A stretch of 64,000 nt of DNA from positions 21,961,168 through 22,025,167 of the forward strand of contig OZ316891.1 in the NCBI GenBank assembly GCA_973895155.1. The letters run 5' to 3'. Source of the stretch: Marsupella aquatica (taxonomy: Eukaryota > Plantae > Marchantiophyta). The notes under the pieces are model-generated. The model was not told the DNA's origin, ran no database searches, and was given only the letters and a program-made list of their open reading frames with translations. Below are positions 1-64,000 of the stretch, piece by piece. The translations under genes were made by a program, and so were the position numbers. How positions within the stretch are numbered: position 1 is the first letter of the stretch; every line of letters begins with the position of its first letter.

Positions 1-2739
1 TTGGATCATCCGTGTGGGTTTGGCGTGAGGATTCACCCACCCACCCCGAGCGCCGACCGTCTCAAATCGAGGTGCCATGTGCAGAAGTATTGCCGCCTCT
101 TCTGGGGTCATCATATTTCTTAGATCTTCATGTAATGACTCCTCGTCCGCGCCCTTTGCCTTTTCCTTTCCCTTGACCTTCTCAACCACGAAATCAGTAT
201 CCTTTTCACCATACACCCATTTTGGCTTCATCTGGTTGGGCTTGAACACTTCATCCCAGCTGACGTTCTCTTCGCGAGAAATTCCCGCAAAGATAACTTC
301 TTCTATTCCTCCCTTCCAACATGAGTCGTGAGGGTGAGGTTGATCATCTCGGTAATAACTCCCATACTCAATGTGAATAGTCAGAGTTTTTGAATGTCCT
401 AATTTACAAAGAGCGCTTAGGACATTCAGTACAAGGTAACCCGGATGGACAGTTATCATCACAACAATGGTGGGATTCCGTGGTAGCTCTACTATGTATT
501 GGAAGAGTACCAAAATCTCTGCTTCGGTCCACTCCTTCTGTTGAAGTCGGCTGAAATCAACAATTGCAAGAGGGCATGTTGGAGATTGTTCTTCCAACAA
601 CTCCGGATCGACTGTCTTCATTAGGTTGTTACTAAAAAATCTGACCCACGGTTGGGTCCGAGAACTTGTCCCCCCGCCAAACTTCTGACAGTAAATATCA
701 TCTAGACGCATCACCAATGTCATTGGCAATATCTCACTCTCCTTTGTATGATTAGACTTCAATAAATTTGTCAACCATACTTCACCAGCCGCTCTTCGGC
801 ACCTGTTCAACTCCGACTTGGCACCTAACAATGGGAGGACCTCAATTACTTTAACCCAATCAATATCTGCTGGGAAGTTTTTCGGATCCTTCTTGAAGTA
901 GTAATCTCCAATAAGAGACTTCAGTTTGATCAATATCTTCACCTCCTTTGCAAAGTCCTCCATTGCTGGAACATCTGACTTATTTGTCGGATCCTTCTTC
1001 AATAAAACCTGACCTGACTTCACCTTGTTCAAAATTCTGGTCAAATCTCTACTTGATATTTCACCATCAAAACAACGAAACATTGCGACCGTTATACCCT
1101 TTTCGGACCTTTTGTTTCCCTGTGTACCAGCTCCATGAGGAAGATGTCCATCAATCCACATCTGGCACACTAACCGCCAGAGCTCGAAAAGATCATTCTC
1201 GGCAAAGAGCAACCAATATACATTTTTCAAGTCTTTCCTCCCCATGGTCATCCTTGCCAATGCCAAATAATCCTATAGTCAAAATTAGGGGAAAATAAGT
1301 TATCTACAATCAATGAGATTTGACAACAAACTATCACTTGCTTGTTGGACAGAGACCATCTCCATCCAAGTCATAACTAAAAGTAAAAGGAAGAGAAATC
1401 TCTGGAATGGACGATGACACTCTTGGACAGAGATCATCTCCATCCAAGTCATAACCAAAAGTAAAAGGAAGAGAAATCTCTGGAATGGACGATGACACTC
1501 TTGGACAGAGATCATCTCCATCCAAGTCATAACCAAAAGTAGAAGGAAGAGAAATCTCTGGAATGGACGATCACACTCTTGGACAGAGACCATCTCCATC
1601 CAAGTCATAACCAAAAGTAGAAGGAAGAGAAATCTCTAGAATGGATGATCACACTCTTGGACAGAGACCATCTCCATCCAAGTCATAACCAGAAATATAT
1701 TGAACTAAAATCAATGTAACGGACGGTCACACTCTTGGACAGAGACCATCTCTGTCCAAACAAGAAAAGTGTTTCTCACCTGAAATTTTTTATTTTCTTG
1801 GGCGTTTGACTTGTTGTCCCCGTGCTTTGGCTTTCTTGGTCCTCTGCATTCAAGGAATTGTTTCCTTGCATGAACAATTGTATCTTTGAAGCACGATTGA
1901 AACACCATCGTCAAATTGATGGCATTTGATCTCATTGAGTGCTCAACCAATATAGCCGATGGTGTAAGGTCTGACAATAATCTAGACTTCCTGTATTTTA
2001 ACTTTTTTGCCAACACTGTGAGCTTGGCATCAGTTTTGGCCCATTCGAGAACCCACTTGGCCGCCCTAGCCGAATGTTGCCCACTGATGGCAAAGAAACC
2101 AATCTCGCCTTTCTTCACTCTTGCAAGAAAGTCTTTGCGGTCGTTCTCCGTGCTGTCAAAATGGAGCAACTTTCTAAGCTTCAGACTATAAGGAAGCAGG
2201 TCCGCGACGTGAGGTTCATGTCCGGGGTTTTTGACCATGGATTCGGCTATGTGCTTCACATGGGTACTACTGAGCATCCTGTAACATAATCTTGCAGGTG
2301 CAGGCACAATTTTCTCCACTGGAATAGAAAACAGTTCATTTATCCCAAAAGTATAGTACTGCTCTATTCTCTGGAGAACATCATTTCCTTCTAAGACCTT
2401 CTTCTCCTCAGGGGCATCAAGTTTGTCTCCCTCATCTTCTGGGAGCATCTGTACGTCCGCAGGGGTTGACCGCAAAAGAGACTTGTCAGTTTTCTGTTTC
2501 TTCGCTACTGGCTTCTTCTCGGGTTCCTTCGGCAATGTCTCAATTTTCTCGCGACCCTTCCTCTCTCTTAGTCTTCGCTTCCCTACCACTTGTTTGGTGC
2601 TTGTCCCAGCCGTTGTTCCTGCAGTCCCTGTTGTTGTCTCCTGAGATATTTTTCTAGGTTTGGGAACTTCTTTGGGAACTTCTTTGCTCGGGGGGTTCAC
2701 CTTATGAAATTGTTGTATACCATGTGCGAACGCCCCTAT
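1..2739 (-). CDS. ParB/Srx(DndB-like) domain + degenerate beta-class amino-DNA-methyltransferase-like fusion protein; 3' end runs off the window
   Basis: Exon ~2739/2700-1780 (RMLSSTHVKHIAESM...FFAISGQHSARAA...HSMRSN). Phase-0 intron 1779-1273 (CAG|GTGAGA...TATAG|GAT). Then a 424-codon exon 1272-1 with no stop (PLAIVDFSR, GGIEEVIFAG, WVNPHAKPTRMIQ), absent from the ORF track because it has no stop in the window. Start uncertain: the nearest ATG (2723) is 1 nt out of frame. Confidence 0.7.
1345..1759. repeat. 78-bp-period array with 6 copies of the palindromic motif, inside the intron of the ParB-MTase-like gene
   Basis: TTGGACAGAGA(C/T)CATCTC(CA/TG)TCCAA starts at 1345, 1423, 1501, 1579, 1657 and 1735. 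Confidence 0.95.
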
Positions 2740-2930
2740 TTAATCACTCTCTCAAAAAGGAATAGGAAGCTCAAAAAACCCATCAATCATTTATTGACAC
2801 GTGGCAAGCAATGAATCATGTGATGACAAGTGGCACTTTTTGAATTGTTACCCCCTTACTTACTTCCTCGCTACTTCTAAGTACTTCCCTAAAATGAATA
2901 AAACGCCCCTTACTTCGTTCGCACATGATG

Positions 2931-4442
2931 TCAACATTTGTGGAAGTGACCCCCCCAAGCTTCTTTGTTAACAACTACTGGAAGCTCGTTCACCACTACT
3001 GGTGCAACATTTGTAGGCTTGGGTAATGATTCTACCCACTTTTTTGCATTATCCATCGCAAACTCCTCTGCAAATGCAATTTGCTTGTCAAGGCAAACAC
3101 CTGATTCCGAAGATAGGAATCCTGCCTTGTCAAGCAAATTATTTAAAATCCATGTCACCGGAAATGTATAATTCCCTTGGTGTTTATGGATATTCAGCTT
3201 CACATATTGGAACCCATACATTATGTCAAGTGGAAGAATCCCCTTCACTCCAGCAATCACCTTTTGAGTTGAATACGACTTAGGGAAAAAGCCCATTGCC
3301 ATCACGCCAAGTTCTCCAGCACTAGACCACTCAACATTGAACTCTGAAGAATACGCCTTTGATGGTAGATGTAGCTTAACCCATCGTATCCTTTCATGGA
3401 GCTCAAGAATGATGGAAACAAACCCTCTTCCTTCAATTCCAATGAAGACTACAGGTCCGAGTACAAGAGTCTCTTGATCTTCTGTTCTGACCTTTATGCA
3501 CAAAATGGGATCCCATCTCTCTGACGTGCTAAGGAAATCAAAATCAACTCTAGAGAACTCAAGGCCCCAACAAAAATCTGGTTTTCTCTGCTCCAACAAG
3601 ACTCCCTCGGAGCAATCTGATTCTGAAATTGCTGGTTTCAATCCATTTAGATCGCTCCCTGCAATAGTCCCATCCATGCATATTAGTTTGGAAAATCATA
3701 ATTTGTAATCGACAAAGATGAGGTTCTCTCACAGTTTGGACAGAGATGATCCCTATCCAATTGGACAGGGATGATCTCTATCCTCTACTTGGATAGGGAT
3801 GATCTCTGTCCAATTCGTAACAAAGATAATCTTTGTTCGATCAAAGGATTCTGACAATCTTTATTAGGAATTGGACAGGGATCATCTCTATCCTCTACTT
3901 GGATAGGGATGATCTCTATCCTCTACTTGGATAGAGATGATCTATGTCCAATTCCTAATAAAGATCATCTTTGTTCGATCAGAGGATACTGACGATCTTT
4001 ATTAGGAATTGGACAGGGATCATCTCTATCCTCTACTTGGATAGGGATCATCTTTATCCAATTCCAAATAAAGATCCTCAGCATCCTCTGATAGAACAGT
4101 TTCGATCCTCTGGTTGGACATCCTCTATCGTCATTTTGGAAATAGATGATCCCTATCCAATTGGACAAGGATGATCTCTGTCCTCAGTTTGGACAGAGAT
4201 CATCTCTATCCAATTCCTAATAAATATCACTATCTTCTACTTGGACTCTACTTGGACAGGGATGATCTCTGTCCATTTGCACAAATAGTCAACTTGTTAC
4301 CGAGATACTTACTTGGATTGAGCAATTGGAAGGCTCTGGAATCCTCGAGGGCCGTGTCTACCACATCCTCAATGGAGGAGAGGTCTATCTCCTCTGTTGG
4401 CTCAACGACCAAAGACACATGAATAGGTCTAGATGGATCCAT
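2931..4442 (-). CDS. Two-exon gene of unknown function (~285 aa), transposon cargo
   Basis: Exon 1 4442-4313 (MDPSRPIHV...LLNP). Phase-1 intron 4312-3659 (A|GTAAGT...TTGCAG|GG). Exon 2 3658-2931 is in frame with the 248-aa ORF. The phases match exactly. Confidence 0.6.
3736..4276. repeat. Array of ~12 palindromic motif copies inside the intron of the unknown gene
   Basis: TTGGAYAGRGATSATCTCTRTCC in groups of 2-3 at 25-28-bp spacing, separated by ~57-bp self-complementary linkers (TTCCTAATAAAGATC...GATCTTTATTAGGAA). Confidence 0.9.
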
Positions 4443-5340
4443 CTTGTGACACGTGGTCGTATGGACACGTGGAGGATCACAGAGCGTTAGATCTAGGGCA
4501 ATTAACGTGGCGGCTAGGGCAGAAACTCTAGTGTGAAGGCGGAGGTGGAGTGGGGCCTAGGGAGACTGGAAGCGAATGAGGCGGAGGAGCGGAGGAGCGA
4601 AGGCGCAGGAGCGAAGGAGCGGAGGCGCAGGAGCAGAGGAGCGAAGAAGAGGAGGAGGGAAGAAGAATGAGGCCCAAGTGGGACCTCTTGCCTCCTTTAC
4701 CCCCCCCCACACCAAGGTGAGGCAAGGCCGACTCAACACGTGGGAGGCCGAGCTACAAACCCTAAACGCAATGCTGCGTAAATTGTGCCGCCCGACTTGG
4801 TTGTGTGGCGTGGGTGACCTAATCCACTCGACCCTAAACTCCGCCGCTGCTTAAGGCTGATCACGCATCGCCTTATCCGTAAGAGCGATCTTGAATGGTG
4901 ATACTTGGGCTGCTCCGGCTGGTCCTCATTTGGTATTTTTATGTCTAGATTTTCATTCAGTGTCTCAACCAGGTCCGTTCATTACGGAGCCCCATTGAGC
5001 CACTCTTGTTTTCTAGACAGAACATCTAGTTTTAATTTCTTCCACACCCCTGAAGCATTTAGTTTACCAGCTTACTGAGAACTACCCCTTCAACAAAGTA
5101 TTTTATTACTTGGTTTGACAACATAAACTAAGTGAGTTTTGTGTTCAAGAATCATTTCCATTACAGGTAACTTTCAACTTAATTATAGAATATTCCATTG
5201 GTATCAAATTTAGGAATTGTATATCTAAGTTACTTAAGGTTGGGGTATCCAGCCCAACTCACGATTGGGATCATCTCAATCGAACCTTTCTTTGGTCAAA
5301 CATTAAATTAGTGTGTAGAGGTTAATTGTCCGTACAAGGG

Positions 5341-6335
5341 TCTGTCCACCGTTTGGATAGGGATGATCTCTGTGCACCGTTTGGATGAGGATGATCCCTG
5401 TCCACCGTTTGGATGGGGATGATCTCTGTCCACCGTTTGGATGGGGATGATCCCTGTCCGGCTTTTGGATAGAGATGATCCCTGTCCACCATTTGGATAG
5501 AGATGATCCCTGTCCACCATTTGGATAGGGATGATCCCTGTCCGCCATTTGGATAGTGATGATCCCTGTCTACCATTTGGATAGGGATGATCCCTGTCCG
5601 CCATTTGGATAGAGATCATCCCTGTCCACCGTTTGGATAGCGATGATCCCTGTCCCCCGTTTGGATAGAGATGATCCCTGTCCACCATTTGGATGGGGAT
5701 GATCCCTGTCCGCCATTTGGATAGAGATCATCCCTGTCCACCGTTTGGATGGGGATGATCCTGTCCGGCTTTTGGATAGAGATGATCCCTGTCCACCATT
5801 TGGATGGGGATGATCCCTGTCCGCCATTGGATAGGGATGATCCCTGTCTGCCATTTGGATAGGGATGATCTTTGTCCGCCGTTTGAGGTATTTGCTTTAT
5901 GGGACCCCAATATGAAAGGTTTTACTTTCAGATAGGACCGCTGAGTGATCCTAAGTGATCCGGACCTTGAATCATCCATGTCTATTGTTTGGACAGTGAT
6001 AGACCCTATCCGCCATTTGGACAGGGATCAGCTGTGTCTGCCATTTGGACAATGACAGACCCTATCCACCGTTCTGATAGGGATCATCCCTGTCCGGATT
6101 TTGGATAGGGATGATCCCTGTCCACCATTTACAGGGATCATCTATGTCCATTGTTTGGACAGTGATAGAACCTATCTGTCGTCTAGACAAGGATCATCCC
6201 TACCGAACGTCTAAATAGGGATCAGGGATCAGGGATCTTAGGGCTAGATAAGGATTGTTTAGGGACCTATTATTTTGCTTGATGGGGATGATCCCTATTT
6301 GCGCACTGTCCTTGGATGGGGTTCACACCTATCTG
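5341..6335. repeat. 28-bp tandem array (~19 regular + ~10 degenerate copies) of the palindromic motif, upstream of or within a 5' intron of the transposase
   Basis: Unit CCRTTTGGATAGGGATGATCCCTGTCCR at 5349-5880, with degenerate copies at 5989-6335. Candidate donor CAG|GTAACT at 5167 and acceptor TGTGCAG at 6387. Confidence 0.93.
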
Positions 6336-6404
6336 CTTCCTAGTTGGGACCATTGTTAACTAATACCTTACATTTCAAATTGTGCAGGTGAACACGTTGT
6401 AGGA

Positions 6405-9400
6405 ATGACCGGAATATTTTTGAGAGGAGACAATGTGATATTGACAATTGGTGGTTACGATGTTGCAAGCGGGACAGTTCAAAAAATCAACCCGCAAGAT
6501 AGTGTTCAAAAGATATTGTTGAGAGAGAATCGAATGGGCGTTCTCATTGAGAAAGTTTTTGACCGAACCACAAAACTACCATTTCCAATGCCTTGGGCAG
6601 AAAACCTTTTTGATGCCATTGATTCTTGCATTATTTGGGATTTGTCTTGCGCATATCTATCAACGATAACAAATTCTCAAAAACGCATTAGTGTAGGTAG
6701 TTGTTCAAATCGACCGGAGAGTAATTTGGAAAAAAATCCAATTGTAGAGGAGGACTCATCGACCACTCTGAGGCAAGGGGATGAGGTTGAAATGTTCATC
6801 TTTGGGTGTTGTGTAGCCCTTGGAGTTGTTTTCAATACAAATCTAATGGAAAGATGTCACAACATTTTACTTGGTGAATCACGGATCAGTGTGAGGGTCA
6901 CTGATGTCATTCATGGGAGTAGGGTTTTACCTTACAAACACAGCGGGGCTGAAACAATTGACGAAGCAAAAGACTCATGGGTTCTCTGGGATGTGGCAGA
7001 TGTCCGAAGTAGAAAGAGTTTCTCAAAGAAGGATGCGGGCGATGATATCAACATAGAGCGGAGTTTTGTTGCGGAGTCTCCCTCAGCTGAAATTTCTAAA
7101 ACTAATTGTGACTATTTCCAACGGTCAAATTGGATGTCAGAGTTGGTCGAACTATACATCGGTTCAGATCGAACCAATAGGGTTGCCACGGGGACCATCA
7201 CTGTGCCTCAAGAAACGGCGGTGGTTGACGATGAAATTCTTGGTGAGGACCATGTAGGGATTGCTGTGAAAGATGTGGTGGAATCACAATACTTTCCCAA
7301 TTTCCATAGGGGAGTAATTACTTTGGTTCGGTGGCGGATTGATTCAACAAAACTACTTGCAAACGGGAAATTTTTGTCGGACATTTTGGTTGAAGGTTCA
7401 GAGAGGATGGAGAGGGTGGATAGGGATGATCTCTATCCAAATGTAAATGATAGGGGAATGCCGCGCACAAGGCCATACAATTTCAACAAGAGGACTCATG
7501 TAGATCCGATTGAAAAGAAGAGAAGGTTGTTGGAAACCAAAGCAGTTTCAAAAACAACGGAAGCTTCGATTGATGAAATTAAAAGAGAGAATTATTGCAA
7601 GCAGAAATGTTGTCTGACTATGCCAAGAGAAGACATAGAAGATATCCGGATAGAATTTCACGGGATGTCTAGCGAGTCAAAAACATCACACATTTTCAAC
7701 CTCTTCCACTACAGAGAAGATGATGTTCGTGATAAGGGGCACCATGTTCTCAAGGGTATGGTCGTATGTAGACATGCATTTGCAATCATCCATGGCTTTA
7801 GCCACACGAAATATTATGATTACAAAAGGAGATATGTGGAGGGTTGCAAAATTGGGTTCCATGGAAACACGGGCTCCATGAAAACAAGGTCAAATACCTT
7901 GCATGCACGAGCTCTATTGGAGGATTTTTTGACTCGAAATGCAGAGCCCATGCCTCATATACCTTATGCTGGGGCTCATGGGACACCCTCCATTGAGTAT
8001 CGTCTTCCAGCATGTTACAAGAAGTTGGAGATTTTGGAAGATGTGAGAACAAAGATGAAGGAAGAGGGGCTTCCTCCAGTTACAGAGAATACTCTGTACA
8101 AGATTTGGAGCAAATCATTCGCAAACTTCAGTTTCCATAAAGATGGTGCATTTGCCAAGTGTACTCTTTGTTGTGAATACAAAGATAGTTTGATGCGAGA
8201 AAGAAGGAACAAAGAGCGTGCTGAAATTGAAGAAAAACGAGCGCAACATCTTCGTGAGCAGATGTCACGTAGATATGTTTACTATGCTCATCGAGTGATG
8301 GCTAAGCAACATCCAAGGAAATATCTTTGCATCATTCACGACAAGATGGATCAAGCAAAGACATGGATTCCAAAAATGGTCAGTACTCCTAAATCGCTTT
8401 CGGGTCATGGGATGCCACTACCTATTGCTCTCACAGGGATGTTGACCCACGGAAGGGATCCAAGAGTCTATGCACACTTTAGTGTCACTGGCCTTTGGCC
8501 AGGAGATGCTGATTTCACGGTGACATCCTTGGCTAAGTGTCTTCGAGACCTTGAAGAGTACAATGGAGACAAGACAGGTGACATGTTGGATGGCCTTTAT
8601 TTGGAACCTCATAGACCTTTCTTTCAAGCCCTTCTTGACTTTGATGCATTTTTTAAGGGATATTTGGAACCAAAGAGTATTCCAATGAATAGGTATATTG
8701 GTTCTGAAGATGCAGCCGAGAGTCAGACGGAGACGGTCTCCACCCAACATGGTGAGGATCAAGGAGGGGACATGCATGGGGAACAAGGCAGTCCATCTTT
8801 CAAGCCCTTGCCAAGGCACCTAACACTACAAATGGATAACTCAGCAAAGGATAACAAAAACCAGACTGTCATGCATTTTGTAGTGAGCTTGTGAGTAGAG
8901 GAGTATTTGAAACTGTTCAAATGTCTTTTCTAATGGTTGGTCATACACACGAAGATGTTGATGCACTCTTTTCGAAGGTATCATATCAAGTTCAGCACAA
9001 GGAAGTTGCAACTCTCCTTGCTCTTATGGCAGAGGTTTGGGAATGTGAGAGCATTCATCCAGTTCCCAGATTGATACAAGAAGTTGCATCTTACAAAGAA
9101 TATCTTCAAACTTTCAAAGTTAAAGATATTCAAGGTCACTCAAAACCCGTATCATTTCTTTTCTCTATGAGAGATAATGTACCAATATTTCAGTATAAGT
9201 CCCATGTAAAGCAAGCTTGGGCTCCAGTTGGAGGAAGGTGCATTTGGGCAATAGATCTGACAAAAAATTCTCTTCTTTTACCTAGTGGAGAGCCCTTAGC
9301 TAAATTCATTGGAGAGATACACAAAAAATCTGAAGAGATTATCCCATTTCTTAACAAGTACCTTGATTTTTTGAGAAAGAGTTGCACTGATGAGACATCT

Positions 9401-11230
9401 ATAGCATATAAGGAAAGATTTCCTCTTGTGAAATATTGGGAGAGAATTGTGGAGTTGTTGACAAATGGGCTTGCACTAGAAGGGGAGGGAAGTACTCAAT
9501 TTCCCTTGAAAAATGGATTTTGGCCTAAGACTAACCACGGCACTGGTTACAAGATCAACCAACCGGAACAAAGTGGTCCTCCAAGTGAAGATGAGGAGAA
9601 TGCGGAGATGACGGCTCTTCAAAATGAGGTCTTGGAAGAGATGGAAGATCAAGCAGCACCATTTGTTGGATCTCGAGCTGAGAGAGAACAAGGACGGTGG
9701 ATTCCCCTACAGGATATTCGTGAAGGGAACTTTGTATTTCTTCGACCTGAGGATGACTGGGAGAATAAAAATGGTGGAGGTCATTTTTGGTTGGTGAGAG
9801 CTTTGGGTTCGGTGGACCCTAAGCATGAAGTCCCAACTACATCTCCAACAAACCCTCCTATGCCTCAACAATATGCTCCAATGTTTCCAGTCGAATGGTG
9901 GAGGCCTAAACACTCTAAACTTGATGTGACTGAAAGTGCACGGTATCTAAACTGCTTCATGTCCACTAAGACATGGGCCCTGGGCCCTTAGCTTAACTAA
10001 TATGGGACCCCCCGTGCGAACAACTCAAGGGGTTTTTAAATCTTTTTTTTGAATAATAGTTATAATCGCTTATAATGTAACAACCCTTTGTTTTATTGGG
10101 TTCCATGTTATAATGAACCAAGGTGATCTAAAAAATAGGGTTCGAGTAGTTGTATGTAAGGGTAAAGCATATAGGGCCGCCACACGTCAATACTCATTCA
10201 TCCACATGTCATTACATCCTTGGTTTGGGGTGTGCAAACACATTTGAATTTTTGGGGGATAGGGGAAATTTTGCCTTTAGGGGGTCTCGTGTACCATTTA
10301 TGGATGACCAAAATGGTCTGCCGTCGATCTCTTTGATGCTCTATATCAAACGGTGTAGGGGTATATATGGCCTTGTAGGGCCCCCAAAGAAGGAGGAGGT
10401 CAAGTAGACACCGTTGTTCAATGCGTGTTGCGTCAGATGGGGATTCTATGATGCCACAAGTGATAGAGAGAGAGTCTCAATCCAGAGTCACTTATGTACC
10501 TCGGTGTATATTTATCACTTCTAGTGATCAAAGAATTGGTTTAAATGTAATAAGTTTTCCAATGCTTTAGACTCAAAGGATAACTTTCCTCTAAATGATG
10601 ATGAATATGCTCAACAAACTATGGGACAAACTTAAGTGCAATGTGGACTTACGGTTTTCATAGATGACAGCGTAGGATGTTTACAACTTAATTTGGATAC
10701 TTGTATGAGTTTGTTTGACTCTTAAATGCCTTGACTCCTACCTTCTTGCGAGGAAGTGTGTACATAAAGAATATGTTGTTCCTATTTTTGCTTTTGATAA
10801 TGTGAAATGTTTATTCCAATCTGTTTGACTTAGAATCTCTTTGATAGAATTTTTATAACACCTGAAGAGCATATTTAATGTCATTTTGATGAAGATTATA
10901 ATAGCCTAAAGGGCTTTCTTAATGACCCAAAAGTAATTTATTAATACTAATAAGAGCTTTTTAAAAGGGCAAAAAATAGTACTGAAGGGGTTTGGAAGGG
11001 AGGGGCGTTCACAGGCCGGTTCCATTAATATACACGGAGTAAGGGCCCAGGGGACATGGGAACGAGATCCAGGGTTTGGTGAGAACGCTCAACATTGGCA
11101 ATATGCAAATTCTGCAATGTATGGTTTTAAATCTGGCATGAAAGAAGAAAACATGGCGGGCAGAGGTTTGAAGATTCCTCGAAATGTTCTACAAACTGTC
11201 CAAAGTTATCTCCAAAGGATGGACAAGTAG
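6405..11230 (+). pseudogene. Sola-like/DUF7869-type DDD transposase, disrupted by a 1-nt frameshift (~8874) and a MITE insertion (9978-11052)
   Basis: Motifs AKCTLC..H, IIHDKMDQ, LQMDNSAKDNKN and FLMVGHTHEDVD. Adding one G at 8874 gives ...NQTVMAFCSELVSRGVF. Removing the insertion restores ...MSTKTWERDPGFGENAQHW...YLQRMDK* with the stop at 11228-11230. Confidence 0.8.
9978..11052. mobile_element. Non-autonomous TIR element (CCCTG family), 1075 bp
   Basis: TIR CCCTGGGCCCTTA / TAAGGGCCCAGGG. Perfect 8-bp TSD GACATGGG at 9970-9977 and 11053-11060. Excision restores the host ORF. Confidence 0.93.
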
Positions 11231-11519
11231 ACTTAGTTGTTACTTGCGAAGCTATAATAATTAAATTAATTTAGATAGTTACTTACCTAGTTTTTATGTA
11301 AATAGTCGACACTCATTCAAACATACTAACTTACGTACTAGTTATTTACTATTCTAATAGTTTTAATGTGAGACCATGTCATTGAGTGTTAGTTATACTA
11401 TCTCCTCATTTTCTAAACTTTTGATCATTATGAATATGAATGTTTGCTTTTTTGCATAATTAAAAATATTTTTCTATTCATTCCTTTCTTTTAAATGATT
11501 ATAATAAGATTTGGTAGGA

Positions 11520-11845
11520 AAATATACACTTTTTAGGCCAAATGTACACTTTGTTGCACTCAAAGTTACACTTTCTAGACCAACTACACTTAAATGTACA
11601 CTTTTTAAGCCAAATGTATGTTTCTTTCACTCAAATGTACACTTTCTAGGCCAAATGTACTAAAATGTACACTTTTAGAGCCAAATATACCTATTTTGAT
11701 GTTCAAATATACACTTTTTATTGCCCAAATGTACACTCTTTAGGCCAATTGTACACTTTTCTATCCCCAAATGTACACTTTTCATTGGCCAAATGTACAC
11801 TTTTCCTCGCCCAAAAGTACACTTTTCATTGCCCAAATGTACATA
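11520..11845. repeat. Tandem array of a ~20-bp unit CCAAATGTACACTTTT (~15 copies), probable subterminal repeat
   Basis: Repeated AAATGTACACTTT core with palindromic TGTACA, directly after the transposase 3' region. Confidence 0.85.
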
Positions 11846-12677
11846 AATCAAATAATAATACACTTTTAATGAATAGGCTGATTTTACCCAACCTGTTCTG
11901 TCCCAGCTGCAGGAGTTGGTCGCCTAGTAAGGGTGGGCCTGCCCTCTCCCACTCTGGCTCCCGCTGTTCGGAATCCCCGTGTAAATCTCTTAACTTCCAA
12001 GTATTTCCAGTCCGTTCCAATCAGTTCCGTTGCCTCCTAATCGTTGCTTTAAAGGTAAGGCAGGAGCAAAACACACTCATTAGGGCGTCTCAAATATGAG
12101 ATTTTGTGGGCACGGTCAGCAGCCGTAACATGTAAGTTACGGGTTAAGAGTGAGAAAGTTATGGACTGCCATTTTTGGCAGTCGATAACTTTGTTACGGA
12201 CGGCGACGGTAACCCGACACCGTAGAGCACAGGTCCGTAACGGCTTGACGGTCCCGTCTGAAGAACAGGGTCGGGCTGAACTGGGAATCTGCAGGGATGG
12301 GAGAGCATTTTCTGGGAGACTCACGGATTGCAGAGTGACGAGCATTGCACGAGGATGACAAGAATTGCAGACGACGATGAGGCAACGACGAGGGCGACGA
12401 GGCGACGACGAGCATTGCACGAGAGGACATCACACCTTTGTGCGTGGACAAGACGAGGCTGAACGTGCTAGGAGGTCCAACAAGGGGACGACAACTTTGC
12501 AGCTTATTGTCACAAACCTCCACTCAGGCAGGAACCAGAGCAGCTTGGTCCCATTTCCGCAATGCGTTGCCACATAGGAATCCACTTGAATTAAGGGCAA
12601 GGTCTTGGGTCTGTCTCAACTCCCTCGTCGAGAGCTAACCCCTAATTTCTGCCAGGTGTGTTGTTTTTCCAGGAGCC

Positions 12678-13217
12678 ATGGATGAATGGACGTCACTTGC
12701 ATTTGTGGAGGAGAATAGGATTGCTGGAAATTCTCTCACTTTTTCGCCAGCACTTGTTTTCCCAGGAAATTTTGTTGCCACGAATCCCTTCCCTAGGAAA
12801 TTTACATATTCTTCATGCCGTGCATGTTTGAAGTCCGTAGAGTTTGGTCAAAAATGTCACCATACTGTGCTTGCACAAATATCATTTCGATTTCAACTAA
12901 TTTTGTATGATGCATTCCATGGTGGGGTGTGTCCTGTGCGTGCCCAGATGTGGGACACTGCTTCTACCTTTCTAGGTTGCTCTCCATTTGAGTTTAGTGC
13001 ATACTCTAAAGCAGAGCAGCTATACCGAGTCCATTCATTATCCCAGATAGCCCCAAAGCTCAAAGTCACCCTCCATGTCAGTGAATTTGAGCTAAAAATC
13101 GTGCATCTTGTCTTCATTGATGCTAGGCCAAGCATTCCAATTCCCTCTTCAGTGAGAGGGCTTGTCACTCCTGAACGCCCAATTCATGTACCACAGGGGA
13201 GTTCAAGTGCAGCATAG
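12678..13217 (+). CDS. RPA1 C-terminal-like OB-fold/Zn-ribbon protein (cargo of the Harbinger element)
   Basis: 179-aa ORF with YSSCRACLKSV...KCHH...FRFQLILYDA...AQMWDTASTFLGCSPFEF, resembling the RPA70 DBD-C pattern (Y.AC..C.KKV...RY.l...D....FD..a..llG.sa.e). Confidence 0.55.
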   Translation: MDEWTSLAFVEENRIAGNSLTFSPALVFPGNFVATNPFPRKFTYSSCRACLKSVEFGQKCHHTVLAQISFRFQLILYDAFHGGVCPVRAQMWDTASTFLGCSPFEFSAYSKAEQLYRVHSLSQIAPKLKVTLHVSEFELKIVHLVFIDARPSIPIPSSVRGLVTPERPIHVPQGSSSAA

Positions 13218-13449
13218 GGTAGCACTCCTGTGAAGAACAAGAGCGCTAAGAAACTTCTGACCGAACTAATCCAGTCTTTGAGAGACACAGACCTTTCAGA
13301 TTAGGGTAGGATCCTAGGTTTAGGCCTTGGCAATGACTGTTATGCAATGTCCTGCCCGATTGTGGTCAATATTTTTGAGTAAATGTTCAAATGTGTTCAA
13401 TAAAATTTACATGCGTTGCTTCCGTGTATGACTTAAGCTGCAGGTCAAC

Positions 13450-14932
13450 ATGCCTCGAATTTCAGACCGTCAACACTCACTATGTTTTGTGCGGAGGACT
13501 CTTGAATTCAACATTGCTTTAGAATCTTCTGGTAGTGAGCAGGACTCCGATGACTCCCTATCATCGTTGTCCTCTGGTTTTGAGATGGACATGACTATCT
13601 CAGACAGTGATACTGATGGAGCTTTCGAGGACTCAGATTCGGACTATGACTTTGACTTGTTTGAGCTAGAGGGTCATCCTAGTGAATTGCTAGCTCGAGT
13701 TGTATTTTGTTATGCACCACACTCGATACTTTGTTGGGCGTGATGTGGTGCAGAAGTCCAAGGATTTTGTCCGTAATTACTTTGATGGGCTTGGCCTTGT
13801 ATTCAGACAGATGGTGGCATGGAGAAGAGTACCTTCTTTTACTTGGTGGAATTAGTTGAGAACGATCCTATCTTTGTGAACAAGTCATGGCATGATCAAG
13901 CACCAATTGAATGGCAATTGGCTGTCACTTTAGATCATTTTGGCCAGAACGGAAATGGGGCATGTCTAAATCACATGATACCAACATGGGGGATCAGCAA
14001 TGGATCATTGGTGAACTTCACCAAGCAATGTTTGGTTGCACTAGAGGCAGCATTGTGCCAATACCTACAATGGCCAAAAGCTGTTGAACGTCATGAAATC
14101 CAGCAGGAGTTTGCAAAATTGGGGTTTCCAGACTGTATTGGTTTGATTGATGGATCTACTTTGCCTCTTGCACAGCGTCCAGCAATTGCTGGTGAATGTT
14201 ATTTTGATAGGAAATCAAGATATTCAATTAATGCTCAGGTGGTATGTGATCATCGAAGGAAAATCTTGTTCCTATTCACTGGTAAGGCTTGAAGTTGTTG
14301 CTGCATTTGTGAATGATTGTATTTGAAGCTTTTCATACTGTCATACATTCCTAATTGAATGTGCTTCTTTTGGTGTTGTCTCGTATCCAGGGATGCCTGG
14401 AACGTGCTCTGATTTGGTGTGCTTGAAGAAGTCACCCTTGTGGTTGTGGGTGAACAATGGAACCGGATTTACAAATGGGCAGTACTTGTTAGGAGATTCT
14501 GGTTATGTAGCCCTCCCGCACATGGCTGCTGCATACAAGAGAGCAGACACCAGTGTACACAAAGAGGACTTCAACTCTTGTGTTGCAAAGTGTAGGGTCA
14601 CCAATGAGCACTGCATTGGTGTGCTCAAATCCCGTTGGTACTCTTTGAGGGAGCTGCGAACTCAATTGAACTTGAAGAAGGACAATGTGTTTATGATCCG
14701 CTTAATTGGGGTATGTGCAAAGCTACACAACTTTGTTCAAGCACAACATGATGAATGGACCGACTTAGACTCCCCTATGGAGATAGATCGGGAGATTCCA
14801 GGGCTGGGCGAAGATCATCCATTGCATGGGCCCCAATTGGCCGGTGTAATGCTGCAAGCTAGAGTGATGAGCCATGCTTTGGCTTTCCATAGGGCACCAG
14901 GTGGAGTCCTCCATAGAGACGTTAATAGATGA
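13450..14932 (+). pseudogene. Harbinger-type DDE transposase (frameshifted N-terminus)
   Basis: GFPDCIGLIDGS, YFDRKSRYSINAQVVCD, intron 14282-14390 (G|GTAAGG...CAG|GG), MPGTCSD, YLLGDSGY, RVTNEHCIGVLKSRW. Frame breaks around 13720-13818. Confidence 0.88.
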
Positions 14933-16726
14933 TACCTTAAATAGATTCAGAATTACATCAGGCTTTACAAAATGTACACTCAGGCTGCTAGTCAGTGAGT
15001 TCAGTGCAGTTTTCCAGCTTGTAATAATTATATGAAACTCACCTAAGGGTTTTTCCGTGTACAAATGACCCATGCATTGAATGTGAGTACAATATGATTA
15101 TTTGGATGCCATACAGTGATCTGTTCATTGTGTTTGCCTAAAATGGACTTCAGAACAATAAATTTACAACTGACTTTGAACCATTCGAACCATTCTTTAT
15201 CCTGACACGACATTTCCGAACTCAAAAGGTCTCCAGGAAAAAAAGAGCAGGGTATCGCTTTACTCAAAATTTCTCAAATTATAGGGAGCTTACAAAATTG
15301 ACACATAGTGTCATAGTTCCAATAGATTATGCTCTCCTACTATCGAGAGTAGTCGACTACTGATCGAGGATCGACTACTAAGGATCGAGTACCGAGTATG
15401 AACGTCTTAGTCTTGACTATTGAGGATCGACTACTGAGGTTTGGCTACCATCGAGCTCTCCTCTCAGAAATGCCAACATGCATATTTGCCCTTACAAACT
15501 TGCTACGTACTGGCCCGAGCTCCACTATCGACTACTTTAGGGTGAGGGATACTTCCATCTATACTCATTGTATAGCATCCCATCCCCAGAGCTACCGTCG
15601 CTATCATGTTGACCTTCCCGAGCTTCCTTCTCTCGCTCCAGTTCCATGTCCCGAGCACGAGTTGCTCTCTTCCTCTTACAAACCCATTTTCGTCGGGATG
15701 TGAACTTGAGGGGTTGTGGTGCGGGTGAGCTTGTAATCTCCTTGGCATCATCAATCTTGATACCAATGTTTGATCCATGTTTGGGAGACTCTGTAGAGTC
15801 AGACGAAAGTTCGATCACCTCCTTCCCACCATTGCAGACTACATGTACCTGCTTAGGAATGCTGGCAACACCAGCTTCTGTGCGAGCTTCAGCACCCTGT
15901 GTACTTTTCGGAGGCATTGCTCCTACACAACTCGAACACAATCCTGCACAATTGGAGCAAGCAGGATGTCAATGCGGACCATGAACGCAACATTGCATTG
16001 ATAAGGACCACAAGTAAACCTTCACCGTGGAAGTTAGCACAAGCAACGCATTGTCTAGAAAAGCGAAACCTGGCTAGAAATGTCGATAGAATCCCGTTGG
16101 AAGCAAAGCAATGAGAGCACCGTAGTTCACAGTCCCACTTCAAAATTTTGAGCTCCCCTGTCAAATGAAGAGTGTGGCCGAGAGTGGAGGTAACATAAGC
16201 GCCACCTCCTTGCATCCAATTCTCATGATGAGCCGAGCATTAATGAAACCTATCTCATGGGAACAAAGTACCACGTAAAGGGCTCACTCATGTGAGCTCA
16301 AAGTGTCACATGAAAAAATGTGCTACACGTAAACTGAGGTCAGTTGTCTATACTGCTCCATGATTACAATGACGTGACTTGCCCCTTATGGATATTGACA
16401 TATACCGGTGAGCAATAAATCAAATGAGGTGAGTAAGCCAAAAAATTCCAAAGACGCTTAATGTGCATTCAAATATTTTCCAAAGCATGCCTTTGACTCA
16501 TTCAGAACTGACTAATGGAAGCTTAAACCATTGAATTCACACCATGAAACCACTCAATCATACCCATTCAAAACAACTGAATTTTTATTGGTGAAATTTT
16601 CAGCAAGGTACTGAACGTACTTTATACAAAAATTTCCCCCAAGTACCAAAGGAGAAAAGTAATACTCTATTAATAATATGAATACTACTCATGAAAATTA
16701 GAAGTTTCACCATGTCTACTACTAGC

Positions 16727-18330
16727 TCACTGGGCCGGAGGCTGATCAACATCATCAATGACCTTCATCAAGCCTAGAATCTGCTCTTCCAATTTATCTG
16801 AGCAAAACAGCTGTAGTAACAATTGAGTCTTATGTTCAGCTCTAATCATTGACATTTGATGTTCTCTCTCCACCACAGCTCTTTTCACTAATTCTGCGTC
16901 AACTCGAAGGCTATGTCTCCTAGCAATACGCTCCCTCCGTTCTGCTTCTACAGCTGCTTCCATCCGAGCTTCTCGCCTATCTCTCAATTCTGCCTCCTTC
17001 CAGTTTCTTTTGGACTCAACCATTGATCTCATGTAATTAGCTTTTTGACCCAACTTCTCAGAATAGACAGCAGCAGAGTGTGAAGGAGCAGCATTGGTAG
17101 GACTTGGGCAAGCATCAGGTGCAGGAAAATTGCGTGAAGCAGCAGCAGGATGTCCATCATGGACAGATGGAGCAGGAATACTATGAGGAGGCAGTTCTGG
17201 GCCATCAGCTGTAGTCCATGCAAAGCTATCTGTTGTGGCTTGACTAAGGTCACCCTCATAGTTTTCATTCACAAGATCAGTGTAGGTCAGATATTCATTC
17301 CAGTTCAGCTCGGTTGCCTCCACCTCTCCATCGCTCTCTGCAAACCATAATTAGAAATTAGAAATTGGTTTAAACAAAAGAACTACAAAATATGTCCACT
17401 CAGAAGCAATGTACATAACCAACAACAGCTCATACCACTTAGAATTTCCGTTGCAGTGTATTGAGCCTGACTTTCTTCATCAAGGTTCACTGGGTGGCCA
17501 TCTGGTACTGCCTCGGTTGGTTGCACAGAAACATCAATACAATCAGGGCCCATTCCAAAAGATCCAATTGCAGCAGGTGCTACGTTTGGTCGATCACCAT
17601 ACAAGGCATGCATCCTCTAAAAATGGGGGCACGCCTTGTTCAACTTGTCCTCAATGGACATTCCTGCAGCAATCTCAGCTTCGTTGAGCCCTACCCCACT
17701 GTCTGTCTTCAATGCAAGCGCCTCTTTGAATCGCTTAACATATCTCTCGTATCTCTTCCCAAGATTATCCCCTATAGTAATCGCCATAGGAAACCCGTGT
17801 GCTTGCAGAACTACAAGCATCTGCTTGAAAGTAGTCTTCTTGGTAGGGCATTTCCCGTTGATCCTGGTACGATTAATGCTTCCATGGCTGTGCAAAATTG
17901 TTAGGATTTTCCAGCCAATCAAGGATCTTGCTATAATCTTCAACCCTCAATCAAACCTTGTCTCCAGGGAGCAGATGCGTGCTCCTTGCTAGAGCTGGGG
18001 TAGATTGAACTGGACACGAGGATTGAAGGGCCTTTGATTTGCTCGCACATTTGCCATCTCGCGATTGACAGGAACAACAACTTTGATTGAAACAGGAATT
18101 TCAGCAGCTTCCTGCACAGAGCACCTAGCATCCTCTCCAGCACCCTCAGACAAAGCGTCGACAATGGGCCCAGAAATGATCGATGGGGAAACTTTGATTG
18201 AGACCAAAATTTCAGCAGCTTGCTGCACAAAGCGCCCAACTCCCTGAGACAAAGTTGCGAGAATTGGCCCGGAAACAATCCCTCCTAGAGCAATCGGCCC
18301 GATCTGTGGCGGACACTCCCCCATTTTTCT
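16727..18330 (-). pseudogene. Harbinger companion (Myb/SANT-like DNA-binding) gene, fragmented
   Basis: Fragments WLENPNNF, LGKRYERYVKRFKEAL..TDSGVGLNEAE..SIEDKLNKACPHF*RMHALYGDRPNVAP and a coiled-coil C-terminus (16727-17323). It is convergent to the transposase, as is usual for the second Harbinger gene. Stops and frameshifts are present. Confidence 0.7.
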
Positions 18331-20488
18331 CGAAACCAATGACGGTGTGTTGAAGAATCGGGGGGAACGAAGATTCAAAAAACTTCCCAGCCGAGCTTGA
18401 AATCGCAAAACTACACTACATTTTGGAACTTCAGTCGTAGTTTCTCATATAATTTGAAAACGTGTAATTTGGGACCCGGGAGACAATAAAGCAACAGTCA
18501 CACTCGGCGGAAGATTCGGGCCAAACAACGAATATTGAGCAGGGTGTTACGTCCATTTGGACGGCCCGTTATGACTTCCCGCACAGTTACCGTCAGTCAC
18601 AAAATTTACCCCCCAAGCCATAAACGCACTGTAGACACATCCGGTAATGACTATTACGGAATACAGTACCTGCCTGTGTGGGGAAGGATAACTCTCATAT
18701 TTGAGACGCCCTATTAACTCATGTTTTTCCCAAAGAAAATGTGAGTTAAGTACAGTACTCATATTTTCACTGGGGGTTTCACCAGAGGAAACGGGAGGGA
18801 GTTGATAGTGACAGCACGCAGACCTTCCATGTTTTGTTTGATGTATCTTTGTATAGGGCAGATGAAAACAAACATGGAGTATTCTTTGGTTTTCTCGAGG
18901 CAAAAAAAAACAAACAAACATGGAGTAGCTTGTTAGAACCGCATCGATCTTCCTTCTCCATAGTCAGAGTTTTCTGGAACGTGGTCAATCACGGGTGAGT
19001 CAACCATTATTTTTCAACTGAATTCAGGTGAGCTAACATTTGACCTTGGCTTCAACTAATACATGTTTGGAAGAGGCTCAAACTGTCGGTTCAATCACCT
19101 TAAGTCACAAGAGTTAGGACCAAGCTAGACAACTTCTCCAGGCTAAGCACTTTAATTGGGCAAAATGGGGTGGGGGAGACTTTTCAATGAATTTTTTGAT
19201 AATTACAATTCACGGTGTGCACTGGGGTATGAACTCTAACCTGATGGTACATCTATAAATTATGTAAATACTTATCCTCTTTGGGTCTTCATGATGTTGT
19301 TTTTGTGCTATTGGAGTACATTAGTATCCTTGATGTACCAAATGAGTTTCTTAGTCATAATGTTTGGGCCATGCCAACAGTTGCGATTTTCTTAGGTTTT
19401 AGGATGTCCAACACTTCAGGCCTTGCCTGCTATGGAGGGCTTCATATAGTGAGACCCATGAGAGGTCAAATGCACATAAACTTGCAACCTCAACTTTATT
19501 CTCCCTCCTTGCCCACCCAATCTCCCACCCATTTCCTTTCTCTTTCATCCCTGGCCAGATCTGAGCCCAGATTTAAACTTATTGTCTTTTATCTTTTTCT
19601 TCAATTTGATTCAAAAGACCCTAATTTTCTATTTTCAGCTTTTAATTACATTGTCACTAAAGATGTTTAAATTTATAATACTGCCACGGAGCTTTCTGTA
19701 TTTACAAAACTGCCGCGGTTTTGTATATAGCTCCCCTGGATACTGGTGAACTTGTCATTCATATAAAAAATCTTGGCATTTTTATAAATACAAAAAAGAC
19801 AGTGGCAGTAGTATTGTCAATTAATTAGAACATCTTTAGTGGCAAAGTATTTAGAAGTTGTTTCTATTTTTACAGTTAGTATTCTTTTCAAACCAATAAA
19901 TTGATCTTATACTTCATCACACGTGATGTACAGGGTGTGTGAACTATGATTTTTTTGTGGAAGTCAAGCGGAAGTGAGACTCTTAAGATAGAGTTATGGG
20001 TGGGAAGCAATGGAAGCCGTTCAATGGAAACTTAAGCTGCCTCTTTGCACCAGAGCATTGAATTTGCTAATCGGTTCCAATCCTATCACCCTCTTAATTA
20101 CCAAGCTGCATCCTTGTGCCCTCCAGACAAGCCTCCAGATCTTTGGGAGTTTCACTTCCATAGAATCGACACATCACGGGCAACAAAGAATACAATAATT
20201 TTACTGGTTTTAAGGGAAGATTTAGAAATTCTTGTAGAAGAACTGTATGGTCTTTACGTTAGTTAGTTTTACTCAGTAGTTTTAAGAAAAGAGTTAAAAA
20301 TTCTTGTGGAAGAACTAAGTTATGGTCTTTTAAATCCAGTTTGGAATCTTGTAAGAACATTAGGGTACTTTTAAATAAATCAAAAGTTTAGAATATTCCA
20401 TGAATATTCTAACTTTATAGGGTTCAAAAATTAAAAACAAATCTTACATTTTAGGGGGGTGCAGGGCTTAAAAACATCATAGGTGATG

Positions 20489-20781
20489 CCCTGGGGAATC
20501 ACTCGTTGGATTATTAGAACGGGTGCGAACAAATGAAGTTTATTTTTAATTTTGTTGGGCTAATAATTATAATCAAAAACTTATACTTAAGGCATTTAAA
20601 AATCTAATTGTGGTAAAAATATTAATTTTTATAGTCAGCAAGGTATTTATGAATTTGTTAAAATCATATAATTAATAAAGGGTACAAGGGTTTTTTAATT
20701 TATTTTTTAATTTATTTTTTCAAATTTCATTGGTTTGTTCTCACGTGTTTTAGGGGTTTTACTCTAAGTGATTCAGCAGGG
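20489..20781. mobile_element. MITE (CCCTG family), 293 bp
   Basis: Ends CCCTGGGGAATCACT / AGTGATTCAGCAGGG (13/15 inverted match). Perfect 8-bp TSD AGGTGATG at 20481-20488 and 20782-20789. AT-rich interior. Confidence 0.88.
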
Positions 20782-21751
20782 AGGTGATGGGGGGGGGGGG
20801 GCTCGGGGCGGCCTCTATGTAGTGAGACCCCCGAGTTTGGATGGATAGAAACTCATCACGGTTTTAGGCATTTACTCTTCAAGGTATAGGGTTACTATGT
20901 AACTATAATTGAGCAAAGACAACATTCAAAATAACATGTCCATGAACATCTAACAAACAAGTATTCATTGATACAGAGAGATACATGGTTCACCTTAGCT
21001 GAGGCTCTGTCCATGGGAACACACAAGAGTTTATTGCACTCTTGAATGATCCGTCGTTCATAACAAGTCTTTGCAACACAATCTTGAGTCCTTATCTCTC
21101 AATTGACTCCTTAACAATGAAAGCCTAAGTTCTTCTTATCCAAGCAAACTAACCTATCCAAGTTTGAGAAATACTTAGCCCTAGTCATGGCTGGAGTCAT
21201 AAGGTCCGAGGTTGTATCTCTAGACCTAAGACTGAGCAAATGCCTAACAGTGACCACAATTAGTCCAACCATAGTCAGATGCTTGCTTAATAAGGTTAGA
21301 TGTGCTACTACTATCTTCACAAGCAGGATTATCTTAATTAGTTTAATTACAATACTTAGTGAATGGAACTTAGTTAGATTTATTCTTATAGAGCCCTGGG
21401 GGGTGAAAACAGATGTAGATGAGAGAAAAATATGTTGAGGTGAGGAAACCAATTAGTCTAGAGAAAGATGTTGAGGTCAGTGTCCACTGCTGTAACATGT
21501 GGTAAGATGTGTGTATAATGTGATAAATGTGGAGACAAGCCTGCAAGGAGAATAATTTCTTGATTGAACCAGAAGAAAATCTTTTTTATTAACCTACAGT
21601 CAGATCTTGCTCGGACCCCGTTTTTCCCATTTTTGAACTGACAAAGATGAGAAAGGGCCGGTCAACTGAGTATCATAATAGTAGTTAGATGTGCAAAGCA
21701 CAACATATATGGGGCCTGTTAGTGTAAGTTAGTAACCATGGTGACGAGGGT

Positions 21752-21997
21752 GCTTCTTATCCTCCATCTTGGTGGGTGTACACTACTCTCCCAAACCACA
21801 GAGATAAGGTGGTATGCCATAGAGTAAGTGTAGTAGGACATTTGCTCAGAGAATGATTAATATGTAATTAAAAAGCTTCTTAGATCCTCCATCTTGGTGG
21901 GTGTACACTACTCTCCCAAACCACAGAGGTAAGGTGGTATGCCATAGAGTAAGTGTAGTAGGACATTTGCTCAGAGAATAATTATGTAATTAAAAAA
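21752..21997. repeat. ~125-bp tandem duplication
   Basis: ATCCTCCATCTTGGTGGGTGTACAC...TGTAATTAAAAA occurs twice. Confidence 0.9.
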
Positions 21998-24900
21998 GTT
22001 AGCACGTACCACCCGCACTATTGCAAGCACATTGATTCCAAAACATAGGGCTTGAAAAATACACTGGCCTGTTACTTAGTGAAGAGAGTAAATTCTGCAC
22101 TTGACAACCTGAAAGTGTATATAGGAGGTCCTCATCTAATTTGGAGGTATTCTCATTAATTATTGCGGGTGGAATCAGCCACGCCAGACTAGTCTTTCAC
22201 GCGATCGGGCACTTCACGTAAACTAACTCAATTCGCAGAACTGAGCAGCACTCGAGCCCTTCCAGCGATTCTTGTGGGATGGGTTGCTGTATCATTCTGT
22301 GAGAACGTTGCTGGTACGATCTATCGACCATGTCTGCATTGCATTTGGAGATGTCCCAATCCGGAGTGATGCTCGCTCAGTCGGGGTCTTAATTCCGGCC
22401 ATTAACCTGAATCAATGGCTGTTTTGCTGGATGAACACGTCCTCGATCTCGAATTCTCACTTCAGCGAAGACGCCACATTCTGAAGTCTGATCGAACATG
22501 CAGCACGTCATTAACGTCAGGAACTGATTTAGTTAAATCGAAATTCGGGGTCGAGTGGTGAAGGCGCTCGATCTAGATAAATGGAAGCCGATGAGCAAAT
22601 CGTGAGATTGGATCGAGCTCGACTGAGGCGGTGGTTCGATCACAGTATATATTCAGGGAAGCCACGTACTCAGTAGTTCGAGGTAGGATTTTCACCTAGT
22701 AGCTGTACGTGTACAAACACATTACAGGGTTCTTAGTTTAGTTATCGATCTCCATCCATTGTTGTGATCGAATAAAGTCTGACTTGGCCTGAGGAAATGA
22801 ATGAATGATCGAGTCATTGACCTCTGAATATCGAATATATGCTGCATTCAATTCATTTAGTGTGATCGAGTTAAGTGTGAACGTGGCCCGACGGAGCAAA
22901 TGTGAGTTGATGAGTGACCTATGAGTTTCGTATCATTATGCTGCATAGATATAGATATAGCTTCAATGAATGGTAAAGAAGTTCTGTCCTAAAGAAAGGG
23001 TTTAGATCATCTGGACTACTATAGCTTCGTCCCAATTGATAGTCTCCAACTGGTTTCCCTTCCTCCAATGTTTGCCCCAGAGTCACGGTCTAGCTCGGTT
23101 GACCTGAACTCTATAAACCTTCATTTCGCTACGTAGATTACACAGAGCGCTCCTCGTTCTTGGCCAGCCACCATAACATTTCTGATGCAGTAGCGGTCCT
23201 ATGAATTTTGTTGAATTTATTGCTGTAGTATTGCTGATACTAGAGTTGTCCTTCCTCTCCCACTTTAGATGCACAATAGTTTTGCTGATATGAGAGTTGT
23301 CCTTCCTATCCCGCTGTCGATGCAAAATATTATTGCTGGCATAAGAGTTGTCCTTCCCACTGTAGATGCAAAGCGATGCTCAAAAACAAGCTTACGAGAT
23401 AGAATTATATTAAATACAAACTCACAGAAGCTAATAAGAGTTCAGGTGGGTAAAGAAATCTAGATTACATTATTAGAAATATGTGTTTTTCATTACTTAT
23501 CACAACTGTGGCCATCATTTGTACAAACAGATCACAAGAGTCCTCTACCGTAATCTTAGTCTTTCCGTCAGCTGATATAGACGTGTTGTTGTGAAATCCT
23601 TAAAAAGCCATATTATACTGCTGCATATAATTATGCCCTGTTGGGATTTTGTGTCGATATCATTTCTTTGAAGTCCCCATGTGCGCCTGTCTAGTGTAAC
23701 TCAAGTGAGGCGGCTGGACAGGTTTCTAACAGTCGCGTACGTTCACAACTTACGAAACCCATAAATTGATCGAAGTCACCGCTGTACAGAGGCACAGAGT
23801 CCCTGCCCCCATAAGTTCGTCCACGAGCTTGTCGTCGAATGATCGATGCACATTGTAGATGTGATGAACGCCATCTGCTTAATCTTCTGTTATTAGTCGT
23901 CTACATCTACTAAAGTTGTGTCAATCGGTGAACAGATGCTTATTCCATCGTAATGCCATTTCGTGAACAGTGGAATGGTTTAAGGGCCTGTGTCAAATTT
24001 TCCTCTGACAAGATCTAGTCCTTGATCGATCACCTGCAGTTCATTCGTATATAGTGAACTTGGTAAATTTGGTAGCTTGTCTGATACTACGAGTCTAAAC
24101 TAGCATGAACAGTTGTTCCTAGTCGATGAACCCCGGGCTGCTTGTATGGATCACGATGAACCAGCACGAACAGTTTGTTACTAGTCGATGAACCCGAGGA
24201 TGAACCCCGGGCTGCTCGTTTGGATCACGATAGCTTGGTTGCATGGATCAAAGAAGCCTGTGTGCTTTCTCTTCCATTTGAGGACCTACAAGTGCCATTA
24301 GATTCTTGATGTATTCAACCCACGAATGACATTCCTGAGAGAGAGAGGGGGCGCTCACGTTGAGGGCCACTGCTATGTGGCTGTCTCTTTGCATGCTGAG
24401 TAGAATTTGCTACAATTTTACAGGTAGAGCAGGCTACGTTAGGGGCATGATCAAAGTCATCCCATTCAAACAGCTACTTATGGTTCAGAAGACAATGGAG
24501 CATTTCACATCATGAAGGCAATGTAGTTCAACGTGGAGACGCCCCTGGCCTGGATGAGGTTCTAGGCGCGCGCAGAACGCTCGACTTTGGACGAGCTAGA
24601 GCGAGCTACGCGGTGAGCTATTGACAATGTCACTCAATAGTACTAGCGCCTCGAAAACTATGGCCGAGTTCGCGAAGCAAATTGGAGAGACCGCTGGACT
24701 GGAAAGAATCATACGGTGGATCTTCAGGTTGATCTATTCTCTCGTTAGACTGGAAAGCCTCGGAATATCCAGGACCGCTTCGTTTCAGGAATATCGATCT
24801 CAGCTCTTTTCGTTCCTCTTCGGTGAGTTTAACATAATCTTCAATCACCGCTCAATTATCTGCGTGTCTATAGAAGTTGAGTTTGCGGATTGATTTCTTC

Positions 24901-25013
24901 GACGCTCAATGAATAGCGCCTTAATTACTAATTCTCTGCTTGTACAACAAACGAGTTGATCTGCAGGTTCGCAAATTGTTTGGTTCTGATTCGTTTCTTG
25001 TTGTTGTTCTCAG

Positions 25014-26017
25014 AGGTGAATTCGAATGATACAGTTCCATGGGGAGTGTACGTGCTCGGCGAGCTTGTGAAAACACTAAACACCTTGACGCGACGGAGCG
25101 ATGGCACGATCAACAGAAAGCTTGCCGACCTCATTGAGTTCAAGGTCCCCGCTTCGGAGAAGCCAAAAAACGGCGTCTCAAGTAAAGACGTCGTCATCGA
25201 CGACGTGACAAACGTGTGGGTGCGAATCTACTTGCCCAGCGAGGAGTCGAATAAGAGGCGTCTACCAGTGCTTGTCTACTATCATGGAGGTGGCTTCGGA
25301 GTCCTTTGCGCCAACGAGGCAAACATCGACAACCTGTGCAGGACGATGGCAAAAACCTTCAACATGGTCGTCGTTTCTGTCAATTATCGGAGAGCACCGG
25401 AGCATCGATTTCCCACAGCGTACCACGATTCGTTCCAGGCGCTGGAGTGGCTCCAGTCCACTGCATCTCGTGCACACCTCCCTCCTACAGCAGACATTGC
25501 GCAGTGCTTCTTGGCTGGAGAGAGCGCGGGCGCCAACATTGCGCATTTCACGGCTTGCCGCGCTGCAGAAAACGAGAGGGAATTGATCCCACTGCGAATC
25601 CGTGGCGTGGTTATGCTGCAGCCCTTCTTTGGATCCGAGCGGCGCACGGCGGCTGAAAACGCTCTCGCCAATGTGCCTCTGATTTCCACTGATGCCACGG
25701 ACTGGCACTGGAAAGCTTTTCTGCCCGAAGGAGCGGACAGAGATCATCCAGCTTGCAACGTCTTCGGCCCTAATGCTCGTGACATAGCAGAGCTCCCCCT
25801 TCCACCTATTTTCCTGGTGACGGGCACTCTGGACCTGCTGATCGACCATCATCTCAATTACGCGTCTCGCATGCTGGAGATGGGCAAGTCCATCAAAGTG
25901 GAAAACTACGTTGGTGGTGTTCATGGGTTTTATTTCTTTGCGCCTGTTGGCACGAAGATATCTTTGGCGTGCCTCGCCGATGTCAAGAATTTCATCCAAT
26001 TGAATTCAAGATCATGA
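25014..26017 (+). CDS. Carboxylesterase (CXE, HSL/GID1-like alpha/beta hydrolase); main exon, start probably in an upstream exon
   Basis: RRSDGTINR, YYHGGGF, VSVNYRRAPEHRFP, GESAG, DWHWKAFLPEGADRDHPACN, DLL, VHGF (Ser-Asp-His triad intact). Acceptor TTCTCAG at 25013. Confidence 0.92.
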
Positions 26018-26519
26018 GAATGTACATCATTCCAGAAATAAATTAGACTTGTAAGGAGAAACATTCGGGATTCGCTGACTGAGTTTGTTGAATCAATTTA
26101 ATCCGAGACTTGTCATCTGAAACAAAACTAAGGAGCCTGCAACCAAGGCGGAAATAGGCAGTTCACTGACCGAGTTTGTTGAATGAATTTAATCAGAGAC
26201 TAAGGCTGAAAGTTCGAAGGTCTCCTCTGGTTCTATACAATTTGCCATTCACTCGCTTTCGAATCGATAGGATATTAAATCTACAAACAAAACGGATGAG
26301 AATGTAGAACGATAAAGAAATTAGACGTCCAAATGAGATTCATTGAGTTTCGTGAACGAAAGCAGTCTAAATTTGGGATCTGAACAACTGTCAGGCTTTT
26401 TGTCCGGGGATTAATTTGCACCTGTCCGTCTAGATCGAATCAATTCGTCGACTTTTCTATCGGGAGACGAATCTATTAAGATGTCAGTCGCTCCTTAGAA
26501 CAAACAGTTCTAAATCGGT

Positions 26520-27125
26520 ACCATTTGCCATTCACTCCTTTTTGCCTTGAAAACCGAAAGCAGGTATATCCATTCACTCCATTCACTCCATTCACTCCTT
26601 TTTGCCTTGAAAATCGAAAGCAGCCTTTTTGCCTTGAAAACCTGAAAGCCTTGAAAACCCGAAAGCCGTCCTTGAAAACCCGAAAGTAGGTCCATCCACC
26701 CGAAAGCAGGTCCATCCGAGGATAGAGGAAACCGACAGCAGGTCCATCCCAACAAAAGATAGACGAAACGAAACCCAAAGTAGGTCCATCCAAGAGAGGA
26801 TAGTTAGACGTTCCTACTTTGGAGCATACATTTCTATGTAATGTAACCACAAGAGTACAATGGCTAGCCACAAGGGGACAATAAGGGGACAATAACCAGA
26901 GATCTGACATCCAACAAAGGATAGACATTCCTGCTTTTGGAGCATACATTTCTATGTAAGATAACCACAATCTGAGTACAATGGGTAGCCACAAGGGGAC
27001 AATGGGTAGTCACAAGGGGACAATACCAAGAGATAGGACATCCAACAGAGGATAGACCTTCCATTTCTATTTCGGAGCATACATTTCTATGTAAGATAAC
27101 CACAAGGGGACAATACCCAAAGATC
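26520..27125. repeat. Cluster of short tandem and ~120-bp duplicated units (probable TE relic)
   Basis: CCATTCACT x3-4, GCCTTGAAAA x5, CACAAGGGGACAAT x4, GGAGCATACATTTCTATGTAA x3. Confidence 0.7.
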
Positions 27126-28577
27126 AGACAGGACCCAGACCAGGAAGGAGAGAGAATTAAACCAGAACCCAAAGTGGATAACCAAGACTAAGAAGATATA
27201 ATCAATACTCCCACCTCTATACCCCCCCCCCACAACATTTGGACAGGTGAGGGCAAGTGTAAGGCAGCTCGGACAGACATTAAAAGCAGTGTTTTGGAGA
27301 TCTGAAGGTACCTAAAAAACCAGGTTTTGATAAAGAGGGAGTAACTACCGCTTTCCAGCCATGGTTCCCCTTCTTGTTTTTTTTAAATGAAGGGGCAGGG
27401 CCATGGTTCCCCTTTTAGAACCAAAAAAGGGGTTCCTGACTCTTCATCAAAGGAGCACTGAAAGGCCCTTTGAGTTCTTGTAAAGCCCAAGTACAATAGT
27501 TTCAATTTACTAAATACTATCCAGATTTCAATTTAAGGCCGTGACCCTCAGGTCTCGTAATGACACCCTCCAGTACATGCCATGGCAACACTGATCATGA
27601 TTGTATATGCACTTTTGATCCCATCTAAGCAACAACTAACTTTCAAAAATCACAATTGTAGTGACACCTCAACCCAAGCACAACACAATCATTATTAGAA
27701 TAGGGCTCAAAAGTTAACTTTGCCTCCACAAGATTTCTGTTCCTCAATGACTTCCTCCGCAACTCCTTTTGCACAATGATTTGATGTACCGGCCATGCAC
27801 ATCTATATCTAGCTGTCCGATATATAACAGTAGCTGTGAATGGCAATGCATTCCCAATTGAAGACCTGAGTGATTGAGGCAAATCCGGCGAATGATGTAC
27901 AATTATGTCGATTAGTGTACGAGAAATTGCCGACAGATACAAAAATTCCGACGAAAACAATCGAATCTGGTACTCAGTATAATCATTCTCAGTTCAGATC
28001 GAATTGTAATCCAGTAATAAATGACTAAAAATCACTACAATATGATTGAGTCTCAATCAAAGGGCTGCCGATTGATTTGGAGATGTCTACAGATCGAGTC
28101 TCCGATCAACCTTTGCACAAAAATCAAGCGACAACGTAAACGCCAACAGTTTGTGCGTGTGCGTGTGGAGGTTGAAGAAAATACTTTGTTTGTAATGTCT
28201 AATTTTTATTCTTCTAGAAAGCTACTGACTACCTCATGATCACGGTCAGCAGATGGCCTTCTGCTAGCAACCTTGCTCCTTGCTCTAGAAGTCGCCAAAC
28301 AGTAGAGGAGCTACAACAATATTATTATACAGACTCCTGGAAGGGACCTTTTCAGCTACGTTACATGCACACTCCCCGTGCACACCACATACAAGACAAG
28401 AACCTGCACGAGTCAATGAACGCCTCGGCTACTACTTGTTCAAGTATGAAGTCTCCCAAAGAGTGAGTTGTCTAAAGAAGCTCGGACCTCCTCACATCCA
28501 CAGATTCTAATCTGGGGTGCATTAATTGCTCAGTGTAAGTAATTGATTTAGAGAATTCTACCGTTGCACATTGCACA

Positions 28578-29225
28578 TTACAGAACGTAAGTAAAGGAGT
28601 TCGACCTGAGCCAAGACCTAGCTAGGGTCAGAATAGCACGGACCAAGGCATTTGAGACTGTGGGGGTCGACGGATGAGACCGCGGAAGAACTCTGAACCA
28701 ATAATCAAGATGGCACCATGTCGTGTCTTCTTCCCAAGGACTGTCGGGCTCGTAGATATATCCAAACCGCACTGCCCATGAGTTCTTGCAGCTCTCCATA
28801 TTTTGAGACATGCCGCTAGCGATTTGCTGAGAAATGGCCTCAAGGCATTTATGGCAGCCCATTCCTGAAACTTCGTTGTCTTCCTGTGCTAAGGGTATAT
28901 CACACATGTACCTAGTCCCGACCTCCAAACCGTTCCTGGTCTCGTGCAGCAAGTGAGCAGCTCCTTGTGCTTCGTACATCTTGGGATAGGGCACGCTCTT
29001 GAGAAGCTTGAGCAGGAGACTTTGAGCTTCCGATCTATCCCTGAAAGTGGAATCGAGGCAGCACAGATGATCCTGCAGAACCTTCATTTCACAGGAAGCG
29101 TTGAGCCTGGGCCAGAAGTTGAGGATTCCGTCTGCCGAAGTTGCAATTGGCAGCTCGAACACGCCAGCACTTGCCCTCAACGCCAAGCACAATAACAATG
29201 CGGCTGTCATGGCAATTCTCTCCAT
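28578..29225 (-). CDS. Secreted cysteine-rich protein, Gnk2/DUF26-like
   Basis: Intronless 215-aa ORF with a signal peptide (MERIAMTAALLLCLALRASA) and a C-x15-C-x2-C...C...CHLDY pattern reminiscent of DUF26. Confidence 0.55.
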   Translation of the reverse strand: MERIAMTAALLLCLALRASAGVFELPIATSADGILNFWPRLNASCEMKVLQDHLCCLDSTFRDRSEAQSLLLKLLKSVPYPKMYEAQGAAHLLHETRNGLEVGTRYMCDIPLAQEDNEVSGMGCHKCLEAISQQIASGMSQNMESCKNSWAVRFGYIYEPDSPWEEDTTWCHLDYWFRVLPRSHPSTPTVSNALVRAILTLARSWLRSNSFTYVL

Positions 29226-31099
29226 TGTCCCTCGTCCTGGTTGTTGTTATGTTAACAGCGGTGTTTCCACCGCGCAGACGCTGTCTGAAGCTCTTCTCCT
29301 AGCTTTAGAATGAACCTCTTCCTCGATCGGTCCGAATGTAAAGATATCAGTACAGTAGATAGCGACTCGCATTGATAGAGCCTGAAACACACCTCATGCT
29401 GTCCACGTTCAACGTCGGTTCCGCCTACCGTATTTGTACAGGCCGGACAAATTCAATCTTGATTCATACCTGTCATCACGCCAAACATTCGAAGTCCTAA
29501 TCGACCAGAAAAACGTACCTGTCTTGATATTCTTCTACTACATGAACAAAAATGCAATGACGGGTGCAAGATCATATGTCGATCAGAACTGCAAAAACAG
29601 TCGTCAGTACGATCGATGGCGCACCGAAGATATGGGACCAGGCCAGCTAACTCTGTGAAGTGATTCATCCGGAGGGATTAATTTAAGAGTTGACCAATAG
29701 CTGCTACATGTACGTACAACGTGCGGTGATCCCACCAACCAACTACTGTGGTATGTTGAGCTGAACGCTATTGACCTCAGCGTGATGTGAGGCACCACCA
29801 GCGCTCTGAGGACTGTTTACTTTACATGGTCTAGGCCTGATCGAGCTAGTGACATGAGCTTTATATGATTGTATGTTGAGTTGATGTGCAACATCCGTCG
29901 ACGGATGATCGATTGCTCTGGACCGACCTGGATCGATATCTCGTCCAAGCTATTACACTGCGGATTGAATTAATGGCAAACTCTATGATATTGCCCGGGG
30001 ATCCAGCCATGATGTATGTCCGTTTGTCGCAGATGTGGGACTCGCTCATTCATGTCGTGACTTTCAGAGAAGCACGAAGCTAAACGCTTTACTGTACGTA
30101 TGCACGACGAAACTCGATTCCGAGCAAATTTCTCAACTTCTCGCGGTCCAACCGGGGAACCAACTCAGCACCGATCAAATGCATGAGATAAACCCTAAAG
30201 CCCATATAACCCTAAACTCCACTAGAAAACTTCCCGAGTAAAGGAAAACCTTCATTGCAGGACTTTCTCTGTGAATTGGGCTCGGAATTGGGCTATGATG
30301 CATGTTTTTCCAGCTCTCTGCAAGATTGCAAATGCAAGGTCTTTAACAGCGTGATCATGATGTAAAGCCACTCAGTGTTGATGTACCAAAGGTTTGAAGC
30401 TGGAACTTTAAGAGTACGGACTTTCTTTGTGAATTAGCTTACGCATGATTATTGTTTACAGCTTTCTGAAAGACTGCAAATTAAAGGTGACATCAAACCA
30501 CTGTTCAGGATTGAAATTTGACAAACGTACACGAACTCTTTCTTTCCCACAAGTAACCTGGGCTGAAGGCGGACACCGACAGATGTGCTGCTTCACTTTC
30601 GGGTATGTACAGTGCCAAAGATACATCCTCCACGATGTGCGTCGTTCTTTCAGACGGTGGGAGAGATCGATCATGGCAGAGTTGCAGGCATGCCTTCCTT
30701 GCAGCCACATTCGTGGATCATGCGAAAACACGAGCGCTTTGTGGTCGGAGCACTTCTCGCCTGGCTTGTGTTTCCAGATCTGCGGTGCTTTTGCCTCGTA
30801 TATTCTAAGGGCTCATTCTTGGGGCGGCTTTATGAGACTTCTGGGACCAAGTGAGACTACTGGGACCAAGTGAGACTACTGGGACCAAGTGAGCTTTTTT
30901 TTTCAATGCGAAGAATGGCCCAATTCCACCCCCACGTACTGAAAAGTACTACATTAGCCACTTTCGGCGAAAATTAACCAGATTTTTTCTGTAATCTAAC
31001 TAATACAGGCAATCATCAAAGGCTACACCCTGGGCCTGCAGTGTGTAGAGCTGTGTCTAAAATGAACAGTGTAGAATTGTGTCTAAAATGAAGACTCTA

Positions 31100-31750
31100 G
31101 ACAGCTAGTTTAAGGGAGGGCATATTTGAAAATGAGTGTGTAAACAAAAAACTGGATGGGGCAAAGATGAACAGAAAAATAACATGAAATCCTTTTTTTG
31201 CAAGGTTTTTTTCTCCTCATATCTATTTATGTTCAAGTAACTGGGAATCAGACAAGTGCAAATGAAAGGGCATATTTGGAAATGAGGGTGCAAATAAAAA
31301 ACAGGGATAGACATGAAATAGCATGTTTGAGGGTGCAAACAAAAAACTGGGATGGACATGAAATAGCATGTTAGAAAATGAGGGTGCAAACAAAAAAGGC
31401 AAAGATGAACAGGAAATAGCATGAAAATTTTCAGTAGCAACAGGTTAAATCACAATTGCCCACATAAAAGGGTCCCATTTTATGCTGACTCTCATTCCTG
31501 TCCTTGGGAAACAGTGTATTGACCAAAAAAGTGGAGCACAGGTCTGTTTCTGGTGAATGGTATGCACTGTATATTAACAGCTACAGGGCTCATTCCTGCC
31601 CTTGGGAAACAGTGTATTGACCATGGTGTGCACTGTATATTGAGAGCTACAGGACTCATACCTGCCCTTGGGGAATAGTGTATTGACCATAAGAAGTGGA
31701 GCACATGTCCATTTCTAGTGAACGGTGTGCACTGTATACTAGTGAGAGCA
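31100..31750. repeat. Degenerate tandem repeats (GAGGGTGCAAACAAAAA units; CTCATTCCTGCCCTTGGGAAACAGTGTATTGACCA units)
   Basis: 4 copies of the first unit and 3 copies of the second, seen directly. Confidence 0.7.
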
Positions 31751-31946
31751 ACAGGTAATCCGTAGCTTTTATACAAGTAGTTGCTGTCTAAGTAAGCCGT
31801 GTCCATCTCAGCAAATTATGTTCTACACTGGAGTCCTAAAGTCAAACCTAAATTGTCCATGTCTCGTATACCATCTGGCACACTAGACAGAATTGTTACA
31901 GTAAGAAGTTAGAGGAGTCTTTGGGTGAGGGTTGGGGTGAGGGTTG

Positions 31947-32952
31947 CAAGCTTTAGGAGATATATGTTTGATGGGCCCCCTGTGAACCTTTCTTACCTGA
32001 TGGACCCCTAGGTAACTTTTTTTACCAAGTAGGACCCCTCGTAATGACCAGTACACGTGTTCTTGTGTGGTGCCTACACCTGTCCTATTGTGGTGCCTAC
32101 TATGTACAGTGACTCCAAGCAAACTGCACAGTTGAACCGTGCGGTCGACTTTACATGGTCGACTGAGAAACCACAGAGATTATTTGGGAGAAACCGCGAA
32201 AAGCGACTGCCGCTGTCGAAATTGCGATTTGAAGACAATATGCATTATGTCTTCGGATTCACTGGGTTAATGTCTGAAGACACAATGGATTATGTCTTCG
32301 GGTTCAAATTTTTATCGTATCGTGGGGTAGTTATTAGGTATTTTTTTCACGTTGCGCACATGGGTTTTTCACGATGTTTTCATACACGACTGTCACCGTC
32401 AATGTGGGGTACCTCCAAATGTCCACAAAGAATATTCAAGTTCAATGTTCAGAATTTGCCTACTGCCGCCACAACAAAAATTGGCAAATGATTGACAGTT
32501 GCACTCAAAAAATGGTAATATTCCCCTGTGCAATGCATACAAACAATTTCAAAAGAAGACAGACCCAAAGGTGTCGGGGTACACCCTAGTAAATCCTAAA
32601 CCTTGAAACACGGGAAGACATAATCCATTGAGTCTTCAGGCATTAACCCATTGAATCCGAAGACATAATGCATATTGTCTTCAAATCATAGTTTCAACAG
32701 CGGCAGCCGCTTTTCGCGGTTTCTCCCAAATCATCTTCGTGGTTTCTCGGTCGACCATGCAAGGTTGACCGCACTGTTCAACTGTGAAGTTTGCTTGGAG
32801 TCACCATACATAGTAGGCACCACACAATGACAGGTGTAGGCACCACACAAGAACAGGTGTACTGGTCATTAAGAGGGGTCCTACTTGGTAAAAAAAGTTA
32901 CCTAAGGGCCCATTAGGTAAGAAAGCCCATCAAGCATATATCTCCAAGCTTT
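31947..32952. mobile_element. Foldback element with ~350-bp inverted arms
   Basis: 31947-32300 is the imperfect reverse complement of 32614-32952, with a ~310-bp spacer. Flanked by AGGGTTG at 31940-31946 and 32953-32959 (possible TSD). Confidence 0.8.
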
Positions 32953-33394
32953 AGGGTTGAGGGCAGCTTCCAAGTGGACCAGCAGCAGCATCATGAGTGT
33001 TCTAGGGAAAACGGGAGACATCAGGAGAGAGCATAATTATTGAAAAACAACTGGCCAGGGAAGCAATGGGGGAGAACACATTGAAAGAGCTTAGTTTGTT
33101 TGAGTACATATGAAGAGAGCATGGACTTGGCTCATCCCAATGTGTTCTTCCCCAGGCGCCAAACAACCCACAGGCTCCTCAACAACCACCCTCAAAGACG
33201 CACACCCTCTCCTCATGAAACCTGGCGCCACCATGCCTGGTAGTTATTGTAAGTCGATGAAACAACTGGCCATGATGTCATATAGTGCCTTGTGTGCCAA
33301 ACGAGGCCAATGCACCAAAAAAATATGCAGGTTTAGGAAGTGTCTCTCTAATTATGCTCGCTGTATGACACATACATAATTTCATTTATGTTTA

Positions 33395-33835
33395 CAAGTG
33401 TACACATGCATTTGTCATTTACTGCAAAGACACAAGATGCATCTATTGATAAGAGCTTGCACTAGAGCACTTACACGCACTTTTCCACAAATATGTCGGT
33501 GTTTTTTGGACTGTAAGTGCACACATGCAGTTGTCATTTACTGCTAAGACACAACATGCATCTATTGATACGAGCTTGCAACAGAGTACTTACATGCACT
33601 TTTCCAGAAAATATATAAGTGTATTTCGGTGTACACATGCATTTGTCATTTACTGCGAAGACACAAGATGCTTTTGCAGTTAAGAGCTTGCAATAGAGTA
33701 CTTACATGCACTTTTCCAGAAATGTATAAGTCCATTTCGGTACACAAGCATTAGTCATTTACTACGAAGGCACAAGACGCTCTTATTGATAAGAGCTTGC
33801 AAAGATTATATAGAGTACTTATATGCACTTATCCA
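33395..33835. repeat. ~110-120-bp tandem repeat, 4 copies
   Basis: ACACATGCATTTGTCATTTACTGC...AAGAGCTTGCA...TACTTACATGCACTTTTCCAG units near 33402, 33521, 33633 and 33742. Confidence 0.88.
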
Positions 33836-34251
33836 GAGTGTGTAGGGTGTAGAGTACTAGAGGGTGTGGGACCTTATAGCAGGGTCATGGCGACATTGCG
33901 AGCAACCCCTTCGCGTCTTTTGTACCATCGTTTCCGATACTCAGAATCCATCTTTCGCACGATGAATTCGACTGAGGACCATCAGGCCAGAACAATTTTA
34001 CAGCCACGGTAGTCGGGCCTTGTTCCAGTGACGACATCTCAGTGGCTGCGATCCGCTTTCTAGAGAGTGAAGCATGTTTCGCAGATTATGTAGGAAGATC
34101 AGTCGATCAACATTCGATGAAGTGGCCGGGGACGGAACAAACGACCAAATTAGAGAAAGGTGAAAGCTGAATCTCGCAAAATCACGTCCCCCAAAGAGAC
34201 TGAGGCAAGGCGAAAAAGTGGGCGGTAGAGGAGAAAATTGAGCAGGAGTCT

Positions 34252-35732
34252 ATGTGTAAAAACCTGAAGGAGAAGGGGAAGCGAATGGTCAAGGACGAGG
34301 AGGAAATTGATGAGGCGGCGGAGCCAATGAAAGGTAAGAAGAAGCGAAAGAGAAAAGAGGAGATGGAGGCTGAGGCACTGCCGCTGGCAGTGCGCACATC
34401 AGTGCAGACGTTGAAGAGAGCCCTGTATATTGGAGCACATGTCAGTGCAGCTGGAGGTAGGTTCTTTCTTTCATAGATCATCAAGTACATTCCGATTCCT
34501 CCCTTTCTTCCCATGCATATGGAATCTGCTAGACTCTTGAACGGCACAATGAAGTTCAATGCTGGATAATTTGTTAGTTGATTTTCTCGACCCTAAACCC
34601 TAGACCTCCACTCCCTCATCCTTTCTCAGTACTTGTGTCTGACACAAACTGAAATCTATTGACGTGAACAGGAGTCCATAATTCAATCAACAATTCTGTT
34701 CATATTGGTGGAAACGCGTTCGCCTTGTTTGTCAAGTCACAAAAGAAGTGGATAAGCCCTCCACTCGCTGAGGAGGCTCGTGATCAATTCCTCGCTCTTA
34801 GCAAGAAGCACAGCTACGATTGCTCGAAGCATATTGTACCTCATGGCTCTTACTTGGTGAATCTCGCACAGAAGGACCCTGATAAGGCCGAGCAAGCGTA
34901 CAACTGCTTCTTGGACGATTTACAACGCTGCGAGGCTCTTGGAATAAACCTTTACAACTTTCATCCTGGTAACACTGGGCCACATAGGCGAGAGGAAGCA
35001 ATAGGTCGTATAGCAGCGAACCTCAACAGAGCTCATAAGGCCACCAAAAGCGTCGTCACATTGCTTGAGAACATGGCGGGAGGTGGCAACTTGATAGGAT
35101 CTACTTTTGAGGATCTTCGGCATATTATCGCTCTTGTCGATGACAAGTCCAGAGTCGGGGTATGCATCGATACATGTCATTCCTTCGCTGCAGGTTATGA
35201 TCTAAGGACTCCGGAAGCGTTCGAGAAAACCATCGACAGTTTTTCGGAAATAGTAGGAATGAAATACCTCAAAGCGCTACACATAAACGACAGCAAAGCG
35301 CCACTGTCGTCGCATCGAGATCTTCATGCCAATATCGGGACTGGATTCTTAGGCTTGCGCGCTTTCCACAATGTTGTCAATTTCGAGCCTTTTCAGCATT
35401 TACCAATGGTTCTCGAAACTCCCGTACAAAAGAAAGGCGAAAACGGGAAAGTAGTGGACGATACGGGGGTGTGGGCGGCTGAAATCAAGTTACTTGAAAG
35501 CCTGATTGGTGCGGATACTGAGAGTGAGGATTTCAAAAGTGAAGAGCAACGGCTACAGGATTTGGGCGCCGAGGAAAGGAAGAAATTCCAGCAGCAGGTA
35601 GATAAAAAGGTGCAGAAGACAATTGATGCCATATTCAAAAGGGCCAGTCCTAAGAAACATAAGAAGAAGGCGCAGGACGAACCCCGGTCGGATGTAGAGT
35701 CCGATGGAGAGCGTTCAGAATTTGCCCAGTGA
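34252..35732 (+). CDS. APN1: AP endonuclease family 2 (endonuclease IV / Apn1), ascomycete-like, ~421 aa
   Basis: Exon 34252-34456 (...LYIGAHVSAAG), intron 34457-34671, exon 34672-35732 (GVHNS...GNAFALF, HGSYLVNL, YNFHPG, LLENMAG, CIDTCHSFAAGYD, LHINDSK, DLHANIGTG, LETP). The canonical EndoIV metal-binding motifs appear intact. Confidence 0.95.
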
Positions 35733-36172
35733 CTTAATCCCTTAATTTGCACATTAATTGTTACCAGATATTGTTAGTTCTCGGTTCCTGACGTCGTCGG
35801 CTCGACATGTCGATCTTTTTAGAAATCATCATATCTCCGGAAGTAACCTCAGCTTCTCAATAAACGGGTTTACCACAAGACCGATGACACTGTAAATGTC
35901 CGGTGTGATCCTCACCACCGTTTCACGTCACTTACTTTATTGACATGAATAAAAAATTCGACACTAGATAGCATTGGAAGGGGACAACCTAATTTGTGGT
36001 GAAAATCCTTCCACAAAATTGAACCCAACCCACAGCTCCTGTGTGGGCAATCCAAAGGGAAATCACAATGCCTATGTGCTTCCCTAACGTAGTTTACTCG
36101 GATATATATTACAGGGAAATCAAGGAATCCATTCTACAACAGACGATTCTTGAGCTTTTGCGATCCCACGAA

Positions 36173-39100
36173 TCATGAAGAATTGTTTTTTCTAGCCATG
36201 AGTTCAGCTGCAACTTCATCAACACGGGGAGTTCCACTTGATGGAGCTTCCGCGTGCACAAATAAGTCCCCTTCCTCTTCATCGTGTTCGCTTGGTTTCT
36301 TGCTATGTGCACTCCCCGTGTCCTGCACTGAATTGAATGACGCCGTGGATATCGGTAACTTTGCCTTTTCAGTAACTTCCCGTGGGATCAGTTTTGCTAC
36401 ACACTCACCAGAGGCCAAAGCCACTGCTTGTCCTTTGTGTGTAATCTCCATTACTGTTGGTCTTTCATCGGGAGGAAGATTTTGTACCCAGGGCTCTCCA
36501 TCTACCCGCATGAACGTGTGGTCCACACCTCCCTTATGAAATTCAATCTTCACTTTATGGGCCTGCACCGAATGCCAATTTCTAGGATCAGATAACCATG
36601 AATATCACGTGCCCCAACAATGCAGGAACACCGCAGCTCATTGATGGAACTCATTTGAGTAACTAAAGGCATGATTCCCTACAACCTGAATATAAGTTCT
36701 CATAGGACCAATCATTTTGGCACAGCATCCCAGCCAAAACCTTACCCTAAGGCAATCCATGCGGCTGCTGCGCACGATACAACTTTGGCTGGGATACCAC
36801 TGATTAAAGCTTTGGAACTAATGTTATACAGACGAAGATCAAACAGTACTGTTTGGAGGGCAATTTTTGGATATGAAAGAAGTATCTGCCAATAAGAGCC
36901 GATAACTACTTTATAAATGCTTCATAACATAGACTTTCTTACTGGTCCTAAAAACTTTAGCCGAAGCTCCTGTAGGCCAGATCTTGCACGGATATCAATT
37001 CTGTATTTAGACCTTCTTACTGGTCCTAAAAACTTTAACCGAAGCTCCTGTAGGCCAGAACAAGATGCTCGGATATAAATTCTGTATTTAGATTACTTCT
37101 GCTGGAGCTCATTGCACCTGGCTTTGGATCTCTTTGAAGAAGTCTGAGGTGACACATAGGCTGGAAATACAATACAACTAATGCAAAGAGTTTGGGAAAG
37201 ACGATGACGGACCTGGGCTAGTCGCATCCCATGATGAGGCGGCATGAACAGCGCCAACCCATGCCATCCATCTCGGAAACCAACGATTTCAATCAACCCA
37301 TCATTCACGTAAGGAGCAGTTAAGCTCCGCTGCAAATGACCACAATTTATGTTACTTGGCCACCGCACACCTAATACAGTACTTGAAAACAAGCTGGTTT
37401 TTTGTAGGGATACTACAAAAGTCCTTAGCAAAGTAAGAAAAAATCTATTGCTAACCTAAGCACAACCGATTCAATGATCACCGCTGAATCCTTGACTTTC
37501 AAAGCAGATTCACATTCCATGAAAGACATAAGGGATTGTAGCAAACACCTTCTTCGATAATGAGGTTCCAGGAGAGCCCCAAGGATTCAATCCTCCAGAA
37601 AAGCTTGGCAAATTTAGCATGATAATAGACCTTATGCTGGGCATCATCAAGAATTTTCATAAAATCAGAACGTGCTTTACAGCTTGTAGGTCCACTGTAC
37701 TTATGTTGAGAAACAAGATTCCAACATGATTCATAAACAAGATCACATTCAAATATCAGGTCGTAGCCTGAGTAAGAAAAGATCAGGCTGTTGGCAGTCC
37801 AGGGGTACAGTAGCAATCAATACTAGGAACTACTTTGCAATGTCGCTGGAGGAAATACAAATCCAATAGGAAGTTCAGGTATCAAACCTCGATGCTATCT
37901 CAAGTTTGTGCCATTCGCCATCATATTTGGCGATAAAAATATTTGCCAGAGTGTTGATATTCCTGCAGCAGGTTTAATTTGATCAACTCAAAGCAATACA
38001 GACTAGAAGGCACGGACACGCGAGCTTCACAAAACTACAGAGACCTTTGTGTCAAGTGTCTCAAAACCATCCCAACATCAAATCAAAAGAGGCTAATGAT
38101 TATAAAGATAGCATTTCAACAAAATAATCGAATCTTCAAAGGATTCCTGTCTTTGTGATACAGTCGAACCTGGAACTTGTCATTCAAAGCAAAGAAAAAC
38201 AAGAAGCCGGAACTTATAGTCTCTCTGGTATTCTCATGTGTCCATGCGTGATTCGACTTACTTAGATCTGGGATGAAGACACGATGCACAAAACCACCCT
38301 TGCGTGCAAGCCAAACTAGCATATCTAGCCTGCAATTCCACCCAATCATAACATAGTGTCTTACAAATGTTGTTGATAATCGAACTGACGGTTACACAAC
38401 GATACAGTCCAAGAGTACCTCAATCTTTAAATAAAACTACCGTCAAAGGAAAGCCTTCACCCTGACCCATTGTGCGACAAAGCGTTTCAAATACCTGGTT
38501 CATGAATTGATTCTTGAACTTCTCTGGGTGTTCTTGCCGTAAATTGTGAAATTCATATGAGACTTGTGAATCCATCCCTGCAGAATAAGGACAACTTCAG
38601 ACCACAAATCTAACCGGCAACGAAATACCGATAACCGGGAAATAAGAAACGTGACTTCCATGCTGCAACCCTCCTCTGATTTAATTCCTAGAGTGATGTC
38701 TATGCTTGAAAGCCGTGCCAAACCTACCGATACTTAAGTAGTTCCAAAAGCCTCCTTGATAAGAATGGCGCCCAGACTGCAAGGAACGTCAAATATTGTC
38801 AACTAGACTTCAGTTACGAGTAACACTGTGTCCACAACCCACTAAACCTAACCTCATTTCTGACGATTTTTCCACGAGAGCAAGGAGTCAGATTCCTACG
38901 TTCCTGTAACCGTGATACATATGAAAGATTCAGGATAGTGGTTGAGGGAGTCAAAACTTGAAGCGAGGACGGTATGGTTCTCAAAATCAATCCTCTTAGA
39001 CACAACGCAACAATGTAATAAAAGGATAACATAACTTGCCTCAAAGCCTTCACTTTTGTCAGTCAGACGTTGAAAAGATTTTAGTTGGATCAAATTGTGC

Positions 39101-41029
39101 ACTCTATTCCAACTGTGACTAGACATCCTTTTCAACGGACTATCCTCGACAGTCTTGGACATGCGAATGACGACATGCCACCTGCGCCAACGCATTTTCT
39201 AGACATGAGTGTCTCAATCTTCGTACATGGAAGTGTTAGTGACTCAACATCGCGTCGTAGTCCACAGAAATTCCCCAGCTTTCTTTCTAGGGACAAGACA
39301 TATTTGGCTCATTTGAGTTATTATGGTAAGTCAAACTCGAAAGGGGTATAGGAAGGATTATCCACGCGAGTTAGCAACAAAAACACCCAGGCGCTCTACA
39401 ATGTATTGCGGGATAAATTAGAGTAGGATTTGTGTGAGCCTGTGGAGCAGTCCACAAGCTTCCTGCGAGTATAATTGGTTTCTGTATCAAGTGTATGCTA
39501 TCATAACCAGTGTACCTGTCAACAGGCATGGGCTTTGCCTCTGCTGTTTTCTGCAAAATCTCCCGCATAGCTTCAACAGTTGTCGGAGGGTTTTTCTTAC
39601 CCTGCCATAAGACGATCAGAACATCAAACAGTCAAGAGTACATGAGACAACGGTCACTTCCTGAATAGGATCCTCGAACACTCAGTATACTCTAAACGCT
39701 AAATTTCCTACCTTTTCGTGGAGAAACATTTTTAAGAAATAACCTGAACTATCATCAATTACTCCTTCGCATACTCACCCATCCGAAAGAAAAGGGAAGA
39801 TTATTCCCAGTGCCAAGAGGGATGGTGGATATGGGTGGCAACTCTTCTAGATGCAGGTCTGCAACGACTCCCAGCAACCAACCATGTGTGCCATCTCCTC
39901 CAGCCACCTGTCAAACGAATATGGTACGCTCCGGCATCATCTACTGGAATAGATGCTTTGCAAGCAAGAGGCCGACTAACTTCCTCATTACAAATTTACA
40001 AATCACCTGAGTTCCGTTCGGTTTCATGAATTTGATTTGTTAAACCACCACTTTCTGTTCTCTAGTAGTAAACTCAGAACTCTAGGCAAATGCATCTGCT
40101 GTCGATCACATCGCTGATGCTCATGGATTTCTAAAGTGTTATCTCAAATAGACCACAAGATCGTACAATGAGGCGGAGCCGGCTTCTAATCTCAGTGGCG
40201 AAACTGTCTCCATCTTCCTCCAGAGATTTTAGGTGTGCTAAAAATTGCCCCAGCTTTTCCTCAGGATTTTCTTTAGGGAGCTCGTAGACCTGATCATATG
40301 AACAACAAACACTCCAATCAAACGAGAAACACTCAGATTGACCAGTCAGACACAGGCAGCAATGTAAGCGATGATTTTTCTGCGTAAGAAGGTGTTCTTA
40401 AATATGTTGTATATTAAATTAGAGACCAATTGTGAAGGTAAAGATTAACTCCATCGATAGCGCTAGATATAGCTGCTCCTCACACTTGCATAACACATTC
40501 AACAGGACATACAACTCAGTAAAACGAATTGTCTGGTGAAGAACTGAAGCGACAAGCAATCCATTCTAAAGCAGTAATCAAACACAAAATTCCTGTGGAT
40601 GAGTGACGTACCTGCTTTGGATGCAAAAGAGCACGAAGATGTGGGATAATCTGAGCTCCCAGCTGACCGCCACTCTTGCCGTTAATAAAAACCAGTACAG
40701 GACAGCTGTACATCATCCACCATTACGAGTAAAATTGAGCTTACACGCGCAAATACGAGACCAAACTTATCATTGTAAACCCTTTTGTGGCAGTTTCGGC
40801 AAGAGGTTTCCTGCAAGGTCAAGAAAAATATAACTTCCCAAGACACAGCACTGCGACAATTTTCTTCTCTTAAAGGAGCAATGCGGCAAGAGCGGTACCT
40901 CGGAATTGGCATATTCTGTGCATTTGCGGGAGCAATCTCCCCATTTAGTATATACTCTGGTATAACGAAGTCCTCCATGAGTTGTACTGTCTCTCCCGGC
41001 TCCCCGTTTCCTCTCCCCGCTCTCGACAT
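36173..41029 (-). CDS. DGK: Diacylglycerol kinase (plant DGK5-like, no C1 domains), multi-exon
   Basis: Exons encode [83 protein letters not shown] and FMRVDGEPW. Splice sites flank them. Confidence 0.93.
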
Positions 41030-44000
41030 GGAGAAAAACTCAATTCACTCGCAGCGTGGGCGGGCTGCTATCTTCGGAGGCGTCGATCAGATTCTTCGGC
41101 AAATGCAACCTCCAAAATGGATGACAACCAGCTGTCCTCTATTGTCCCTCAGCTAAAAAAAATCTCATAGTTTGACCACAATGAAAGCGTGACTATTGCA
41201 AGGCCGCCCACGAAATCCCCTCGTAACCTCAAAGATTTCAAAGCCACTTCCAGAGCCAATTTTTTCCCTCCTCCGTCCTGTTTCGAAGAATTCAAAGCCG
41301 GCCTTAATCAAGTGACGAGCTCATGACCGCTGAAGTGTTGCGAATAAGAAGGCCAGATATTTACGACGACTAACTAAACGCGGGTAGCCTCTCCGACGCA
41401 AAAATTAGCGCAGGCCTGCAAGTACGCGAAAAAGCTCCAGAGTGTCAGCACCAGCAATACTACTCCTGTCCCCGTTAACGCGTTTCCCTCTTGCGAGAGG
41501 TAACCGCGTACTTTTATGTTCATACATTTAAGCTACCGACGCAAAACAGGTACTAAAAACCATGGCGGCTAATCCTCCGAAAGCTGAGACGAGATGAGCA
41601 CTACACTTTCTACCGTCACTCGTGCTGAATAGAATTGGGTGATAAGTGTTTCTCACACTTCCCGACGACAGGCCGCCGGTGATCTAACCGGCATTGAACG
41701 CGTGCCTAAAAGAAGAAAAGAACGATCCACGCAAGGAGGCACCTTGCAGTCTCCAACGGTAATCGCAAGGAGGTAATCTAACCCAATGGGCTCGTGGATT
41801 GATGAAAGCTTTGCAATGAGACAAGGACATTCTACGTCGGAATCAATTTACAAAGCAGACACCTATGTCAGTCAGCTCTCTCCGGGGAGAAGAAGCTCTG
41901 CCCTTGCTACGGAGTAAGATCTATCATCCATTACCGAAAAATAAGAAACAGATCTGTAGCAGGAATGCAGCAGTTGATACCTCATGACTCGCCCTCCGCT
42001 GCCGATACAATCTCTCTACAGAATGACAAGAGGCTCTACATTGGTTCGGACGAAAGATTTATATCCATCACGATGTTTCATTCTTCTTAAAAAGCAAAAT
42101 CTGTACTAACCTGCTCTACATGTTCCCGGTCCGTATCTCCGTGAATGAATCAAAACGTGAATCGCACAATTCGTGCTGGACGTACTATAATTTCATGATT
42201 ACTGTCTATCTTCATCTATAAATTTAAGTAAAACAAAATAATGTGCCACGGACTTGGATACACCTCATACGGCATTGAAGGGAAGGGTAGCTTGACAGAC
42301 GTATAAAATTGAGGACAATAGTGCTAATGGACGTTCATTGTCTCTTTCCAACAAACAAAGACCGAGGACGAAAGTATGTGACAGACGGCATCTGTCTCGC
42401 AAAATGCTGGACACAACATTTAGCACAATTTTTAAGCTGCCGGCACAGTGGGAGTGCACTTTAGGCAGAGCACTGTAGCAAGCTTTCCGGGCTAAAGGTA
42501 AGCAATCGCGCCAATCGCGCCAAACGCGCCCCACCCGTAGAGCCCCGCTTTCTAAGGATTGTTCGTCCCTAATGTACCGTCATTGAATGTAGTTTGCAGC
42601 GCACAAAAACATTATAACGTAAGAGCACGAGTACCAATCGCTAGAACAGAATGCTCAATTTTGCGCCAGAGCCTAGGGATCTCACGCAAAGATGTCGCAA
42701 TTGAACAGGTGATCGCACGACACAGAACCTATTTCAAATTGAACAACCCGAAATCCATCATTACCTTACTGAGCTCCCAATGGCACCCTGGCTCCATCCT
42801 CGAAGGTCGGTTGCTCCAACAGGCCGTTGAACCGAAACCAATCAATCGAACAACCCCGCCCTCCGCTTTCTCCAAGTCCCGCAGAAAAGAGCTCCACTCC
42901 ACCAAATGAAATTGCGTTAAGCTACCTTTTTCAGTCAGATTCCGCGCTCCCGTCGATTCTATGCGGAAAGCCTGCTCTCACCTGCCTGCCTGCCTGCAAT
43001 CGCCTCCACAAACCCAAGCTCCGATCGCTCCCTAGCACTCCCCCATCTGCATCCACAAGAAGCGTGCAGACGGCAGAGTTCTTCTTCTTCTTCTTCTTCT
43101 CTCTGTCTCTCTCCGGTGTCTTCCAATTCCAAAGGACCTTTCCTAAAGTGAAAAGTGGGAATCTTTCAGTAATTCGAAGTAAACTCTACAATTGTTTTTA
43201 CTGGGCATTTCACATGACTGCGGTACTGAATATTCTGCCCATCCCCAATCCAATCTACTTCATAGAGTCATCACTAGGGTGAAAGAGAATGACCTATTGA
43301 TTTTGGAAGGAGGCTTCAGTTTAGGGTCCCTGCCAATTGCAAAGTATTAGGTTTTGACAAACTTGTTCATTTCTTTTGATAGCATGTGATATATGTTTTT
43401 AAATCTCCAATTTTTCCCAAATGTTATTTGATGTCCAGTTTATTATTTCACTAAGTTTGATCATTCTTTTTGTGATCATTGACTCCATTTTGGAAAAACA
43501 TACAGATGGTACATGCTCCAGAGTTGATGGTCTGCCCTTTGTTGGATAGGTCTTATTATTTCCGTAAGTTTGATATTTGTTTTAGATTATTTACTCCATT
43601 TTGGAAAAATATAAAGATGGTACACGAATGGTACACGTTCCAGGGTTGATGGTCTACCCTTTGTTGGATAGGTCAGCTTTTGGTTTCAAGACAAAACAAA
43701 AAATAATAATACTCAACATATTCAAAGTGACCATTGGTTCATATTTATCAGCAAATGAGCTGGACCCATGTAGTATGCGGTGCCATGGGGATCCACCTAT
43801 AGACACTCATCATTTCTCATTTCAAAAAAATGCGATTCAAAAATATATTCTCAACTTTAATTTTTAAAATTAATGCAAACACTGAAAAGTCATAGTTTAC
43901 ACCTGCATGCCCATAATTGTTTACTTTCCGAAGGCAGAAAGTTATGCTCTGTCGCTATTTCCTGACCGAGACGTACGGGCACTTACTCCAACTTTGCAAT

Positions 44001-44329
44001 AATCTCCAGCAATCTAGGGTTGTATCTAACGGTGGCTACGTTGCGTTCTCCGGTGGGACCCATGGGAAGGTTCTGGTTAATTCATTATTTTACTAGATTC
44101 TCTACAATAATGGTGACAAATGACAGCGTATTGGGTTGTGGGCGATGGGTCCCATGCAACGCTACTTTTAAGGTATTTCCAAATTCGCTGCGAATGTCGG
44201 CTGTTAATTATCTGATTTTCGTAAAATTCTGCTGGTTAGATCTCCTTAGATTTTACTTATGACGATTAGATTCTGGCTTATGGACTCGTGATTAGGTGGG
44301 AAACGGGTTACTAGGACACAAAAATTAGT

Positions 44330-45250
44330 CAATCTTTACCCGAAAACTTTTTGGAGTGGTGTAATGTAACATAGATATGCTTATTAAACCCTAACACAAT
44401 CCCACCTATCACCTCGATGACGTGCCCTGCACAAGATGAAGGCCATGATGGTGTGAAACTATTGGGGGCAGCAACGAGAAGGTTTTGTGACATTCTCCTA
44501 GTGCACATCCACAATTATGTACTAGAGAGCCTCTGTTTGGAGAGAGGCTTACAGGTAAGAATGAAAGCCCTAAACCATTAGTCGATATTCTGTCTATTCT
44601 TGTTCATGTAATGTTTACATGATGGTTCCTAACAAGACAAGTGTATGTTGGTATGTGAATAGAGCATGGGTGGATAACCAATTGACATTGTCATCATGGG
44701 AAACATCATGGTTGCACTCATTGAGTGTTTGGGCACAAGACCGCATGGACCATTTCTTGCAGACACATGGCCCTACATCCATTGACGAGGATTTACATAA
44801 CATCATTAGGGGGGCATCTAGTATTACAACAATCTCTCACACACATGTATGATTTTGGGCGTCATTTTAGAACTTGGAGGACTGATCACATGAAGAAAAC
44901 AACTACCAATTCCTCTATTTTCATGTCCACATATGATGGGGACAATGATATATTATATTGCCGTACCATTCGAGATATTTTGGAGGTGGGCTTTGGCTCT
45001 TTCAACACAATTGTGTTGCAGGTGAAATGGTAAAAGTCAATCATGTCGCCTCCTAATTGAGCCAGAATGGTTCAGGATGAATATGGATTTTACCGTGTCG
45101 ATGTACACTGCACAAATTAAGGGCACCAGCAGGGGAAAAGTATAGTGACACGGTAGTCTTCCCAAGCCAAGTGGATCAGTGCACGACCATCATGGTCTGT
45201 TATTGTGCCAGTTGTCCACGAAAGGTGAGAACTCTTGATGAGATAATGAA
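44330..45250 (+). pseudogene. CACTA/En-Spm transposase C-terminal (DUF4216-like) relic
   Basis: FGRHFRT...LYCRTIRDILEVGFGSFNTIVLQVKW*...QDEYGFYRVD resembles the Tnp2 DUF4216 pattern, with in-frame stops. Confidence 0.6.
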
Positions 45251-47268
45251 TAGAGTTAGATTTTAGGCCGCGTAACTTACATAATTTTGCATTTTGACAA
45301 ACTATGTCGCATTGTCAAAAGACTTGAGAGAATGTTAACCAGATGTAATGTTGTGAAGAGCAATGTCAATTACCATGAGCACTGTACTTTACATCTCACA
45401 GGACAACATTACTACCTATATGCATTCAGATTCATAAATCCCTGTCTTTTGTTTTCCTTCATATTTCTGGCTGTATTGGAGAGCATAATTTGCCCATCCT
45501 CCGCTCCCCCACTCATCCATAAGAATTTGAAGCTTGGATGGACCAAGACACTGTCCCTGCCCATCCCCATGGGCTGCATAAAGTGATCCCTAATAATTTG
45601 TTGGATCCAAGTAAAATCCGGATAATAAACTGAATAATTCTCGATCTGGTATTTCTTCCAGCACAATCCCTTCCGGTTCATTACACCAAAAAACAAAAAC
45701 AAAGTAGTTGCAGATCGCGCTTGACAACTTTGACTACCATGTGGAGAAAGTCAAGACATCAAGTCATGTTTTTTTGAAAATGGCCTCTGTTCAATGTATA
45801 TTGTCTTAAAGGGTTAGCAATGTTGCCGGGAGAAGAACTGAGCTTGAAGCTCCAATGTTAGCCCAATTGAAAGTAAGCAAAATTGATCAATGATATGGAC
45901 GATGTGATCGAAAACATTAATTGGTGCCACTTCATTGCTTCCATATGAATCTAGACTATATTTCAATATATTTTTGAAACTGCTATATATGGTGAATCCA
46001 CCTTTCAGATTTTGTCTTATTCAAAATTTTCATGTCATATATTTTTATTTCAATATGCCTTATCAAGGGGCAGCCTGTGTATCATATACATTTTTAATAA
46101 ATTTATTGACCCCTCTAATTTTTAGTATCTAAAATATTTTGAACTTATTTTGGCAGCCCCCTTATAAATTTTAATGTTTGTGATTATTAGAAATGAAATG
46201 AAAGGCTCCACCACTTGAACATTCTCATGAATGAGAAAAATAATTCTGATTGTGTTTTAAGTTCCCCTCATGTTTTTTTTTCCTAAGTTTATGGTTTTTA
46301 TTGAAATGAGTGTCATTCATGAGGACATTGAATTAAGTGCACACATCTTAGCATCCTTGACTGTACTTTTCATTGGTCACTGTGCACCAATCTTTCTAGT
46401 TATGTTTTTATATTTTATTTACTTTCAAATCACTACAAGACAAAAACTCAAGCATGTTAGGGATGAGCATGCTATATTAGCATTGTTGAGTTGTTAAGAA
46501 CTTCACAAGTAGATAACACATTGTCTAAATGTAAATGATTACTTGATGACTTACTTGACAGGGTTGTCAAAGTTGTCAACACTTGCCAACATAAACTTTA
46601 GTTTTGAATCTGGCAAATGGGCTGATTTATTTGAAGGATTTATGGATCTCAGTTTAAGCTGAAATTCTTCTGGCATGGTCTCTGATGTCAATCTATTTCC
46701 TGACAAAGTTTGAGACTTTCTGAGATCATTTGCCTCATTTTCAGTGAACACAAAGAAGATAAAATATTATAAATCATGATTTCGTTTTACGTTAGGAAAA
46801 TTTCGAGTCTTCCAATGTTTCAAATGCTTATGTGGAGTGTGAAAGAAGTGTTTGTTATATTATTGACCATGATTGGTGACCGGTCTCGTTTCGTTCAATT
46901 CGTTGGTCAGGGACACTACGGTCATCTGTGAGATGTGATAGAAGTGGCTGGTTGATCAGGGCTTTCTTTCACATTTCTCGTCGCGACATGCAAAGTGGGT
47001 TCCCAAGACAGGCAAGTCACACCTCGTTTGGACCGGTTCCTGCTGTTGAAAGTGATACCTCGCTTAACACTACAGGTCAAGATCACTCAAGCAACTCTTT
47101 AAATGCCAATTTTCGCTTTCAGTACTGTAGTTTCCTCTTCGTTATACCTGTCCCAAAGTGGAACCTCGCTGTCGTAATGACACTCTTAAGCCACTCTTCG
47201 AAGAAAATGGTCAGTAGAGCACGAGATTCTCGAAGGAAAATAATATGGTTATTAGTTCTGTAGGTTGG

Positions 47269-47582
47269 TTGATTTTTGTCCGCGAATCTTCAAGGTCTTC
47301 GCTAGTTTCTGGTGCCCAGGCTAGCTTGTGTGTGGGGCCAGGATTCGATTTAGGCGACGAATTAGGCAATCTTACTCATTGGATCTGGGTTTATTCTTTC
47401 ATCACCTGTGTCGTTAGGCAAGGGCGTTGATTTTCGCTCGCGAATCTTCAAGGTCTTCGCTAGTTTGTGGTGCCCAGGCTAGCTTGTGTGTGGGGCCAGG
47501 ATTCGAATTAGGCGAGGAATTAGGCAATCTTACTCATTGGATCTGGGTTTATTCTTTCATCAGCTATGTCATTAGGCAAGGG
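47269..47582. repeat. 158-bp tandem duplication
   Basis: TTGATTTT..CGCGAATCTTCAAGGTCTTCGCTAG...TTAGGCAAGGG occurs twice (47269, 47427). Confidence 0.92.
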
Positions 47583-48819
47583 AGTCTCTCACCTCGTCTG
47601 CCTACAGCGACATTGCATCTGCTCTTTCTATTCCTGGTTACAGCAACGTATCACTGTCGTTGGAATTTAACACCCATAAAGTCAGCCGTCATATGAATGT
47701 CGAGGGATCGGTTTAGCTGAGAGTTTTGACAATTCTAAACTGCTACCATATATGGGATCTTAGCTTTTGATGATCATCATGGATCATGGTATCTATTACG
47801 TACAAAGTGTTACTTTAGCTTTGTCACGTGATTGGACGGAGGTAAAGTTCAAGCGAGTTTTTGTTTGGGACCGAGGAATTTGGCCGGTCTAAACAGATTT
47901 TCTTTCGCTGAAGGCGTCGGACCTCGCGTTGGACAGATTTGTCGGACCCAAATGCTGCCATGCCTGGAAAACAAACGGTCTTAGTACGTTCTTGATACCA
48001 GTGGATAGTCAAGTCCTTGCTCAAATAAGATTGACGATTTTACGCTTCCTGTAGCCTCGCCTGTTGTACGCTAGACGGATCGTCGTATTCATAATTTGAA
48101 CAACGAACCAATCTGTTCTGGTTTCAATTACGTATGAGATGTGGACTCTGCCTGGCTGCGGTTGGAAGAGTTTACTAAACCATCAAGCCTCGATACATCT
48201 TCGTTGAATGCGTTCCTCAGTCCGTTCTCTCATTTGTGAGCGTGCAAGCTACTGAAGTTGATGCAACACGAATTGATCTCGGAATGATTTTGAGGCTGAA
48301 AACTTGTCCAGGTAGTCGATTCTCCATAAATTCGAAGCATCAAGTTGCGACGACTGAAGGCTTACTACCAGCACGCCAGGTTGTAACAGTTGCACAGACT
48401 CGCAATGAAAATCCCAGATCAATCCATTCCCATCACCCGGCGGAGCCAGGACCATGTTGTCATCGTGACCTTAACGTTCAGCTTGTGTTTTCCAGTCTAT
48501 CATGTTGCAGACATCGAATGCAGCGTGTCAAGCAGACTAGGTAAGGCTCAAACGCAGTGTATCTTGGTTACAAAGCTAGTGAACTGGCAGGATACTCTAC
48601 ATTCGGGGACTTAAAAACTGATCCACCACCACAGTTCAATCATACTACAGACACCACTAAATGACGAGTCCAACGTCACAAATTGAAGTAGAGGCATTCA
48701 GCAAGAATGCATGCTTTAACCCCTGCTTTAATATTCGTTATTAAACAGTGCGATGAACTGGCCTGATAAGACAATTCTGGAGTACTGATGTCAGAAACCC
48801 CGGCCCGGGGGGACATTCT

Positions 48820-51800
48820 TCAGCCAAAGGCATACGGATCATCACCTTTATAGTAAGGTACCAACCCATCGATTTCAAACAAGTCGCTAATAGCTGGCGA
48901 GGGTGCCCTTGAGGACGTCTTAATTAATTCGATCTTCTGTTCACAACATATGCACAGTCAGTAGGTCAGTTCAGGTCGGCCAAAATCAGACGATTGATTA
49001 AGTCCCATAAATCCAATGAAGCTAAGACAGATGACTGGGAAAGATCTACTGACTACGATAATGTTGGCATACAATGCATTTGATCTCGGTTCTAACTTTT
49101 GGTAATCTTCCTTCAACAGAAAAAGCCTCCAGTTATTGCATAAGAAAAAGTTAATTTTTTTCCCAAAATAGCTTGTCCTTTACTCGCCAACCTCAAAATT
49201 CCACAAGCCTTCCTTTCCTAGCTACTGTGGATCTCTCGCGAGAGAATCATGTAGGACATATCAATTACGTTACCTAGCTTTCACTCCAGCTGCCCAATTG
49301 AGTCTGCACACTCTTATCATCTACATATCTCTAAGGTCCTCAAAGCCTACCATCACGTGTAACTCGGGTGAACATACTTCCTGCGAGACGTCTTTAGTGG
49401 ACTTTCGAACTCTGCGTTTGGGAACTGTCTTCTTTTGCTCCAAAGGGAAGCCAAGCACATTATGACTAGTTCCCTGGAAATCAACCCACATCACTGTCAA
49501 ATTTACCAGCAGTAAACGTCCTGTAGTCCGAAAGATCTCAGGTTCAAACGAATGCAAAGAAAGATTTTGAACGATTTGTGTTTACATTATGACAATTCTA
49601 TGTCGCACCTGAACGTTTAATCCTTAAACTCCTTCGGACGGTACCTCCACAAAATCTAACAATGTTCTTGCATGCAGAACACCATGAAATACCATTGCAC
49701 AGAACAGAGTGCACAATACAGATTTGCGTTTGTTCTATCTCATGATTATACCTTGTGCTTTGTAGTCTTATGTCTACGACTTTCCAGGTTGTAACTCTAG
49801 CGGAATTATATGTCTGACCCTAGTAGGACAAACTTTTGTAGGAAAGGCCAGAGAAAAATTGGGGGCAATTGGTCCACGCACACGGAGATGCGAGAGGGTC
49901 TAACGGGAAAGTGCTACCTTCTGATGGGTTGGACCAGGCATTGGATGTAGGTCCGATTGTTGCGAGCATGTCAATCCTGTCTGCCTTCGGGACTCGTCCA
50001 CCGAATGCTGGCCACGCTTTATTATTTGTTGCTGGTGCGGTTCATTATCCTGCGAATGCAACCAGAATTACTTTTATCTGCTCATTGAACGTTTAGTCAA
50101 GTCCTTACACAGTCCACTCGAGCCCCGTAAGTACCTTTGTCATCAATTTGGACTTCTTGTTTCCGGACGAACAAACTTCCATAGCTTTCGTTGGCTCGGT
50201 TGACGGTTGATGCTGCCGGATTGGCACCTTATCATGATTATCCAGAAAACCCTACGCGCATGAGCTGAAATTGTCAATATGGTGGCAAAGGAAATTCCAA
50301 AATGCTTGAGATGGACCGCGCGAACTAAACCCTGGAAACCTAGCTTATGTTGCATGTGGGGGTCGGTAAGTTCCACGAACCTTTTTCCGGGACGTTCTAC
50401 CGTGTTTTCTGGGACCCTCGTCTGGAAGACTCATGATATCCATCTTTCTTTTCTCAGGTCTCGGACTTTGTTGGTTTTTGTGTTTACCCTGCATCTAAAT
50501 ATCACTGACACTTTAACAAGCTGAAAACTGTGGGGCAGCTTTATAGACAAAGTCGTTCTCAATCTCCCAGGAAGCTCTTCATTTACAGAGGAGAAATACC
50601 TGTTGCGCCGACTTCTGACTTTCTTTGTCAGCATCCTCGTCGGTAGTGTCTGTAAGATCGACAGTGTTTTTTACCTTCAATCTTACGTTCGGCTGCTGGG
50701 ACATTTTATCCTGGAGGTGTGGAACCATATAGTTCGCCGACGTCGAATGTCAGATCCAAATTCATAGTAGGAGGTCATGACTCGCTGATATATTGCTGGC
50801 TGAAAGAAGATATGGGCGAGTCATTACCTTTGTCATCGGCGTTACCACTGGAATCGGGATATCCTTACAAACAAGGACTTCAGTGACAGTCATCTTAAAG
50901 TCCTGATTTACAACTTGCAGATCTTTATCCTCCTCCGAACCCTTTCTTGTACTGATCTGCTGGAGAGCCTCTTTCAACTGGATTTCCCACCCCAAAGCCT
51001 TCGATCTCCACTACAGGAAATTTAAGCCCACATAATTCGGCCAAAATCAGTCCTTGTTCTAGAAGGGTCGTTGTATTTTGAGAGAAGTCTTCAATTGACG
51101 GTCTTTGTAAGAAGGTTATATATACCTCATTTAATTCCCGACTCAGCGAATTCTGCACGTTCTCGATTTGAGCCTCGTGCTCATCGTCCAACTTCTCAAG
51201 CTGCAACACATGATTGCCAGGAGATACTCATTAAAATTTCGATAGGATACTCCTTAGTATAGCATCTGAAGTTGCTTCACAAAAAGCCATTGTCCATGAT
51301 ATCAATTCGATGGAGAATGGCTGAAGCTAATCTTTCTCATCTCACAATGTCATCTCAAAAACAAGTGTATCATTCTCGAGGTAAAACAGTCAAACGGTGT
51401 CCATCATGATGCAATTTTGAGGGATACACCTATACTTCATGTTCTACAGGAGAAGTGTATTTGAGTCCAATCAAAACGATAACACACGTATGTCTCGAGA
51501 ATCACTTCCATGAGATTACTTGTGCTTTATGCTCTTCTGCTTTCGTGATAAGAAGGTCTTCATATGTGACCTGCATCTCCTTCATCGCCTGGTGCAATCT
51601 AGACTTTTCTTCAGTCATCTGGTAAAGTAAATGACAAAAACGACTAAGTGAATTTTTGACCACTCGATCTTGATACCTGTATCGTGAATCAAGCGTAAGC
51701 AGCTAGTATTGCTAAATTTTCATTTACGCTTGTATCAACGAATAGTATTTCACTGGCTCCAAGACAACTCTAAAGACTTGAACGGTCAGCCCGAGGCAAA

Positions 51801-54800
51801 TAAGAGTTTCAAATCCAGAACTCATCCTAAAATTGAGGTATAACTTCTAATATGGTAAGTCAAGGAACGAGGTGGTTTCGTTGTCTTTAATTTTCCAGAG
51901 ATTGTAACACAGGTCTAGAAACTCTTGCTCACAACCGTTGCTTGATCTATGGCACATCTACGGCATATGGTTTTGACGTGTTGGGTCGAATAATTGAACC
52001 TTCTGTACCTTAGCTTGATATTTCTGATGCATTTTCTCCATATCCTCTTGATTAGACTTCCGAATCTCCTCAACCTTCCGATGCAACTCAGCAATGTTGC
52101 CATTACACTATTGAAACAAGTTAAACAAACGGATAAAATGCCTTTAAACCAGGTTCATATTCTATAAACAAGAAAATTCGCATCCGAACAAAACCAACCG
52201 TCTCATTCCCCGTCCGGTGCTCCTCTTGCATTTTGTGAATCTCCTCAGCATGAATGGTAGCAATCTTTGTTTTCTCTTGCTCATAGCCCTGCAGAAGTTT
52301 ATCTATCTGCAGGGTCGAATGGGGTAAACGAGTAAGATTGAGAAATATGTGTAAGCAGATCGCATCCGACCTGCAGATCTACAGTCTACGTCAGGATTTC
52401 AGAGAATGTGCCTATGAAAATCTTACCGTTTCGCTCGCGTTCTGAAGTTCCACTTCCTTTTTGTGAATTTCATCGGAGTGAATGGAAACGATTCTTTCTT
52501 TGTCTTGCTCATGACCCTCCCGAAGTTTTCTGATCTGCAATTGAAAGCAAAATCGGAAAATCTGTTAATAGTATAGCCAGTTATGCAGATCGCATAAATC
52601 TAAGCTAGCCAGTGCCTACTTCTTAATCAGGACTTCGGTCCGGACGGAGCATGATGGTACTGACCATCTCCTTCACGATCTGAAGGTCCTCTTCCATTTT
52701 GCGAACTTCATCGGAGTGAATAGAAACGATCTTCGTTTTCTCTTGCTCTTGCTCTTGAAGTTTTCTAATCTGCAGAGCGGACGGAAGACCAGTCAAGAGT
52801 TTTGTGATCTATTAATGGTTCGTCGGTCGAAGCAATTCCTACTGGCTCAACCATGACTTCGGAGAATATTTAAACATTAACTACGTACCGTCTTATTCGC
52901 TCTATGAAGCTCCTCGTGCTGTTTGTCAGTTTCTTCAGAGTGAACGGAAACGATCTTCATTGTCTCTTTTTCGTGACCTTCTCGAAGGTGGCTGATCTGT
53001 AGCGAGGACAGGGAATTTAGCTAATCAAAACTTTTCGGAAATGTGAATAATCTGTACTTCAAGGAATTGAACATTCTTGGACAGGTGACAGACACCACAT
53101 ATTACCTTGCACTCGCAATCATCTTGCAAACTTAGCCACCGTTGGTCGAATTTTCCAAGCGCCGTCGCCATGCCTTCGTCAGAAGCTTTTCTAGCCGCCT
53201 TCAGGGCATCTTCTCCCTGCGAATTATATTTACATTCAGTAAAGGAGAAATCAGGAACATAGTCTGGAGACTTGTCTTCCGATGATTTCAGAAAGCTAAT
53301 AATTAATTGTGGTTCCAGTCTAATATGTGTTGGACTGGATGAATGGTCCTTACTATATCCTTTCAATCGGACAAAACCACAAATGTGCATGGATCTGGGG
53401 TTCTCTTGAGAAGGTGCTGGTCTCTTGGAATAACTAGCAAATATAAGCCATCATAGAATGTTGCACCTTTAGCCTTTCCTTTGCAATGCCTTCCTCAATT
53501 TCCATTTCAGATTTCCTCCTCAGGGCCGCTATTTCCTGTGCGAATGGGTACTCAAGGGAAACGCGTGGCATGAGTTATCAAATTATTTTACCTACGGTCC
53601 ACAAAACACTTTCAGTGATGAATTGGAGTACATTGCGATTTAGGCCAAGAATTTGGCTATCTTCGATTCTTGACCAACCTGATTATAACGCTGTGAAACG
53701 TCCTCAAGATGCTGGGTCGATTCTTCCTGCTTGGATTCTAATTGCACGTTAAACTTGATCTCCAGACTCTTCGCCGTATTTTCCGATGCAGTTAATAGCT
53801 CTTGCACCTGGACAGAAAATAATCATCAGATCCTGTATACAAATGAGCAGAGTTTTGCTCTTAGAGTGCGCGCTCCAATTGTTTCAAAGGAGGCTGAAGT
53901 GAAGTCGTCTTACCATGGCGTTTTCTCCTCTGAGATTCGCTTCATTCTGGGACATGCACGAGATGAGTTGAGTTTTCTCAGTACACTCCCGAGAGAGTCG
54001 TTGAAGTTCATCCTGAAGAGTAGAAAACTTCAACTCCTCCTTTCCGATACAATCGACCAACCTCTCATTCTCTTTCACCGCTTCTTGTAACCGACGTCTG
54101 ATAAGCTCCATATCAAGCTGATATTCTATAAGATGATTGGCCGATTGTTTCTGCTTGGATTCTAACTGAAGTTTAAACTCAATCTCCAGACTCTTCGCTG
54201 CAGCTTCGGCTGCAGTTAATTGCAGTTGCACCTGGACAGGATAATAATCATCAGATCCTGTATACAGATAATCAGAGTTTTGCTCATGCGATGCGCGCTC
54301 CATTTGTCTGAAAGGAGATGGAAGTGAACTTGTCTTACCGTGTCGTTTTCTCTTCTGAGATTCGCTTCATTCTGGGACGTGCACGAGATGAGTTTACTTT
54401 TCTCCGTACACTCCTGAGAGAGTCTTTTCATTTCATCCTGAAGACTAGAAATCGTCGACTCTTCCTTTTCGATAATATCGACCAACCTCTCATTCTCTTT
54501 CACGGCTTCTTGCAACTGACCTCGGATAGCCTCCATATCAAGCTGATACTCTACAAGATGTTTGGCCGATTCTTTCTGCTTGGATTCTAATTGCAGGTCA
54601 AACTGAATCTCCAGACTCTTCGCTGCAGCTTCCGCTGCAATAAATTGCTCTTGCACCTGGGCAGAAAAATAATCATCAGATCCTGTATTCAGATGATCAG
54701 AGTTTTGATCTTACAGTGCGCGCTCCAATTGTCTGAAACGGATTGAAGTGAAGTACGTTGTCTTACCATGACGTTTTCTCTTCTGAGATTCGCTTCATTC

Positions 54801-57588
54801 TGGGACATGCACGACATGAGTTTACTTTTCTCAGTACACTCCTGAGACAGTCGTTTCATTTCATCCTGAAGAGAAGCAAACTTCGACTCTTCCTTTTGAA
54901 TAACGTCAACAAACCTCTCATTCTCGTTCATCGCTTCTTGCAACTGACGTCTGACAGCCTCCATATCAAGCTGATATTCTACTAGATACTGCTTCAACTC
55001 GTGCACCACTTTCTCTAGTGCAATCTTGTCCTTTTCGCTTTGTTGCATAACATTGGCTTTCTCTGCAACTAATATCTCAATGCTGGCAGTAGCAGAAGCA
55101 TTGACATTCTCAAGGTCAGTTATCTTAAGCATAAGCATCTCCGAATCTTCCTGAAGAGTCTCATTTTCTGTTCGTGCCGTCGCCAAAATCATCTGCAGAC
55201 CCTTCACTTCAAGCTCAAGCTCTCCATTGGCTTGCGTCTGCACACGAAAGAGGATTATTAAGCTATTGATTGATGCTATTTTACATGTCCCCAGCAGGCT
55301 AGAGTGTGCTTGGTGGTGAATGATCCGCCGATGGCTGGAATTTTGGTCTAATTTGCTTCATGCTCCGAACCAGGGGTAGAGTTGGAATGTGACAGGAATC
55401 TAAAATCATACTCTGCTTTGATGTTCAGTATGGTAGTGATTCTTACGAGTGTTGAGTTTAGATGCTGAAGATCGGTAGACTCTTTCGCCTGGCAAGTAAC
55501 CTTGTTTTGCAAGGCATGTATTTCGCATCTGTTTGTCCTTAGATTGGCTTCGTTGTCTTCATTCATCCTGACGGCTTTGGTTAACTGCTGCTGACGATCA
55601 TCTGTAAACAGATTGTGCAATTCAAGTATCCTCTGATGGTCAATAATCAGGAGAAGATAGATACTATAATTAGTTGTGATCGTTACATCCACGGTATCAC
55701 AGGCATCGATTTCGAAAATCAAGAGATTCACTTAAATCTAAAGTTAGCTGCCAACACCTTTAGCCCTCGTCTTTTACATTGCGCATTATTCAGGTCTGTC
55801 AATAATACCGGAAATAATGTGAAATTGAACCGGATTAACGCTAAGAGTAGAGCCTCACAATACTAGAAAATTTGCAGTTTGCAACTTGATGGCAACGTAA
55901 GATATATCCATGTATGCCGAGACGGCAGGACAGTTTCCTATTTTCGACAATTCAACCCGATGCATTAAAATATGTACTGACCTTTCTCAACAGCAAGGGC
56001 TTGAAGCTTGATGGAGTCGGATAGAATCGTGTCTTCCATTTCCCGAATCATGGTTTGCAATAGTTCATTTCTAACTTCACCTGAAGAACAAATTGCCAGA
56101 GAAAATTAGTGGACCTAAAGAGAAGGTCCCGGAGAAGGTTTGAAACGAGCCTTTAAAAACTGGCTCAGAAATTTAGTTCTTAGGTGATTGAAAGTCAGCA
56201 ACAATGTCAATGAATGAGATCTCAAAGTCCAAGATTCGTAGAAATCCATAGCTTCTACTGGATGCATACATTCTTTGACGGTCTCTTCGGCAGCCTTTTT
56301 TTTCTCAAATAAGTCATTAAAACGACATTCCGTCTGCTGAAAGAACTCCAACCCCTCCGCCAGTTTATCCTCGAGATAAGTTTTGCTGCTCTCAGCTGTA
56401 GCAACACAGATACGTCAATCGCCTACATTAATTTCGTTTAAACATGGCAATAGGGAAACCAGCTCCCGGAAAATTGGTTGACCGTAAGAATCTGGGTTTC
56501 TAATAGGCTAAAAATCTTAAAATATCTCTCGAAGAGTGAAACGGCTATAATCACACACGACATAAAAATCGAGTACAGTGACATGGGACGAAGTATGTGT
56601 TATCAGCTAGCAACGATGTACGTACCTTCTTGAACTTGGCCGTCCAACAATTTCAAAGTTTCAGCGAGCTGGTCGCAGAACGTCGTCGTAGACAGGAAGT
56701 TTGAATCGATCCCCTGCCATAGCTTCATGTCCTGCTTATGCTTAACTTTGAGCATTGCATTCTTGTTATTCATGTCCTGCACCTTCGACTCTAAGGTGCG
56801 AACTTGATCTTCTGACTTTTGAAGCTTTGTTTTCTGCACATCGAGCACATGATCTCGCCTGATCGTTGTCAGGGTTTCAAAGTCATCACAGTACGAAAGT
56901 AGATACAGAATTCTTAAAGCAATGTCTCTTGCAGGTATTTATTTCCGTCTTTCTGATGGACAGTACTCATCTTACCACGATCTGAAGGTCTAATTTAACG
57001 CCTGCTTGTTTTTGCATCATTTTTTCTGTCACAACAAGAGGACGGCAGAAATCAGCCTAAAGATCGATTCTCATAACTGTAGTTGGAGTGACACGTATTT
57101 TCAAGCACGATCCCACTGAATTACAAAGCTAACCAGAACAACGTGTAATTCAGGAACTTCCAGTTTGCAGGAACTTATGCATTAGCTGTTACAGGATCAA
57201 AGAAACGCTCCAACGCTAGATTGAGTCTCTTAGCGCTCCTGAAGTGAGTTGACAGATTACACAAACGCAACAAATCGTTTCTAGACCACGAAACGGCAAA
57301 TTGTTTTAGTGAAGGCTACGCTGTCCGGTTCAAATAGATATAGGGACGAGCCTAATCAGGAGAACAAAAATAGATGTACACCTTGACTTCCCCGTCTGAG
57401 GTAGTCACATTGAACGTACCTGTGGTGAAATTCTCCCCGGGTCGAAAGTCTGTCATAGATTGGGAAGGTCCTCCCTGTCTGTCGCTGCCATTTCCAAGAA
57501 ATCCCCTTGTGGATTGCCTGGGAATGGCTTCGCCGGTTGTCTTCACTGTAGAGGAGGATCGTAATTGATTCAAGTGCAGTGACGCCAT
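48820..57588 (-). CDS. ZYP1: Synaptonemal complex transverse filament protein ZYP1/SYCP1-like, multi-exon
   Basis: N-terminal NAMLKVKHKQDMKLWQGIDSNFLSTTTFCDQLAETLKLL, long coiled-coil exons, and C-terminal ISDLFEIDGLVPYYKGDDPYAFG*. These match the plant ZYP1 signatures (KLW.G.ES.F.ST.T.CDQL.ETL; DLF...NPYADDPYAF). Confidence 0.88.
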
Positions 57589-60500
57589 CGTGATTCAGAA
57601 TATTAAGTAACTGAAATCAAATTGAAGGATGGTATCCTCCTTCTCGATCGAAGCCGGTAACAGTCCGAGCTCACAATGCGTCAAATCACTGACAGGCCGC
57701 ATTGCCGAAGTTGAGTTGCTTCTTCACTCCCCTTTTTCGGCTTAGAGCAAAGAACGTTGGATCGAGTGGTCATTCCTCGAGTTTCCTCTTATGTCGTGAT
57801 CTTCGGAACACTCTGAAAGTCTGACAGTCGTGTATTATCAGGGGCGCTTGTGGCGCGGGTAGCACATCTAGTTGCTAAGCCACTTGTTTTCCAAGTTAGG
57901 CGTACTGGTGAATCAATTACTGCAGGATAAAATTCTCCTCAGACACTCATCTATTTATTTTAGCTTTCTGTGAACAGAGTTTCATCAGCGTTCGTGATCT
58001 TTCTGCCTGGTACTCAGTCATAATCATGAATTAAGCGCCGGTATTTTGCCGGATGTACAGTAATAGTACATTTGCGAATTTCTGCCAGTCTTGCGACTGT
58101 AGCAAAATCACAAGCTGAGCGAGTGACGACATGAATTCTAGGGAGCAAAAGACTTCTCTGCCTGTCAAGCGAGACATTGTCAGCAAACGAAAGCTATATT
58201 CTAGCAGTGAGCTATGAACTTCTGGATCTGCCTAAGGAACCTGAATATTTGAACGAACAAGTCGCAGCCAGCAAGTGAGCCACAGTATGTTCACATGGCA
58301 ATTAGGCAGCGATGAAACAAGATATGTCCGCAAAACTTCCACATGACGCAGACTCCATATAGCTAACGTACCGAGACTGATTTCCATCAACTGTAAGCAG
58401 GAAGGCAGTCGCACGAATTCCGTCCCAAAAGTCGAAAGGCCGACAGCGAACTCAAGGATCGATCACTCACCGCTTACACGATGAAAGCCGAGGCAAATGA
58501 CTGCAGGAATTATTTAAACTCCAGCCTGTTCCATGTTTCTGGATCACAAGATATGCAGCGGGCCAACCCGCTCTGCAATGCTTTTCTCTTCGAATTGCAC
58601 TCGTCCGCCCGCTCTCTGCTCCCCAACCTCCAGCTCACCCGTCAGCAGAGACAATGAGGAATGCACCACAAGCCTGTGTTTGCCCACGCCTTTCGTTCGG
58701 CTTCGAAGTACGCTATCATGACCGATGTTTCAAGGTGAATCGTCCCTACTCAAATGGCGCGGCGAGAAGCTCTCTTTGTGATCGGTGCAATTGAGGTTGC
58801 GCAATGATACAATTATGGAGGGAGGGCATTTTTGTTTGTTTTCCATCCGATTTTCCCCCTACTGTTTTTCCCCTCAGTCCTCATGCCTTACTTTTCTTTC
58901 CTCGCCGTCCCACTGCACCCGTCTCTCCCCCTCCCCCTTTTCTTCCTCAACACCATTAAAAAGGAGACAAATTAGTTAGTGGACCCCTTGGTTAATAAAA
59001 TCAGGGGAAGAGTCGATGTCTCCATTTCTTATCTCCGAAAATCTCATCCGTCCATCATAATGGCCAATCTATGGCTCAAAAGAAAGATCTCAAATAGATC
59101 TATGGATGTGTTCTGTCCGTTTTGCAAATGGGTTAATATTTTTCAAATGAAAAATTAAACAAATCCAAGCCTTCCTACCCATCGATTTTGTTGATTTTAT
59201 GATCTTTGCCGTCCATTTTGTAATGTCTCTAGACATCTTATTCATCCATGTTAGAAGGCGATCTAGGGTGCAAAAGAAAGATCTCAATGAGATCTACGAC
59301 TGGGTATTTTTTGTTTTGAGAATGAGCAAATAGTTTTGAGTATAAAATTCGATGAACTTTCAAGATTCCAAGCATTCCTCCTCCCCGATCCTGGGTTTCT
59401 ATGTGCTCTTCCTAGCATTAATGGTCGTACAATACGAGAGGTCCTTACATACCAGGAGTTGCGGTTTAACAAGGAAGTTATCAAGTTAGTTATTAGTCAT
59501 TATTTATTATATGAAAAATAATTTTTATAAATCTTTGAATTTAAGTTTTAAAATTGGAAATGTAACTAAAACGGTTACATAGTGACAGTTTTAAGCGTCT
59601 TGCTCTTTGCATTTCCAATGTTTTTACTTTTCTTTTTACGGCACGGCGTCCCAAAATTTACACCAAAATGAACACAAACACGAATGAAAACTATAAGTTT
59701 GATTCACAAAACCGATGAGTCTTGTTTGTTGCGGTTGTTGTTGACGTGGCACGTTGTGATGCCAGGAATTTTGGAAGGGACCTCTAGTGGGGTCCGTAAA
59801 AATTGGCAAGAAAATAGATTGTTAACTTCCAGAAAATCAAAATTTGCTTCTGAAAAGAAGAAAGTCGAAAACCTTTCTCATGTAAACTTACTTCCTCCGT
59901 GCCAAAAACCTTCATCTAAGGTCAAACTATTCCTTTACTGCTCCCAGCCAAAAATTATGGGGAGCAGTGGCTATACAGCTATAGTATAGCCAACACAATC
60001 ATGTACTCTTAGCATGTCAAACATGTATTATACCTTGTACCCCACTAAAAAACTTAATTATGGGAATATGATTCACTCAATCAAAGAGTCTCAAATAACC
60101 TTCAACAACATCTTAGCATAAGATAGACAGTGTTTCCTCCTTTTTCCATTTTGTAAAGGGACATCTTAGGGTATTATAATGTTCCCTCATTTTCCAATTT
60201 TGTAAAGAGATGATGGGAGGGATCCTGGTGGTATCTATTATTGTAGTGGTTGATTTTAAGTAGCTTTGGCAAGATGGACCTCCATGTTTGCAAATTTAAA
60301 CTTCTCTTATAATATATTTCTTGCAACTTGGATGCATTGCAGCAAAACCATTTTTTCTGCTCATATAGTACACTTTTATAATTGGGATGAATTTCAGCAA
60401 AACCTCTTTGAACGTAAATTATAGAGATACAGAAAAAAAATATAGATTGCAAAACAATGTGTTGGTTAGTCACCCTGACTTCTATTTGTCTTTATTGAGA

Positions 60501-60851
60501 GTCATTCTTAGTTTTGTCCTTATTTAGAGTCAATGTTAGTTTTGTTAATATTTAGTCACGGAACTCGACTACCTTAACACTTAGCTCCGGCATTGCTGAC
60601 TCCCATGTTGAGCTCCTCTATGGTCCAAGCCCCCGGAATGGCTATCCGGGGGGACTAAATATAGGAAGAGTAGTGGGCAACGAGGCGTGACACTAGCGAG
60701 GGCAAGACGCTAAGCTAGTGATGCACACTAAGGACTTAGACTAGCTTTGGGGCTAGTCGGGTCACGGGAAAGGGCCGGGCTTAGGGTGGACCCTCCGGAC
60801 CCCCAAACGGACTTTGAGTTTTTAGGGCTTTAGTGAGAGCTCCTCTTAGGC

Positions 60852-61053
60852 CCCTGGGCCCTCAGTCTTAACTAATAGGTGGAGGACGTGCGAACGCTCA
60901 AAGGGTAATTTTTATTCATTTTGAACTAATAATTATAATTATTACTGGTAATAAGAGAACTTTTAATGGTAAAATGGAAATAACAAGGGGTAAACAAGAA
61001 AAGGGCTCGATCGCAGGGGGTCCACTTCTTTTACATGGAGGGAGGGCCCAGGG
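60852..61053. mobile_element. MITE (CCCTG family), 202 bp
   Basis: TIR CCCTGGGCCCTC / GAGGGCCCAGGG. 8-bp TSD TCTTAGGC / TCTTGGGC (1 mismatch). Subterminal similarity to the 9978-11052 element (CTTAACTAATA...CGTGCGAAC; TAATAAGAG). Confidence 0.85.
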
Positions 61054-63469
61054 TCTTGGGCCCAAGACTAACGATGTTTACTTCATGCGCAATGGACGTT
61101 TGGCGCAGGAGATATGGCACTGCCCAAGTGCAGCCGCCCGGGAACCCTAAGTGACGATGGGTTTAGAGGGCCTATGCATGATCCTGGGGCATGATCACTA
61201 GGTCGGCCCAATCACAACGGGCTAAGGCACTCCGCGTACGGCCGTTAGTTCTGAGCTTATGCGTATGGGTTGGGGTCCAGGTGGGGGCCAAAATATGGGG
61301 ACCAAAGTAGGTCCGGGGTGGGTACATAGGTGTCCAGAAGCATACATGAGGGGAGTGGTGTCTCCTAGCCTTGAGGGCCAAGGGCAAGCCCAAGTAGCGA
61401 GTTGCAATGGTCGCGACGAGGGTTGCGACACCAAGCTAGAGGAAATTAAACGCTAAACAGAAACAACAATAACTTCTCGACGGGAAGTCTGTTAGGCGAC
61501 TTCTTGGTTGCATTGGAAATTTCTTGAGGAGGACTACATCCTGCTCATGGGGGTGCTATAATAGATTCTTGGGGTTTTAGGGGCTATCTCATCCACTTGT
61601 CAAATCCTGTCGAAACAACTACCAAGCCATGTTCAGTTTCCCATGGGAGCTTGCATAGGGAGGCAGAGTCAAGTAGGCATGGAGGTTGAGTTCCAAGATA
61701 GTGCACTTGGCCCCTAGACTATCAATTGAGTCGGAACCATGAGTTGGTTGCTAGAGCCAGGGCCAATTTGGAATTTTAGGACAAGCTATGCGCTATTTGG
61801 GCCATGGGCATGTCCTTGGGGCAGGGCGGTCAACCAATGACGAATAGGAAGTGGGGAAGCACAGGTTGCATCCCAAAGAGGGGCTATTTTGGACAAACAA
61901 TGGGTGTTCGCTCTGGCTTCAGCTTATGGCAAGGCCATGCGGGCTCGTGAGGTTCTATTTGCTGACCTACTTACCAATGATTGTTTGTTGAGTTTGAGTT
62001 AGAATGCTAGTCTTGGAAGGTCTAGATCCTTTGGGTGACTTACCAAGGTGTTTGGTTGTTTATGCAGACAGTGAGAATTGTTGAGCGACGGTCGTGTCAG
62101 GAAGCAAGTGCGACTTTGTATGGGAGTGACTGATGGGGGTGTAAGAGACACCAAGTTGCTTGCTCAAGGAAGTTCATGGAGGCATTCGGGCATCAAGAGC
62201 ACTTAGGCGTGGGTGCTAGGATTGGTGAGGGCGCTAGGTCCACCACTTCTTTGCTCCCATTCCTTTTCAGTTTTGTCGGAAACCTTCACTTTTCAAGTTT
62301 GTCCTATTGAGAGTTACGGTGTAGAGTCCCGTGTAGAGTTTTCAGTCCAAACACTAGCCCTCAAAAGTAGCTTTCCATTGCCCTTTATTAGTAAGATAGT
62401 ATCATGTTAAAATCCTTGAAGCAAATCTCCATTTCAGTTCATACCAAAAGTTATTCCAAAACGTTAGGGGTGAAATATTCTCTCAAAACACTTTATTTAC
62501 TTATATTTTAGGCTGGGTGTTTATTCCCCAAAAACTTTGTGCGTGATATGGGACCCCATTGGTCCAGGAGTGAGACCCCCAAGGTCCATACCTATGCACA
62601 TGAGGGGCTCCCTTGTACCCAGACTCCTCATGCCATCTCACTACCAAGCATAGTCTAAATATCAAAATTGTCATTTACCAGAGAAACTTGGGGAGAAAGT
62701 ACAGCCTCTGGCTTCTCTCCATAGAGTAATCATGTACTGCAGATTTCAGGTGCAAATTATAGTATAGATCGATGGTGAAGGTCATGACGACACATACTCA
62801 ATGCCACTCTCTGAATTCCCTCTCTTGTCCCTTTTCTGTGCTCTAGAGGAACTCCTGGGCCCCCTCTCCCTCCTATTGGAGAGTCTATCTACTTTCCCCA
62901 CACCCGGACTATGAAACTATGCAGCTACCCTACCCTTATACACAACTAGGTGTCATCACCTGATTTCTCTCCATCTGAAAAGTTCATTTAGTCAATAATC
63001 ACATTCATTTGGGAAATGTGAGTATTAGGGGAGGAAGGAGTGTAGAAAAATTCTACTTGCTTTGATAAATCTAGAACAGCTTTTAGATTTTCCTACCTCA
63101 CCCGGTCTTCATTTTCCTTGTACTCTAGGCTCTACTCATGAATAGGTGTTACTAATACTAATTCTTTGTAGTTTAATTATTTAGTGTTATTAAGTACAAT
63201 CAGGACCCCTAAACCAGGACCATAGGGAATGGTGCTAGTTGGAAGTTCTCTTCCATCACTCAGCAAAATGAATCATAGCTTCTGCACAAATTTCATACAG
63301 CCTTTGCTCAAATTTCACAGATCTACATCACCTCCATGTGTTGAGTGATCCCTAAGGGCCAGGTTCCATGGGCCAGGGGTAGGGAGTACGGTCACTCCCT
63401 CTGACATCCCCTAGGGCCCCCGGTTTGACCTTGCCCGTCAAACTGGCCAAAAATCGTCGGCAACCCGGC

Positions 63470-63955
63470 ACCCGGGTTCGGGAGCAGTCCGGGCCGGGAC
63501 AAGTTCAGGAGACATTCGGGCCGGGTTCGGGCGAGGTTTGGGGGAGGTCGGGGGAGGTCGGGGGAGTTCGGGGGAGTTCAGGCGAGGGGGAGTTCGGGTT
63601 CGGGGGAGTCTGGGCCGGGTTCGGGGGAGTTTGGGCAAGGTTCGGGGGACCGGGAGTTCAGGGTAGGTCGGGGGAGTTCGGGGGAGGGTCGGGGGTGTTT
63701 CGGGGGAGTTCGGGGGAGGGTCGGGGGAGTTCGGGGGAGTTCGGGAAGGGTCCGGGTTCGGGTCCGGGGGAGTCCGGGACTCTAAACCCCGCCCTCCTTC
63801 CCCCAGCCCCGACCCCAGACCCGGCCCCGGCTGGCTGCCACCCCGAACCGGGGTCCGGGGGAGTCCGGGTTCGGGTCTGGGGGAGTCCGGGAAGGGTCCG
63901 GGTGAGTTCGGGAGGAGTCCGGGAAGGGTCCGGGGGAGTCCGAGTGAGTTCGGGA
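63470..63955. repeat. G-rich minisatellite (GGGGGAGTTC / GGGTCC units) with a central C-rich segment
   Basis: Many GGGG(G)AGT(T/C)C units, with a C-rich stretch at ~63787-63850. Confidence 0.85.
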
Positions 63956-64000
63956 GAATATTGTGGAATATCCGTCAAATTGGTCATTTTCGAGCCGTCA

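Follow-up and report, generated by a model that had tools for sequence, protein, structure and literature searches.

In the brown alga Ectocarpus, the transposon Sola1-1_Ec32 encodes a transposase of the Sola type and, on the opposite strand, a protein with ParB-like and N4C/N6A methyltransferase parts, for which binding and modification of the element that carries it were proposed (PMC12477816). In the red alga Bostrychia, the transposon-borne ParB-like protein of Plavaka PAG3 lies adjacent to tandem inverted-repeat arrays and was also proposed to bind its own element (10.1101/2025.02.11.637652). These proposals of 2025 do not, in the accessible part of the two accounts, define or test a binding site (PMC12477816; 10.1101/2025.02.11.637652). 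Another type of self-recognition was described in Arabidopsis, where the VANDAL elements encode VANC, an anti-silencing protein whose function was shown by experiment and whose targets are tandem-repeat motifs, differing between families, in the element introns and upstream of the transposase (PMC5735166). ParB-HTH/methylase fusions, though not the element studied here, were described in chlorophytes and chytrids (Iyer 2016), and the fungal Starship DUF3723 proteins are helper genes of mobile elements (10.1101/2021.12.13.472469). The account of Marchantia DN4MT1 makes, in its accessible part, no mention of ParB. Our literature search found no land-plant report of a ParB-type transposon system, so that the novelty claimed in a preliminary description of the present locus stands for land plants, but the self-binding design itself is already in print for Ectocarpus and Bostrychia, i.e., for brown and red algae.

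The window analyzed here is a 64-kb stretch of DNA from Marsupella aquatica. As first described, it carries a DDD transposase divergent from a ParB-like gene. The transposase gene starts with a predicted 5' intron (5167..6387, plus strand, placed by its GT/AG sites), followed by the DUF7869 (Sola-like) coding region (6388..9977, plus strand), frameshifted near 8872, and by a last part (11053..11230, plus strand), which is open up to a stop at 11230 and adjoins the empty-site joint. The protein matches DUF7869 (Pfam PF25273) with E values of 3e-11 and 1e-25 and presents the Asp motifs HDKMD, QMDN and GHTHEDVD, which we take to be linked to Sola3. The right end of the element probably lies at about 11989, where CTC precedes TTAA (11975..11993, plus strand, with CTC/TTAA at 11987-11993), an arrangement presumably corresponding to the Sola3 end (GAG...CTC, TTAA). 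In all four runs, the high contig depth of bin 11677-12093 drops by a factor of 15 to 160 in bin 12094-12500. Subterminal repeats (AAATGTACAC-like) at 11520..11870 form another motif, which has no relation to the palindrome discussed below, and the left end probably lies left of the window start. From its sequence, we classify it tentatively as a Sola-like, high-copy DNA transposon with a DUF7869 transposase, the Sola label coming from the motifs and right end described above; the element is very abundant in four of four runs.

The copy in the window is broken three times, by two nested insertions and one frameshift. The first insertion is MITE-like (2687..2959, 273 bp), with imperfect terminal inverted repeats and an 8-bp target duplication CTTCTTTG, and disrupts the accessory gene. 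The second is a non-autonomous DNA transposon (9978..11052, 1075 bp), with 13-bp perfect terminal inverted repeats and an 8-bp target duplication GACATGGG, which splits the tail of the transposase. The ends of both were read directly, and contigs without them (joining 2666 to 2960 and 9969 to 11053, respectively) were each found in two of the four runs. At position 8872, about half of the contig depth carries one extra base in all four runs.

The divergent accessory gene, called helper hereafter, is by its reading frames a single gene with predicted splicing. Its predicted first coding exon (4313..4442, minus strand, ATG at 4442) was placed from sequence alone and is followed by a predicted intron (3659..4312, minus strand) with a GTAAGT donor, a TTGCAG acceptor and matching phases. 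The 5' part of the second exon (2960..3658, minus strand) encodes a conserved N-terminal domain without known function, recognized by its alignment with the homologs P0004, P0006, P0007, P0008 and P0010, where it forms one ORF with the ParB-like domain; Pfam, PHROG and NCBIfam gave no match for it. The 3' part (1780..2686, minus strand) encodes a Lys-rich linker and the ParB/Srx-fold domain (1780-2421). A second predicted intron (1273..1779, minus strand) was placed by GT/AG sites and by the FQ-DW sequence across the junction in the P0021 and P0161 gene models. The third predicted exon (1..1272, minus strand), cut by the window start, encodes a helical region and then a methyltransferase-like domain, by homology to Calypogeia P0161. 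The minus-strand ORF 1711-2739, which contains the ParB-like motifs quoted earlier, and ORF 2931-3695 are parts of one gene, and the second exon minus the 273-bp insertion is one stop-free frame of 533 codons. A 25-nt micro-exon linking the two ORFs was dropped after this insertion was found. The place of ORF 2931-3695 in the helper gene, the two insertions and the frameshift, the extent of the element and the intronic location of the arrays were absent from the preliminary description. Named homologs of the helper come from Calypogeia fissa and Riccia sorocarpa; the metagenome, prokaryote and viral contigs scanned contained no loci of close relatives. A ParA gene was not among the ORFs scanned in the part of the element inside the window.

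The ParB/Srx fold first suggested from motifs is supported by structure prediction. The domain was modeled by AlphaFold with a pLDDT of 95.4, and its best structural matches were Noc, ParB, PadC and KorB. The first 28 matches listed by Foldseek were all ParB, Noc, KorB, PadC, Srx, SbnI or Atu1540 (best E 2.8e-3, prob 1.00), and the top eight of VIA all had the ParB/Srx fold, with Z scores of 7.4 for PadC (rmsd 3.1, 98 residues), 7.3 for KorB and 7.1 for ParB-N. These scores are middling yet consistent, no VIA Z reaching 8. The GxxR motif of ParB is replaced by GQHS (SGQHS motif), and at least 90% of 86 aligned rows have Ser at the arginine position, a correspondence set by motif position in sequence and not by residue-level superposition. 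The region after the ParB domain is predicted to be helical at low confidence (pLDDT 34.5, third exon model) and the window exon has no helix-turn-helix match in Pfam. Single window exons compared with Pfam, PHROG, NCBIfam, PDB sequences and phage sets gave nothing useful, the best being a DndB hint at E 0.1. The Atlas feature search placed the ParB exon close to DUF3723-containing fungal clusters (0.93-0.94), and DUF3723 was absent from the 24 Pfam families listed for the 86 aligned rows.

The C-terminal domain of the helper is, judging by homology, beta-class N4/N6-methyltransferase-like, which bears out the fusion to an amino-methyltransferase-like domain claimed at first. The third window exon alone gave no methyltransferase match in our searches; it shares 42% identity with Calypogeia P0161 over 422 aa, and P0161 in turn matches PF01555 at E 6.5e-5. 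The family profile A7 matched M.RsrI (E 8.1e-7), and nine of ten homologs matched PF01555 with E values of 6.5e-5 to 0.021, all under the curated cut-off, with homology in the motif order IV ... I. The Atlas placement of the third exon near P-loop proteins (0.88) was rejected, profile searches favoring the methyltransferase fold. At motif IV, the window presents DFSR where DPPY is expected, and [DNS]PP[YFW] occurs in none of the 15 proteins matching the motif-I pattern, two of which are N-terminal fragments with a chance match. Motif I is outside the window and reads D-F-S-G-G in homologs, with a one-residue gap against M.RsrI. Such changes suggest that the methyltransferase domain is likely inactive. 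Because both catalytic signatures are altered in the whole family (GQHS for GxxR, no DPPY), the helper is more probably a DNA-binding scaffold than a methylase or CTP clamp, and the DNA-modifying or CTP-clamp activity put forward initially is not supported in that form.

An active helper, i.e., one that uses non-canonical catalytic residues to work as a ParB-like NTP clamp, a DNA methyltransferase or both, and that would load at the palindromes, spread and write 4mC/6mA, is in our opinion unlikely. This explanation would account for the maintenance of both folds over a large divergence, with GQHS and D-F-S-G-G conserved. The same reading was given for the Ectocarpus element (PMC12477816), phages commonly carry ParB-N6_N4 methyltransferase fusions, ParB folds also bind ATP/GTP (10.1101/2025.10.10.680097), and a genuine 4mC enzyme exists in Marchantia. 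Besides the missing motif IV and the gap in motif I, the Ser at the GxxR arginine weighs against activity, since in other ParB folds the R-to-A mutation at this motif abolished NTP binding (10.1101/2025.10.10.680097).

The palindromes were searched with a consensus derived from the repeats themselves (TGGAYRGRGAT-S-ATCYCYRTCCA). At four or fewer mismatches, the window contains 43 matches to this 23-bp near-palindrome, all within 1346-7439, and none in 7501-64000, for which ten shuffles gave a mean of 0.1; in the window the motif is, as claimed, confined to the element. At looser cut-offs, 1-7500 contains 46 sites (five or fewer mismatches) or 49 (six or fewer); the first estimate was about 45-50 copies. 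The central base is G or C in all 43 sites. The motif had been said to contain GATC, but four copies of array 1 read GACCATC and lack it. Two single exact matches of the palindrome in viral contigs were taken as chance. Predicted exons account for 56% of the element, yet 42 of the 43 sites fall outside them, in the three predicted introns described above: six copies with a 78-bp period in array 1 (1346-1758, intron 1273..1779), 12 copies in steps of 25, 28 or 82 bp in array 2 (3737-4275, intron 3659..4312), and 24 copies at four or fewer mismatches, mostly with a 28-bp period, in array 3 (5354-6301, intron 5167..6387). The remaining copy (7417-7439) is inside the transposase coding sequence. 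The spacers are unrelated among the three arrays, so it is the motif that is retained. Half-site positions 3, 4, 9, 10 and 11 agree in 83, 85, 86, 85 and 82 of the 86 half-sites, respectively, positions 5 and 8 are variable, and the variation is position-specific in both arms.

Intronic RNA hairpins controlling splicing or supplying small RNAs, or neutral minisatellites spread by gene conversion, would offer another explanation for these repeats. On the sense strand, G-U mismatches outnumber A-C mismatches in two of the three arrays (6:0, 33:6 and 7:10), a bias which RNA hairpins would give and which counts against protein binding, and the folding energy is lower in arrays 1 and 3 (-180 vs. 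-130 and -562 vs. -466 kcal/mol), with little difference in array 2. Tandem arrays can also amplify without selection. However, tandem copies are not independent and a strand-biased C-to-T change yields the same G-U pattern, while pairing alone needs neither a common sequence across three arrays with different spacers and a coding site, nor one identical substitution shared by all copies within a lineage, as seen below. The best Rfam match was a sub-threshold hairpin (35.8 bits vs. a cut-off of 90), and we give this explanation little credit.

Six loci (L001-L006) form a distant subfamily with 23-25% identity in the ParB exon. The expectation that arrays accompany the helper gene in related elements was borne out in all of them: each has a palindrome of 18 bp, whose two central nucleotides are free, 5' of the ParB exon and/or in the intron that follows it, i.e., in the same two introns as in the window copy. 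All 31 sites (at one or fewer mismatches) lie outside matched exons and none matches the window motif. The subfamily second exon gave no significant match to the window exon or to profile A7 (best E 0.48). The 13 sites of L001, L002 and L005 are all TCCTCTCG..CGAGAGGA, and the 18 sites of L003, L004 and L006 are all of the TCCACTCG..CGAGTGGA type, one base being altered in both arms of every copy in both introns. This switch falls on the branch to one protein clade (support 99/98) and counts as one event, and L001, L002 and L005 are near-copies. Candidate residues for the change of specificity, which differ between L002 and L003/L004/L006, lie in the first 45 residues of the second exon. The subfamily loci, putative transposons, are known from the helper gene and palindromes, their six contigs carrying no transposase, and their palindromes may have co-evolved with a transposase instead of the helper.

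That the long N-terminal region of the transposase binds the palindromes, to assemble the transpososome or for autoregulation, and that the helper is just a co-travelling passenger, appears quite improbable to us. The largest array does lie in the predicted 5' intron of the transposase and one site in its coding sequence, and transposases can be sequence-specific regulators of their own copies. Yet the arrays are internal, at least 4.5 kb from a right end that has its different subterminal repeat, the sites of the relatives flank the ParB exon of the helper, and an unrelated Plavaka transposase was reported with a ParB gene and arrays (10.1101/2025.02.11.637652).

ParB, Noc and KorB bind palindromic DNA as dimers, and their place among the structural neighbors counts in favor of a palindrome-binding helper. 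ParB genes accompany different transposases in print, Sola1 in Ectocarpus and Plavaka in Bostrychia, which also favors self-binding; the ParB/Srx fold is also found in non-DNA-binding enzymes (Srx, SerK and SbnI are among the matches), which counts against it. Our preferred reading, to which we give about even chances, is that a ParB-fold helper with a likely inactive methyltransferase domain binds the intronic palindromes of its own element to coat it and keep it expressed against silencing. The helper, rather than the transposase, would bind as a predicted dimer, possibly reading DNA, like ParB and Noc, through the helical part that follows the ParB domain, and would act as a scaffold that performs neither NTP chemistry nor methyl transfer. 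Bound helper would coat the element and sustain its expression against host silencing, and the broken window copy would receive it in trans from intact copies at other places in the genome. Anti-silencing or activation would be the outcome by analogy with VANC; the segregation bias proposed at first is not supported. A helper which binds the palindromes and represses its own element, as a copy-number control resembling KorB or DndB autoregulation, would fit the sites on both sides of the divergent promoter region, in first introns, and KorB as a top structural match. It is very improbable given the great abundance of the element and the fact that VANC, with the most similar site layout, is an activator (PMC5735166).

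If the scaffold reading is right, the expected mechanism shifts from enzyme to scaffold, and a helper that blocks silencing would give transposons a new means of escaping host methylation and provide DNA-binding proteins specific for 18-23 bp, as a family of use in epigenome tools. The window locus and its relatives provide three different defined candidate sites tied to three protein groups, so the algal self-binding proposal becomes directly testable by cross-binding, for which L001/L002/L005 and L003/L004/L006, separated by a symmetric switch of one base, are a ready test pair. More speculatively, and in our view rather doubtfully, a phage-type ParB-methyltransferase may have become a catalytically dead self-recognition protein in eukaryotic transposons, including those of land plants, with family-specific palindrome-protein pairs and intronic site amplification shielding the whole element from host methylation; it would constitute a second anti-silencing system, VANC-independent and ParB-derived, with a readable specificity code.

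Compared with known systems, Sola1-1_Ec32 shares with the window element the Sola-type transposase and the opposite-strand ParB-methyltransferase-like gene, a likeness drawn from the descriptions of the two proteins. It differs by its host, a brown alga as opposed to the land-plant lineage, by a methyltransferase predicted active where DPPY and GxxR are altered here, and by palindromes, which do not appear in the main text of PMC12477816, whereas 43 sites are mapped in the window. Plavaka PAG3 also combines a transposon-borne ParB-like protein with inverted-repeat arrays, but its transposase is of the EnSpm/Plavaka type, its ParB is fused to a 2OG oxygenase with the methylase on a separate gene, and its account, in the accessible part, holds no family-specific motif switch like that of L001-L006 (10.1101/2025.02.11.637652). 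Starship DUF3723 proteins and the window helper are both mobile-element helpers, their Atlas proximity without a Pfam match being a lead only. VANC is a functional analogue and not a family match: it works like the proposed helper, with family-specific motifs in tandem arrays within element introns, but has a MuDR transposase, DUF1985/DUF287 domains and non-palindromic motifs of 8-9 bp in one orientation (PMC5735166). DUF1985 and DUF287 gave no Pfam match in the window element, whose transposase is DUF7869. The present study extends the ParB-transposon design to liverwort-related genomes, near a transformable model plant. The helper departs from bacterial ParB by its replaced GxxR arginine, its spliced eukaryotic gene and the lack of a ParA gene in the part of the element inside the window. 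Bacterial ParB/parS, Noc and KorB share with the window element the ParB/Srx fold and clustered palindromic sites, and the phage ParB-N6_N4 methyltransferase fusions present the same domain pairing as the helper (10.1101/2025.10.10.680097).

Using a consensus built from the repeats themselves and allowing at most 4 mismatches, we located 43 copies of the palindrome, all within 1346-7439, and none in the remaining 56.5 kb of the window, where shuffled sequences give an expectation of 0.1 site; the repeat reported in the preliminary description is thus borne out. The sites form three arrays, with spacers unrelated from one array to the next, plus one lone copy within the transposase coding sequence. 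Almost all of them (42/43) lie inside three predicted introns, while exons represent 56% of the element. In the half-site, positions 3, 4, 9, 10 and 11 are almost invariant and positions 5 and 8 variable, and the bases flanking the copies show no conservation; GATC is not an essential core of the palindrome, since four copies do not contain it. Two of the three arrays show a G-U bias on the sense strand, which speaks for the alternative that the palindromes are RNA hairpins or neutral repeats.

The plus-strand gene of the element encodes a transposase of the DUF7869 family in which three Asp motifs occur; these motifs, together with a probable right end of CTC/TTAA type at 11987-11993, are the grounds for calling the element Sola3-like, the left end falling outside the window. 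Summed contig depth over 1-12093 is far above that of the flank beyond in four runs from two studies, so the element is an abundant repeat. The window copy presents three breaks: a nested 273-bp MITE-like insertion in the helper gene (2687-2959), a frameshift in the transposase near 8872, and a nested non-autonomous DNA transposon of 1075 bp (9978-11052), whose 13-bp ends match perfectly and whose insertion duplicated 8 bp of target. Parts of the MITE-like element are deep in run X7, where the surrounding element is mostly thin, and it is therefore probably an independent family. The N-terminal region of the transposase (6390-7430, plus strand) gives weak Transposase_23 (TNP1/En/Spm) matches (E 0.006) and apparently contains a small domain repeated two or three times.

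Elsewhere in the window, a fragmented Harbinger-like DDE_Tnp_4 transposase (13432-14932, plus strand) lies near convergent ORFs at 16727-17350, which may be the second gene of that element. An ordinary host gene encodes a plant-type carboxylesterase (24932-26017, plus strand; Abhydrolase_3, E 3e-56), and three similar coiled-coil ORF segments in tandem (53884-55357, minus strand) are probably repeated exons of one gene. An intron-free ORF of 354 amino acids (34668-35732, plus strand; AP_endonuc_2, E 5e-56; CpG observed/expected 0.95), in our impression resembling fungal Apn1, possibly reflects horizontal transfer or contamination.

The helper gene has three predicted exons on the minus strand (4442-4313, 3658-1780 and 1272 onward), a structure backed by splice signals, by agreement of the intron phases and by gene models of homologues. 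A profile search returned 140 relatives; among those with a name, the nearest come from liverworts (58% for Calypogeia fissa within the ParB domain), which points to a liverwort or a related plant as host. The domain encoded by 1780-2421 was predicted with a pLDDT of 95.4 from 86 aligned rows, and ParB, Noc, KorB, PadC and sulfiredoxin took the top ranks in both structure searches, although the scores were middling, at best E 2.8e-3 in one and Z 7.4 in the other. In Riccia sorocarpa and Calypogeia, longer gene models extend into a region with a weak PF01555 match, their profile matches the beta-class methyltransferase M.RsrI at E 8.1e-7, and the third helper exon of the window shares 42% identity over 422 residues with one of them; the ParB-methyltransferase fusion proposed earlier was therefore right. 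A Ser occupies the position of the GxxR arginine in at least 90% of rows, none of the 15 proteins that match motif I (including two chance fragments) carries a DPPY-type motif, and motif I of the family is one residue short against M.RsrI. Judged by these motifs, the ParB and methyltransferase modules both appear degenerate in their catalytic parts, although they are conserved; a rival reading is an active non-canonical enzyme. Upstream, a conserved N-terminal domain of about 230 amino acids (2960-3658, minus strand) has no family match, and this region is different or very diverged in distant members. Several gene models (P0121, P0148, P0153 and P0154) carry a fused NIF/FCP1-like (CTD phosphatase-type) domain (Pfam E 1.5e-11), also found downstream of the helper at L003, one of the distant loci (6489-7304 of that locus, plus strand); no such domain is seen in the window, where the corresponding side of the helper is cut off by the edge. 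It is possibly a third helper module acting on RNA polymerase II.

Scanning with a distant helper subfamily returned six loci (L001-L006), of which the five compared show 23-25% identity to the window ParB exon, four of them having a splice donor at the equivalent position. Each of the six contains an 18-bp palindrome whose 2-nt centre is free; its copies lie ahead of the ParB exon and/or within the intron that follows that exon, except for an L006 site located further downstream. The window motif is absent from all six loci and their palindromes are absent from the window. All 13 sites of L001, L002 and L005 are of one type; the 18 sites of L003, L004 and L006 are of a second type, set apart from the first by a single base change per arm. 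In a helper tree of 46 rows (40 hand-picked fetched proteins, the window and five loci, the truncated L005 being excluded), the first-type loci, there L001 and L002, form one supported clade nested inside the second type, which amounts to a single switch; L001, L002 and L005 are near-copies. The contigs of all six loci contain no transposase, and the methyltransferase profile does not match the second exon of these loci significantly.

The simplest account is that the helper would be a dimeric, sequence-specific DNA binder of the palindromes of its element, co-evolving with target sites that have multiplied inside the introns of that element. DNA binding by the helper, the domain responsible for it and its effect are all inferred; the transposase could instead be the protein that binds the palindromes. 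The sites are laid out as reported for Arabidopsis VANC (PMC5735166), and for this reason the outcome of helper binding that we favour is protection of the element against silencing; in a rival reading, the helper would repress its own element.

In the literature searched we found no land-plant description of such a system, which is open to direct testing; supplements of the algal papers may map repeats. The system is real and related to a recently described algal kind: the Ectocarpus Sola1 element carries an opposite-strand gene for ParB and an N4C/N6A methyltransferase (PMC12477816), and Bostrychia Plavaka elements have a ParB gene adjoining inverted-repeat arrays (10.1101/2025.02.11.637652). 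The passages of both papers on these elements propose self-binding without a test. New here are the land-plant lineage, the degenerate catalytic motifs and first evidence of family-specific palindromes.

Follow-up and report, generated by a model that had tools for sequence, protein, structure and literature searches.

The window examined here, a stretch of 64,000 nucleotides of Marsupella aquatica contig OZ316891.1, carries at its left end a DNA transposon that is present in many copies and measures 11.9 kb or more. An accessory gene in this element is transcribed away from a transposase with a DUF7869 domain (E 1e-25), the pair lying head-to-head within one element (Table 1). The part of the accessory gene that falls in the window comprises two exons and one intron, and is accompanied by arrays of a 23-bp palindrome.

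Table 1. Features of the transposon and its accessory gene (positions in the window; a dot marks features without an assigned strand).
Feature	Position	Strand	Remarks
Accessory gene, exon 2	1..1272	-	About 190-residue helical domain, then most of a predicted beta-class amino-MTase fold
NPHAKP	16..33	-	Aligned to M.RsrI HPTQKP; K in 24/24 sequences covering it
HIEYGSY strand	355..375	-	Matching P0004 strand (291-297) forms the centre of the homodimer interface in the prediction
DFSR (residues 239-242)	547..558	-	At the motif IV position, after strand LAIVD; register from model topology, not sequence profiles
Accessory gene, intron	1273..1779	-	507 nt, GT-AG, phase 0; 78-bp tandem array inside, carrying 6 palindromes
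Accessory gene, exon 1, 3' part	1780..2686	-	Charged linker, then conserved domain at about 1804-2385 (SGQHS motif) of ParB-like appearance
273-bp insertion	2687..2959	.	Inverted ends; 8-bp duplication (2679-2686, 2960-2967); breaks exon 1 in this copy
Accessory gene, exon 1, likely 5' part	2968..3677	-	ATG at 3677; register continues once the insertion is taken out; no family match
12 palindrome copies	3737..4275	.	Just upstream of the accessory gene
23 palindrome copies	5354..6206	.	Repeat period of 28 bp; directly 5' of the transposase
Transposase with DUF7869	6360..9977	+	Two frames; 1-bp frameshift near 8872; in-frame palindrome at 7417-7439
Nested 1075-bp insertion	9978..11052	.	14-bp inverted ends; 8-bp duplication (9970-9977, 11053-11060); absent from other copies
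Right end (inferred) with subterminal 22-bp repeats	11500..11884	.	End at 11880, then ATTT; depth fall; X3 contig start at 11855

The presence of many copies was evident in four public runs, from which 47-1540 contigs with many variants matched positions 1-2800; three of the runs gave 258-1540 variant contigs each over these 2.8 kb. Summed contig depth in run X3, which is not equivalent to copy number, was 86-1912 over 1-2800, 224-2314 over 6250-11927 and 16-69 beyond, and depth in runs X1 and X2 fell in the same way beyond the element. A low-depth X3 contig starting at 11855 places the end of the shared sequence at 11884 if the words were 31 long, which fits an element end at 11880 followed by ATTT. 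The element probably belongs to Sola1, whose transposases we take the DN..NKN and GHTH.D.D motifs of the window transposase to resemble. The ATTT next to the inferred right end, the end that lies in the window, fits the 4-bp AWWT target duplication reported for Sola1 (PMC3845634).

The copy in the window is broken, carrying two insertions and a frameshift. The frameshift was lacking in about half of the depth, and transposase coding, as judged by eye, resumes beyond the 1075-bp insertion and extends to about 11230. The two insertions are different from each other and non-coding, and neither was found again in the window; by the length of their 8-bp duplications both are presumably hAT-like. 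About 1 kb at 4280-5340, separating the two large palindrome arrays, holds a G+A-rich stretch and short frames; the divergent promoters or a small first exon would be expected here, and an acceptor-like AG occurs near 6388 in the transposase frame.

The palindrome, TGGAYAGRGAT-S-ATCYCTRTCCA, was found in 42 copies within 1346-7439 when one window copy was used as the search key with up to 5 mismatches; the same search gave none in the 52-kb flank (11881-64000) and none in 20 of 20 shuffles. Thirty-five copies occupy the stretch that separates the divergent 5' ends, another six are in the intron and a single one is in the transposase frame, the last being duplicated in another copy of the element. 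GATC stands at the centre of 37 of the 42 copies, which are the GATC-containing repeats of the initial annotation and have about 29-30 GATC per kb vs. 4.3 in the flank. Palindrome positions 5 and 19 vary C/T and G/A within CAG/CTG, the pattern expected of deamination after CHG methylation, which suggests methylation of the arrays by the host.

Exon 2 of the accessory gene had been proposed in the initial annotation as a hidden, stop-free exon of 424 codons, and our analysis confirmed it as a genuine exon under coding constraint. Translation gave 424 codons without a stop, a length with a chance expectation of about 7e-13 at this base composition, and the 3' end of the frame leaves the window at its left edge. 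The exon was absent from the open reading frame track most likely because the frame, which has an in-frame ATG at codon 8, meets no stop inside the window. Its acceptor AG lies at 1274-1273 and the donor GT at 1779-1778, in phase 0. Two Calypogeia fissa proteins cross this junction: P0026 aligned through residues 1-153 to 2238-1780 and through residues 154-308 to 1272-808 (junction 1780|1272), and P0002 spans the same junction. The intron end of a metagenome locus (L005) falls at the same codon. Thirteen of 25 variants in exon 2 were synonymous vs. 21% expected (p=7e-4), the 25 being those inside the exon among 40 listed of 224 differences. No RNA data set was among those listed as containing the sequence. 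Atlas features (0.94-0.95, 136-168 shared) suggested a TraG/VirB4 ATPase for exon 2, and this candidate was rejected, as the fold and profile searches led elsewhere.

Exon 1 likely comprises about 539 codons, since the frames at 2968-3677 and 1780-2686 share register across the empty insertion site and contigs of runs X2 and X3 with loose ends at 2674 are joined to position 2968.

A phmmer search over 1.84 billion representatives detected 76 relatives at E <= 0.001, and word-indexed searches were positive for 1 of 3991, 2 of 3443 and 3 of 7990 candidates. The named relatives are from the liverworts Calypogeia fissa and Riccia sorocarpa, with no algal names among them, and the motif blocks of exon 2 were preserved among relatives at 23-64% identity. 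Two relatives of 1009-1219 aa, P0082 and P0087, have the full order of an N-terminal domain, a helical domain, an MTase-like domain, a disordered tail and a small C-terminal domain. The small domain, which ends in EYGSF, is conserved in the last 80 residues of P0002, P0003, P0004, P0008, P0019, P0082, P0087, and P0088; it sits after a long disordered linker, was confidently modelled in P0004 (830-870) and has no family match. Relatives were found without long flanks, and linkage of the accessory gene to a transposase is known from this window alone. A protein scan of metagenomes for relatives with genomic context gave 0 true cases among 55 candidates, and a motif scan of metagenomes gave 12 loci, one of them a true relative (1.8 kb). 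In a tblastn search of phages with P0019, the matches (E 0.006 at best) covered only the region around motif I in adenine methylases.

The third part of the accessory protein is predicted to adopt a permuted Rossmann fold, with the catalytic half ahead of the SAM-binding half. The fold was modelled for the relative P0004, which is 48% identical to exon 2, and not for the window protein itself; a 48-row alignment was used and most blocks of residues 1-480 were above pLDDT 90. Ranks 1-31 among the Foldseek matches listed for this model were beta-class MTases. Comparison by VIA gave Z 18.2 with CcrM (rmsd 3.9, 221 aligned, model residues 193-486), 16.1 with RsrI, 15.9 with MboIIA, 15.7 with PvuII and 15.0 with rotifer N4CMT. 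The family profile matched M.RsrI (E 6e-8) through its C-terminal half, and a profile-profile alignment against 10 bacterial beta-MTases scored 62.0 vs. a shuffle maximum of 20.6, the signal again coming from the C-terminal half. The half with motif IV did not rise above shuffles in alignments to 10-16 bacterial beta-MTases (12/100 equalled it); the bacterial set consisted of 10, then 16, of 30 loci passing motif filters. The model, Foldseek, VIA and the family profile support the beta-class amino-MTase fold proposed in the initial annotation. N6_N4_Mtase (PF01555) matched 8 of 16 relatives scanned, one of them above the curated cut-off. On its own, exon 2 matched no MTase in Pfam or in the sequences of the PDB, and the MTase signal is contributed by relatives reaching past the window edge.

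The four motifs on which that proposal had been built were all present in the exon 2 translation and in the order given. The assignment of DFSR to motif IV, in place of DPPY, was also supported, with a register that comes from the topology of the P0004 model, since the N-terminal half fails sequence alignment. In this model D231 ends the strand that comes after the first strand and ahead of a helix-strand unit, and in beta-class MTases DPPY follows the strand at that topological place. The position reads D-F-x-R family-wide, with D in 37, F in 34, and R or K in 34 of the 40 sequences that cover it. The motif [DNS]PP[YFW] occurred nowhere in any of 89 proteins, a set that includes near-duplicate cluster members and fragments, and 0 of the 89 were homologues retaining DPPY or SPPY. 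From the sequences compared, D-F-x-R is a fixed, family-wide replacement rather than decay in one copy.

A motif-I-like sequence had been predicted to the left of position 1, and relatives carry one there. Past the window edge they have NPxxKP, about ten residues, and then GDTVLDFFSGGQVL, with the D of DFFSGG about 15 residues beyond the last window codon. The motif reads DFFSGGQ, one residue shorter than DFFAGSG of RsrI, and its glycines were conserved in 14/16 and 16/16 sequences. Near motif II a D (11/13) and an E (13/13) were conserved, the motif II acid being displaced by one in profile alignments. The prolines and the aromatic residue of motif IV are needed for amine activation. SAM binding may survive in the accessory protein, and the amine-activating prolines and the stacking aromatic appear to be lost. 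A change of SPPY to APPA abolished the activity of rotifer N4CMT (PMC8885841).

A homodimer was predicted for P0004 residues 195-482 with an ipSAE of 0.40 vs. 0.00 for the best of 3 controls; the runs had at least 59% of contacts in common and pLDDT of at least 60. Among one-chain pairs from microbes 21 of 30 passed the mark used, as did 17 of 29 eukaryotic pairs, and no single chain did so (0 of 23). The P0004 score may reflect likeness to solved beta-class dimers. The conserved HxE[FY]G[ST]Y strand takes part in the predicted interface.

The N-terminal domain can be called ParB-like as a lead for further work. Its HH alignment to 119 ParB sequences, two of which were verified as PF02195, was colinear over 111 columns, and 7 of 100 shuffles scored as high; the alignment places FFAISGQHSARAAK on YKIIAGERRYRAAK. 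SGQHS, present in 4/4 sequences, aligned to AGERR of ParB, and the arginine patch is absent. A GxRR arginine patch marks CTP-binding ParB. The domain had no match in Pfam, PHROG, NCBIfam, PADLOC or PDB sequences, tblastn of plasmids and phages was blank, and the model reached a pLDDT of 44 and gave no Foldseek match. Matches to PDB profiles were spurious. Atlas placed the domain with clusters of unnamed fungal proteins and DUF3723 at 0.93-0.94, which were not accepted as its identity, and a literature search found no report of DUF3723 together with ParB.

The accessory gene is a transposon helper and not an instance of host co-option. In the reading that we favour, to which we give even chances, its product is a pseudo-MTase, likely inactive as an enzyme and likely binding DNA as a dimer at the 23-bp palindromes of the element itself. 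This reading draws on the exon and its splice junction, the fusion to the N-terminal domain, the head-to-head gene order, the D-F-x-R motif and the confinement of the palindromes to the element, together with the fold and homodimer, which are predicted. Precedents are Sola1-1_Ec32, Plavaka PAG3 with its inverted-repeat arrays and the inactive MTases of DIRS1 (PMC12477816; bioRxiv 10.1101/2025.02.11.637652; PMC4738411). The dimer, aided by the ParB-like domain, would load onto the 35 palindromes between the divergent 5' ends, coat them and keep host 5mC silencing off both promoters; alternatively, the coating could gather the element for transposition. SAM may persist as a structural ligand. 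Conservation of the first catalytic D, of the K before motif I (24/24) and of both motif I glycines counts against an inactive binder, as an active enzyme would match these too.

It is unlikely, in our view, that the protein is an active amino-MTase that uses a non-canonical D-F-x-R site to write 6mA or 4mC at the palindrome centre GAT-S-ATC and marks the element as its own. All relatives have other residues in place of both motif IV prolines and the stacking aromatic, motif I falls one residue short and the motif II acid is displaced by one position in profile alignments. In favour of this reading, several motif residues are well kept (D in 37/40, K in 24/24, the two glycines of motif I, and the D in 11/13 and E in 13/13 near motif II), as are the full fold and the predicted dimer, and GATC is central in 37 of 42 palindromes. 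An equivalent proposal exists for Sola1-1_Ec32 (PMC12477816). The wider form of the idea, that liverwort transposons possess a self-marking system of bacterial origin in which a dimeric D-F-x-R MTase writes 6mA or 4mC on its own operator-like palindromes, is rather doubtful; if true, it would be an anti-silencing epigenetic mark made by a transposon itself in a land plant.

The palindromes may be read by the ParB-like or the helical domain alone, with the MTase fold as a dimerising or SAM-sensing scaffold, which we consider rather unlikely. Conserved residues concentrate in the predicted dimer strand and the N-terminal domain is colinear with ParB motifs; however, the ParB match is below significance, GQHS replaces GERR of the arginine patch, and the conserved D-F-x-R falls outside the listed dimer interface. 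Red algal Plavaka elements offer a precedent, as palindrome arrays are described there beside ParB-like genes without an MTase (bioRxiv 10.1101/2025.02.11.637652). In a further reading, which we consider improbable, the palindromes serve as sites for the transposase or constitute an independent minisatellite, and the accessory protein acts on host chromatin proteins, RNA or general DNA. The tie between protein and repeat is an inference, and the in-frame transposase palindrome, duplicated in another copy, is what a self-spreading repeat would give, but the arrays are internal, the end at 11880 bears a different 22-bp repeat and 52 kb of flank hold no palindrome. It is highly improbable that this is a domesticated host gene of the MpDN4MT1 or N4CMT kind, placed beside the transposase by chance, given the many variant contigs on 2.8 kb (258-1540 in each of three runs), a depth far above that of the flank, the insertion in exon 1 of this copy and the lack of SPPY, even though such genes exist in Marchantia and rotifers (10.1101/2021.02.12.428880; PMC8885841).

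The initial annotation had pointed to MTases co-opted by Marchantia and rotifers, a parallel that our results do not bear out: those proteins keep (T)SPPY and are active, whereas the MTase-like domain here is the third part of a larger fusion carried by a multi-copy transposon. The accessory protein shares with rotifer N4CMT (Z 15.0) and Marchantia MpDN4MT1a/b the state of a eukaryotic protein with a bacterial beta-class fold. N4CMT and MpDN4MT1 are described as active host enzymes with (T)SPPY, and the accessory protein is transposon-borne and has no SPPY; N4CMT has a chromodomain, and MpDN4MT1, which is set apart here by its description, is presented without extra domains (PMC8885841; 10.1101/2021.02.12.428880). 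Like CcrM, M.RsrI, M.PvuII, M.MboIIA, and M.BceJIV, the accessory protein combines the predicted fold, the permuted order with motif I last, the HP..KP and motif I region and a predicted homodimer. It differs from beta-class enzymes in D-F-x-R for [DNS]PP[YF], a motif I one residue short, 8-15% identity and large N-terminal additions. The likeness to DIRS1 and METTL14 is that of a catalytically disrupted N6A-MTase fold kept under selection, borne by a transposon in the case of DIRS1; the DIRS1 domain is reported as PCIF1-derived (group 2) and part of a retroelement polyprotein, and METTL14 as a subunit of a host RNA methylase (PMC4738411).

Transposon accessory genes with ParB and MTase domains are known, being in print for algae (Sola1-1_Ec32 and Plavaka). 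Sola1-1_Ec32 of Ectocarpus has an accessory gene of 1104 aa on the opposite strand with ParB-like and N4C/N6A MTase domains, and production of 4mC or 6mA is predicted for it (PMC12477816). As described, it has in common with our element the build of a giant DNA transposon, an accessory gene opposite the transposase, an N-terminal domain joined to an amino-MTase fold, a comparable protein length (1104 aa vs. 1009-1219 aa for P0082 and P0087), a probable 4-bp target, and frequent nested insertions and broken transposases (PMC12477816). Our element differs from that description, to which the comparison is limited, in its land-plant lineage, the family-wide replacement of the catalytic motif and other terminal letters (PMC12477816). 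For PAG2 and PAG3 of red algal Plavaka, PF01555 MTase and ParB-like domains are described with inverted-repeat tandem arrays beside the ParB gene, and self-binding is proposed (bioRxiv 10.1101/2025.02.11.637652). These too are giant DNA transposons with MTase and ParB-like domains and inverted-repeat arrays; they belong to EnSpm and carry the MTase in a fusion with SET, and ParB in one with a 2OG oxygenase, and here both domains lie in one protein whose MTase is without motif IV (bioRxiv 10.1101/2025.02.11.637652).

What is new is the land-plant lineage and the conserved, replaced active site. Literature searches listed no paper that describes the accessory family in land plants; Iyer 2011, which treats green algal cases, and the Bostrychia supplements, which may bear on the motif state in algae, lie outside this scope. 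The family is a land-plant example in which a candidate site is defined (the 23-bp palindrome, present 42 times) and relatives are known from two liverworts, Calypogeia fissa and Riccia sorocarpa, which makes binding, SAM use and anti-silencing directly testable. Either outcome would be informative, as it would establish a pseudo-MTase as an operator-binding protein or an amino-MTase that works without the PP-aromatic motif. N6_N4_Mtase matches in bryophyte genomes are not necessarily 4mC writers like MpDN4MT1.

Several other features were detected in the window. A DDE_Tnp_4 transposase in two frames (13786-14932, plus strand) and a tail-to-tail partner frame (16727-17350, minus strand) form a Harbinger-like element. 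A carboxylesterase at 24932-26017 on the plus strand (Abhydrolase_3, E 3e-56) looks like a plant CXE and gives the strongest indication of a plant host within the window. The frame of 354 codons at 34668-35732 on the plus strand matched AP_endonuc_2 (E 5e-56) and resembles fungal Apn1; the window is otherwise plant-like, and gene transfer or contamination is possible. A 425-bp unit is triplicated in tandem at 53705-54987, with coiled-coil-like frames on the minus strand.

Follow-up and report, generated by a model that had tools for sequence, protein, structure and literature searches.

The palindromes gathered in this window (the 64-kb stretch of DNA that was analysed) are, in the reading towards which we lean with somewhat better than even confidence, binding sites of a protein encoded by the surrounding transposon itself, forming a VANC-like self-protection device. 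The 25-bp quasi-palindrome TTGGAYAGRGATSATCYCTRTCCAA occurs in 38 copies at up to three mismatches, against a chance expectation of 0.00 (100 shuffles), and 34 of them contain GATC. Three predicted introns hold 37 of the 38 motifs: six lie in 1273-1779, 12 in 3659-4312 and 19 in 5167-6387. The remaining one was found intact within the transposase frame, as the original prediction had claimed. Outside the three arrays and this single copy, the motif is absent from the 64 kb. The features of the element are compiled in Table 1.

Table 1. Features of the element in the window and the evidence on which each is placed
Feature	Position	Strand	Evidence or remark
Last accessory exon seen, running off the window	1..1272	-	helical region, then predicted beta-class amino-methyltransferase fold
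Predicted phase-0 intron with array 1	1273..1779	-	P0012 and P0092 join at exactly this junction; TRF
Predicted ParB/Noc/Srx-fold part of accessory gene	1780..2689 (domain about 2442-1780)	-	after basic linker; 84 homologues
Insertion of 266 bp interrupting the accessory gene	2690..2955	.	G6..C6 inverted ends; no evident target duplication
N-terminal domain of accessory gene (a second gene in the original prediction)	2956..3658	-	same frame as ParB-like domain in 8/84 homologues
Predicted phase-1 intron with array 2	3659..4312	-	GT..AG and frame; RNA fold z -18.75
Predicted first coding exon of accessory gene	4313..4442	-	ATG at 4442; frame joins next exon
Stretch separating the two genes, probably a divergent promoter/leader	4443..5166	.	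GC skew changes sign
Candidate 5'-UTR intron of transposase with array 3	5167..6387	+	splice signals only; TRF
DUF7869 DDE-type transposase	6388..11230	+	Pfam DUF7869 E 3e-11 and 1e-25
Single intact motif inside transposase frame	7416..7440	+	1 mismatch; read as VDRDDLYPN
Unrelated 22-bp repeat array 3' of transposase, probably subterminal in the element	11520..11870	.	TRF and repeat finder

The introns are predicted from the sequence on different grounds: 1779-1273 by homologues, 4312-3659 by splice signals and frame, and 5167-6387 solely by splice signals. Intron 1779-1273 (507 nt, phase 0) and intron 4312-3659 (654 nt, phase 1) are both bounded by GT..AG and connect open frames, in agreement with the frame-matching phases reported earlier, and the donor position of the former is kept in 30 of 38 homologues. 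In the relative L001 the same intron measures ~128 nt and carries no array, which indicates that arrays are dispensable at this site. The region 5167-6387 likewise has GT..AG ends; since none of the ATGs in 4560-5166 leads into the frame of the transposase, this intron would lie in the 5' UTR.

The arrays differ in their geometry. Array 1 comprises six motifs with a 78-bp period (1345-1759, TRF); the idea that its 53-bp spacer is a decayed motif was rejected, as the spacer does not score as such. In array 2, long fold-backs accompany 12 intact motifs and four decayed ones, which lie in the long linkers at 3816, 3954, 3982 and 4064 in a 27-28-bp register and count by register only, their scores (-2.5 to 5.3) being in the background range. 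Array 3 has a 28-bp period with 19 intact motifs and decayed copies up to 6336. The three geometries had been called unrelated; this holds for the 78-bp unit of array 1, but array 2 shares the register of array 3. Among 40 of 1276 variants listed for other copies of the element, a set left out of the conservation test, a 3-base deletion at 3922 shortens one motif at its variable end.

As read from the sequence, arrays 1 and 2 sit in two introns of one gene, which is broken here by the 266-bp insertion. The regions 3629-3018 and 2571-1777 are joined in one frame in 8 of the 84 homologues, and without the insertion a stop-free frame of 1005 codons spans both introns; these two observations rule out three separate genes. 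The earlier placement of the arrays in introns thus stands as a prediction, but the claim that each belongs to a different gene has to be reduced to two genes in total. The accessory protein is predicted to exceed 1000 residues and to fuse a ParB/Noc-like fold to a beta-class amino-methyltransferase fold. All 14 named homologues, a subset of the 84 matches, are from liverworts. Other searches gave little: none of the homologues matched the first coding exon, the N-terminal domain had no match in Pfam or the Atlas, a word-based search of longer proteins did not turn up the ParB-like part, the Atlas gave no usable match for the last exon, and PDB sequence searches and PHROGs were uninformative.

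The model of the ParB-like domain has a pLDDT of 93.9, and Foldseek ranks site-bound Noc first among its matches (E 4e-3, prob 1.00, TM 0.32). VIA matched it to KorB and PadC (both Z 7.4) and to Pnob8 ParB (Z 7.2), the best match having an rmsd of 2.8 over 93 aligned residues; 13 of the 14 VIA rows are, judging by their titles and known folds, presumably members of the ParB/Srx superfamily. With no Foldseek E below 0.001 and every Z below 8 the scores are modest, but they consistently predict a ParB/Srx fold. Pfam applied to the alignment of this domain yielded nothing beyond DndB, at E 0.04, for 2 of the 54 members. In the same alignment Arg 55, Arg 151 and Asn173 are nearly invariant, while the GxxR position reads GQHS; in the arginine column, 51 of the 54 aligned members have Ser and none has Arg. 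ParB folds that have been tested lose nucleotide binding when this arginine is changed to alanine (PMC12704722). The motif had been interpreted as a cis-acting loading site; this interpretation gains a candidate binder, the ParB-fold protein whose own gene carries arrays 1 and 2, but loading of a CTP clamp is weakened by the serine at the GxxR position. The P0092 model has a confident helical region after the ParB domain; no helix-turn-helix was identified in the accessory protein, in searches whose rows spanned just residues 246-521 and barely covered that region.

For the methyltransferase-like part we relied on the Calypogeia homologue P0092, to which the last exon is 42% identical over its length. 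The P0092 model matches CcrM, M.MboIIA and others (Foldseek E 5e-6), and CcrM also in VIA (Z 13.5, rmsd 4.3, 209 aligned). Pfam N6_N4_Mtase is found on P0092 448-500 with E 6.5e-5, which is under the curated cut-off and mostly past the window edge, and one phage methyltransferase matched weakly (E 3e-3). Fold and motif order, as modelled on P0092, are those of a beta-class N6-adenine/N4-cytosine DNA methyltransferase, with SAM motif I candidates DFFSGG and DLFSGG in P0092 and P0081; that of the window lies past its left edge. The catalytic motif IV of beta-class methyltransferases has the consensus [DNS]PP[YF]. At its expected position, placed from the model and ranges and not by residue-level superposition, the window, P0092 and P0090 read DFSR, and four other homologues DFSQ, DFAR, DLTA or DLIA; the catalytic motif is apparently replaced in the accessory protein.

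Selection on the motif, as originally predicted, is supported in array 1, the one array of three covered by the conservation test. Among family copies this array differs in unit number and spacer sequence, with variation at 17 of 53 spacer positions, and none of 26 common variants falls within the motif. The contrast gives P=5e-4 by unit position, a Fisher p=0.009 when differences among the window's own units are included on both sides, and p=0.09 under the most unfavourable way of counting. A variant was called common at a threshold of 10% of contig depth, which handicaps motif variants because this depth piles up on the motifs. The fixed asymmetries of the motif also persist in array 1, although arm-to-arm repair would erase them.

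We propose that the accessory protein would dock on the 25-bp palindromes in the predicted introns of both element genes, a dimer presumably binding the two half-sites of each palindrome. Once bound, the protein would label the element as self and probably oppose silencing by the host, an outcome assumed by analogy with VANC. Introns may be used because changes in array length leave the reading frames intact there. Because the ParB arginine and apparently also the methyltransferase motif are replaced, the protein would more likely coat and shield the DNA than slide as a CTP clamp or write a methyl mark. A more active role is conceivable but doubtful, in which the protein loads on the intronic palindromes, spreads by an arginine-free nucleotide switch and lays a 4mC/6mA mark or caps cytosines. 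The methyltransferase fold would then offer two options, a bacterial-type 4mC/6mA self mark, GATC being present in 34 of the 38 motifs, or the capping of cytosines against host 5mC, and the element would be a land-plant transposon with its own parS/ParB system. If true, land plants would have a second anti-silencing system with sequence specificity, of independent evolutionary origin.

We consider it unlikely that the motif is a neutral minisatellite of one origin that slippage and conversion carried from intron to intron and that survives only where coding stays intact. Such a history would fit the common register of arrays 2 and 3 with its decayed units, the varying unit number among copies and the arrayless intron of L001, and purifying selection on exons alone explains placement in introns; it is at odds with a motif that is spared next to a variable spacer, recurs in a different 78-bp unit, stands intact in the transposase frame and has a host gene encoding a ParB fold. 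Somewhat less credence still is given to RNA hairpins in the intron transcripts that yield small RNAs or tune splicing. Two array-bearing introns do fold strongly (z -18.75 for 3659-4312 and -8.21 for the other), but every palindrome folds. The sense strand was more stable for all five single motifs folded, in one by merely 0.3 kcal/mol, and mismatches appear as G.U pairs on the sense strand in array 1 (10/10) and array 3 (29/36). Array 2, however, has no such bias (8 vs 11), the repeat units in these counts are not independent, and the sense strands of the accessory and transposase genes are G-rich anyway (G/C 1.2-1.5). Rfam had no match, and a stem would tolerate compensatory changes, yet one sequence is kept across all arrays.

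The motif might instead be bound by the transposase, at internal enhancer or autoregulatory sites, which we regard as improbable. In its favour, 19 motifs immediately precede the transposase and another lies inside it, and a preprint, in its abstract, describes sequence-specific activation by a Mutator transposase; the separate 22-bp array 3' of the gene is, however, the natural candidate for transposase-end sites, and palindromic sites suit a ParB-type dimer. Least probable to us is recruitment of a host transcription factor or chromatin protein to the divergent promoter region. Arrays 2 and 3 do flank this probable promoter in first introns, but the motif is found nowhere else in the window, and plant factors do not usually have sites as long as 25 bp.

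Transposons of red and brown algae are already published in which ParB accessory genes go together with arrays of inverted repeats; our literature search found no land-plant report of this combination. For Sola1-1_Ec32 of Ectocarpus, an accessory protein with ParB-like and N4/N6 DNA methyltransferase domains is described and suggested to act on its own element by binding and modifying it (PMC12477816). Going by this description, in both elements a single gene, coding for about 1100 aa there and >1005 aa here, lies on the other strand from the transposase and combines ParB-like and methyltransferase-type domains. They differ in host, a brown alga there and a probable liverwort here, and the passages describing the algal gene mention neither repeat arrays nor a loss of catalytic motifs. 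PAG3 of the Bostrychia Plavaka element has a ParB-like domain, and tandem inverted-repeat arrays are proposed as binding sites (10.1101/2025.02.11.637652). Both are shared with the present accessory gene, but PAG3 is described there as fused to a 2OG oxygenase with a methylase as separate gene, its arrays are adjacent to the gene instead of in introns of both genes, and the transposase is of the Plavaka type and not DUF7869. Against these published descriptions, the window is predicted to hold an element of the algal type, a DNA transposon that joins a ParB-like and a DNA-modifying fold with inverted-repeat arrays.

VANC of Arabidopsis recognises a non-palindromic motif of 9 bp in a single orientation, and hypomethylation is shown for its VANDAL family (PMC5735166). 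As far as described there, VANDAL elements resemble the present one in having a family-specific motif that is tandemly repeated in introns and elsewhere in non-coding sequence, dynamic arrays and an element-encoded protein, VANC there and a candidate binder here, but the 25-bp palindrome contrasts with the VANC motif. The present element also differs in its two proteins: its DUF7869 transposase matched no MULE family, and with E values up to 1 allowed the accessory exons gave no match to a VANC-type family. Bacterial ParB-parS, Noc-NBS, KorB and VirB-virS combine a ParB fold with palindromic sites in several copies (PMC12704722), and VirB uses this fold against silencing by H-NS (PMC10676424). 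The predicted fold and multi-copy palindromes agree with these systems; here, however, the GxxR arginine is absent, the fold contains large insertions and is joined to a methyltransferase-like part, and the setting is a eukaryotic transposon in which no ParA partner was seen.

One element thus offers a candidate protein, a 25-bp site in 38 copies and evidence that this site escapes mutation, in a lineage related to the tractable model Marchantia, and since these come together there, the idea of ParB on transposons becomes directly testable. If true, a bacterial DNA-addressing module would have been turned against silencing in plants, and epigenome targeting would gain a long and specific pair of site and protein.

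The transposase carries DUF7869, which we take to mark a transposase, and its D-, D- and E-bearing blocks can be read from the sequence. Sola and EnSpm/CMC are the superfamilies considered for this presumed cut-and-paste element, whose left end falls outside the window; passages of PMC4455052 and PMC5751038 gave no usable superfamily signature for the transposase. The viral contigs scanned contained neither transposase nor motif, and a metagenome scan yielded 2 loci among 142 candidates, neither with the full motif. The copy in the window has a one-base frameshift at 8872, where other copies carry an extra base, and is interrupted at 9970-11052, which other copies skip. The 266-bp insertion in the accessory gene was rejected as a clean intron, as its strong donor lies after a stop and in-frame splicing would use weak donors only. 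Among the matches listed, at least three contigs match solely 2690-2903 of this insertion and then continue elsewhere.

On the plus strand a DUF7869 transposase-type gene and, divergent from it on the minus strand, the accessory gene occupy window positions 1-11230. Arrays 1 and 2 do not lie in different genes, as the original prediction had it, but in two introns of the accessory gene, since in 8 of 84 homologues a single frame runs through the 3629-3018 and ParB-like regions, and the frame here is open once a 266-bp insert is removed. Among seven insert boundaries tried, both 266-bp ones yield 1005 codons without a stop between 4442 and the window edge. The 14 homologues with an organism name all belong to liverworts, Calypogeia fissa and Riccia sorocarpa, so that a liverwort host is likely.

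The predicted intron 1779-1273 around array 1 is well supported by two Calypogeia homologues, both gene models from the database, which switch exactly at the junction: residues 1-153 and 154-308 of P0012 correspond to 2238-1780 and 1272-808, and residues 1-43 and 44-455 of P0092 match either side of 1779/1273. The donor also appears conserved. Anchoring worked for 40 of the 84 homologues, and 30 of the 38 that extend to the exon end have aromatic-X-Val there (31 by the script's count, which includes a chance match in P0012), compared to 18 of 345 control windows; since Val is GTN, this can be read as a read-through phase-0 donor, and these homologues stop a median of 9 residues further on. At the related locus L001 a donor occupies the equivalent position, and the intron, ∼128 nt long, carries no array, so the intron predates array 1. 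For intron 4312-3659, GT..AG ends and a matching phase agree with the prediction; homology begins at 3629 or later, and its upstream exon found no match among the 84 homologues. Judged from splice signals, 5167-6387 is a candidate intron in the 5' leader of the transposase.

The 221-residue domain of the accessory protein was modelled with a pLDDT of 93.9, and Foldseek ranked Noc, ParB, PadC, sulfiredoxin and KorB at the top (best E 4e-3, none <0.001). VIA returned 14 chains at Z ≥2 (best Z 7.4), 13 of which we assign, from titles and known folds, to the ParB/Srx superfamily. The Box II arginine position is serine in 51 of 54 aligned members, and loss of this arginine abolishes nucleotide binding in tested ParB folds (PMC12704722). 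The P0092 model (mean pLDDT 55.9, ordered parts 70-95) matches beta-class amino-methyltransferases. A SAM-binding-like motif is kept in homologues, while the expected catalytic position reads DFSR and not the DPPY type, the methyltransferase catalytic motif. The predicted domain order is N-terminal domain, basic linker, ParB fold, helical region, methyltransferase fold. Because the Box II arginine and apparently also the catalytic motif are replaced, a reader or shield is favoured over an active clamp or enzyme.

With ≤3 mismatches allowed, the motif TTGGAYAGRGATSATCYCTRTCCAA matches 38 times, 100 shuffles giving 0.00; the count is evidence of clustering and not of independent discovery, since the pattern was derived from the same copies. 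Arrays 1, 2 and 3 hold 6, 12 and 19 of them, and the copy expected inside the transposase coding sequence lies at 7416-7440. In a profile scan, decayed copies extend to 6336, and four weak copies occupy the long linkers of array 2 in a 27-28-bp register, which relates arrays 2 and 3. Thus, of the three supposedly unrelated repeat geometries only array 1, with its 53-bp spacer, is distinct. The scan also found a second, weaker coding-frame palindrome at 8723-8747 (score 16.2 vs a best of 7.2 beyond position 12000), at a point where the transposase frame looks poorly conserved. In L002, a distant decayed relative (39% identity), TTGGACA, the outer half-site of the motif, occurs twice in 283-300 as an 18-bp palindrome with shorter centre, and at 96-102 and 1101-1107. 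These four copies, spotted post hoc, compare to 0.27 expected (none of 200 shuffles has as many as 4) and could point to a related site in a different family; L001 has no excess of the half-site.

Whether the motif stays conserved while spacers diverge was addressed for array 1, and here it does. Contigs of four runs, placed on 1300-1800 at 80% likeness, gave a complete list of 29 variant positions of at least 10% share, with 26 inside array 1 and none in the motif. When the variants are folded onto the repeat unit, they hit 17 of 53 positions in the spacer but 0 of 25 in the motif (P=5e-4, the variants being inherited and not independent). With the window's own unit-to-unit differences in both classes the ratio is 3/25 to 23/53 (Fisher p=0.009), and with these added to the motif alone p=0.09. 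Because contigs fitting two places accumulate on motifs, the 10% share is harder to reach for a motif variant, and the first ten spacer bases are likewise invariant in the variant table. Joints reveal copies that have fewer units and copies in which other spacers adjoin the motif. We regard a neutral satellite as unlikely, and palindromes acting as RNA hairpins as slightly less likely again: a G.U bias on the sense strand of arrays 1 and 3 speaks for hairpins, but array 2 lacks it and the bias is in part due to G-rich sense strands.

Of the conceivable DNA binders, the transposase appears improbable and a host factor still more so. The original observation is confirmed in part, and its reading as cis-acting sites under selection is supported in part and sharpened, with the ParB-fold accessory protein as candidate binder. 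We lean slightly towards a model in which a dimer of this protein would bind the palindromes and coat the element, which would protect it from silencing. The element would then be a new variant of transposon self-recognition, a kind of system itself still a proposal. In Ectocarpus, a gene combining ParB with an N4/N6 methyltransferase lies opposite the transposase of Sola1-1 (PMC12477816), ParB-domain PAG3 of Bostrychia Plavaka adjoins tandem inverted repeats (10.1101/2025.02.11.637652, preprint), VANC binds to tandemly repeated motifs in the introns of VANDAL elements (PMC5735166), and ParB-HTH methyltransferase fusions occur in chlorophytes and chytrids (PMC4738411). The accessible part of 10.64898/2026.08.24.746577 mentions neither ParB nor liverworts. 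Literature searches found no land-plant report; members from plants, or arrays within introns, may already be on record in Iyer et al. 2011 or in supplements of the algal papers.

Across 1-11500, contigs of the four runs (two studies) reach every one of 30 bins, with many variant pieces, a pattern as for a multi-copy family. One of these runs may be the source of the window itself; no single contig among those listed spans the whole element. The window copy is probably defective because of the 266-bp insert, a transposase frameshift at 8872 that other copies lack, and the 1083-bp insert, which contigs from 2 of the 4 runs skip. Three of the contigs listed match the 266-bp insert alone and then run on elsewhere, representing other genomic copies. 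The 22-bp array is probably subterminal to the element.

Inserts, repeats and further frames in the window
Feature	Positions	Structure	Context
266-bp element	2690-2955	inverted G6/C6 ends	within accessory gene; no evident target duplication
Miniature element, 1083 bp	9970-11052	short inverted ends, 8-bp target duplication	transposase 3' end
22-bp-unit array	11520-11870	TGTACA core	after transposase
Harbinger/PIF-type element	12081-18713	perfect 20-bp inverted ends	
Broken DDE_Tnp_4 frames	13786-14929		in Harbinger/PIF-type element
Opposite-strand frame	16727-17350		in Harbinger/PIF-type element
Frame, presumably carboxylesterase/GID1-like	24932-26017	intronless	CG not depleted (o/e 1.04 vs 0.25-0.72 inside transposon)
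Frame, presumably Apn1/endonuclease IV repair enzyme, fungal type	34668-35732	354 aa, intronless	
425-bp tandem repeat	53705-55357	3 copies	coiled-coil-like frames on minus strand

For the Apn1-like frame, horizontal transfer or contamination is a possible origin.

What the first reader, a model, noticed from the sequence alone, without database searches (positions are those of the whole stretch)
34252..35732. Ascomycete-like APN1 (endonuclease IV) embedded among plant genes: candidate fungus-to-plant HGT
Seen: an intact two-exon gene ending ~440 bp from the convergent plant DGK. Established: flowering plants repair AP sites with ExoIII-family enzymes (ARP/APE1L/APE2) and lack Apn1. From recall, the segments EALPLAVRTSVQTLKRALYIGAHVSAAG^GVHNS and VWAAEIKLLESLIG...LQDLGAEERKKFQQQVDKK, and the intron position, resemble filamentous ascomycete Apn1. 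The branch-like TTGAC lies only ~8 nt from the acceptor, which is fungal style. Inference: DNA-mediated transfer that gave a bryophyte a second AP/UV-damage repair enzyme class.
Basis: partly seen in the sequence, partly recalled or inferred. Interest (0 to 1): 0.78.

Follow-up and report, generated by a model that had tools for sequence, protein, structure and literature searches.

The report
Fungal DNA-repair gene in leafy liverworts
A liverwort carries, beside an ordinary plant gene, an intact fungal-type gene for a DNA-repair enzyme family that reviews list as absent from plants; it likely came from a fungus long ago and is predicted to still cut damaged DNA.

Summary
Confirmed and strengthened. 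The window holds an intact two-exon APN1 (endonuclease IV) gene 440 bp from a convergent 13-exon diacylglycerol kinase (DGK). The DGK's best matches are liverworts (Calypogeia fissa 79%, Marchantia 65%). APN1's best match is C. fissa (85%), then Leotiomycete fungi. C. fissa has two copies, each on the same scaffold as, and one or two accession numbers from, its DGK. The gene pair is thus shared by distant liverworts, which argues strongly against contamination. A related organism carries the gene with pN/pS 0.23 (p 3e-4). Trees put the plant copies in one clade inside Leotiomycetes; placement outside Pezizomycotina is rejected (AU p 6.5e-7), outside Leotiomycetes is not (p 0.06-0.15). The intron sits at the fungal site (39 of 59 scorable fungal loci) but is about four times longer, which points to DNA-mediated transfer. 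All nine metal ligands are kept; the Arg37 wedge is Lys. Corrections: the branch-site argument is not diagnostic, UV repair is unsupported, the likely start is 34285. Expression and activity are untested. Not found in ten paper searches or in this scan's notes, but the largest bryophyte HGT tables could not be read.

The parts
34252..34456 (+). APN1 exon 1 (from the first in-frame ATG): acidic/basic tail with KKKRKRK cluster, then first barrel strand YIGAHVS
   Evidence: aligns to C. fissa P0003/P0123 and fungal Apn1
34285..34287 (+). Second in-frame ATG, the likely conserved start (410-aa product)
   Evidence: ATG 34252 is ATT in organism B in two studies; 34285 is kept; C. fissa P0003 is predicted to start at about this point
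34457..34671 (+). 215-nt GT-AG phase-1 intron at the same site as in fungal APN1 genes
   Evidence: same site and phase in 39 of 59 scorable fungal loci, 50-117 nt, median 58; native DGK introns 150-650 nt
34672..35732 (+). APN1 exon 2: endonuclease IV TIM barrel with all nine metal ligands, C-terminal helices and KKHKKK cluster
34139..34251 (+). Decayed remnant of the longer ancestral N-terminal coding region (frameshift and stops)
   Evidence: tblastn of C. fissa P0123 matches in two frames; in-frame stops at 34168 and 34201
36173..41029 (-). Native liverwort diacylglycerol kinase, 13 exons, 524 aa, convergent neighbour conserved beside APN1 in C. fissa

Best explanation
This is an intact APN1 (endonuclease IV) gene of filamentous-ascomycete type lying next to a liverwort DGK gene; it was likely transferred once, as genomic DNA with its intron, from a Leotiomycete fungus into a common ancestor of this liverwort and Calypogeia, and has been kept by selection. 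Since then its intron grew to host size, the long fungal N-terminal tail decayed in this lineage and the fungal C-terminal CSH end was lost. The protein is predicted to work as Apn1/Nfo does. A three-metal TIM barrel flips out an abasic site, cuts 5' of it and trims blocked 3' ends, so that polymerase and ligase can finish base excision repair; it may also nick next to some oxidised bases without a glycosylase. Two basic clusters likely send it to the nucleus, where it would back up the plant's own exonuclease III-type enzymes. Shown: gene structure, family, neighbourhood, tree position, intron site, purifying selection. Inferred: single DNA-mediated event, donor group, activity, location and role.
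For: Homologues: of the best 120 clusters listed (6067 passed), 1 is C. fissa (85%), 43 are named fungi, all Leotiomycete genera (67-79%; class recalled except Claussenomyces), and 76 name no organism. Neighbourhood: APN1 CAM6098692.1 and DGK CAM6098691.1/689.1 share a 16,428,225-bp contig; APN1 CAM6109391.1 and DGK CAM6109393.1/397.1 share a 9,872,779-bp contig. One 11.8-kb contig of depth 19.4 covers 32875-43500 without a difference. Organism B (two other studies) covers APN1 and DGK, about 2-5% different. Selection: 14 synonymous and 12 replacement changes, pN/pS 0.23, p 3e-4, no indel from ATG 34252 onwards in either exon. Window versus Calypogeia: APN1 82%, DGK 78-79%. Trees: plant clade 100/93, 99/87, 97/86; inside Leotiomycetes 100/98 and 98/98, though 92/73. 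AU tests reject placement outside Pezizomycotina (p 6.5e-7) and outside Leotiomycetes plus Sordariomycetes (p 0.011). Intron site shared in 13 of the 14 closest loci. Ligands matching E. coli H69, H109, E145, D179, H182, H216, D229, H231, E261 and wedge Y72, L73 are kept. Best fold matches are Babesia APN1 and E. coli EndoIV.
Against: Placement as sister to all sampled Leotiomycetes is not rejected (p 0.149; 0.062), nor is grouping with Helotiales (p 0.067), so the donor is not pinned down; the nearest rows are unnamed. The Arg37 wedge residue is Lys, as in only 2 of 118 close homologues with a residue there and 9 of 352 rows; this could lower activity. The N-terminal region is decaying and the first ATG is not conserved. 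Synteny in Calypogeia rests on accession numbers and scaffold lengths, not on DNA I could read. No listed contig of organism B spans APN1 to DGK in one piece. The selection test rests on 26 coding changes. 20 of 59 scorable fungal loci lack the intron.
Confidence: 0.9

Rival explanations
1. Fungal contamination or a chimeric join: the gene belongs to an endophyte and was assembled into plant DNA.
For: Leafy liverworts host Leotiomycete fungi (Mniaecia is parasitic on liverworts, PMC7325659, passages). Run X1 may be the window's own source, so its spanning contig is not independent.
Against: The same APN1-DGK pairing occurs twice in an independent C. fissa assembly. Window and Calypogeia proteins form their own clade. 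Organism B joins exon 1 to 2.7 kb of upstream flank in one contig and covers APN1 and DGK at similar depth. The intron is host-sized. No other window ORF matches the flanks of 80 fungal loci.
Confidence: 0.02
2. A real transfer, but the copy in this lineage is weakened or on its way to loss, or kept for a minor role.
For: Arg37 to Lys; broken N-terminal extension and shifted start; end branch about as long as or longer than the whole path to the Calypogeia copies (0.11-0.19).
Against: pN/pS 0.23 overall and 0.25 in the catalytic core (p 0.013), frame intact in two organisms; all metal ligands kept; Lys at this site also occurs in Sclerotinia and Letharia homologues; many Apn1/Nfo proteins lack the N-terminal tail.
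Confidence: 0.07
3. Vertical inheritance of an old eukaryotic EndoIV that most plants lost.
For: EndoIV occurs widely in eukaryotes (Babesia APN1); named green-algal homologues were not in my trees.
Against: The plant copies sit several well-supported nodes deep in ascomycetes; AU p 6.5e-7 against lying outside them; 70-81% identity to fungal proteins; shared fungal intron. Marchantia and Riccia proteins are in the database but not among the 120 best hits.
Confidence: 0.01

Closest known systems
Apn1 of Leotiomycete fungi (e.g. Hyaloscypha variabilis, Claussenomyces sp. TS43310) and yeast Apn1 / E. coli Nfo (EndoIV family, PF01261, TIGR00587)
   Same: 70-74% identity over the whole protein to named or metagenomic fungal copies, 81% to unnamed P0033; same barrel, metal ligands, intron site and basic C-terminal cluster.
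   Different: Lies in a liverwort beside DGK; intron 215 nt against 50-117; N-terminal tail shortened; CSH end, present in 111 of 121 close homologues, is lost in all three plant copies; Arg37 is Lys.
Calypogeia fissa unnamed proteins CAM6109391.1 and CAM6098692.1
   Same: Orthologues: 82% identity, same clade, next to DGK by accession.
   Different: Annotated only as 'unnamed protein product'; keep Arg37; one model keeps a long N-terminal tail (557 aa).
Fungus-to-bryophyte gene transfers: NAS in mosses and Blasia (PMC12454661, abstract and section 7 read); FBT, YANB, EUPF, RDS1 (PMC12513842, passages read)
   Same: Fungal gene fixed in one bryophyte lineage, flanked by plant genes, nested in a fungal clade.
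   Different: Those are metabolic, defence or stress genes; this is a core DNA-repair enzyme.
Transferred DNA-repair genes: bacterial MAG glycosylase in the land-plant ancestor (title seen in a reference list); DNA ligase in bdelloid rotifers (PMC10665377, listing and abstract start)
   Same: A repair enzyme gained sideways by a multicellular eukaryote.
   Different: Different enzymes, donors and hosts; here the donor is a fungus and the enzyme family is listed as absent from plants.
Plant AP endonucleases ARP, APE1L, APE2 (exonuclease III family)
   Same: Same reaction at abasic sites (PMC6728418, passages).
   Different: Unrelated fold and metal use (Mg versus Zn); not homologous. Their presence in this host was not testable.

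Membership tests
Endonuclease IV / Apn1 | Family profile score above curated cut-off | tested here: met
   TIGR00587 324.5 vs 129.65 bits; PF01261 190.5 vs 31.1
Endonuclease IV / Apn1 | TIM-barrel fold matching solved EndoIV | tested here: met
   Exon-2 model, mean pLDDT 73.9; top Foldseek matches Babesia APN1 and E. coli EndoIV, E 7e-27 and 2e-24
Endonuclease IV / Apn1 | Nine ligands of the three-metal centre including catalytic Glu261 | tested here: met
   All nine present by alignment to 1qtw. The ligand list is recalled; Glu261's role is from PMC13113976 passages
Endonuclease IV / Apn1 | Minor-groove wedge Arg37, Tyr72, Leu73 | tested here: inconclusive
   Tyr and Leu kept; Arg37 is Lys here and in organism B, Arg in Calypogeia; roles from PMC8396254 and PMC13113976 passages
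Endonuclease IV / Apn1 | AP-site incision, 3'-end cleaning, nucleotide incision activity | not testable with these tools
   Needs an enzyme assay
Fungus-to-plant horizontally transferred gene | Nested inside a fungal clade, alternatives rejected | tested here: met
   AU p 6.5e-7 and 0.011
Fungus-to-plant horizontally transferred gene | Physically linked to native plant genes in more than one assembly | tested here: met
   Spanning contig; accession-adjacent DGK on both C. fissa scaffolds, Calypogeia DNA itself not seen
Fungus-to-plant horizontally transferred gene | Present and under selection in related plants | tested here: met
   Organism B, pN/pS 0.23; C. fissa orthologues
Fungus-to-plant horizontally transferred gene | Expressed in the host | not testable with these tools
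   No run usable for this question
Leotiomycete-derived (donor class) | Placement outside Leotiomycetes rejected | tested here: inconclusive
   ML trees place it inside (100/98, 92/73, 98/98) but AU p 0.149 and 0.062
UV-damage endonuclease (UVDE) | UvdE family profile | tested here: not met
   AP_endonuc_2 was the only Pfam family at E up to 0.001

The most novel reading that the evidence does not exclude
A whole branch of leafy liverworts runs base excision repair with a fungal endonuclease IV taken from a liverwort-dwelling Leotiales-grade fungus. The enzyme supplies a major share of their abasic-site and glycosylase-independent oxidative-damage repair: the first land plants with a working EndoIV, and a natural test of why other plants do without it.
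Probability: 0.3. Interest if true: 0.8.

Novelty: new member of a known kind. Interest (0 to 1): 0.62.

Why it matters
Two reviews list the EndoIV/Nfo family as absent from plants (PMC6728418 passage; PMC10573277 table for Arabidopsis). This is an intact, selected, syntenic exception. Transfers from fungi to bryophytes are common, but the cases named in the passages I read are metabolic, defence or stress genes; a core genome-maintenance enzyme that was kept beside presumably redundant host enzymes is less expected. The fixed DGK neighbourhood gives a marker to date the event across liverwort families. The enzyme is directly testable in yeast mutants and in Marchantia, where no close copy turned up.

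Tried and rejected
No whole genome is held, so host ARP/APE1L/APE2 and copy number were not checked. Expression: no RNA holder listed. Branch-site distance as a sign of fungal origin: rejected; YTRAY words lie 7-18 nt from the acceptor in 4 of 12 native DGK introns, and APN1's intron also has CTGAC at -33. GC3 is uninformative: APN1 0.51, DGK 0.44, the carboxylesterase ORF 0.61, ten fungal copies 0.41-0.60. Hyaloscypha, a rhizoid symbiont of leafy liverworts (recalled), as sister group: rejected for the two species sampled (AU p 2e-4). Mniaecia as donor: only a lead; it is in Leotiales and parasitises liverworts, but no Mniaecia sequence was among the named hits. Co-transferred neighbours: none of the window's frames outside APN1 hit 80 fungal loci. 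Names for the nearest unnamed clade: none in the cluster look-ups. Atlas search for the ORF at 28581-29246 gave nothing usable. Paper searches returned 0 papers; others listed none that by title or abstract start describes this gene; 66 was too loose to inform. The primary EndoIV mechanism paper was not held. Earlier scan notes: two unrelated hits sharing 3 of 89 words, and none by words or place.

Full report
Observation. The gene is as described. Exon 1 runs 34252-34456, a 215-nt GT-AG intron 34457-34671, exon 2 34672-35732; the joined frame is 421 aa with only the final stop. It scores far above the cut-offs for Pfam AP_endonuc_2 and NCBIfam nfo. The best solved relatives by sequence and by fold are Babesia APN1 and E. 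coli endonuclease IV (exon-2 model, mean pLDDT 73.9). A 13-exon DGK on the other strand ends at 36173, 440 bp away.

Host. The DGK last exon found three proteins: Calypogeia fissa, Marchantia polymorpha and Riccia sorocarpa. The rebuilt DGK is 78-79% identical to C. fissa and 63-65% to the two complex thalloids. The host is therefore a liverwort nearer to Calypogeia (Jungermanniales) than to Marchantiales, and likely leafy. No whole genome was available.

Is it really in the plant? One 11.8-kb contig of run X1 (depth 19.4) covers 32875-43500 with no difference, but X1 may be the window's source. Independent evidence is stronger. First, APN1's best hit is C. fissa (85% over exon 2), which has two copies, 96% alike. 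One, CAM6098692.1, is numbered next to DGK CAM6098691.1 on a contig of 16,428,225 bp. The other, CAM6109391.1, is two numbers from DGK CAM6109393.1 on a contig of 9,872,779 bp. I read these as the two subgenome copies of one locus (polyploidy of C. fissa is recalled); I could not see the DNA. Second, organism B, from two other studies, covers APN1 and DGK at about 2-5% difference; one contig joins exon 1 to the upstream flank back to 31707, though no listed B contig spans APN1 to DGK (4 of the 5 listed runs were laid). A contaminant would not land beside DGK in separate assemblies of plants whose DGKs differ by a fifth.

Origin. Of the 120 best clusters listed, 43 name a fungus, all Leotiomycete genera (class recalled, except Claussenomyces), 1 is C. 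fissa and 76 name no organism. I built four trees: 175 rows by FastTree, 67 and 42 rows under LG+G4, 32 rows under a mixture model. Rows for the last three were chosen by hand from about 350 homologues to cover the nearest unnamed rows and named classes. The three plant proteins are always one clade (97; 100/93; 99/87; 97/86). They lie inside Leotiomycetes (100/98, 92/73, 98/98), next to an unnamed protein P0033 (95/33, 98/91, 88/84) and an unnamed metagenomic clade, and outside the Helotiales core. AU tests reject placement outside Pezizomycotina (p 6.5e-7), outside Leotiomycetes plus Sordariomycetes (p 0.011) and with Hyaloscypha (p 2e-4). They do not reject placement as sister to all Leotiomycetes (p 0.149; 0.062) or with Helotiales (p 0.067). 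The Helotiales, Hyaloscypha and class-level tests were named after I had seen a tree. The deep outgroups are unnamed, and no named green-algal copy was included. P0033 keeps the fungal CSH end that all three plant copies lack, so it is more likely a fungus near the donor than another plant. The long tail of C. fissa P0123 aligns end to end with Claussenomyces (35% over the full region), a Leotiales genus; Mniaecia, a liverwort parasite of the same order, is a lead only.

Route and later change. Among 80 metagenomic loci, 39 have an intron at the same codon and phase, 20 have none and 21 could not be scored; 13 of the 14 closest have it. Shared position points to transfer of genomic DNA rather than mRNA (inference). 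The fungal introns are 50-117 nt (median 58); this one is 215 nt, within the 150-650 nt of the 12 DGK introns. No fungal neighbour came along, as far as 80 loci show. Upstream of ATG 34252 the old N-terminal coding region is still recognisable but broken; organism B has further indels there and ATT in place of that ATG, while ATG 34285 is shared. APN1 has diverged from Calypogeia slightly less than DGK has (82% against 78-79%). The DGK distance to Calypogeia is about half that to Marchantia, which would put the event at well over 100 million years on a recalled split of about 400 million years; this is a crude single-gene inference.

Function. All 40 substitutions between the window and organism B in 34120-35745 were listed, identical in two studies. 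Of these 26 are coding: 14 synonymous, 12 replacement, pN/pS 0.23, p 3e-4; catalytic core 0.25, p 0.013. The nine metal ligands (list recalled, mapped on 1qtw) and the wedge residues Tyr72 and Leu73 are kept. Arg37, which inserts into the minor groove (PMC8396254, PMC13113976, passages), is Lys. That is rare (2 of 118 close homologues with a residue there; 9 of 352 rows) but occurs in Sclerotinia and Letharia, and Calypogeia keeps Arg. The likely mechanism is that of Apn1: metal-activated water cuts 5' of an abasic site, blocked 3' ends are trimmed, and some oxidised bases may be incised directly. KKKRKRK and KKHKKK clusters suggest nuclear import; yeast Apn1 also reaches mitochondria (PMC4428415, passages). 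Activity, location and expression are untested. UV-photoproduct repair has no support here.

Comparison and novelty. Reviews state that EndoIV is absent from plants (PMC6728418, passages) or list no Arabidopsis member (PMC10573277, passages and table). Fungus-to-bryophyte transfer is well known: NAS (PMC12454661, abstract and section 7) and 1,809 transferred families in PMC12513842 (passages; 'endonuclease' and 'Calypogeia' do not occur in its main text). The HGT tables of that paper were too large to read and may list this family. Ten searches showed no paper on it; subscription papers are mostly outside the library. This scan's notes hold nothing related.

Verdict. A real, old, selected fungus-to-liverwort transfer of APN1 (about 0.97 for the transfer, 0.9 with retained repair function). 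It is a new member of a known kind of event, made more interesting by the enzyme family involved. Interest 0.62.

Noticed in passing
window 31953-32949: About 1-kb insertion of a very high-copy repeat with inverted ends, absent from organism B in two studies (contigs skip 997 nt): a recent transposon 1.3 kb upstream of APN1.
   Followed up: partly
window 33398-33802: Tandem array of about 112-119-nt units, 2.6-3.6 copies, just upstream of APN1; organism B contigs skip 233-344 nt of it.
   Followed up: partly
window 36930-37092: 78-nt tandem duplication in the last DGK intron; a contig of organism B skips 78 nt here.
   Followed up: no
window 24932-26014 (+): Single long ORF of an alpha/beta hydrolase (Abhydrolase_3, E 3e-56; carboxylesterase-like), GC3 0.61.
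   Followed up: no
window 28581-29246 (-): 222-aa ORF with a signal-peptide-like hydrophobic start; no Pfam family and no usable Atlas hit.
   Followed up: partly
window 6360-9988 (+) and 13786-14929 (+): Transposon-like remnants: a split DUF7869 ORF pair and a split DDE_Tnp_4 transposase.
   Followed up: no
window 50900-57000 (-): Multi-exon gene for a long coiled-coil-like protein with an internally repeated exon (53887-54366 and 54219-54710 share sequence); no Pfam family above cut-off in the pieces scanned.
   Followed up: no
proteins P0124, P0127, P0128, P0129: C. fissa lists two DGK records on each of the two scaffolds: isoforms or a tandem duplicate; the window shows one DGK.
   Followed up: no
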